A DNA stretch of 41,323 nucleotides from positions 356,994 through 398,316 of the forward strand of contig RQSC01000630.1 in the NCBI GenBank assembly GCA_013416795.1, in the 5' to 3' direction. The notes beneath the pieces were generated by a model that was given only the letters and a program-made list of their open reading frames with translations, was not told the DNA's origin and did not search any database. Positions 1 to 41,323 of the stretch are shown here, piece by piece. The stretch is from Prasinococcaceae sp. CCMP 1430 (taxonomy: Eukaryota > Plantae > Prasinodermophyta). Positions within the stretch are counted from its first letter, which is position 1; every line of letters begins with the position of its first letter. The translations under genes and the position numbers were made by a program.

Positions 1-261
1 GCGACGCCGCGCGCGTGCGCCCGCGCCGTGTGCCGCGCGGTGCTGCTGCCGCGCGTGGCGATCGCCGCGCTGGGCGTCGAGCGCATGCTGCTCGAGGTGG
101 CGGAGGCGAGAGGCGAGACGCCATCGCGCGCGCCGAGGGGCGAGCGCGTGGTGAGCCTGGTCGCCGAGGACGCCGGCGGCATGCTCGCGCTCTTCGCGCG
201 CGGGGAGATGCGCGAGCTGCTGCGCGCCGAGCAGGCGTGCGCGGTGCTGTGCATGCCCTGA
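1..261 (+). CDS. 3' end of a hypothetical protein, truncated by the window edge
   Basis: Frame 1 is open from base 1 to TGA at 259-261 (...VSLVAEDAGGMLALFARGEMRELLRAEQACAVLCMP*). Codons are GC3-rich, and a TGTAA poly(A)-type signal follows at 304-308. No family recognised. Confidence 0.45.
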   Translation, partial: ATPRACARAVCRAVLLPRVAIAALGVERMLLEVAEARGETPSRAPRGERVVSLVAEDAGGMLALFARGEMRELLRAEQACAVLCMP

Positions 262-532
262 TTGATGGGGGGGAATCGATGACGCGTGGGCTCGACGCGC
301 GTTTGTAAAAAGCCGTCATCTCGTGGTCGGAGCAGAGAGAGCCAGCGGCCGGCGGCGCGGGCGTCGAGCGCGGCACGTGCGAGCCGCTCTTCCGCGAGCT
401 GAGGGAGTGCTTCTGGGCGGCGGCCAGGGCCAAGCCGCGCTCCGCCTGAGTCAGCCGCAGTCGCGGGCCGCGTAAACACGGCAGGCGTGGGGCGCGGCGA
501 GCGCTTGCAGCACGCGCATTCCCGGGGCACCG

Positions 533-1318
533 ATGGCGGTGGTGCCGAGCGGCGGGTGGCACAAGCGCTCTCGTGCCGGGGCGCCGACGGCTACGCTCTC
601 ACGCGCCGATGTGGAGCCACGCTTCCTCTGCAAGCGCAGCGTGGACCTCGGATCGCATCCCTCACCGGGGCCCTTCAGCGGCAATCGCATGGTGATGATG
701 CCGCCAGCGGCACGCGGCGACGGCGCGGGCAGTGTACGTGCATTCCTTGCGTCTGCAGGAGGCGCGCGCGCGCTCGACCTTCCCCTTAATAAGGACGCGA
801 TCGGGGAGAACGGCAGGGACCTCCATGCGGGCAAAGATGGCAACCTGCTGCCTATCGCAGTCGCTGGTGCGCTCGAAACGCATGCGCTGCCCCAGGTTGT
901 GCACCGGCTCGAGCTCCAGGGCCTCGCGCTCGCGCGCCCTCGCGCATCATCAGCCGGCGGTGCACTGCGCGCAACGCTGGCAGCAGTGGACGCGTCCGGC
1001 GCAGCGACTGTCGCGAGCGTCGCGGACGCGAGCATTCCCGCCGATTCGACCGCCGCAGTCACGCCGCAGTACCGCACCACACCGCCCGACAAGTGCGAGC
1101 CCGGCTGGGCGGGTGTCGACATTTGCGCGTCGAATAATTGCGCCCTTGGCATCGCCAGGCAGCTTGCGCGTGCCGTCGATATCTACGACAAGGACATGCA
1201 TGTCCGCACCATGCACACCGGCGCATACCCGACAGCGGTCCGCTACCTCGACGAGGTACGACGCTCATGTGCTTGCGTCGTCGCCTCGCACCGCGCCTGT
1301 GGCGACGGCCCACTGATC

Positions 1319-1349
<31 letters not shown>

Positions 1350-1974
1350 GCTCGCTCGCTCGCGCAAACACTCCAATACACCCATCCGCGCCTCGCCGCA
1401 GAACTGTCTGGCGGTGACCGAGCGCTCATACGTCAGCGTTTTCGACGTGCGCGCGGGCGAGCGAGGGGGCACTGTGGCCCGCCCGATTCCGTCTGGCATG
1501 CCGCTGTACGCCGTCGACGCCCTGTCGTCGGCGGCTGGCACAAGAGCCGCGGAGTTCTCCACGGGCGGCCTGATGGCGGTGGGCGGTGCCGATCGCACGG
1601 TGAGCATCCTCGACGCCAAAACTTGGACCATACGCTCGCGGTGGACGCAGTGCCTCAAGTTCGAGGTCACGAACCTCAAGTTTTCTGCGAGCGACCCGCG
1701 CTGCATTTACGTGAGCGGACTTGACACCGAGGTGGCGTTGGGACAATGGGACCTTGGCGATGGCTCGAGGGCCAAGGATGCGCAGCGCGGTGCCTTCCGG
1801 GGCGACGGTGCTTTCCTCGGGGTGGACGTCGTGAGCGCTGGCGACGTTGGCGTCGACTTCGTCGGCGCATGGTGCGACACCAACGCGCTGCTCACGGCGG
1901 GCTTCACCATTGGCACGAAGGGCGCGGGTGACAGCGACGGGGGCGGCGCGGTCACGCAGGTCGGGGGCTCCTGA
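533..1974 (+). CDS. WD40/beta-propeller protein of an uncharacterised plant-type family; 2 exons, about 431 aa
   Basis: Exons 533-1255 and 1402-1974. Intron 1256-1401 (GTACGA...CCGCAG, phase 0) joins the ORFs 533..1417 and 1138..1974 in frame. WD-like blades: LAVTERSYVSVFDVRAG, MAVGGADRTVSILDAKTW, KFEVTNLKFSASDPRCIYVSGLDTEV. TGTAA at 1999-2003. Confidence 0.78.
1324..1361. repeat. Intronic (TC)13 microsatellite followed by (GCTC)n
   Basis: Read directly from the sequence; lies inside the WD40 intron. Confidence 0.95.
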
Positions 1975-1998
1975 ACGGCCGCGCGCGTGCAGGCCTCA

Positions 1999-2033
1999 TG
2001 TAATCACATGCATCAACAGGATGGCCTTTTACA
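1999..2033. terminator. Convergent pair of TGTAA (UGUAA) poly(A) signals for the WD40 gene (+, 1999-2003) and the LNK-like gene (-, 2029-2033)
   Basis: TGTAA on + and TTACA (TGTAA on -) lie between two convergent stop codons. UGUAA is the established chlorophyte near-upstream poly(A) element. Confidence 0.65.
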
Positions 2034-2216
2034 TGGAAGCGATTCCATCCCCTTGAGACACTTGAAGCACCAAAATCGGAGGCTGGGGCGCCCTCTCGCC
2101 CCAGTCCTCGGGCGCGCTTGCGCCCTTTGCTGTTGCACCTTACGGTACCCCGTACAAGCAAGGCGCGAAGCGCGATCATTTCAAAAAAAAAAGAGTGCGA
2201 GGTGACGGCAGCAGTC

Positions 2217-4370
2217 TCATGCCGCGTCGCTCTCTGGCTCAACCTTGACAGCTTTCCCGCCAGCCGCGGGGTCGTCCGCGTTCGGGACATCGCATGGGCC
2301 GCCGTCTGAAACGTGCTGCTTCTCTCCTGGGTCGTAGCGGTGGAAGAGCAGGTTGGCGACGGTGCGGTCAACGACCTCCCGCAGCACCACCTTGTCCTTC
2401 GGCGTGCCCGCGCCATCAGCGCCACCGCCGGCCGAGGCGTCGGGCGCGCCACCCACGCCGCCCGCCACCGCCGCGCCGTCCGCGCCGCTCGCACCAGCGT
2501 CCTCACTGTTCGACGGATTCGACGCATGCGAACCGTTCCCACCGCTGCCCGCCTGCGCGTCGAGATGCGTGTAGCTCGCGTCCCTGCGGCTGATGTTGGC
2601 AGGCTTGGAAGGCTCACCCCCGTCGGCGTCGCCCTGCAGACCACTGGTCGCGGCGCCAAGCACGGAGCTCGACACTCCGCCCGCGCTGCCGCTGCCCCCA
2701 TCGCTGGGCGGTGTGATGACGCCATCGCGATCTCCGCGCGCGGCAGCGGCCGCGCCGGCGGCACCACTCGCACCGGCCGCAGCGGTCGCAGCGGCTGCAA
2801 CGGCGGGCGCGTCGGTGCCACCTCCGGTGGCCTCAGCGTCGGCTAGCGCCGCCGCGCTCTTGCGCTCCCTGGCCGAAGCCGCCAATCTCAACAGCGATTG
2901 GCGGATGGTCTCCTTGAGGATGGGATCCAAGTTGCTCACGATGGCCTGAAGTTTGCGCACAACGCTCGCCTCCATCGCCAGGACTTCACCCGGCACGGCC
3001 ACATTCAGCGGCGCTGCTTGTGCCCACTGCTGCTGCCCCGGCTCGGGCGCCTGCGCGCTCGTACCCCACTGCGCGCCTGGTCGCCGTTGCGCGTCGGCGC
3101 CCTGCTGCAGCATGTGCGACGGGGCGTCAGCGCTCGACGCACCGGCACCTTGCCGCTGCGCGAGTGCCTGCCCACCCGCAGTGCCATGTCGTATGAGCGC
3201 GGATGCCTGCGTGGCCAGCATGGCCTGCTGCGCGACCGCCTTGGTGATCATCGCCTGGGATATCGCCTGCGCCTGGGCGAGGTCCGTCTTGTTCTTCCCC
3301 GCCGATTTGCCCACGGCGCCGCTCGCATTGGCGCGGCCTGCGTCCCCCGCGGCCGCCACGACGCTCGAGTTGCCGCTCGCGCCAGCCCCCGCGCGGCCAC
3401 TGGTTGCGCGGGCGGCGCGCCGCCGCTGTGTGGCCGCCGCCCGCCGCAATCGCTGCTGCTCCTTCTGTTGCCGCCGCAGCTGGTCGGCGTCCACGCTGGT
3501 CGCGAAGTCGCCACTGCCGCCGCCGCCGCCGCCGCCCCCGCCTCCGCCTCCGCCCGCATAGGGTGCCTGTGGCATGCCGCCCATGGCGTAGCCGCCGCCG
3601 CCGTACGGCGGTGCGGTAGCGCTGGGCATGCCTGGCACGTACACGGGCGGCTGCATCGGCAGCATGCTCTGCGGCGCGCCGTATGGCATAGGCTGCATCT
3701 GCTGCTGCGGCACCGCCATCATGCCGGCGCCAGCGCCGCCGTCAAACGGGCCGAACTGCATGGCGCCCGGCGCCTGCACGGCCGGCTGCGCCCCGTAGGA
3801 GGTCACGTGGTCGAGCGGCATGCCACCTCCGCTGAGGTGGCCCTGGCCCGCCACGCCGCCAATGCTACCGCCCCCGCCCCCGCCACCGGGCAACTGGTCC
3901 AGGTTGGCACTCGATCCGCGCGAGTACATCATGCCGCCCGCGCCGTTCCACACGCCCTGCTGGGCGTAGACGCCCCCCGCGCCGCCCAGCGACTGCTGCT
4001 GCGACTGCTGCTGCTGCTGCTGCTGTCCCTGCTGAAGCAGTGGCTGCTGGAGCGGGTGCGGCTGGGGCGGCGCGCTCTGCAACACCTGGGGAGGCGGGCC
4101 TACGCTGCCCCCGGCGCCGCCATCCATCGCGAAGAGGCTCAGGTGCGAGTTGGAGCGCTTGAAGATGTCCGCGAAGTCGTTGCTGTCACCATGGGCCATG
4201 GCGTCGCCCCACCCGCTAATCCCTCCAAGCGCAAACTGGTCGACGCCGGAAGGGCTGCCCAGGCCCATCATGTCGTCCGTGAACATGGCCGACAAGTTCG
4301 CGTCGCCCGGCCGGCCGCCGCCGGTGCCACTCGCACCGCGGCCGCGGCCGCCGCCGCGGCCGCCACCCAT
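2217..4370 (-). CDS. LNK: LNK-family (night light-inducible and clock-regulated) co-activator-like protein, 717 aa, single exon
   Basis: Gly/Gln/Pro/Ala-rich disordered protein with two conserved blocks: MEASVVRKLQAIVSNLDPILKETIRQSLLRLAASARER and VVDRTVANLLFHRYD. These resemble the plant LNK C-terminal motifs as I recall them (LEATSFRQLQ...LDxRTKLCIRDSLYRLAKSAEQR and PIDRSIAHLLFHRP). Confidence 0.78.
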   Translation of the reverse strand: MGGGRGGGRGRGASGTGGGRPGDANLSAMFTDDMMGLGSPSGVDQFALGGISGWGDAMAHGDSNDFADIFKRSNSHLSLFAMDGGAGGSVGPPPQVLQSAPPQPHPLQQPLLQQGQQQQQQQSQQQSLGGAGGVYAQQGVWNGAGGMMYSRGSSANLDQLPGGGGGGGSIGGVAGQGHLSGGGMPLDHVTSYGAQPAVQAPGAMQFGPFDGGAGAGMMAVPQQQMQPMPYGAPQSMLPMQPPVYVPGMPSATAPPYGGGGYAMGGMPQAPYAGGGGGGGGGGGGGSGDFATSVDADQLRRQQKEQQRLRRAAATQRRRAARATSGRAGAGASGNSSVVAAAGDAGRANASGAVGKSAGKNKTDLAQAQAISQAMITKAVAQQAMLATQASALIRHGTAGGQALAQRQGAGASSADAPSHMLQQGADAQRRPGAQWGTSAQAPEPGQQQWAQAAPLNVAVPGEVLAMEASVVRKLQAIVSNLDPILKETIRQSLLRLAASARERKSAAALADAEATGGGTDAPAVAAAATAAAGASGAAGAAAAARGDRDGVITPPSDGGSGSAGGVSSSVLGAATSGLQGDADGGEPSKPANISRRDASYTHLDAQAGSGGNGSHASNPSNSEDAGASGADGAAVAGGVGGAPDASAGGGADGAGTPKDKVVLREVVDRTVANLLFHRYDPGEKQHVSDGGPCDVPNADDPAAGGKAVKVEPESDAA

Positions 4371-4896
4371 GGCGACTGCCGGTCCCTCCCCCTACGAAGG
4401 GGGGGGGGGTCCTTGCCACTCGCTGCGTACACGCACAGAGGCGCGAGCGCGGAGCGCGAGTCAGCGAATGAAGCGCCACCCACACGCCCGTGCAAGCGCC
4501 AGGGGGCGAGAGGCGCACTGGGACGCGGGCGCAAGGGGGGGCGGGGCGGATACAGGAGGCGCGCCCCTGCCAGATGCGCGCCGGTCGCGCAGTCCCAGCA
4601 AAATGGAGCTTGCCGCGAAGCGGCGCACCGCAGCGAGACCAGAGAGGCCCCACCACCCGGCGCAGTGCGTGCCGTCTCTGCAGCGCACGCAACGAGGCGC
4701 GCGGAGTCGGGCAGAGGTCGTGCGGCAGGGCGGCTTTCACCGCCGCGCTCGCCCGCGCGGAGCTGCCCGCTCCTGCTCGCCCACCCGCCTGCACCCACCA
4801 ACAACGAGCGCCGCGCGCTGCGCCGCGCACAGTGCGGCAGGAAGAAAGACGGGCGGCCCGGGGGGGGGGGCGGGGGCGAGCGGGCGCACGACGGCA

Positions 4897-5811
4897 ATGG
4901 CCGTGGCTGCGGAGGATGCGGTGAAGGCGGGGGCGGCAGCAGCTGAAGAGGCGGAGGCCGAGGGGACCGCGGCGGCGGCGGCGGCACGCGCGCCCGTGGG
5001 AGGCGCCGCAGAGCTTGGACTCGCGCCGGATGGCGATGAGGAGGCCGCGGCAGAGGACGCAGCTGTGGACGTCGTGGTGGAGGAGGCCGGGGGAGCGGCT
5101 GACGCGGCGGCGCAGGCAGCGGCCGAGGCCGCAGCCGAGGCGGCGGCAGCTGCGGCTGCCTATGATGACGACGGCGTCGACGCGTTCCGGGGGCGCCTCG
5201 AGGGCGCCCTGCGGCCAGGCGGCTGGCGTGCAACAGCGCGCGAGGCGCTCGAGCGCGCGTTTGAGACCTATATGTACGTCATCTCGCACGCCGAGGCGGT
5301 CGGCGAGACTGCTGCCGATCGGCTCGAGATAGACGGGGAGCGCCGCGAGCTCGCGGTGCGCCTCGCACGCCTGCTACCGCTCTTCATCATCACACAGACG
5401 CTCGTCGTCTTCTCGATCGTATACGCGCTCCGGGGCTCGCTCAAGCACACGAGCGCGGCCAAGGCACAGCAAGAGACAGATGCGCAGCAGGGGAAGGAGG
5501 AAGAGAACAAGGAACGGATCGTGGCGTCGCCCAGGCCGTCGAGCGCAAAGAAGTCGACGCCCAAAGCGAAATCATCGAGCGCGAAGAAGGCCGCAAAGCG
5601 CCCCGTGCCGGACCTGCCCGGCAGCCTGCACGATGTCCCGGGGTGCGGCGAGAAGACAGCAGAGCGCATCACTAACGGCTGTGGGTGGGAGACGCCTGCT
5701 GACATGGTCGCGTTCTTCCAGGAGAATGGCGAGGACGAGTTCAAGGCGGCGCTCAAGGCGGCGGGCGTGCGGATGCAGTCATCGATCGTGCGGTGGTGCA
5801 AGGAGATGTAG
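4897..5811 (+). CDS. Single-pass membrane protein, 304 aa: acidic Ala/Glu N-terminus, TM helix, Lys/Ser-rich linker, C-terminal HhH/BAF-like domain
   Basis: ATG at 4897 is in frame within ORF 4150..5811 and follows a G-tract. TM candidate LLPLFIITQTLVVFSIVYAL; basic linker SPRPSSAKKSTPKAKSSSAKKAAKR; HhH motif LHDVPGCGEKTAERI; ends ...IVRWCKEM*. TGTAA at 5881-5885. Confidence 0.72.
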   Translation: MAVAAEDAVKAGAAAAEEAEAEGTAAAAAARAPVGGAAELGLAPDGDEEAAAEDAAVDVVVEEAGGAADAAAQAAAEAAAEAAAAAAAYDDDGVDAFRGRLEGALRPGGWRATAREALERAFETYMYVISHAEAVGETAADRLEIDGERRELAVRLARLLPLFIITQTLVVFSIVYALRGSLKHTSAAKAQQETDAQQGKEEENKERIVASPRPSSAKKSTPKAKSSSAKKAAKRPVPDLPGSLHDVPGCGEKTAERITNGCGWETPADMVAFFQENGEDEFKAALKAAGVRMQSSIVRWCKEM

Positions 5812-5830
5812 ACGCGCGCCGCACCACTTG

Positions 5831-5846
5831 ACACACACACACACAC
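5831..5846. repeat. (AC)8 microsatellite in the 3' UTR
   Basis: Read directly from the sequence. Confidence 0.9.
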
Positions 5847-5880
5847 TAAACATTGACAAACACCAGCGCGGCGGGGGGGG

Positions 5881-5913
5881 TGTAAGGGACGCCAATATCG
5901 GCCGTGGTTTACA
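5881..5913. terminator. Convergent pair of TGTAA poly(A) signals for the BAF-like gene (+, 5881-5885) and PLAA (-, 5909-5913)
   Basis: Same geometry as 1999-2033, between the stops at 5811 and 5917. Confidence 0.65.
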
Positions 5914-5916
5914 CAC

Positions 5917-8376
5917 TCACAGCCACGCGCATGCCTCACGGGCAGCGTCGGCGACCTTGCCGCCGCCGCCACTCGTGAGAGCCTGCAATCGCGGCTTTAT
6001 CTCAGCGAGGGCGGAGGAAGCGGCTGGCACTCTCGCTGCAGCGAGCGTGCCCGCGGCGGCCACTAGGCGGAAGAGCGCCTCATTGTCGTCCTCGGAGACG
6101 AGCAGATCCGCGATGGCCCGGGCTAGGGTGCCTGCAAAGTCGCCGCCGCCGTAGGTGCTATTGCGTGCCTTCAAGAGCGCACAGGCATTCAGCAGAGCCG
6201 CAGCGCGCGCCATGCGAGCGTTTGGCGCCTGCGCCGCGGGCGCACCGCCAATGAGCGCATTCACAAGAGCGCCCGCCCGCGATTCGAGCCAGGTGGGAGC
6301 GGCCACAAAAAGTTCGCATGTGAAGCGCGCCGCCAGCAGTGAAGCGGCTCCACCCCCTGACGCCGCGCGGCGCACCGCCGCGGTGATGGCGTCGGCTGCG
6401 GACGCCTGGAGGAGGCCCTGGGACGCCGCCCCCGCGGGGTTGGCGGCCGCACAGCGAGCCACATCGAGGGCGGGGAAGAGGTTGGCCACGGGCCAACCCG
6501 AGAGCACCTTGGTGAGGGACGCACCCGCATCGACTACGACGCCACCGGGAAGAGCTCGCGCGTTCGCCTCAAAGGCGGCGCGTTCGTCGACGCTCAGGGC
6601 AAACTCTGCGGTGAGAGGGTCCGCCGCGAGCTCTGCATTGAAGGTGTCGAGCTTCGTCAGCAGTGGCTCGACCTTGAGCGGTTGCGGGAAGGCGTGGACT
6701 GGCGCTGAAAGCGGCACGTATGTGCCCTGCGGAGGATCCGAGGGCGAGGGGCCGCCGTAGGCACCGCTGCCGGTGTACGGGTCCACCGATGCGAGCCCGC
6801 CCAGCTGCGCGCCGCCACCGGCGGCAGCGCCGCCCGCCGCGGGGACGTACGCGCCACCGCCAGTGAAGGGGTCATAGACCGTCAGATTTTCGTTGATGGC
6901 CTCGGCCGCCTTGCCGCCTGTGCTGTCGATGAGGAACTTGACAACTTGTTCCCTGTAGCCCGCAGGCAGATCATGCTCTTCGAGCCAGCTCTCGGCGACG
7001 TCGTACGGGTTCTGCCCGATGTTGTACGGCAGCTTGCGCACGGGCGCGCCATCGGCGATGTCCACATCGAAGACGTGGTCGTACTGAACGCCGTTGAGCA
7101 CGTTTCCCTGCCCAGAAATCTCCTGGCCGCCCTCGCCGGGCCCATTCACGACGACACCTATTTTTTCCCAGCCACCCTGCGCGGCTGAGTAGACGTATGC
7201 GACGCCCTTGCCCCCCTCCGCAACCACCGCGACCTCGCCATCCTTCTTGCCCGGCTGGTTGAGTACCGACGCATCGCGCATCGGGGGCATACCAGCTGCG
7301 CCCCCGCCAGCAGCACTCGCCTGCTGGTCACCACCGCCGCCGCTCTTGGCATCGGCAATTTCTTTGCGCCGCTTGGCCACCTTGGCTTCGAACGCCTCGC
7401 GCACGTCGGTGGCGGCTGCGCGCACCTCGTCTGTGGTCCAGACGCGCGCCACACCGTCCGCGCAGCAGCTCACGACGTCCCCGTTCTCGAGCGCCGTGAC
7501 GCCCCACACGCAGCCTGTGTGCTCAATGCTCTGCACGCACTCAGCGCTTGCCACCGACCACACGCGCATGGTGTCGTCCTCCGAGCCCGACGCGAGCAGA
7601 CCATTGGGGAGCGAAGCGACGCCGTAGACGAGCGCGGAGTGACCCACCAGCGTGCGGAGCAGTGCGCCGTCGATCGCCCAAAGCGCGATCGTCATGTCGT
7701 GCGACGCACTCGCGAATCCGGTGCCGGGAAGCTCGCATAGCCCGCGCACCGAGTCGGTGTGGCCTCTGTAGGTGTGAGCGACGGATGCACCGCCCGTGGA
7801 AAAGCCCCAGCGCAGCACCGTGGTGTCGCCGCTCCCAGTGAGCAGCTCACCCGCAGCTGTGAAGCACGTGCAGAGCACAGGTCCTGAGTGAGCGCTGAGC
7901 ACGGCCGCCTCGACTGCTTCGGGGGCGCTGGCGGCCCCGAGGTCCCACACGCGCGCCGTCGAGTCGAGGCATGCCGACGCGATCCGTCCGGACGCCCCGC
8001 ACGCCGCCACGTCGGAAACCTGCTGCGTGTGCCCGCGCAGCGTCGCGGAGGGTGCGCTCTGGTCGCCGGCGTTCGCGCTGTCCCAGAGTTTGATGGTCGC
8101 ATCGCGCGAGCCCGTCACGATCGCGCCCTCGGGAAACGCCTTTGCCGCGCCCGCTGGCAGGTAGGCCACGCAGGTCACGTAGTGCTCGTGGCCCAGCAGC
8201 GATCGCTCCGGCTCGTACTCACCGCTGCCATCCGGCAGCACAGGCGCACGCCACACGATCCCGGTTTTGTCGCGGGACACCGTGACGAGCGCGCTATCAG
8301 GGAGGCGAGCGGCGCTGCGCACGTCCTCGCCATGGCCCGCGAGCTCCTGCCGCAGCACGTGGCCCGCCCCCGCCAT
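5917..8376 (-). CDS. PLAA: Phospholipase A2-activating protein / Doa1-Ufd3 ubiquitin-Cdc48 adaptor (WD40-PFU-PUL), 819 aa, single exon
   Basis: Starts MAGAGHVLRQELAGHGEDVR. Seven-blade WD40 region (GH...SASHDMTIALW, GHSALVYGV, SGSEDDTMRVW). PFU domain YDHVFDVDIADGAPVRKLPYNIGQNPYDVAESWL...YREQVVKFL. C-terminal PUL helices WPVANLFPALDVAR. Confidence 0.95.
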   Translation of the reverse strand: MAGAGHVLRQELAGHGEDVRSAARLPDSALVTVSRDKTGIVWRAPVLPDGSGEYEPERSLLGHEHYVTCVAYLPAGAAKAFPEGAIVTGSRDATIKLWDSANAGDQSAPSATLRGHTQQVSDVAACGASGRIASACLDSTARVWDLGAASAPEAVEAAVLSAHSGPVLCTCFTAAGELLTGSGDTTVLRWGFSTGGASVAHTYRGHTDSVRGLCELPGTGFASASHDMTIALWAIDGALLRTLVGHSALVYGVASLPNGLLASGSEDDTMRVWSVASAECVQSIEHTGCVWGVTALENGDVVSCCADGVARVWTTDEVRAAATDVREAFEAKVAKRRKEIADAKSGGGGDQQASAAGGGAAGMPPMRDASVLNQPGKKDGEVAVVAEGGKGVAYVYSAAQGGWEKIGVVVNGPGEGGQEISGQGNVLNGVQYDHVFDVDIADGAPVRKLPYNIGQNPYDVAESWLEEHDLPAGYREQVVKFLIDSTGGKAAEAINENLTVYDPFTGGGAYVPAAGGAAAGGGAQLGGLASVDPYTGSGAYGGPSPSDPPQGTYVPLSAPVHAFPQPLKVEPLLTKLDTFNAELAADPLTAEFALSVDERAAFEANARALPGGVVVDAGASLTKVLSGWPVANLFPALDVARCAAANPAGAASQGLLQASAADAITAAVRRAASGGGAASLLAARFTCELFVAAPTWLESRAGALVNALIGGAPAAQAPNARMARAAALLNACALLKARNSTYGGGDFAGTLARAIADLLVSEDDNEALFRLVAAAGTLAAARVPAASSALAEIKPRLQALTSGGGGKVADAAREACAWL

Positions 8377-8540
8377 CGCCGTCGCAGCGATGCGATGCGA
8401 TACGGATCTATGCGCGCGCGCGCGCGTGCTTGCGAGCGAGCGGGGCGGGGGGGATGAGGGGGGCAGGGCAAGGGGCGCCTGCGCCTGCGCCCGGCGCGGC
8501 CGGCGCGCGTCCGCGCGCTGGCTCGCACGCACCCCCCCCA

Positions 8541-8583
8541 GGTTAGGGTTCAGTCATCTTCGATCCTCATTTGGGTTAGGTTT
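8541..8583. promoter_or_regulatory. Telo-box-like interstitial telomere motifs (GGTTAGGGTT; GGGTTAGGTTT) in the PLAA/eIF1A divergent promoter
   Basis: GGTTAGGGTT at 8541-8550 (AACCCTAACC on -) and a degenerate copy at 8573-8583. Telo-boxes are established promoter elements of plant translation-machinery genes. Confidence 0.45.
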
Positions 8584-8647
8584 AATCCGCCAGCGGCCGA
8601 CCGGTGCCGCGCGCGGCTCAAGCGCGGCGGCGGCTCGCCCGCGCGCG

Positions 8648-8724
8648 AAAAAAAAAAAAAAAAAGGCGGCTGCGCACCGCCCAACCAACCAAGTGCAACG
8701 CAGCGCCTTTTTTTTTTTTTTTTT
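8648..8724. repeat. 77-bp imperfect inverted repeat bounded by A17 and T17
   Basis: A17 (8648-8664) GGCGGCTGCG CAC cgcccaaccaaccaa GTG CAA CGCAGCGCC T17 (8708-8724). The arms are complementary apart from small bulges. Confidence 0.9.
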
Positions 8725-9399
8725 GAACCGGCCGATGGATGGGACCGATTTCAAACTTGATTGAAGAAGGCTTGCAAAGCTCTCCATCGAACCGACACAC
8801 GCGTGCGCGTGGATCTGCGCCGGGGTGAATTCAGTGAGGGCGGGCGGCCGGGGCGCGTCGGTCGGTGAGCTGTGAGTGGGCGCCTCGATTCATCGAATGA
8901 TGCGAAGCTTCGCTTCGCTGCGGCTTGGTTGGTCGCGGGTTCGGATGATTGGATGGGTGCGCGACGCGGCAACGCCGCGCTTGTATCATCCGGTGCGGCA
9001 AGTGATCGCCGGCAAGCGGCGATGTGACGCTATCACCAGATGATGCGGAGCGCGCGACGCCCCGGCCCCCTTCACGGCGCCCTCGCCCCGCGACGCTGCG
9101 CCCTTTGCCCGCCGCAAATTTGCGGAGTTGGGGGCGGTTTGGGCGCCGTTGTTTTCGCCGCACGCGCGCGCGCGCGCGCGTGCGCGCGCCGGCGGCAGCC
9201 GTCTCGGCGGACCCTGCCTCCCTCCACCCCCTCGTCGCGCGCGTGCGCGATGTCGTAGTGTTGAGTACGCTGCCCGCCTCGCCCCCGCGAGCGGCCGGCG
9301 CTGCAGAAGCGCCGTGCGCACTGGCGCCCGCTGACCCCTCGCGCCCTCGCGCGGCATTTCACCGTCTGTTTGCCACTTTATCTTGGTTTTTTCGCACAG

Positions 9400-10402
9400 G
9401 CGCCGCGGAAAGAACGAGGGCGGTACGTTACGAGGCCGCCAGCTGCCAGCCGCCGCCGCCGTGCACCTTCCCCGTCGCCCACGGCGCTCCCGTGCCTGCG
9501 CCTGAGCGCACGCCACCCACTGCGGCTAGTGCCGAGCGCCAGCGCGGCGGCCGTTGTTTTTTCGCCGCGGCGACCTCGCGCGCGGGCACGGCGGCACTGC
9601 GCTACGCGGCGCCGTGCGACACGCACACACGCCCTGTGCACGCCCATCGAAGGCGCTGCTACGCCGCCGATGAGGCATCGGCGCTGCTCTATGTGCGCCC
9701 TGGCCAGGGATCCCACTGCAGCTGCCTCCGCTGCTCGCGCGTGCGCACCCCTGGCGTTCGTCAAGCGCAGCGACTGCCGCTGCGTGCGTCAAAGCGTGCG
9801 CCGGTTCGTGCGCGCCCAGCTACGAACGTCCACTGACTCACGCCGCGCTTGGCCTATCCCGTGTCTCACGTGCGTTCCACGACCCCCAAAGATGAGAAGC
9901 GCGAGCTGATTTTCAAGGAGGACGGCCAGGAGTACGCGCAGGTGCTGCGCATGCTCGGCAACGGCCGCCTGGAGGCCGCCTGCATCGACGGCGTGAAGCG
10001 CCTCTGCCACATCCGCGGCAAGATGCGCAAGAAGGTGTGGGTGTCCGCCGGCGACGTGATTCTCCTCGGCCTGCGCGAGTACCAGGACGAGAAGGCCGAC
10101 GTCATTCTCAAGTACGCCCCTGATGAGGCGCGCTCGCTCAAGGCTTACGGCGAGCTTCCGGACAACTTCCGCATTGACGTTGGCGTGGACGACGACGGCG
10201 CTGGCAGCGATGACGACGTGATCGAGTTCGACGACCAAGATAGGCCCGATCTCGACCTCGATCTCGCCGACAGTACGTGCTGCGATGCGCGTGGCTACGC
10301 TCTGCGCGCAGCTGCCGCCGGCGACGCGCGTGTCCGTCGTCTGGCACTGACCCTCGGTGTATCCCCCATTTCCCCCCTCGCTCTCCTGCACCCGCAGTCT
10401 AA
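9400..10402 (+). CDS. eIF1A: Eukaryotic translation initiation factor 1A; first coding exon unresolved
   Basis: Exons 9400-9422 (RRGKNEG-D), 9892-10272 ([50 protein letters not shown]...LPDNFRI + acidic tail) and 10398-10402 (completes ...DLADI*). Introns 9423-9891 and 10273-10397 are GTACGT...AG with CTGAC branch points. Possible start: ATGTC at 9250-9254. Confidence 0.93.
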
Positions 10403-10589
10403 AGCGCGTCGCAGAAGCATCACTAATAACCCGGCGACGACATCGCTCTCGTTGGGTATCCGCTCTGCGCCTCTTAAGACAAGGACCTGGCCGTTGGTTG
10501 TGCTTTGGGCGCCCGAGGGGCGCGCTTGGTAGGGCGCGCTCGGTCCATTTTGATACACAGGTGCCTCGCATTACACATATGGGTTACAG

Positions 10590-13500
10590 CTAGAAGCCAG
10601 GCAGACACGACAGGTCCAGGACGCCCTTCGGCAGGTCGGCCGCCTCGCGCAGCAGCGCCAGGCGGTTGGCCCTGATGGCCTCGTCCTCAGCCATCACGAA
10701 CACATTCTCAAAGAATGCTGCGGTGGGGGCCACGATCGCCACGGACGCGTCCAGCAGCACATCCACGCGGGCGCCCGACGAGCTCGCGCTGCTGTCTGCC
10801 GCGTCGAGCGCCGCGCGTACCTCGCCCACGGCCGCGTGCAGCGCCCGCTCCTCGTCCGTCTCGAAGAGCGCCGGGTCCACCGCCGCCCCCGCGTCGCCCT
10901 CCTTCCCACGGATGATGCGGGTGGGGCGAGCGTACGCCGCCATGACCTCCTTGAAGCCCTCGCTCTCCACGCGGGCGGCCAGCTGCGCCACCGCCGCGGC
11001 CGCCGCGGCAGGCTGCTCGGACCGCTCCGCAAGCACCGCGCGCACGCTCTCGATAGGATTGCCAGAGTCGACCAGCAGCTGCTCCAGCCGACGCGCGACG
11101 AACGTCAGCGCGCTGTCGATCGCCTCCTCGCTCACCTCGACCGGCTGCGAGGCCGCAGCGAGAGCGCAGCCTTCGCGCAGGTCCAGCGGCACGTCAGCAG
11201 CAATGGCCGTCTGCACGAGGCCGTACGCGATGCGGCGCAGCGCGAAGGGGTCGGCCGTCGCCGACGGCGCGCCAACCACGGAGATGAGCCCCACCAGCGA
11301 GTCAAGGCGGTCCGCGAGAGCGAGCGAGACGCCCGCTGGCGAAGAAGCCACCTCGTCACCCGAATTGCGCGGCAGCACCGCCTCGAACGTCGCCCGCGCG
11401 ACCGCCTCCGACGCTCCTGACGCCGCGGCGTAGTATCGGCCCATGACGCCGGCGAGGCTGGTGAACTCCATCACCATTGAGGTGGCAAGATCGGCGTTGG
11501 CGAGCGGCGCGGCCTCGGCAGCGAGCGCGGAGTCGTCCGCGCTCAACTTGAGCGCGGCGCACAGCTGCGGCACCACGCCCTCCACGCGCTTGCTCTTGTC
11601 GAGCATGGACCCCAGCTTCTTCTGGAATGTGATGCCCTCAAGACCAGCGCGGAACTCAACCAGCGGCTTCTTGAGGTCGGCCTCGTAGAAGAAGCGCGCG
11701 TCTGCGTACCGCGCGCGAAGCACGGCCTCGTTGCCCTTGCGCACGACGTCCTCGTCGCACGCGCCGTTGGCCACCGTGACGAAGTACGGCAGCAGCTTGC
11801 CTGTGGCGGGGTCCTCCACGGGAAAGTAGCGCTGGTGCTTGCGCATCACCGTCACCAGCACCTCGCGCGGGAGGGCGAGGTACTCGTCCTCATACGAGCC
11901 AAGAAGCGGCGACGGCGACTCAATCAGGTTCGTCACCTCGTCAAGCAGGCCCTCGTCGTCAGGCACTGCCCCGCCCACGCCTTCGGCGAGCGCCTGCGCG
12001 GCAGCCTTGACGGTCGCGCGGCGTTCACCGGCATCGGGCATCACACCAGCCGCGGCGACGGTCTCCAGGTACGCTTCGGCGCTCGGCACCGACACGGCGG
12101 GCTCCTCGCCGAAGTCATTGCGCACCGCACGGCTCCCACGGCCGCTCACCACGCCCACCGCCTCGAACGGGATCTCGGCGTCGCCGTGCAGCGCCACGAG
12201 CCAACGCAACGGGCGCGAGTACGCAGCCGTCGAGCCTTCCCACTTCATCGTCTTGGGGTACGACAGCCCGCCCACCACGCCAGGCAGCGCCTCGGCGAGC
12301 ACCTCGCCAGCCGCGCGGCCAATGTCCTTGACCTCTGCGTACACGTACTCCACGCCCTTGTCATCCGCACGGCGCACCAGCTGGTCAGGGCTCACGCCAT
12401 TCTTACGGCAGAAGCCCTCAGCGGCCTTGGTGGGGTTACCATCGGCATCGAAGGCGGCCTTCACAGGCGGCCCGCGCATGGTGCGGGACTCGTCCGCCTG
12501 CGTTGACGCGAGGCCCTCGACGACCGCCCACAGCCTGCGCGGCGTGCCCGAGACCGTGACCTCGCCATGCGACAGGCGCAGCTCCTCGAGCATGGTGGGA
12601 AGCGCCTTCTCCAGCTGGGCAATGCCTGAGGCCACGTCCTGAGCTGGAAGCTCCTCGGAGCCGACCTCGAGCACGAAAGTGCGCGGGGCGTCGGGCAGCG
12701 CCGCGGTGTCCACGGAGGGTGCCACCGGCACCGGCGCGCTCTCGTGCACCCCAAGCGGATACTCGAGCTCATCGCGCCGCTCGACCCACAGCTTGGCGGA
12801 GTCGCGCGCGAGCGCGCGCATGCGCCCGAAGTACACGGCGCGCTCCGTGACGCCCACAGCGCCGCGCGCGTCCAGCACGTTGAAGGCATGGCTCGTCTTG
12901 AGGACATTATCGTACGCCGGGACCGGCAGGCGCTTCTCGAGCATGTCCTTGGCGGCGGTCTCGTACGCGTCGAAGCGCGTCTTGAGGTTGTCCACGTCGG
13001 CCTCGTCCATGTTATACACGGACTGCTCGTACTCGTTCTGCATGAAGAGCTCGCCGTAAGTGATGTCGTCGGTGTACCTGATGTCCTTGAAGTGGTCGAC
13101 GTCCTGCAGCGCCATGAGGATGCGCTCGAGGCCGTAGGTGATTTCGACGCTCACCGGGCTCAGCGGGAGCGAGCCGCACTGCTGGAAGTAGGTGAATTGC
13201 GTCACCTCCATGCCGTCCATCCACACCTCCCAGCCGAGCCCCCACGCGCCGAGCACCGGGCTCTCCCAGTTGTCCTCAACGAAGCGCACGTCGTGCGCGC
13301 CGATGTCGATGCCGAGCGCGCGCAGCGAGCCGAGGTAGAGCTCCTGCGTGTTGCCGGGCTCGGGCTTGAGGATGACCTGGAACTGCGTGTGGCGCTGCAC
13401 GCGGTTTGGGTTGTCGCCGTAGCGCGAATCGTCCGGGCGCACGGACGGCTCTGCGTACGCCACGCGCCACGGCTCCGGGCCGAGCACGCGCAGGAACGTG

Positions 13501-13663
13501 CCCGGGTTCATCGTGCCCGCGCCGACCTCGGTGTTGTGCGGCAGCCACATGGTGCAGCCCACGCTGGCCCAGTACGCCTGCAGGCGCTGGATGGCCTCCT
13601 GGAACGAGGGCACCGGAGGCAGCGGCGCGTCGCGCGCCGCGGCCGCTGCGTCTGATGCTGCCG
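10590..13663 (-). CDS. glyQS: Organellar glycine--tRNA ligase, bacterial type with fused alpha and beta subunits (GlyRS-2/EDD1-like); transit-peptide exon(s) upstream unresolved
   Basis: Alpha part: [92 protein letters not shown]. Beta part: [55 protein letters not shown]. Likely acceptor (TTCGCAG on -) ends at 13664. Confidence 0.96.
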
Positions 13664-14288
13664 CTGCGAAGCAGAAAAGCCCTGTGGCCCCTCCGGCGCC
13701 CGCGCGCCGCACGCGCGCCGCACGCCGCACGCAAACCCCGCAGGTGCGCCACACACGCGCGCGCGCGCGCATGCACACGCACACACACAAACTCTCATCA
13801 CACCTCCATCTTCAGTCAGGTGCAGGCGCGCAGCATCCAGAACCACAACACAACTGATCAAACCGACACCAAACAACAAACGACACATGCGCCTGAATTC
13901 CATCCGCGCCTCGCCGACCCACCAACCAACTACGTACAGTAAGCGGCCCAGCACGATCGATACCCCGGTCCGGGCCTGCACCAGCCAGCCGGAGGCCCGG
14001 CCTTCTCCAGCGCATGCCGGCCGGAGGACGGACGATGTGGCCGAACGCCAGCCGCGGAAAGGAAGAGGAGGAAGAAGAGACGGCATCCAGCCAGGCTCCA
14101 TCAATTGTTCCAACCAACCAACGCTCGCGCGGTCTCGTTCCCGTTCCGTCGCGTCTTCTGTCTGCGGATGGATCCATCGCGGGGCGAATCGCCCGCAGGG
14201 GCCGCGCGGCGCCGCTGCGGAGCCGTCCCAGCCAGACATCCCGCGGCGGCGGGTGCGCGCGCGGGCCGCGACGGGCGAGGGAGGGAGG

Positions 14289-14329
14289 NNNNNNNNNNNN
14301 NNNNNNNNNNNNNNNNNNNNNNNNNNNNN
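14289..14329. other. Assembly gap (41 N)
   Basis: Run of N directly after a GAGGGAGG tract. It probably hides the 5' end of the thioesterase gene. Confidence 1.
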
Positions 14330-15605
14330 GCGACGCCCGCCGCTGCGGCGAGGCGCGCGCCGCTGCGCGCGCCGGACGAGCCGACGACGCCTGTCAGCGG
14401 CGACGTCGCGCGGGGCGATGGGAGCGCGCGCTTCGCTGAGGACGGCGCTGTGTACTCGGAGGACTTCCGCGTGCGCTGCTACGAGTGCGACCCCTCGCGC
14501 GCTGCGACGCTCGAGACTGTCATGAACCTGCTGCAGGAGTGCGCGGTGAACCACGCCGTGGCCGTCTTTGGTGACAACGAGGGCGGCTTCGCCACTGACA
14601 AGGAGATGATTCGCCTCAACCTCATGTTCGTGAGTGGCGCGCACGCGCGGGGGCGCCGCAGGGGCGGCCCAGGCGCTGGGGGGGAGGGGGGGGGAGCGAG
14701 GCCACGTGCGCCCCCAGCGAGTGCCCTCGCCAATCTCGCCCGTGAACTGACGCCTCGCGCTCCGCAGGTCATGAGCAAGATGCACCTGCGCATCGGCGCT
14801 TACCCCGCGTGGAACAACGACGTTCGCTGCGACACGTGGTTTGCCATCTCGGGCAAGCTCGCCGCGCGCCGCGATTGGATGCTCTATTCGGCGGATGGCG
14901 CTCAGGCGCTCGCTGCGTCGACATCGACGTGGCTGCTGGTGAACACCGAGACTCGCAAGCTGGGGCGCATTCCTCCCGAGCGCATCGAGGCGTACAAGGA
15001 GCTCACCCCGACAGAGCCGCTGCACGCGCTCGATGCTGACGAAGAGAAACTGGCGCCGCGCCCGCCTCAGGAGGGAGACGACGCGCAAGCGCTGGTGGCC
15101 TCATTGGGCATGGGAGTGAGGCGCACCGATACCGACATGAACCAGCACGTCAACAATGGTGCGCACAGCTGCGCAACGTGCCTATCGCCCAGCGCGCTGG
15201 CGCGCGCTCGCGCGCGCTGGCCCGAGCGAGCGGTGGTGTCGGCCCTCGAACGCCCGTGCTCCCGCCTGCGAATCGAAGCCCTGCTCGCACCTTGTCTGTG
15301 CTGACAGCCTGCGACTCGCACCCTCCGCGTCGCTTGCATCAGTGGCGTACATCCGGTGGTTGCTCGAAGCCGTTCCCAGCGACTACTTCGACAGCCATGT
15401 GCTCACTGGCATCACGCTTGAGTTCCGCAACGAATGCCACTACGGCGAATCCATCAACGCGTGGGTGACGGCGGAGGCCACGGTGGCCGAGGGGGGCTCT
15501 GTCACTGCAGCCGAGGAAGGAGAAGAGGTCCTCTATCACTGGCTTCACAGCGATGACAATGATAAGGAGCTCATGCGCGCCAAGACCTTCTGGCGACCGC
15601 GGTGA
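14330..15605 (+). CDS. FAT: Acyl-ACP thioesterase (FatA/FatB family); 5' end at or before the N gap
   Basis: Exons to 14629, 14768-15158 and 15343-15605. Introns 14630-14767 (GTGAGT...CAG) and 15159-15342 (GTGCGC...CAG). Motifs: FRVRCYECDPSRAATLETVMNLLQECAVNH, YPAWNNDVRCDTW, STWLLVNTETRKL, catalytic DMNQHVNNVAYIRWLLE, LEFRNEC. Confidence 0.92.
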
Positions 15606-15698
15606 GATGCGCGAGTGATTAACGCCATATTCACACGTGACACACAGTCCCACCGCACCAGGGTCTGCAGACTAGCGCGGGAGGCATGCGCGCAGCGC

Positions 15699-16352
15699 TC
15701 ACTGGTCCTTCTTGCCCTCGGTCTTCTTGGGCGCCGGGACGTGCTTCATTCGCGCATCGTGCTTCTCGACCAGCGCCATGATGACAAAGACGATCTGCAT
15801 GAAGATCACGGCCAGCACCGCGCCAAGAGCCTTGCTCGTGTACCTGTTCTCGATGCCACAGATACGCCCGATGAAGTCGGTGATTTCGGCCCCGGTCTCC
15901 GTGTACAGGACCCACGTGGGGGCCACCCACATAAGCACGGACACGCCCATGAACTTCTGCATCGCCGCCTTGCCTTGCGCCTGCGTGGCATGCGCAACGC
16001 GTGCAGGTATCGCACACGCCGTGCGTCAGCGCGTCAGGGTGGTGCGCATCGCATGCGCAGCATACCGCGCGAGCAGCGACCTGCGGCGCCGCGCGACAAG
16101 GAGGCGCGCAGTCTGCACAATTCGCTCTTGATCCCACGCCGCCTGCAGCTCCGGCGCGGCGCCTCAGCACGGCGCGGGGGTTCTTGCTTAGCGGCAGCGG
16201 CGACTGCCGCGCGCCGCGTCGCCGCCGCGCACGCACCGCACCACCGCCCGTGTCGGCCGCGAGCGTACTTCAGATGCGTGAGCAACGAAGATGTGGCGCC
16301 CGCCGCGGCGAGCTCCGCCCGCCCTCCCCTCGGCTCGCACCGGGCGGGCCAT
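15699..16352 (-). CDS. VMA21: VMA21-like V-ATPase assembly factor (two TM helices, C-terminal di-lysine ER-retrieval motif), about 121 aa
   Basis: Exon 15980-15699 encodes AQGKAAMQKFMGVSVLMWVAPTWVLY...KALGAVLAVIFMQIVFVIMALVEK...TEGKKDQ*. Acceptor at 15981, with CTGAC about 45 nt upstream. Proposed first exon 16352-16269 (donor GTACGC, phase 0) is less certain. Confidence 0.6.
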
Positions 16353-16626
16353 GCTGCGCGCAGGCGCACCGCCCCCAAAACTCTCGCGGCCCGGCTTCGA
16401 GCGAACCCTCTTCACGGGGTTTGTACCGCAAATGCGACCCGAAAATGGCTCTCGTCTCCGACCGACAGACTGCGGGAGCGCCTCGCACCGCAGTGGCCTG
16501 CGGCTGTTTCCATTTCGAGTGCTGCGCGCCCCCGCGCGAGCAGAGGGGGGGGTGGGGGGGGAGGGCACAGTGCGCGCGAGCCGCGGCGGGGGCGCCCCCC
16601 TCTTGGGAGGGGGGGTGGGAGGCGCG

Positions 16627-19600
16627 ATGATCAAGCACGGCGTCGTGTCGCTGCGCGAGGAGACGAAGAGAAAGGGCGCCTTTAAGACCCGCATGCTCGC
16701 CCTCGCCTTGGGCGGGTCGGCGGCCCGCGAAAAAGGCGTGTTCGCGCACCTCTGCGCGTTCGACAAGCCGCCGAAGGATGGGAGGACGCTTGACATGTCC
16801 GCGGCGGCTGCGAGCGTCGACGTTACGGCGCGGTTCGAGGCCATCGGCGAGGTGAAGCATCCTGACAAGCATGGGGTGACCGTGCGCAGCCCCGAGACGG
16901 GGCAGAAGTTCACGCTGAGATGCCGGGACGACGCGGAGCGCGACGCATGGCTGGCCGCATTCGCGAAGGTCATACGCGCCGCCGACCGCCAGGCGCAAAC
17001 ACACGCTGCAGCTGGAGACGGTCCTGCGTCGCCTCGTGGCTCAGAGGGGAGTGCTGCTGCCAGTGCGAGCGACAAGCATGTGGCCGGACACAAGAGCTCC
17101 GCAAAGGGCGCTGGCGGCAGTGGTGGCAGAGCGCGCGTGTTCGGTGCGCCGCTTATAGCCGCGCACGAGCAGGCGGTAGCGGGCAAGAGCTGGCTGGTGG
17201 CCGCTTTCGATGCACTGCGCTCGCATGGTGGTATTGATGCGGAAGGCATCTTCCGCGTCTCAGCTGCCGCGCCAAAGCTGAAGGCCGTCCTGCAGCAGTA
17301 CCAGGACAATTTCCCGGCCGCTATGCCCGGCGCAGCTGACGACCCGATCGTGCTGGCCGACGGCATCAAGTACTTCCTGCGCGCGCTCAAGGACGCACCT
17401 GTGAGCGAGGCGGACCGCAAAGCGCTCATGGACACTCACCGACAGCTCAAGGCTGCCGGCGTTGGAATCGAGATGGCTACATACATGCGCGAGGGGCCCA
17501 TTGCAGCCTTGCGTGCTCCTAGCATGTGGATCGTCTCGGAGCTGAGCATGTTTCTGTGGGAGGTCGCTTCGAGGCAAGAACACAACAAGATGGACGCCAA
17601 GGCACTCGCGGCATGCCTGGGACCGCTCTTGCTTCGTCCTCCAAAGACGCTTGACATCGACGCTGATGCCTCGCAGGAAGAAATCATGCGTGTGGCAATC
17701 GCAGACCGTGACGGGGGCAACGACGTGCTTCACGTGCTCATTGAGTACGCGCCTGATATTTTTGTCTCCCAAGAGGACATGGACAGGAGGCTAGAGGACC
17801 AGGCGCAGGTCGATCAGCAGCGGCGCGAGCAGGCCGAGCGCGAGCGCGAACGAGCGCAACAGCTTGAGCAGCAGCAGCAGCAGCAGCAGCAGGCCGAGCG
17901 CGAGCAAGCCCAATTCAAACCGGAGGAACAGCAGGGGCTTGGCGATGGTGGAGAGGTTGAATCGTCGGAGAAAGAGCCTCTCGTGGCTGCTGGGGCGCCA
18001 ACTGCTCCTTCTCCCGAGCGACGTGCGCTCGAATCACAAGCTCGCGCTCTGAGCGAAGAAATAGAGTCTGTCAGCTCAAAGCGCGCCACAATCGCCGCGC
18101 AGCTGCAGGCAGCGGGGGGCGTACTGGACACCGCCAAAGAACGCGAAGCGGTGGAGCAGGCACGAGGGCGCGTCACCGAGCTTCAAAAAAAGCTGGCAGA
18201 CGAGCGCGCAGCAGCAGAGGAGCTTGCCACCGCGCAAGGAGACCTTGCCTCTGCTCATGAGCAGGTGAGCGCACTGCGCGCGGAGCGTGAAGCGCTCGAT
18301 CAAAAAGTCGAGGCGTGCGAAGCAGAGCTCAAGTCTCTCGCGGCTGCCGCAGCCCAATCGGCAGAGAGAGCTGAGGTGGCACGTGCGGAGATTGCAGCAG
18401 CAGAAGCAGAGCTCGAGGAGGCAAGGGCGCGCGCGTCGAGCGCGGAGGTCGCATTAGAGAACGCACGCGCCACTCATAGTGGACCCGACAGTATCAACAG
18501 CACACGCCTCACGGCCCTCCGGGAGCAGATCTCTGAGCAGGTGGCCTTGGAGCAGCGGTACACAAGCGAAGCAGAGCAGGCTCGGGCGGGTGCGGCCGCG
18601 GCAGGCGCTGCCGCTGCTGCTGTGGACTTGCTGCGTGCCGACCTGGCATCAGCTGAGCGCTCCGCATCGGCCGCGAGGAAGGCCGCCGAAGAGGCTGAGG
18701 CGGCGCTGTCGGACGATGCAGCTGCCGTCGAGGACGCGAGCGCTGAGCGTGAAGTCGTGAAGGAGGAGCTCGAGGCTGCGAAGCGTACCTTAGCCGAGGC
18801 CGAGGCGGCGCGATCAAAGGCTGCCGCGGCACGCGTGCGCGCCGCTGCCGAAATGCGCTCGCTCGAGGGCGAGATTGAGGCCTTGCGCGCAGAGGTCAAG
18901 TCTGTCGCAACATCTTCCGTCAAGGCTGCCGAGGATCGTGCCAACGAAGAGGATAGCGCGATCGCACGCGCGGCAGAGGCGCGAGCTGAGCGCGATGCTC
19001 TGCGCGAAAAACTGAACGCCGCACGCGCAGCCGCCACGGAGAGTGCTGAAAGCGCCGGGGCTGTCGCCGCTGCTGCACAGCGCGAGTGCGGTGAGCTGCG
19101 CGCGGAATGTGAGTCCATGCAGGGCGAGATCGACGCTGTTAAGAGACAGCTGGCAGCGACGGAGGGGGACGAGGGCGTTACTTCGCTACTCGCGGAGCGC
19201 AACCTGCTCTTTGCCGAAACCTCGAAGGTTCGCGCCGCGCTCGACGCTGCTCGTGTGAAGCTCGCTGAGCGTGAGTCGGCGAGGGAGCGCCACGTGGCAG
19301 AGGTGCGAGCACGTGCGGACGCACAAAGCAAGGAGCTCGAGGAAAAGCGCGAAGAGCTCGCCAAGCTCGAGGTGTCCCTCGCAGAATCAGAGAGTCAGGT
19401 ACGTGGCGCGCATAAATTGAGTGACGCGCGCATGCGCGCGTGCCTGCGCCAACTCATGCTGACAGAAGTACGTCCTCAGCCACGTGAAATCACGTGTCCA
19501 GGCTGCGCCAGCTACTGATGAGGGCGCTTTGCTAGGGAAGGAGCTCTCCGCTATCGCGCCGCTCATCGATGCAGCGTCTTCGCGCGCTGCAGCTGCAGTG

Positions 19601-20230
19601 CTGGAGCTTGAGACGCTGCGTGACAGTGTTGCGCCTCGGACTGCGGCGCTCGCCGAGGCGCGCGCGCGCCTCTCTGCTCTCGAGGCGGAGGCGAGCAGCA
19701 CAATTGCCGAGCGTGACGCCTGCAGACGCGCTCGCAGCGCCGCAGAAGGGGAGCTCGAGCGTGTGCAGGCAGAGATTGCGCGGACCGATGAACTTCTGCT
19801 GACGGCGAGGGTGGAGCAGGAGTCAGCTGCTGCAGAACGCGAGGCCGCGGAGCAGAAGCTGCGAGCGCGCAAGGAGGCTCTCACGTACACTTCTGAGCGC
19901 GTGGAGACGGCGCGGCGCATGCGCGACGCCGATTTGCGTGCGGCAGCCGCTGCTGGTGAGAGCGCCGTGGCGCTTGCAGACACCGCGGTGCCCTTGTCCG
20001 GCGAGCCTGTGACCCCCGCGCCCGCCCTGTCGGTGGCGCTGGCAGGTTCGCCCGCGGCGCGTGCCAGTGCGCTGGCAGCGGGCGCCGCCGCGAGCGCCGC
20101 GCATCAGAGCCCCGCGCTGCGCGAGCTCAGTGAGAGGCTGTCGCACTTCAAGGCGAGGCGGCTGCAGATCTGGGCAAGCCTCAACAAGACGCCCGTCTTG
20201 TCTTCAGGCACACCTCGCGCGCCGAAGTAG
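16627..20230 (+). CDS. PH domain + RhoGAP domain + long coiled coil, about 1166 aa, 2 exons
   Basis: ATG at 16627 follows G-tracts. PH: IKHGVVSLREE...FTLRCRDDAERDAWLAAF. RhoGAP: VFGAPL, EGIFRVSA (arginine finger), LADGIKYFLRAL, NKMDAKALAACLGPLLLRP. Then more than 700 aa of A/E/R heptad-rich coil. Intron 19399-19501 (GTACGT...CCAG, phase 0) joins ORF 19484..20230. Confidence 0.88.
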
Positions 20231-20831
20231 GTGGGGCGCCGTGCTCACGTGGGACGCTCCCGCCCGAATCTAGCAACGAATGCACTCCCACTGCCATGCG
20301 TGATACCACCGTCTGTAGCAGAAATTCGTACAGTCATTCCAGCAGCACGCCCGCGTCGCGGCGGCCGCGGCGGCCTCATCGTCCCACTCGGTCGGCCCAG
20401 CGCCGCTTTGCTCCCTGGCGTTCTCGCGCGGCGCGTCCCTGGTACACTGCCCGGTGCTGTTGGTAGACCCGCACGAACATGCGCTCGCGCTCCGTGCGGC
20501 CCCCCGCGCCTGCGCCCGCCTCGACGGGCGGCCTGCCGAGGGCGGCCGGCGAAGCTCCGCGCTTCCCGCGCCCTTTCGTGCGCGTTCCCCTTTGAATCTC
20601 ACTCCTGTCGGTGAAGTTTGATGTGAGCAGTCCCTCGGAAGGTGCACTGACCTTTCGCGAAGGCGGATGGGATGCAGATCAACAGAGCCGCGCGCGGGAA
20701 AGGGCCCATCCAAAACACAAAGCGCGCGCGGGTGGGCGGCGCGACACAACACGCACGTCGCGCAGCAGCGCGCCCGCGCGCGCCGGGCCGCGAGGCCGGT
20801 GGGGCGCGCCCTCCGCCCGGGGAGGGGGGAG

Positions 20832-22478
20832 ATGGCGGACCCGGTGGAGGTGGTCCTTCTCACGTCGTCCGACGACGAAGAGGGTGGCGATGGCGGCGGC
20901 GGCGGGGGCGGCGGCGTGGGCGCACCGCGCACCGGCTCTGCGGCGGTTCCGCGATCGGGCGCTCCTCAGCCGGCGCGGCCGCGGTCTGTGGGCGCTCGCT
21001 CGCCCTCTCCCCCGCCAATGCCCTCGACCTCGGGCCGCGCCGCCTCCCCTCTCGAGCAGTTGGCTGCGGGGAGTGGTCGCTCTCCCACCGCGCGCCCGCG
21101 CGGCAGCAGACGGCCAGTGTTCACGTTCACCGACAGCGGTGACGACGAGGTCGACGCTCTGCTAGGGGCGACGGCGAGGCGGGGGGAGCAGCTGCGGCAA
21201 CAACGGGCACAGGCGCAGAAGCGGCCACGAGCAGTGGCTGGCGCCCCCATAAGACCATCGCGGTCGGACGACGATGAAGCGGAGCCGCAACATCTGCCGC
21301 CGCAGAATGACCACTCGCAGCCGCCGATGCAGCAGCAGAGTCAACGGCAGAGGCAGCAAGCGCTGCGGGTGGCGGAGCGCGAGCGGAAGAAGGCGGAGAA
21401 GGATGCTGAGAAGGAACGCCGCCGGCGGAGCAAGGAGATGCATCAGCACGAGTCTGGCACCAAGTCTTCCGAGGAGATCGAGCTCGTCATCGACTCGACT
21501 TTGGCGGTCACGCGCGAGGGCGCGGCCATCGTGACCCGCATGGCCGATAAGAAGTTGCGGGTGACAAATGAGTCACTGGCCGTGCCGGGGGCGGTGGTAT
21601 GGCGGCGGCGCTTCCGCCTGTACGCCGGCGATCAACTGCCGCAGGCCCATTCGCAGGCTGCCACCGACAGCCAGTCACAGCTGCCAAACTCAGAGAGCCA
21701 GTCGGAGAAGCGTCTCGCGTCGAGCAAGTACGACTTCGAGGAGCGCACCGAGCAGTGCGCGGCACTCTTGCTCGTGCTGCCGCCCGAAGAGTTCGCGCTC
21801 GCCTTGCAGGACGGCAAGCTCGCCGCGCTCGCGCGCGAAAAGCTTGCCGCGAGCGGCTGCCCGCGCGGGAGCACCGCGCACGTGGTGACACACAGCCTGG
21901 AGCCGCTGCTGCGGCAGAACGAGCAGGCGCGCTGGCGGGCGTCGACGACTGGCGCAAGACAGCCCACACAGCGCCTGCCCGATCGCGCAAGTGTGGTAGA
22001 GCATATTGCACGCGAGCATGTGCGATGCCCGGCGCTCAGCGTGCGCATGTGCCGCGACCAAACCGAGGTCGGCGAGTACGCTGAGGTGCTCACGCTCGCA
22101 CTCGCGCGCAAGCCCTTCGAGTCCGAGGCGGGCTACTTCGAGGTGTTCGCCAACAAGGCCAAGGCCAAGTCAAAGACTAGGGACACGGGCAGCCAGTCGC
22201 TCGCGCAGGATGATGCGCCGCCGTCGATGTTTACCGACGCCGTCGCGAGCGTGTCTGGCGTGGGCGCCGAGTACGCACGCGCTATCGGAAATCTGTACCC
22301 ATCCTTCCGAGCTCTACGGGACGCGTACGGTCGGCAAGGCCAGGCCGCCACGTCGGAGATCAACCCAGCAAAGGATCTGGCGAGCGGCATGGGACCCAAC
22401 AGGCGATTCGGCACCGAGAGGTCGGGCAAGCTCATGCGGCTGCTGTGCTCTGACGATCCAGATGCGTCGTTTGCGTAG
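20832..22478 (+). CDS. EME1: Crossover-junction endonuclease subunit EME1-like (MUS81 partner), 548 aa
   Basis: Starts MADPVEVVLLTSSDDEE. Disordered N-terminus, K/E/R-rich helix, then an ERCC4-like block (IELVIDSTL...VPGAVVWRRR...LLVLPPEEF...EYAEVLTLALARKPF). C-terminal HhH2 (AVASVSGVGAEYARAIGNLYPSFRALRDAY...RRFGTERSGKLMRLL) matches the plant EME1 layout. Confidence 0.8.
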   Translation: MADPVEVVLLTSSDDEEGGDGGGGGGGGVGAPRTGSAAVPRSGAPQPARPRSVGARSPSPPPMPSTSGRAASPLEQLAAGSGRSPTARPRGSRRPVFTFTDSGDDEVDALLGATARRGEQLRQQRAQAQKRPRAVAGAPIRPSRSDDDEAEPQHLPPQNDHSQPPMQQQSQRQRQQALRVAERERKKAEKDAEKERRRRSKEMHQHESGTKSSEEIELVIDSTLAVTREGAAIVTRMADKKLRVTNESLAVPGAVVWRRRFRLYAGDQLPQAHSQAATDSQSQLPNSESQSEKRLASSKYDFEERTEQCAALLLVLPPEEFALALQDGKLAALAREKLAASGCPRGSTAHVVTHSLEPLLRQNEQARWRASTTGARQPTQRLPDRASVVEHIAREHVRCPALSVRMCRDQTEVGEYAEVLTLALARKPFESEAGYFEVFANKAKAKSKTRDTGSQSLAQDDAPPSMFTDAVASVSGVGAEYARAIGNLYPSFRALRDAYGRQGQAATSEINPAKDLASGMGPNRRFGTERSGKLMRLLCSDDPDASFA

Positions 22479-22726
22479 TAGGCAGACCGTGCGCTTTCAT
22501 CGTGGCGGAAGCGCAGGAGCTGCTCTCGTCGACTGCTAAGGTAGCTAGCGAGTAGGTGTGGAGGCTGCGCGCGGTCTATGTTTCGTCCGCTCATTCAGAC
22601 GCCCTCACGCGCCCACACCGTTGTGTGTGCTGGACGCCGGGTAGGGGTGCCTGGAGAATGTCAATTATTATTCTTTACTTGCTGGACACGCGCACGTGAG
22701 GGCCTTCAAAGTCGGTGGGTGAGAGC

Positions 22727-25510
22727 TCACATCACCCGCTCGGTGGTTACGAGCTGCTGCTGGCCTGACCTAGCAGCGTCTTCTGGTTGGCGCATGACCA
22801 TCCCAAGATCGCCCTTTTTGCCCGAGGCCGGCCTGTGAGTGGCCGTCAGATCGGCGTAAGTGGCAAGCCCCGCTTCTCCATCGCCTGTGCGAATTGCCGC
22901 GCGCGCTTCCTGTCTGGCCTCTCTGCCAGAAGTAGAGATGAATCCCCGCAAGCTTGGGCCAGCGACTCCCGCAGGTGCCTTCGCGTCGGCCGTTTGCTTC
23001 GAAAGAGTCGTAATCTTCGCAGTGGTCCGCGGCCTCGGAGTCGGCTCCTGTTCAGAAAGCGGTTTTGCGCCGCGCTCCACCGCGGCGTCGACATCCACCG
23101 GGTCCCTGGCCTGCCCAGCAGTGCCGCCCACCTCCATGCCCGCGCTCTCCGTGGCGCTGCTGACCGCGACACTTGCCGAGACAGAGGACGCCCTCGCTGT
23201 GTTCCCCCCAAGGTCCGGGGGCTCGACAACGATGGTCTCATTTTTGGAGGCACCCCGCGTAGGTTCGACCAGCCTGGTGCCAGCACCACCAGCCGCGTCA
23301 TCGGCGTTTGCGGACGTCGCAGCGTCAGCCTCTGGCACTTCGCCAGCCTCGCGCGCGTCCGCACCCAGTTGCACCGCAGTGTTACCGAGCGGCAACTTCG
23401 TGCCTCGATCGCGATCGTCATCCACACTCTCAGTGCCCACCGAATCCGAGCCGGCTGCAGTCACGTTGAGGGCGCCGGTCGCGCTCGAAGCACCATTACC
23501 GACGCTGCGTGCAGTCACGACTGCTTCGGCTGCCCTTGCCGTGCCGATTTCAGTACTGGCGACACCTTTCGCGCCTTCCTCTGCATCTCCAAAGGCGCCT
23601 TTCGACGCGTCCAGCGAATCGGCAACCGCCTCGTGCGTATCGTCTTGTGCACTCGCGCCAATGGCTAGCCCACTCGTGCTGCTACTGTTCAAGGGCACCG
23701 ACGAAGCCACCTTGGCCTTGGCCTTGGCCTTGGCCTTGACCTTGGCCTTGGCCTGGTCAGGCTTCCCTTGGGCGTCCTCGATCACGGCTTTGCTGCCGAC
23801 CACGGCTTTGCTGCTATTTGAACCAGCGGACACCTGGATCTCGTCTGCGGTGGCATTCCCTAGCTGGTCCGAGGAGGGGACGTTCGCCTTGAAGTAGGCA
23901 CGCACGTCGGCGCCTGTCGCGCGCAAAGTGGCATCGTCGCTGCCCTCTGCTGGCAAGATTGCGTTAGCTCTGCCTGTGCCCATATCCGCAAGACTGCCTG
24001 CGGCGCTCGCGATACCCGTGTTTGTGCCTGTGCTTGTGCCCGTGCTTGTGCCCACCCTGGTGCCTCTCGAGTCCGCAGTCGCGTCTGCGCTCTTTGTGTG
24101 AGAGGTGATGAGGCCAATGGATGATGCGTTCCCGCGCAGGCGGTCCTCACCAGGACCGTTTGTTGCATTTGTTGCTGGTGCGCGTGATGCTCCCACAGAC
24201 AGAAACGCTTCGGCGCTCTTCGCAGCCCCGAGCTCTGCGGCCCTAAACCTCGCTTTCGCCGAGGCCGCGGTCTCATCTGTGTCCTTCGCCTTCCCATCAC
24301 CAGTTGCGTGCACCTCGTCCTCCAGGGCAGCAGCTGACGACGTGATTTCCTCGCCTTTGTGGCTCTCGCCCTCATCGGCGTCGTCCTCACCCTCCCCTGT
24401 TTTGCCTTCGCCCGCACCAGCGCCGTCCGCGAGCGCAGCCTGCACGCCAGCAGCTTCAACATCCTGCGATTGTTCGCTCGCGTCGCTGACCAGGGCATCG
24501 CCACCCGACGCGATGTGCTCTGACTCTGACAGCTCGAAAGCAGGGTCACTCAGCGCCTGCTCGGAACCCCCCACCACTTTGTCTGGCTGCTCGTCGTGAG
24601 CTACGCCCGTGCCGACAGGAGCTGTCGCGCCTAAGACCGCGTGGTCTTCGAAAGATGACGACGTGATGGCCTTTGTGCTCTCAGCAGTCCTGTCGGTGGG
24701 GTTGAAGGCCCCGCCTCCCCGGCTGCCGTCGTGATCCGCGCCGGCAGATGCGAGGCCGGCGCTCTCAACTGATGGCGGCAGCTCTAGCGAGTGATCTACT
24801 CCATGCACTCGCTCCAATGGCTTTTCTTCGTCCCGCGCGCCCTGGAAATCGGCGGCACGCGTGCTGTCGCCGCCCAGCTCTACCTCGCTCAGTATGGCTG
24901 CCTCAGCAGATGCGACTTCCGCGGCGTCCTGGCGGTAGGCGGATGGGTCATGATCCGCCACCTGGGCAGAATGCTGGAGGCCAATGAGTCCAGAGCGCAA
25001 ATCTTCAAAAGATGCGTCGACCGAGGCCCTCGCGCGGGCGGGCGCTGGTTGTCGCGCGAGGACCGCGGCGGCATCCGCCAGCGTGGCCTGTTCAGCGTGG
25101 GCGTCACTGCGGCCGCTGAGACCGGCCGAGCCGGTGCGGTGCCTGGAGAGGTCGATACTGGGTGCTCGCGTGGTGGCCTGGCCGGACAGGCCGAAGCGTA
25201 ACACGGCAATGAGGCCCACCAGCCCGAGCGCCGCAAGCAAGCGCACAGCGGCGCGCCTACGCGCGTTCTTCTTGGGTACGCTCGTGCTGCCAAAGCCGCC
25301 GCGGAAGCTTCCGCCGCCAGAGATCGTTGGCGAGATCAAGGTCGCAGGCGACTGCAAGCTACGACCGCCGCGGCCTCGCTCCGCCGCCGCCCGCGCCTTG
25401 GTCCCCGGCGTCCAGTCGTCCCAGGCCTCCTCGTCGCTGCCGCTGCCCCAGTCATTGCCACGCTGCGCATCGCCGCGCGCCGGGGTGCCCGTGGTCGTGG
25501 GCGTGCGCAT
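22727..25510 (-). CDS. Hypothetical type II membrane protein with a long Ala/Ser/Gly/Asp/Thr low-complexity ectodomain, 927 aa
   Basis: Long uninterrupted ORF. A cytosolic N-terminus of about 85 aa ends in KKNARRR, followed by the TM segment AAVRLLAALGLVGLIAVLRFGL. (CCTTGG)n at about 23710-23751 encodes AKAKVKAKAKAKAK. No catalytic domain recognised. Confidence 0.6.
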   Translation of the reverse strand: MRTPTTTGTPARGDAQRGNDWGSGSDEEAWDDWTPGTKARAAAERGRGGRSLQSPATLISPTISGGGSFRGGFGSTSVPKKNARRRAAVRLLAALGLVGLIAVLRFGLSGQATTRAPSIDLSRHRTGSAGLSGRSDAHAEQATLADAAAVLARQPAPARARASVDASFEDLRSGLIGLQHSAQVADHDPSAYRQDAAEVASAEAAILSEVELGGDSTRAADFQGARDEEKPLERVHGVDHSLELPPSVESAGLASAGADHDGSRGGGAFNPTDRTAESTKAITSSSFEDHAVLGATAPVGTGVAHDEQPDKVVGGSEQALSDPAFELSESEHIASGGDALVSDASEQSQDVEAAGVQAALADGAGAGEGKTGEGEDDADEGESHKGEEITSSAAALEDEVHATGDGKAKDTDETAASAKARFRAAELGAAKSAEAFLSVGASRAPATNATNGPGEDRLRGNASSIGLITSHTKSADATADSRGTRVGTSTGTSTGTNTGIASAAGSLADMGTGRANAILPAEGSDDATLRATGADVRAYFKANVPSSDQLGNATADEIQVSAGSNSSKAVVGSKAVIEDAQGKPDQAKAKVKAKAKAKAKVASSVPLNSSSTSGLAIGASAQDDTHEAVADSLDASKGAFGDAEEGAKGVASTEIGTARAAEAVVTARSVGNGASSATGALNVTAAGSDSVGTESVDDDRDRGTKLPLGNTAVQLGADAREAGEVPEADAATSANADDAAGGAGTRLVEPTRGASKNETIVVEPPDLGGNTARASSVSASVAVSSATESAGMEVGGTAGQARDPVDVDAAVERGAKPLSEQEPTPRPRTTAKITTLSKQTADAKAPAGVAGPSLRGFISTSGREARQEARAAIRTGDGEAGLATYADLTATHRPASGKKGDLGMVMRQPEDAARSGQQQLVTTERVM

Positions 25511-26131
25511 GCCCGCGCCCGCCCCCGCGCCCGCCCCCGCCCCCGCAGGCGGCCGCCGGCGTGGAGGCGTCCTTGCCTATCCGCCCCCGCCCCCGCGCCT
25601 GCTCGCCCCCGCGCGAGCGCTCGAGTGCCCCTCGCGCCCCTCGAGTCTCCGAGGCGCATAAACAGGTGCCAGGGGGAAGAGGAGAAGGGGGTGGTGGCAG
25701 GAGAGGGAGTGGGCGAGTGAGCAAGTGGGTGGGTGGGTGAGGGGATAGGGTGGCAGAGGCGGCGCGCCGCGCGCGCGCGATCTGTTGCGCGCGGGGAACA
25801 GCACCGCCGCCGGAGGAATTCGCGGCGAGTACCGGGGCGTTGGTGGTGCACACAGGGTCGGGAACCGACGGTGCACGCCGGGCGGGTACAGTAAAATTGA
25901 ATGGCGGAAAACGTGTCCTTGGGTGCCATCATCTGCCATTACAACTTAGACCCTATCTTAAACCGCAAATCGAAGCAGGGCACGCGTGCCGCGTTGGCGC
26001 GGACACAAACAAGGCGCGCGCGGCGGCAACGAGAGCAGCGGGGGCCGCGCGGCGCGCAACAGCCCGCGCACAGCAGGCGGTGCTCCAACCGGCCATCCCC
26101 GGGCTCGCAGGGCGCGCGACCAGCGCGGCCC

Positions 26132-26189
26132 TAGGCGAGGGGGGGGGGAGGGAGGGGCGATAGGCGAGGGGGGGGGGAGGGAGGGGGGG
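26132..26189. repeat. Tandem duplication (period 29 bp) of TAGGCGA-G10-AGGGAGGGG in a divergent promoter
   Basis: 26132-26157 and 26161-26186 are identical over 26 bp, followed by more G-runs. Confidence 0.9.
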
Positions 26190-26285
26190 AGGGGGGAGGG
26201 GAGGTTAGCGACCTGTCGTTCTCGAGAGCGACGCCACTGCTACAGTGCTCGCATTTCCCGCCTGCGCGCACGATCGGGGACGCAT

Positions 26286-28558
26286 ATGGCGGCGCGGCCC
26301 GATGGGGGGGCGGCGGGGGGCGCTGCGAGGAGCGAAGCGACAGTCGCTGACGGCGGCGAGCGATACCTTGCTGCCGCGCTTGGCGAGGTGGATGGGTCCG
26401 GACAAGTCGGTGGCGGCGCTTCTGATGATGCGGGTGCCGACAGCGCGTGCTGCAGCACCGGCCCGGCGAGCCCGTCCTCCACGTGCTGTGAATGGTGGCT
26501 CTTTTTATCTCCGCAAGCAATGCTACGAAGCCATCGCTACGGCTCATCCTCTCCTCTCTTCGAAAGGCGGCCGCGCGCGCGCTCCTGTTTGCTCGCGCGT
26601 GGCAGGCTGTTCTCGCCGTGGGTGGTCGGCCTCGCATGCATCTTCCTGCTGGCCATGTGGCATGAGTACCAGCGTCCCATCGCGCCGCACGATGACAACC
26701 AAGACACTGTTGGCAGCGGGGCAGATGTTGACGACGCCGGGCACGTGCCATCGGCCAGGTGGCGCGCGTACGACACTGAGGGGACCATCAGATACGTATA
26801 CATGCCAAAGTATCATTTGCTCGATCCAAGCGAATTCCGCATGTACGCGAGATGCCTCAACGACGACCCTACGCGCTTCGGAGAAGACAGGGCCATTGAT
26901 GGCCACGCGAATGGCGTGAGCGACGGCTTGAAGCACAGCGTGGATGCCCTGTTCTTGCGCACCCTCCTCGCGCGCAACGACAGCGTGCCGGCAATTCACG
27001 CAGACATCGTTATCGTGCCTGTGCTCTGGAGCCAGTCCGCGCACGGCTTCTGCGGCAGGCACCGTCACAACATGGATGACCTGATAGAAGCGCTGTTGCG
27101 CAGCCCTACGTATCTCGGCAACATGGGCACGCCGCACATCATCATCAAGGTACGGCTCACATCGTGCATCGCGTCGCAAGCGTCACGCGCATATCTGTCG
27201 GTACTGTGCCCCCCCCCCCCCCTTCTTTCGCCTGCCAATCGCGTGCACTGAGCGCTGTCGAACGCGCATACAATGCGCTATTCCCGCCTTCGTCCCCTGA
27301 CGCATTCGTGCACATGCGCGTGCGCCGTGAGTAGGATGTCTACGGCTCCTCGTTCAATGAAATGGGCGACTACCTAGCGCTACCGGGCGTGTACTTCGGG
27401 CGCTTCGAGGCGCAGAGCAGCTCGGAGTGCTGCACGGGCCTTCACTACCACTTATGCGAGGGAGATCGCACGGGGTGCTTCAGTGTTGGCTACTCGACCG
27501 TAGCCGCCGTCGAGGATGCGCGCCAGAGCAATCACACCCCGTTGCCCCTGCGCGGTGCCTCGCCCGGCGTCTGCCTAGGCCCAGACGATCTGGCCGAATT
27601 GCCGGTAGACGCCGAGTCGGCGCCCCCACTCGCGGAGCGGAAATTTCGCTACAGCACACTCTTCTCCTTCGATTCGCGCCCCTCCTTCGAGACGCGGAGG
27701 CAGATGGCGCGGGCGGTGGCGCTGGCGCGCAACGGCAGCAAGCCTGGCAATCCGCTCTCGGAGGGGCTCGTCGCGGTCTACTCGTACTGCGATGGAGGGA
27801 CGAACGGTGAACACTACAATCACGAGTACTACGTGCGCCCTAGTTCCAAATGGTGTGCTGATAATTTCCCTGGGCAGCACACGAGAGTCTCATGCAAAGA
27901 GGCGCTCCAGCTCATGCGCGACTCGGCAATGGTCGTGGCGCTGCCGGGCGACACGCCCACGAGTGACCGGCTGTGGAACGCATTTGATACGCTCACGCTG
28001 ATCGGCGTGCTGAGTGCACACATGGGCGAGTTGTTGGACGTGCTGCCGTTTCGATGGGCGGTGCCATGGGAAGACATTTTGGTGCCGATCAACCAAACAG
28101 AGTATGACTATGATCCCATCCTCGCCCCTCTCTTGGCACTCGATCGTCTGGGCACCGCCGGCATGTCGGCACGACTGAGCCTCATGCGAAAGTATCGAGA
28201 CGACGTCAGCTGGGCCAACAAGGCGACAACGCGCGTTGCTGACCACATCATCGAGGCAGCGTGGGACGCAGTGAGCCAGCAGAGCAAGTTCGACACAGGC
28301 GAGAACGTCCTCCGCAGGCGGTGCAACACCGTGCGAGCCGACCTCGGATACGTGTGGGAGAAACGGGTCGCCGTCCAGAGTAGCATCCGGCGCAAGCGCG
28401 ACAGGCTGCGACTCCAGCAAAAGGCGGCTGCTTTGCGATTCAAAGCCTATGGCGGCGGCGGCAATGGCAGCGGCGGCGGCGACGACGGCGACGGCGGCGA
28501 CGGTGGTGACGGCGGTGGCAGCGCTGCCGATGAGCAGGCCGCAGGGAGCACGGCGTGA
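26286..28558 (+). CDS. Exostosin-family glycosyltransferase (GT47), type II membrane protein, 2 exons
   Basis: Start at ATG 26286 or 26520. TM segment FSPWVVGLACIFLLAMW. Intron 27150-27334 (GTACGG...TAG, phase 0, CTGAC at 27297). GT47 signature LMRDSAMVVALPGDTPTSDRLWNAF...VLPFRWAVPWEDILVPI. Confidence 0.85.
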
Positions 28559-28597
28559 TTCGCCGCCCTCTGTCGCGTGCCACAGTAAATCTACAGG

Positions 28598-30151
28598 GTG
28601 CCCTCCAATGCCGCGCGGAGTGTGGGGCCTGCTGCTGCCACGCTCTCAGGGGTGCTAGCATGTGGCGCTGTTCAAGCGTTTTTTCCAGGTTGGCGGCGGG
28701 AACGCGTCCTCAAAAACTCGCGGCACCCCCATACTGCGTGCGCGCTGCGCCGCTGCGCGGCGCGCGTCGCGCGGCCGCCGGTGGGCGCGCCGCCCGCGCT
28801 GAAGACGTGGCCGGCGGTCGGCGGCGCGCTCGAGTTCTTCGGCGGGCCCATGAAGCTCTTCGCCAAGGGGTACGCGCAGCAGGGGCAGGTGTGGACCGTC
28901 AGCGTGCTCGGAAAGCGCATCACCATGCTGCTCGGGCCGGAGGTCAGCCCGCATTTCTACAAGGCGCAAGACACGCTCATGAGCCAGAAAGAGGTGTACG
29001 AGTTCAACGTGCCGACCTTCGGCCGCGGCGTCGTCTTCGACGTCGACCACAAGGTCCGCGCGGAGCAGTTCCGCTTCTTCGCCGAGACGCTCAAGCCGCA
29101 CAAGCTCAAGACGTACGTCGGCATGATGGTGAAGGAGGCCGAGGACTTCTTCAAGGCCTTCCCCGACGAGTGCGAAGTCGACATCCACGCCAAGCTGAGC
29201 GAGCTCATCATCTTCACCGCGAGCCGCTGCCTCATGGGCCGCGAGATCCGCGAGACGCTCTTCGACACCGTGTACAAGTACTTCCACGACCTGGACAACG
29301 GCATGCAGCCCATCTCGGTGTTCTTCCCGTACCTTCCCATCAAGGCCCACCGCACGCGCGACAAGGCGCGCGCCGCGCTGGCCAAGATCTTCAGCGACGT
29401 CATCCAGGCGCGCCGCGCGCGCGGCTCGGATGAACCCGACGTCATGCAGGGCTTCATGGACGCCCGCTACAAGAACGGCTCCGGCATGACAGACGATCAG
29501 ATCTGCGGCATGCTCATCGCCGTGCTCTTCGCCGGCCAGCACACCTCCTCAGTGACCAGCACGTGGACCTCGCTGTTCCTGGCGGCCAACAAGGAGCGCT
29601 GCCTGGAACCGCTGCTCGAGGAGCAGAAGAAGGTGGTCGCCGAATTCGGCGAGGAGCTCAACTACGAGAACCTGCAGCAGATGGACGGGCTGTACAGGGC
29701 CATCAAAGAGTCGCTCCGCATGCACCCGCCGCTCATCATGCTCATGCGCTACGCGCACAAGGCCTTCGACGTGACGGACAAGGACGGGAAGACCTACACG
29801 GTGCCAAAGGGCGACATCTGCGCCACCTCGCCCGCATACGCCATGAAGCTCGACCACGTCTTCACAGATCCCTTAAAGTACGACCCCGACCGCTTTGCGC
29901 CTGGCCGCGAGGAGGACAAGAAGGCTTTCAGCTTCATCGGCTTCGGCGGCGGGCGCCACGGCTGCATGGGCGAGAACTTCGCCTACCTGCAGGTCAAAAC
30001 CATCATGTCCTACATGATGCGCAACTTCGAGATGGAGCTCGTGAATCCTAAAGACTTCCCGGAGCCCAACTACGACGCGATGGTGGTGGGGCCGCGCACC
30101 GATGGAGGGAAGACAATGATGCGCCTCAAGAGGCGCAAGCTCCTCGTGTAA
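28598..30151 (+). CDS. CYP51: Sterol 14-alpha-demethylase (cytochrome P450 CYP51); true start unresolved
   Basis: PPALKTWPAVGGAL...ITMLLGPEVSPHFYKA, VYEFNVPTFGRGVVFDV, I-helix LIAVLFAGQHTSS, ExxR KESLRMHPP, heme motif FGGGRHGCMGENFAY. The ORF opens on GTG at 28598 and the first in-frame ATG (about 28849) lies inside the conserved domain. Confidence 0.97.
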   Translation: MPSNAARSVGPAAATLSGVLACGAVQAFFPGWRRERVLKNSRHPHTACALRRCAARVARPPVGAPPALKTWPAVGGALEFFGGPMKLFAKGYAQQGQVWTVSVLGKRITMLLGPEVSPHFYKAQDTLMSQKEVYEFNVPTFGRGVVFDVDHKVRAEQFRFFAETLKPHKLKTYVGMMVKEAEDFFKAFPDECEVDIHAKLSELIIFTASRCLMGREIRETLFDTVYKYFHDLDNGMQPISVFFPYLPIKAHRTRDKARAALAKIFSDVIQARRARGSDEPDVMQGFMDARYKNGSGMTDDQICGMLIAVLFAGQHTSSVTSTWTSLFLAANKERCLEPLLEEQKKVVAEFGEELNYENLQQMDGLYRAIKESLRMHPPLIMLMRYAHKAFDVTDKDGKTYTVPKGDICATSPAYAMKLDHVFTDPLKYDPDRFAPGREEDKKAFSFIGFGGGRHGCMGENFAYLQVKTIMSYMMRNFEMELVNPKDFPEPNYDAMVVGPRTDGGKTMMRLKRRKLLV

Positions 30152-30291
30152 AGCGCCGTGAGCGATTTCCATTGGGTCCGATGCGCGCGCCGCTTTGTGC
30201 GCGCGTGCAACGTAGAGCTGGCGGACGGGAGCTTTACCGAACAAAAGTGCGGCGGGCGACGGCTGGATTTGCGCGCACGCACAGGGTCCAA

Positions 30292-31000
30292 TCAGTCGTC
30301 ATCGTTTGCCGCCTGCATGGCCGCCTGCACCTGCGCGCACAGCGCTGCCGCGAAGCCGTCGTCGTCACCCACGGCGGACACCTTAGCATCGCCGCTCGAG
30401 CTCACGGTGACCAGCAGAAAGTACTTGCCGCTGCCGTCGAGAGCCTCCCCGGCCGCTTCGACCACACCCGCGTGCTCGTCAACGCGCACCTCGCGAACGT
30501 TCGCGCACGTGCGCAAAATGTCGCGCACGGAGATCGCGTTGGCGAGGTCAGGGTCCAAGAGCACCTTCTTGGCGGACTCAGCGCCGCCCTCAAGCATGGC
30601 GTCGCGCGCCCCTGCGAAGACATCCTCACCGACGTTCTGTGGGCGCAGCAGCGCGCCAGCCACCGGCCGGAGCGACGCACGGGCGGTGTGTTTGGCGCCC
30701 CCGGCAACTCCGCTCACCGTAATGGTAGCGGGCAGCGCGTCCAGGGCGAAGGCGAACTCCACGTCCGCGATGGCCATGGCAGGGCGGTTTGGCGTCACCT
30801 TCTTGACCTGGACCTCGCTATCCCCGATGGCAACCACGACTGGACCAAGCGTTGATGCAGTGGTGTTGATCATGAATAGCAGCACACGCACGTGGCGTCC
30901 ACCACGTTGCGACGGCTCCCAGCTAAAAGCGTAATCAACGGCGAGGCCCCGCCCATCGGTGTGGTGGAGAAGCGGCCGCCGCGACGACGAATTCGGCACT

Positions 31001-31042
<42 letters not shown>

Positions 31043-33717
31043 CCGTCCTCATCCGCTACGTTGAGGTCCGCCATGATCTCGCTGACACCCGCGGAGTCAG
31101 CAACCCCTGCGTTCGCATCTCCGTTTGCGCCATCGACGCTGGAGCCATCATCACTCCCCTCGTCTGTGTAGTCGTCAGAGCTGTCCGTGTAGCTGCTGCT
31201 GCCGGTGTATGAGTAGTCGCTGTCTGTGTAGCTGTACTCGCTGCCGCTCTCAGTCTCCCCATTGGCGTCGATGCTAGCCGCCGCGGCCGCCGCGGTCTGC
31301 ACAACAGGCGGGTCACGCAGCGATGGGTCGGAGCCAACCTCAGCCCAGTCAGGCAGCGGCTCGTAGCCTGGCGCGCGATGGCACATGAGGTGGCTCAGCG
31401 AGCCCATCGTCCACGCACTGCGGTCGGGTGCGGGTGCGGCGAGCACCGGCGGTTTCTTCCGCACCAGCAGCATCGCCTCAGCAGCCGCCGTGCCCTCCTC
31501 CGGCTCGAGCGGGTCCTCGCTATCTGCGGGGGCGCCCACTTTCAACCCGTCCAGCTTGCCATCAAGGGTCAGCCCGCGCAGCATGCGGGCCTTGTCGCGG
31601 ATGTCAACGTCCGTGTCCCAACGCGCTAGGTTGAGCACATACTCGAGGAGCAGCTTGACCTCGGGGCGATCCACGTTGATCCCAGCAGAGCGTTGCAGTA
31701 GGGAGAGCTTGGCAGCAAGCCCAAGCACCGCCGAGCGCACTCCGGAACTCTCAGGGGGATCAGCCCTCGCATAGGACTTGGCCGCCAGCCGAAGCATCTC
31801 CAGCGTCGCCAGGGCCACGTCGTCCCCGAGCGTGGAGAATTCGCCCCCCATCCAAAGGACTGTCGCCCGCGCGCCGCTCGAGGTCATGTGCGGGTAGGCA
31901 CGCAGCAGCGCCTCAGCGTCGCCTGCACGCTGTTGCGGATCGCGCGCGACCAGCGCGACAGCATTGAGCGCCGCCTCACGGGCCACATCGTCCGGGGCAT
32001 GCACACACATGCGCACCAGCGCCGAGGCGCAGTCGGCCGCCACGGCCGGGATGCGGTCGGCGATCACGCCCAGGGCGCGCACGACTGCGGTCACGAAGAC
32101 GCGGTCGGGGTCACGGGTGTACGCTTCCAGCTCCCCAAGGAGCCCCTTGATGTTTGATTCATCAGCGAGGTGCGTGAGCACGTCGAGTTTCAGTGCGCGC
32201 ACGAACGCCGCGTCGGAGCTCTTGATCAGAAAGCGCTTGATGTGCCCACGGAAGACGCCAGGGCGCTGCGAGGCCAACGTGGCGATGTTTGCCAGCGCGA
32301 CGTACTGCGACTCGCGCGATGAATGCATGGCCGCCATCAGCGGACGAATGGCCTCGCGCGTCTCCCGCGCGGGGGCTGTGTTGACGAAAAGCGCCGCCAG
32401 CGCGACTGCCACGCCCGTGCTGGTACTGTGCACGAGGGCAGCTGCGCAACGCAGCAGCAGCCGGTGGTCCGGGTCGATTGTTTGGAGAGTCTTTTGGCCA
32501 TTTTGCGAAGACACCATTTGCTCGTCGTCCTGGCCGTCGCGGCCAGCCCCGTGCTGCTGCACCACAGCTGCGTCACCTGCCGATGCACGCGGCGAGTCCG
32601 CCTCGTCGGACCGATGCTTGTCGGCGCCATCCTCATCCGAAGATTCGCCCTCGTCGGAGTAAAAATTCTGCGCCGCGACCTCCGCCGCGCGTGTGAACGA
32701 CCCGGAGTCGTCAGCGTCGCCGCCGCCCGTCACGTTGCTCGCGTCTCCGCCCAGCCCGCTACCAAATGCGGTGCCGTGGCTGTACCCCTGCCAGTCATCC
32801 AGCTCGTCGTCGGCGCTGAAGTCGGCAAAGCCGGGCGGAGCCACGAAGTAGATGCGGCAGTATCGTGTGAGCAGGGTGAGCGCGCTCGTTTGCGCCCATT
32901 CGTCCAGGTCGGCGAGCACGCGACAGAGCTTGCGGAAGTGTGGGTGCAGCAAGTCAAGGCGGTCAGGGCAGACCTCCACGAAGATCCCCAGCACGGAGCC
33001 TAGCACGCCCGGCTCACCGTCGTTGAGCGCGACGCTTATTATCTCGACGGCAAGGCTGCGCTGTTCGGGGTCGAGCGCGCATATCCTCGGAAGCGCGTGC
33101 ACCGCCGCCCGGCGCACGTGCGGGCACGGATCGACGGCGCAGCGCTTCACTGCCAGCGACTGCAGGTGGGCGACGATCGGCAGGCGGATTGACGTCATCG
33201 CGCGCAGCGCGAGCGCTCGCAGCAGCGGGTTGGTGGCGCCGAGCTCCTTCTGGAAGGCATTGATCGAGAGGAGCGCCTCGTCGGGCCGCGTGTGCGCGTA
33301 CCTTGCAAGGTACAAGTACACGAGCTTCTTGCACGCAAAAGAGCCGTCCACGACGAGCTTGACGACGTCGGGGAAGTACGCCGACGCGTCGCGCCCCACT
33401 GAGTACAGGGCGGTCACGCGCTTGAGGCCCTCGAGGCGCTCAGCAGCGTGGCGGGACGCCAATAGTGCCTTCGTTTCCTTCTCATCCCCCGCGCCGCTGA
33501 GCCCCTGCGCGCCTGCGCCGCCACGGATCTCAGCGAAGCCGCCGCTCGGCCCACCGTCGAAGCCAGCCCCGCCACCGCCCTCCTCAAGCGCCTCCTCGGC
33601 GTCCTCCAGGTACCTCTCGTCTGAGAAGACCGAGCCTGTCGCCGAGCGCACCTGCTGCAGCTTGTTCTTGAGCTTGCCCATGACCTCGCGCGAGTGCTGC
33701 TCTGCGCGCGCCCTCAT
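30292..33717 (-). CDS. AP3B: AP-3 adaptor complex beta subunit, about 1130-1140 aa, single exon
   Basis: Start at ATG 33717 or 33681. Adaptin-N: FPDVVKLVV...KKLVYLYLARYAH...LLSINAFQKEL...NPLLRALALRAMTSIR. AP3B-typical DPDHRLLLR; YDTDVDIRDKAR-type helix (WDTDVDIRDKARML); acidic Ser/Asp/Tyr hinge and an EPEPEP repeat (GGGCTC)n at about 31002-31043; ear domain. Confidence 0.94.
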
Positions 33718-34130
33718 GGCTGCGCGCGAGCTCGTTCGTCGGAGGCGACGATCCCGGGCGTGCGCGCGCGCGCGGCCCCACGCGAGTGCACGAGCCTCCT
33801 CGCGCAACCAGAGGGGCGCGTCGCGAGGAGGCGCAAAAGGCGCGTGGAAAGCGCCCGCGCGCGCGAACCCCGCCGCCCGGCCGCCCCGCCCGAACACGCG
33901 GCGCGCGCGCTTGCTGCGGGCGGGCGCTGCGGGCGGACGGGCGGGGGGCAGCGAGAAAGCGGGGGACGGGAGGCGACCCCCCCTCCCCTCTCCGACGCGC
34001 TCGTGCGCGCGCCGCGCACCGTGTAACACCCTGCCCTCAGCCGAGCGCCTGCACACACGCCGCCCCAGCGAACGGCGCGCCCCGCGGCAGCGCCACGCGC
34101 GGCTTTTCGACCCGACCCGACCCTGCATCA

Positions 34131-34151
34131 AACCCCAAACGTAACCCTAAC
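34131..34151. promoter_or_regulatory. Telo-box-like motifs (AACCCCAAAC...AACCCTAAC) in the AP3B/orphan divergent promoter
   Basis: AACCCTAAC at 34143-34151 in a locally AT-rich intergenic segment. Confidence 0.4.
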
Positions 34152-34420
34152 ATCACATGGTACAGTAAATGCGCAGGCCAACGGATCGCGTGCGCCGTTG
34201 TAGCGCATGCGTAACCACGGGAGACTATGAATCTATATTTCAAAAATGCATTGGCGAAGCTGCGCAGGTAGTGCTGCTGGGGGCGCTGGCGACACCTCAG
34301 GCACGCGCGTGTCACACTGCGTGCACGCGGTGGGGCGGGCGGGGCGGGTGGGGCGTGTCGTTCAACCAGGCGATCGGCGCGACGACGCCCGCATAGCCTG
34401 TCGGCAAAGTCATTGTCCCT

Positions 34421-35674
34421 GTGGCCGCTGTGGCCAGGCACGCGCTCGCGGCCGCGCTGGTTCTCGCGGCGCGCGCAGGTGCGCAGCCGTTCGACGGGGC
34501 GACGTCGGACACGAATCACACGATGCCTGCCACACACGCCGCGGAGGGGCTCAGCTCCGCGGAGGGGCTCAGCTCGCAGGGCCCGCCCCCAACATTCGCG
34601 GCGGCGGCGCAGCGCGAGGAACAGCGCGGCGATGCGCGGCCGTCGCCCGCGCAGGCGCTTCACCACGGCATTGCGCAGCCGGGTCTGCAGACGGCGACGC
34701 GCGATCGCCACACGGGCGTGTGGCTGGGAAGCTTTGCTGCGCGCCATGGCGCGGATCGTGCCACGCAGCGCGGCCTCGAGGCGAGCGGTTTCACCAGCGC
34801 GGCGCTCGAGAGCCTTCGAGTCGCGCACTGCGGCTCAGAGGGTGGAAGCGTAGTGCGCTCGACACGCTCATACAACGGCGACGAACGCGAGGGGCTGTAC
34901 GAATGCGAAGATTTCTTGGCGTCGAGGCTGCGGTTCTGGACGCAGCTGCGCGCGCGCGCCGAGGCCGGCTGCGGCGCCGGCCAGCTTGGCGCGCACAGCG
35001 ACGCACTCGATGCGCACTCGCTCGCCACCGTGCCCGTGGAAGAAGCGCTCGCTGCGCTCGCCGTCATTTGCACAGACCTGGGGGCCGCCGTGGACATCTT
35101 CGAGGCCTGTGCAGCTCAGGCCGAGCTGGTGGCAGAGGAGGTGCGCGCGTTGCGGCCCGACGTCAAGGCGGTGCTCGCGTCCAACGGTGCAAGTGCCGCT
35201 GTGCGTTGCCTCGAGTCAGGGCGATGCGCGCCACTCGCTGAGGCGTTCGGGCGCGATGCTGCCGCACAGCAGCGCTGGGCTCGAACGCGTACGGAAGTGG
35301 GGGCGAGGTCCGCGGACACAGCCGGAGCTGCACTGCTCACCCCTCCGCCACTTCTCGACGAGCAAGATCGCGCGGGCCTGCACGCCAGCGCATGGGCAGA
35401 CGAGGCCGCGCTGCAGCGCACTCTGTCTCGCGCTGATACGCTGCCGAGGGACACGCTCGCGGGGCTGTCAGTCGCCGCAGGCAGAGGCGAAATACAGTGC
35501 CTGCGCCGCGGCTGTGATCGCTGCGCCGCGCCTCGTCACGAGGGCCTGCTGTGTAACGGGGGCCGCGAGGTAATCCCTGCGGGAGACGTCGTGCCAGCGG
35601 ACCCGCTCGTCGACCGAGCAGGAAGACCTAGCTGGCAGGTCGTTCAAGACGGGCCGCTCCTGGAAGGCGTGTGA
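34421..35674 (+). CDS. Hypothetical, probably secreted Cys-containing protein of about 417 aa; start unresolved
   Basis: Long ORF. Signal-peptide-like VAAVARHALAAALVLAARAGA|QP. There is an in-frame stop at 34394-34396 and no ATG before the hydrophobic segment. No family recognised. Confidence 0.55.
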   Translation: MAAVARHALAAALVLAARAGAQPFDGATSDTNHTMPATHAAEGLSSAEGLSSQGPPPTFAAAAQREEQRGDARPSPAQALHHGIAQPGLQTATRDRHTGVWLGSFAARHGADRATQRGLEASGFTSAALESLRVAHCGSEGGSVVRSTRSYNGDEREGLYECEDFLASRLRFWTQLRARAEAGCGAGQLGAHSDALDAHSLATVPVEEALAALAVICTDLGAAVDIFEACAAQAELVAEEVRALRPDVKAVLASNGASAAVRCLESGRCAPLAEAFGRDAAAQQRWARTRTEVGARSADTAGAALLTPPPLLDEQDRAGLHASAWADEAALQRTLSRADTLPRDTLAGLSVAAGRGEIQCLRRGCDRCAAPRHEGLLCNGGREVIPAGDVVPADPLVDRAGRPSWQVVQDGPLLEGV

Positions 35675-35831
35675 GCCTGCGCGCTGGATTGTCGTTGTAT
35701 ATGTGTACAGTTTTCGCAGCGCGTCATGCACGTGCGCCGCCTCGCGTACATGCGGTGATCGCAACTAGCGCTGTTATAGGCGTGGCCGCCCTCCCGTCCA
35801 CGCGTGCGCGCGTGTACGCAGCCACCCTATC

Positions 35832-37248
35832 TTATGCAGCCGCCAAGAGGTCGTCAAAGTGTTTGAGCATCGCTGGCGCTACCTTCTTGCGCGTTGCCTT
35901 GAGGTTTCTCTGATCGTACACGCGGCAACCAGGCGGCCAGCCCGCGCCTTCGGAGACGTCCGCAAGGTCCAGCTCGGGCGATGCCTCGAGCGCTTCAAGC
36001 AGCCCCACCGCCCGCGCGTCCGCCGTGCCACCGTCACGAGCCCAGCCGAGAGCGAGCTGCCGGCGGAAGGTGCTGGTGCCTGCTGCGCCCTCATAGAACG
36101 CCGCCATCACCAGCAAGATGTCAAGTTCGCGCTCGACGGCAAAGGCCTTCATCGCATCGCCTAGGCCACCCTGCGCGCGAGTGGGCAGGCGGGTAGGCGA
36201 CATCCGCGATGCGCCGAATCGTTTGCGCGCGCGGCGTCAGATCGGTGCGTGCGCACGGAGGTGTGCGAGTGTGCTCAAATACGCGCGTGCCCGCCCACAC
36301 CTTCTGAGCTGCGTCTTGCAGCGACACGCCGAACCCCGCGATACCCACGCGCACGCCTCCAGGGGCGTCCCATTGCTTGTAGTCCTTGCGCAGCAGCTCG
36401 GCGACGCCCAGCGCGCTCTGGTCGTACTTGGCCTCGGTGAGCGCACCGAAAAGCGCCGCGCAGAAGGCAGCCTCCTCCTCTTTCTCCCCGACGTCCTCAC
36501 TCCCGTCCGCGCCTTCACCGAAGAAAGGCGCACACAGAAGCGTCGCTGCCTGCGCATCGCGCTCAGTGGCGCGCCCCACCGAAGCATCGAGATTGGCTGT
36601 GTCGACGAGCACAGCGGACAGCAGCAGAAGGCGCAGAGCGCCATTGAGGCCTGCAAGGTGGTCGACGCCGCCACTGTCCGCAGCAGCGAGCAGCAACTCC
36701 GCAACGAGGGTGGCACAACTGCCCACGGGCGCCACCACGCGTGGCGAGGCGGCGGTGAAGCGCCCGGCGTCGTCGTGGTGGTCCACCACCGCATACACGG
36801 CGGCCGCGAGGCCCTCCTGGTGCGCAGCGGGTGAGTTGTGGTCGAGAAGCGCCACCGACACCGACGATTCGGCGCGCGCGTCGGTGGCGAGCGCGACGAC
36901 GTCCACGTCGTCGGCAAAGGTCAGCGTGGCGACGTCCACGCCAATGCTCTCGAGCAGCCATGCAGCCTCGCCTCGCAGCGGCAGGTCCGCGCGGCCGATG
37001 TTGAGCACTGGGGCGCACTCATTGTCGCCGCCCACCTCGAGCGCATAGGTGAGGGCGCACGCGATGCCGTCGAGGTCGCACGCCTCGTTGCACAGCGCCA
37101 GCTGGAGCGCGCCGCCACCCTCGCCGCTGCTGTCGCCGCCAGCCCCGAGCAGCCTCTCCTGCGCGGCCGCGAGCCGCGCGTTGAGCGCTGGCGCATCGCG
37201 CCGCGCGGCGGCAACGAGCGCGCCTGCGGGCAACGCGTACGACGCCAT
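35832..37248 (-). CDS. PPX1: Exopolyphosphatase PPX1 / PRUNE-like DHH-DHHA2 phosphoesterase, about 428 aa, 2 exons
   Basis: Exons 37248-36301 and 36170-35832; intron 36300-36171 (GTGTGG...CAG, phase 0). Motifs CNEACDLDG, LLDHN, VVDHH, VGSCATLV, LLSAVLVDTANL, LLRKDYKQW, and C-terminal YDQRNLKATRKKVAP. Confidence 0.9.
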
Positions 37249-37634
37249 CGCGTGCACGCGCGCGCGCCTCCGACGTGCGACCCGAGCCGAGCTCGCCGCT
37301 GGGTAGGTCGCGAAGGACAACCGCGCGCGCAGCGGCGGCGGTGTGGCAGCGCCAATCGTGCACAGGTGTCCGTGTGATTTTGTGCGAACCATGTTGGGGC
37401 GCCGTGCTCGCCGATGGCACAATTGGTGGTGTGCGCGGCGGCGCCGGGCAGCCGCAGAGTGGGGCGCAAGTAATCGGCGGCTGCCCTTTGCCCCTTGTCC
37501 GCACTGCCAGGCGGCGCGGGAGTGGGGCTGCCGGGCACCGCGCTGCGCGCTCTCTCGCGCGCCTTGCGCGGCAGCGCGTACAGCAGTGCGGGAGGGGCAG
37601 GCGAAGAGGCACGCACGGAACCGCGCAGGGTGCC

Positions 37635-38243
37635 ATGCCAAACATGGTGGGCTCCATTGGTGCGGCCGCCTGGAAGGACGCGCGCGATCGAGACGCATCG
37701 ATGGCATCGGCAGGTGAGGCCGACGCCGCGCTCGGCACTCGGCCGCTCGGAGAGGTACTTTGCGACGCTTCAGATGACAGCGGCGTCGACTTCGCCGTGC
37801 TCGGCGCAGCGGGGGACATTAATACTGTCAAGGCGTCGCGTCTGTTGCAGGAGAGCGGCTTCAGGGCGCAGGTCGTGCTCGCCGGTCGTGGCGCTGGCGG
37901 CAAGAGTGGCAACTGCGCGTTGCGCGAGGAGCTGCGCGCGCTCACAGGGCTCCGCCAGGTGCCGGTCGTCTTCGACGTGCGTGCGGGCAGGCAGGTGAGC
38001 GCGAGCGCGCACATGTGCACACATGTGAGCGAGCGTGCGCACCGCGTGCCACGGTGCCAGAGGGCTGACACTCGCGCCCGCCGCCGTGTATCGGCCCGCC
38101 GAGCGTGGCAGGACCCCGTCGGCGGGCTCGCGGCGCTCGTGAAGCACCTCGAGGAGGCCAACGCAGCTGTCGAGATGGGTGGGATGGCGGGCGCGGCCGC
38201 ACGCATGGCGTCCGGGCCCTCCATCGGCGGCGTCCGGCTCTAG
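37635..38243 (+). CDS. Glutaredoxin-fold protein lacking the active-site cysteines, about 163 aa, 2 exons
   Basis: Exons 37635-37994 and 38112-38243; intron 37995-38111 (GTGAGC...CAG, CTGAC at 38065). Grx pattern FAVLGAAG-DINT-VKASRLL ... EELRALTGLRQVPVVF ... PVGG. An upstream exon is possible (CCGCGCAG just before 37629). Confidence 0.62.
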   Translation: MPNMVGSIGAAAWKDARDRDASMASAGEADAALGTRPLGEVLCDASDDSGVDFAVLGAAGDINTVKASRLLQESGFRAQVVLAGRGAGGKSGNCALREELRALTGLRQVPVVFDVRAGRQVSASAHMCTHVSERAHRVPRCQRADTRARRRVSARRAWQDPVGGLAALVKHLEEANAAVEMGGMAGAAARMASGPSIGGVRL

Positions 38244-38443
38244 AGGACGACGGCTAGTATGAGCGTCGGTGCGCGCCTCGCGATTCACTCGGAGCGGTGG
38301 GCGCGACGGCCCAGATTGGCATTCTAGTTAGTAACGCACGCAGGCCACCGCACGACCGCGAGCGGCGAGAAGGGGCACCCGTGTGTCAAATGCGAGTGTG
38401 GGGATTGTTACGAATATGACACCTACGCTTGCGGCAGCTCGCT

Positions 38444-41323
38444 TTACACGCCGCCGTCCTTGACGGCCGTGTAAACGGTGCGCTGGGGCGCTCTGTACTT
38501 CCGCACCATAAATATGATCAGCCCAATGATGACCACGCTCAGCGCGGCGATGGCAATGAGCGCCACCCAGCCGGTCAGAGTGATGAACGAGCTGTCCTTG
38601 GCGCCCCCCCCGCGCAGCTCTTTGCGCTCCATGGCGATGACTTCTTTAGCCAGCGCCTTGGCGTTGATCGCGCCATCCTTGATCAGCTCGGCCGTGGGCA
38701 CCGCAGACGAAATGGAAAGCAATGTTGTGCATCCGTCCGAGAGTTCCTTCTCCTCGGCCTTGCGCTTGGAGAGACACTTGAGGTTGGCGCCAAGCGCGGC
38801 GAAGCCCGCGCGGCCCGAGGAAGCGCGTGGGGTGCTGGCCTGGCAGTACTCCTCCGCGTCGGCGTCGCACTCCATGGTGAGCGGCGCTCCTTTGTGGTAC
38901 ATCACCATTGCCATCTTGGTTGCACGGCTGACCTCGTGCTGGCAGCCTTCGGAGATCTCCGAGAAGGACGAGATGAGGCACTTGATGACCTTTGAGCGAC
39001 CCTCCGAAGGCACGTCCGCGCACTTGGCGGCGATGTCGTCGCTGCACTGCTTGGCAATGCCGTAGTCGAGCTTGTAGTTGCGCGCGGCGCGCTTCGACAC
39101 GATGTCCACCTCCTTGAGGCAAGCGCCACCGAAGTCGGGCTCCTTGGCGTGGTCCTCGAGGCACTTCAGCACACGCTGGCCGCCAGGCGGCACGTCGTTG
39201 CAGTAGGCCTTCATCTCGTCGACGCAGGCGACCCGAAGCTGAGGCATGAGGCGCACGTCCTGCGACTGCACGATGGAGAGCGTGAGCTCCTCCTTCTTGC
39301 ACTCATCGCTGAGGTCCTGGGCGTGGTCGCGCAAGCACCGGTGGATGCGCCCGCCGCCGGCCTGCTTGTCAGAGCAGAACTTAACCACGTCGGCCGCGCA
39401 CGCCTCCTTGAGGATAGCGTCGCGGCGCCAATCGTCGCTCTCGCCCTTCTCGATCTCGAAGATCGACTTCTTGCATGCCTCGTTGGTGACCTCTGCCTGC
39501 TTGGTCTGCAGGCAGCGCAGCACGGCGCCGCCGCACGCCTGCCCCATGAACGGCGAGCACGCGTCGAAGCATAGCGCGTCGATGTCGGCGTCGCATGCCT
39601 TGTTGAGGCGGTAGTTCAGACGGTAGTCCTGCGCCGCGCGCACCTCGTCGCGCTTGACCTCCTTCGAGCACTCCTCGCTCATCTCCTCGTCCTTGTCGTG
39701 ATCGCGCAGGCACTGGATCTGGCGCGCGTGGCCCTCCGGGATATCCGCGCACCACTTCTTCACCTCGGCAGCACAGGCCTTCTTCATGGGCTGCTTGAAG
39801 TCGAGGCTCTCCGCGAAGCGCACCTCCTGGTCAAACAGGGTGGCGCGGCACTCATAGGAGAGCTTCTCGCGCTGGTCCTGGAGGCAGCGCAGGATGCGGC
39901 TCGAGCCTGCGGGGACGTCAGGGCACAGCTGCGCGCGGTCGTCGAAGCACGCGTCCCACAGCGGCTCATCCATGCGGATGTCCTGCGAGGCGCGGACGGT
40001 GAGCTTGTGCACGCGCTTCTTGCAGCCCGGGGTGACGAGCTCATCCTTGTAATCCTGCAGGCACTCGACTACGCGCCCGTCCCAACCGGCGATCGAATCC
40101 AGCGAGTCCTTCTCGTAGCCACACACCTGCTCCACGTCCGTGGCACACATCTTCTTTAGCTTGCTGTCCAGGCGGAAGTCGGTCGCACGGCGCGCCATCA
40201 TTTCCTCAAACTTGGCCTTGCACTCGGTCGAGAAGCCCGGTTTGTCGCGGTTGTCCTCGAGGCAGTCCTTCGTGCGCGCATTGCCGGGCTTGATGCCCTC
40301 GCAGAACTTCTTGGCATCGGCCGAGCATGCGTTGCGCAGCTCCACGTTGAGCCGGAAGTCGCCCGCGTCCTCGACCTCCTGACGGAACAGCTCCTCCTGA
40401 CAGTCCCAGCTCAGCGACGCCTTGCGCTTGCGCAGGCACGCCTGGATGCGACCCTCGCCCTCCTCCACGTCCGCGCACAGTGCCTCGGCGTCCGGCGAGC
40501 ACTTCTCGTTCAGCGCCGCGTCGAGCTTGAAGTCGTCCGCCGCCTGTTCCATCGTGCGGAACACCTGCGCGTCGCAGGCCTCCGTCAGATCTTTCTTGTG
40601 CGTCCGCAGGCACGCAAGCACGCTGCCCGGCTCGGGGTACCCGTTGTCCTGCGTGTTGCACATCTTGAGCGCGTCCTCCTTGCACGCGTCAAACAGCTTC
40701 GTGTCCTGTCCGGGCCGGTGAGTCGCAGGCGAGCCGCGCGGGTCAGAAGGGGCACTGCCTGGCGCGCGAGCTCCGCGTCTTCCTGCCATCGTGGGCGCTC
40801 AGGCCGCGGCCTGGGGGGGGGGGGGAGGCGGCGCAGCTCTGGCGAAAACCAGGCGGTTGCAGTTGCGGGCGCTAGGGTATGCGCGCCCGGCGCACTGCGC
40901 TCGGGCGTCGGCTGTCCGGCCAGAGCTCATGCTTGCCGCTCGCTCGGTCGCAGGTCTCCGCGCAACAGCTAGTCCTTCTCCACACTCTTGCCCCCCGCTC
41001 CACCCCCAGACCAGACCTCGCCCGCCCGCCGCAGCGGCGCTCTCTCTCCGCCCCCTCTCCCTCACCTTGACGAAGGACTTCGCGCGGTTGATTTTGAACA
41101 AGCGCAGGTCCTTCTTGCACTCCTTCGAGAGCTTGCGGCCGGCCGTCGCCGTGCCCGCCCTCTCATCCTTGTACTGATTGGTGAGGCACTCTGCGAGCGC
41201 GCCCGCGCCGGCGGTGACCTTCTTGCAGAAGCGCGCCGCGTCGTCCTCGCACGGGCCCGCCGCGTCCACGTCGTCGAACGGCGCGCTCCCCGCCACGCCG
41301 TCGCCCCCCTGCGCGTCCGCGCG
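38444..41323 (-). CDS. GLG1: Golgi apparatus protein 1 (GLG1/MG-160/ESL-1) cysteine-rich repeat type I membrane protein, 5'-truncated by the window edge
   Basis: The frame is open to base 41323. Intron 41065-40706 (GTGAGG...CAG, phase 0). About 12 repeats of the form L..AC..D...FC......G.V..CL......LS..C. TM FITLTGWVALIAIAALSVVIIGLIIFMV; short tail RKYRAPQRTVYTAVKDGGV* with YxxPhi. Confidence 0.92.

What the first reader, a model, noticed from the sequence alone, without database searches (positions are those of the whole stretch)
4897..5811. Transmembrane protein fused to a BAF-like DNA-binding domain: candidate one-piece chromatin-to-membrane tether
Seen: acidic Ala/Glu N-terminus, one TM helix of about 20 aa, a histone-H1-like basic linker with SP/TP sites (SPR, TPK), then a terminal domain of about 65 aa: SLHDVPGCGEKTAERITNGCGWETPADMVAFFQENGEDEFKAALKAAGVRMQSSIVRWCKEM*. 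By eye this follows barrier-to-autointegration factor ([31 protein letters not shown]...DEDLFREWLKDTCG...LREWCDAFL): G.GE HhH turn, G-aromatic-acidic, F, ED.F...LK...G, and terminal WC. Established: BAF is a small soluble HhH dimer that reaches the inner nuclear membrane through separate LEM-domain membrane proteins, and canonical LEM proteins and lamins are not typical of the green lineage. Inference: this fusion could do the LEM+BAF job in one chain, tethering DNA to the nuclear envelope or to another membrane. I know of no description of this architecture. Caveats: TM orientation is ambiguous (basic residues on both sides), and the domain could be another HhH family.
Basis: partly seen in the sequence, partly recalled or inferred. 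Interest (0 to 1): 0.78.

Follow-up and report, generated by a model that had tools for sequence, protein, structure and literature searches.

The report
Membrane protein with BAF-shaped DNA-binding end
A marine green picoalga (Prasinoderma coloniale, by earlier notes of this scan) has a real, probably transcribed gene for a one-pass membrane protein whose last 64 residues are predicted to fold like animal BAF, a DNA-bridging nuclear-envelope factor, so it may tie DNA straight to a membrane; it has no detectable sequence relatives, and that function is untested.

Summary
ORF 4897-5811 (+) encodes 304 aa:
- an acidic Ala/Glu head;
- one TM helix (res 157-178);
- a basic Ser/Pro/Lys linker carrying a bipartite-NLS-like KK-X10-KKAAKR;
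- a compact C-terminal helical domain (res 241-304).

Codon usage turns gene-like exactly at ATG 4897. Contigs of an RNA library cover the TM-to-domain stretch without a joint. All four natural variants in codons 240-304 are synonymous.

Two separate AlphaFold2 runs fold the domain confidently (pLDDT 84 alone, 91-95 in the full-length model). BAF is the best structural match in every search:
- all top 7 Foldseek rows in PDB;
- VIA Z 8.5-8.8, rmsd 2.0, 66 of 70 residues, against Z 5.7-6.9 for the next folds;
- best TM (0.73) in the ESM Atlas.

Sequence does not support family membership. There is no Pfam SAM_BAF hit, hhalign is not significant, and a BAF HMM scores 0.0 bits (232 of 2000 shuffles do as well). 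An exhaustive search of 1.84 billion representatives found only the protein itself.

So this is an orphan membrane protein with a BAF-shaped helix-hairpin-helix domain, not a demonstrated BAF homologue. The most likely role is a direct DNA-to-membrane tether, probably at the nuclear envelope. Topology, location, dimerisation and DNA binding are all inferred.

The parts
4897..5811 (+). Single-exon coding sequence, 304 codons plus stop. The start ATG is in an A(-3)/G(+4) context.
   Evidence: ORF list and translation. Codon-usage log-odds turn positive at 4897 and negative after 5811. Tara contig L001 carries the same gene at 99% identity.
4897..5172 (+). Acidic Ala/Glu-rich low-complexity head (res 1-92; residues 1-100 have net charge -19). 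No signal peptide or organelle presequence character.
   Evidence: Composition. AF2 gives long helices of low confidence, pLDDT about 50-66. No family hit.
5179..5361 (+). Helical juxtamembrane region (res 95-155) of unknown fold.
   Evidence: AF2 helices 91-104 and 109-142, pLDDT 57-84. No family or fold match.
5365..5430 (+). Transmembrane helix (res 157-178; core LLPLFIITQTLVVFSIVYAL), flanked by R158 and R179.
   Evidence: Kyte-Doolittle mean 2.11 over 19 residues; it is the only such segment. It lies in AF2 helix 148-208. RNA-library contigs cover it colinearly with the domain.
5431..5616 (+). Basic linker (res 179-240; residues 180-240 have net charge +7). It is helical up to about res 208 and then disordered. 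It carries SP/TP sites.
   Evidence: Composition. AF2 pLDDT is below 50 over 214-235. The two nonsynonymous natural variants of the C-terminal half, Q191R and D195A, fall here.
5548..5601 (+). KK-X10-KKAAKR (res 218-235), which fits the classical bipartite nuclear-localisation pattern.
   Evidence: Read directly from the translation. The pattern match is my inference and was not tested with a predictor.
5617..5808 (+). C-terminal BAF-shaped helix-hairpin-helix domain (res 241-304): a short turn at 244-246 and helices 252-262, 267-277, 279-288 and 294-303.
   Evidence: AF2 pLDDT 83.7 alone and 91-95 in the full-length model. BAF is the best match: Foldseek TM 0.72-0.74, VIA Z 8.5-8.8, rmsd 2.0-2.1, 66 of 70 residues, Atlas TM 0.73, and it is again first with the second model. 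All 4 natural variants in codons 240-304 are synonymous.
5626..5670 (+). Canonical HhH motif LHDVPGCGEKTAERI (res 244-258). The hairpin glycines are G249 and G251.
   Evidence: Sub-threshold Pfam HHH_5, HHH_8, RecR_HhH and HHH hits centre here. hhalign places PGCGE on BAF AGIGE, that is G25/G27. G25 and G27 are critical for BAF-DNA binding (PMC2173821).

Best explanation
This is a real, lineage-restricted nuclear gene for a single-pass membrane protein.

Proposed mechanism:
- The TM helix (res 157-178) acts as an internal signal anchor.
- The very acidic head ends up on the lumenal side.
- The strongly basic linker and the C-terminal domain stay on the cytosolic/nucleoplasmic side.
- The linker's bipartite-NLS-like motif takes the protein to the inner nuclear membrane.
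- There the BAF-shaped HhH domain binds the DNA backbone without sequence preference through its G249-x-G251 hairpin, helped by the histone-H1-like basic linker.
- Chromatin is thus pinned directly to the membrane, with no separate LEM-type adaptor.
- SP/TP sites in the linker could release DNA at division.

Shown here: the gene and its parts, probable transcription, constraint on the domain, and the predicted fold.

Inferred: topology, nuclear location, DNA binding, and any dimerisation.
For: Real gene:
- Codon usage.
- RNA-library contigs cover 5265-5807 with no joint.
- Variants in the domain are synonymous only, 4 of 4.

Fold:
- Two AF2 runs with high confidence.
- BAF is first in Foldseek PDB, all top 7 rows, TM 0.72-0.74, with the next folds below 0.45.
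- The exhaustive VIA search gives BAF Z 8.5 against 6.9 for the next chain.
- VIA on Foldseek's list gives BAF Z 8.6-8.8 for four crystal chains and 7.8 for the NMR chain, against 5.7 for the next fold.
- Best Atlas TM, 0.73, rmsd 1.9.
- Repeated with the full-length model.
- Language-model features put SAM_BAF first. True BAF has the same neighbour families, Cdd1, HHH_5 and DUF4332.

DNA binding:
- The canonical HhH motif has the two hairpin glycines that are critical in BAF.

Topology:
- The 15-residue flanks have net charge 0 on the N side and +2 on the C side. The head is net about -21 and the linker +7 (plus my own count). By the charge-difference and positive-inside rules, which are established knowledge, this favours a cytosolic/nucleoplasmic C-terminus.
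- There is no acidic-free presequence, and the upstream region is non-coding. This argues against organelle import.
Against: - No sequence homology to BAF could be shown.
- There are no relatives at all in 1.84 billion representatives, in the word index, or in JGI metagenomes. Conservation beyond one species is therefore unknown, and the AF2 models have no alignment behind them.
- Four of the five models of the isolated domain had pLDDT of only 60-68.
- Z of 8-9 for a small helical domain is in the range where the tool itself warns of common arrangements.
- The domain lacks BAF's first 12 residues, with K6 and the regulatory Thr3/Ser4, and is net acidic (-3).
- The flank charge difference is small, so topology could be the reverse.
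- No localisation data exist.
Confidence: 0.4

Rival explanations
1. The domain is a generic HhH / SAM-like domain with no special evolutionary link to BAF. It would be one more member of the broad HhH superfold (Cdd1, TfoX_C, DUF4332, RadA-N, Pol X). The BAF likeness would then be convergence, or a bias of single-sequence AlphaFold2. It would still bind nucleic acid at a membrane, but its biology need not resemble BAF or the nuclear envelope.
For: - The only sequence-level signals are to generic HhH families: HHH_5 at E 0.01, then HHH_8, RecR_HhH and HHH.
- The BAF profile scores at chance level.
- The feature search lists HHH_5, Cdd1 and DUF4332 clusters just below BAF, at 0.85-0.88 against 0.90.
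- RecG, RadA, Rev1 and SAM domains give TM 0.54-0.63 and Z 5-7.
Against: - BAF stands 1.6 to 3 Z units above every other fold and covers 66 of 70 residues at 2.0 Å.
- It is also first in three further searches: Foldseek on each of the two models and the ESM Atlas shape search.
- The generic HhH Pfam hits are all below their curated cut-offs.
Confidence: 0.3
2. The topology is the reverse: the N-terminus is cytosolic and the linker and domain are lumenal or extracellular. The domain would then never meet chromatin. It would act as an exposed DNA-binding or protein-binding module, comparable to bacterial ComEA (a membrane anchor plus an HhH domain that captures external DNA), or as a SAM-like interaction module.
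For: - The 156-residue N-terminal part is long for translocation without a signal peptide.
- There are basic residues on both sides of the TM helix: R149, R150, R155 and R158 against R179, K183 and K189.
- The overall architecture, TM then linker then a roughly 65-aa HhH domain, is that of ComEA (my own knowledge of that family).
Against: - A linker with 14 K/R right after the TM helix is hard to translocate, and the head is strongly acidic.
- There is no Pfam HHH_3/ComEA hit, and no ComEA chain appears among the 50 best structural matches.
- The KK-X10-KKAAKR pattern would have no use in a lumen.
Confidence: 0.15
3. It is a young orphan gene with little or no function. The ORF arose in a GC-rich genome and is transcribed at a low level. 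Its tidy predicted fold would be a property of an idealised helical sequence, not of a selected domain.
For: - No homologue anywhere outside the species.
- One third of the protein is Ala/Glu low complexity.
- The whole-protein feature search gave no usable hit and a 'recognition' value of 2160, below the 2300 that 91 in 100 proteins of known families reach.
Against: - Codon usage is as good as that of housekeeping genes of the window.
- Variants in codons 240-304 are synonymous 4 of 4, while nonsynonymous changes fall in the head and linker.
- The HhH motif is canonical.
- The domain is modelled at pLDDT 91-95.
Confidence: 0.1

Closest known systems
Barrier-to-autointegration factor (BAF/BANF1; Pfam PF02961 SAM_BAF; PDB 1CI4, 6GHD, 7ABM, 9J8M)
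   Same: - Predicted fold: BAF residues 13-84 superpose on 66 of the domain's 70 residues at 2.0-2.1 Å, Z 8.5-8.8.
- The HhH hairpin has two glycines at the place of BAF G25/G27.
- Similar size, and a slightly acidic domain.
   Different: - No significant sequence similarity.
- It lacks BAF's N-terminal 12 residues (K6, Thr3/Ser4) and the last 5.
- It is the tail of a 304-aa membrane protein, not an 89-aa soluble dimer.
- It occurs in a green alga, whereas the papers read treat BAF as metazoan.
- Dimerisation and LEM or lamin binding are unknown.
LEM / HeH (LEM-like) inner-nuclear-membrane proteins: emerin, LAP2, MAN1, Lem2, yeast Src1/Heh1-Heh2
   Same: The proposed job is the same: an integral membrane protein that holds chromatin at the nuclear envelope through a small helical DNA- or BAF-binding module. 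An NLS-like basic stretch and a disordered linker lie between the module and the membrane.
   Different: - No LEM, HeH or MSC domain was detected.
- The DNA-contacting module is BAF-shaped instead, so it would combine adaptor and anchor in one chain.
- It has one TM helix.
- Location was not tested.
Generic HhH DNA-binding domains (Pfam HHH_5, HHH, RecR_HhH; RadA/Rad51 N-terminal domain; Cdd1/TfoX_C)
   Same: The LxxVPGxGxKTAxxI motif is present. The only sequence-level hits are to these families, at E 0.01-0.12. The helical hairpin architecture is shared.
   Different: All these hits are below the curated thresholds. The structural matches are clearly weaker than to BAF: Z 5.7 or less for RadA, and TM 0.54-0.63.
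Bacterial ComEA (membrane-anchored HhH DNA receptor)
   Same: The layout is the same: membrane anchor, then flexible linker, then a roughly 65-aa HhH DNA-binding domain.
   Different: - No HHH_3/ComEA profile hit, and no ComEA chain among the 50 best structural matches.
- This is a eukaryotic nuclear gene.
- It has a long acidic head before the anchor.
- The likely topology is the opposite.

Membership tests
BAF (PF02961 SAM_BAF) | Significant match to the family's sequence profile | tested here: not met
   No PF02961 hit at E up to 10 for the whole protein or for the 70-aa domain. BLASTP against a BAF found nothing at E up to 100. hhalign against a 25-sequence BAF alignment gave probability 0.35 and E 0.17. 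hmmsearch --max gave 0.0 bits, and 232 of 2000 shuffles scored as high. Caveat: my BAF profile is mostly vertebrate (Neff 1.5).
BAF (PF02961 SAM_BAF) | BAF fold: a compact five-helix bundle with one HhH and one pseudo-HhH | tested here: met
   Tested on predicted models only. BAF chains are first in Foldseek PDB (TM 0.72-0.74, probability 0.98-0.99), in VIA wide (Z 8.5), in VIA on Foldseek's list (Z 8.6-8.8), and in the Atlas (TM 0.73). This was repeated with a second model.
BAF (PF02961 SAM_BAF) | Hairpin glycines G25 and G27, which contact the DNA backbone | tested here: met
   PGCGE (G249, G251) lies on the turn before helix 252-262. hhalign pairs it with BAF AGIGE. The role of G25/G27 comes from PMC2173821. 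The pairing rests on a non-significant alignment plus the superposition ranges.
BAF (PF02961 SAM_BAF) | N-terminal segment with K6 (DNA binding) and the regulatory Thr3/Ser4 sites | tested here: not met
   The superposition starts at BAF residue 13. What precedes the domain is the basic Ser/Pro/Lys linker.
BAF (PF02961 SAM_BAF) | Obligate homodimer that bridges two DNA duplexes | not testable with these tools
   No multimer prediction is available, and no reliable residue alignment exists for checking the interface.
BAF (PF02961 SAM_BAF) | Small soluble protein of about 89 aa that binds LEM domains and lamin | tested here: not met
   The protein has 304 aa and one TM helix. Partner binding is not testable here.
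Generic HhH families (PF14520 HHH_5, PF00633 HHH) | Score above Pfam's gathering threshold | tested here: not met
   HHH_5 scores 16.8 bits against a cut-off of 27, and HHH 12.7 against 24. The motif itself is canonical by eye.
LEM / HeH inner-nuclear-membrane proteins | LEM or LEM-like (HeH) domain, with or without an MSC domain | tested here: not met
   No such Pfam hit at E up to 10. The resemblance is functional and architectural only.
ComEA-type membrane-anchored HhH receptors | HHH_3-type (HhH)2 domain after an N-terminal anchor | tested here: not met
   No HHH_3 hit, and no ComEA chain among the 50 best structural matches.

The most novel reading that the evidence does not exclude
The domain is a true, very diverged BAF homologue, so the BAF fold predates animals. 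An early-branching green alga would then use it welded to a membrane anchor, as a one-chain chromatin-to-nuclear-envelope tether that does the work of LEM protein plus BAF. That would be an independent, or ancestral, solution to attaching chromatin to the envelope in a lineage that lacks canonical LEM proteins and lamins.
Probability: 0.2. Interest if true: 0.85.

Novelty: new variant of a known kind. Interest (0 to 1): 0.55.

Why it matters
How chromatin is held at the nuclear envelope outside animals and fungi is poorly understood. The reviews I read treat BAF as metazoan and its chromatin-tethering role with LEM proteins as likely Metazoa-restricted (PMC5630835, PMC3198171).

A BAF-shaped domain in Prasinodermophyta, the deepest branch of green plants (PMC7455551), anchored directly in a membrane, gives a concrete and testable candidate for a plant-lineage tether. 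It would also show that the adaptor (BAF) and the anchor (LEM protein) can be merged into one chain.

If the resemblance is only convergent, it is still a clean example of a membrane-anchored HhH DNA binder in a eukaryote.

Its weight is limited: it is so far a single-species orphan, and everything beyond the fold prediction is inference.

Tried and rejected
Searches that led nowhere:
1. Word-index search with residues 150-304 found only the protein's own cluster. The same search with the 70-aa domain found nothing.
2. An exhaustive phmmer of the domain against 1.84 billion representatives gave itself plus three bacterial repeat proteins, P0002-P0004, at E 1e-5 to 7e-5. Their matches are multi-copy 'NTPAEAVAYAQANGQG'-type repeats, not HhH domains, so I rejected them as spurious.
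3. A JGI metagenome scan gave 600 pattern matches, none confirmed.
4. phmmer against PDB sequences found no BAF, only noise.
5. NCBIfam found nothing meaningful.
6. The viral structure library gave nothing clear.
7. The whole-protein Atlas feature search gave no usable hit.

Ideas considered and rejected:
8. An upstream start at ATG 4603 or 4468 would add an Arg-rich, transit-peptide-like extension. I rejected it because codon usage upstream of 4897 is non-coding in all frames.
9. I first read the unalignable upstream part of the Tara contig as evidence about the start codon. I withdrew that, because assemblies break at the poly-G run at about 4856-4880, so the difference may be an assembly join.
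10. A plastid or mitochondrial nucleoid anchor: there is no presequence and the N-terminus is acidic.

The tool confirmed it as 100% identical to UniRef human BAF (P0005). All later steps used tool-returned ids.

Full report
**1. Observation**

The + strand ORF 4897-5811 exists exactly as reported and encodes 304 aa. Its parts are as follows.
- **Head:** residues 1-100 hold 23 D/E and 4 K/R.
- **TM segment:** the only strongly hydrophobic segment is LLPLFIITQTLVVFSIVYAL (res 159-178). Its Kyte-Doolittle mean is 2.11 over 19 residues, and it is bracketed by R158 and R179.
- **Linker:** residues 180-240 hold 14 K/R.
- **Tail:** the last 65 residues are slightly acidic.

The window is about 68% G+C throughout. 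Earlier notes of this scan name the genome Prasinoderma coloniale. The published genome has 69.8% G+C (PMC7455551), and the only database twin of the protein comes from a Tara Oceans marine metagenome. Both facts fit that naming, but I did not test the identity further.

**2. Is it a gene, and where does it start?**

In a genome this GC-rich, long ORFs arise by chance on every strand, so I scored codon usage against seven confident ORFs of the window.
- The four parts of the ORF score +0.39 to +0.58 per codon in the reading frame and negative in the other frames. This matches the PLAA-like, glycyl-tRNA synthetase and RhoGAP genes (0.28-0.54).
- The 520 bases upstream and the 105 bases downstream score negative in this reading frame, and none of the six frames reaches a gene-like value.

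The two in-frame upstream ATGs (4468, 4603) are therefore not coding. The protein starts at 4897 with an acidic N-terminus that has no presequence character.

Contigs from a marine metatranscriptome cover 5265-5518 and 5500-5746. Contigs from two probable transcriptome runs of the organism cover 5304-5807 and 5320-5739. None has a joint. The TM segment and the terminal domain are thus on one unspliced stretch in an RNA library. Contigs cannot prove a full-length transcript.

Natural variation points the same way. Between the window, the Tara contig and the metatranscriptome, four distinct changes fall in codons 240-304 (at 240, 244, 255 and 299), and all are synonymous. Codon 142 has one further synonymous change. 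The three nonsynonymous changes are G65E, Q191R and D195A, in the low-complexity head and the linker. The numbers are small, but they fit purifying selection on the domain.

**3. Relatives**

There are none that I could detect.
- Pfam gives only sub-threshold generic HhH hits on the LHDVPGCGEKTAERI motif: HHH_5 at E 0.01 (16.8 bits against a cut-off of 27), then HHH_8, RecR_HhH and HHH. There is no SAM_BAF hit.
- NCBIfam and PDB sequences give noise.
- The word index finds only the protein's own cluster.
- An exhaustive phmmer over 1.84 billion representatives finds itself plus three bacterial repeat proteins, which I judge spurious.
- JGI metagenomes give nothing.

At the sequence level the protein is a species-level orphan.

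**4. Fold**

AlphaFold2 without an alignment folded the last 70 residues at mean pLDDT 83.7 in the best model. The other four models scored 60-68. In the full-length run the same residues came out at pLDDT 91-95 with the same helices: 252-262, 267-277, 279-288 and 294-303.

BAF is the best match in every structure search.
- **Foldseek against PDB:** BAF chains take ranks 1-7 (TM 0.72-0.74, probability 0.98-0.99). E-values are only 0.17-0.35, as expected for so small a domain. Everything below has TM under 0.45.
- **Exhaustive aligner over 48,161 representative chains:** BAF (9j8m_K) is first at Z 8.5, rmsd 2.1 Å, 66 of 70 residues. Next come Rev1 at 6.9 and a plateau of SAM/HhH domains at about 5.4.
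- **The same aligner on Foldseek's own list:** four BAF crystal chains score Z 8.6-8.8 and the NMR chain 7.8. RadA follows at 5.7.
- **ESM Atlas by shape:** the highest TM (0.73, rmsd 1.9 Å) is a SAM_BAF cluster. RecG and RadA HhH modules reach 0.54-0.63.
- **Full-length model:** it again returns BAF chains as its top seven.
- **Language-model features:** two SAM_BAF clusters come first at 0.90, which the tool rates as a lead only. A genuine BAF has the same second-tier neighbours, Cdd1, HHH_5, TfoX_C and DUF4332.

The fold evidence is consistent and specific. It still rests on single-sequence predictions, and the tool warns that Z 8-9 is not decisive for small helical domains.

**5. Is it a BAF by sequence?**

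To test this I needed BAF sequences. I entered the human sequence once; the tool confirmed it as 100% identical to UniRef human BAF and returned 941 family members. I then compared this domain with a 25-member alignment.
- BLASTP finds nothing.
- hhalign gives probability 0.35 and E 0.17.
- An unfiltered HMM search gives 0.0 bits, equalled by 232 of 2000 shuffles.

It has no statistical weight.

The superposition begins at BAF residue 13. The domain therefore lacks the BAF N-terminal piece carrying K6, one of the four positions (6, 25, 27, 46) found critical for DNA binding (PMC2173821), and the Thr3/Ser4 regulatory sites (my own knowledge). The two glycines G25 and G27 do have counterparts, G249 and G251.

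Verdict: it is BAF-shaped, and BAF family membership is not demonstrated.

**6. Mechanism**

Shown here:
- one TM helix;
- a basic, partly disordered linker (pLDDT below 50 over 214-235);
- a canonical HhH hairpin on a compact domain.

Inferred:
- **(a) Topology.** The 15-residue flanks have net charge 0 (N side) and +2 (C side). The head is net about -21 and the linker +7. By the charge-difference and positive-inside rules the C-terminal half should stay cytosolic/nucleoplasmic. I put this at roughly 65%.
- **(b) Location.** KK-X10-KKAAKR (res 218-235) fits the bipartite NLS pattern. An NLS followed by a disordered linker is how yeast Heh1/Heh2 reach the inner nuclear membrane (my own knowledge).
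- **(c) Activity.** The domain would bind the DNA backbone without sequence preference through the HhH hairpin, reinforced by the H1-like linker.

Together these make a direct chromatin-to-membrane tether, which needs neither a LEM adaptor nor necessarily a dimer.

The rivals are:
- a generic HhH domain with only a convergent likeness to BAF;
- the reverse topology, giving an exposed ComEA-like module;
- a young orphan gene with little function.

The report sections set out the evidence for and against each.

**7. Comparison and novelty**

BAF is described as a conserved metazoan protein, and its tethering role with LEM proteins as likely Metazoa-restricted (PMC3198171; PMC5630835). Full-text searches found no membrane-anchored BAF-fold protein and no BAF in green algae. 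These searches cover only the held library.

Another first-reader note (s1-409053) reports a stand-alone BAF-like gene elsewhere in this genome. I could not reach that sequence, but it is the obvious comparison.

I class the finding as a new variant of a known kind: a membrane chromatin tether, or HhH DNA binder, with an undescribed architecture.

Interest is moderate to high for nuclear-envelope evolution. It is held down by the lack of any orthologue, by the lack of sequence-level homology, and by a function that is wholly inferred.

**8. Operators' notes**

- Read laying was given 1,701 letters.
- I took no contig for human.
- The big protein search was used once, after the word search and family scans had left the protein open.

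Noticed in passing
window 4856-4880: A poly-G run lies just upstream of the start codon. Contigs of the organism's own runs break there, and the Tara scaffold L001 cannot be aligned with the window upstream of it. This is probably an assembly or sequencing weak point, and possibly a G-quadruplex-prone promoter element.
   Followed up: partly
window 5833-5848: A (CA)n microsatellite sits directly after the stop codon, in the roughly 105-base gap before the stop of the convergent PLAA-like gene. The two 3' ends must nearly touch or overlap.
   Followed up: no
window 5917-8532 (-): An 871-aa WD40 + PFU + PUL protein (PLAA/Doa1/Ufd3 type ubiquitin-binding cofactor of Cdc48) in one uninterrupted ORF, convergent with the gene studied.
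   Followed up: partly
window 10590-13790 (-): A fused bacterial-type glycyl-tRNA synthetase, alpha plus beta subunits in one 1066-aa ORF (PF02091 + PF02092). This is the organelle-type enzyme known from plants.
   Followed up: partly
window 16291-19518 (+): A 1075-aa ORF with a RhoGAP domain (PF00620, E 1.7e-16). The rest of the protein has no family hit.
   Followed up: no
window 2217-4370 (-), 20667-22478 (+), 22727-25510 (-): Three long ORFs (717, 603 and 927 aa) have no Pfam hit at E of 1e-5 or better. The first is the Gly/Gln/Ala-rich protein that another first-reader note (s1-393119) calls an LNK clock co-activator homologue.
   Followed up: no
window 4460-4745: A contig of a probable transcriptome run covers this non-coding stretch between the two divergent genes. 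It could be the 5' UTR of either gene. If it belongs to the gene studied, upstream ATGs at 4468, 4574 and 4603 would lie in the leader.
   Followed up: partly
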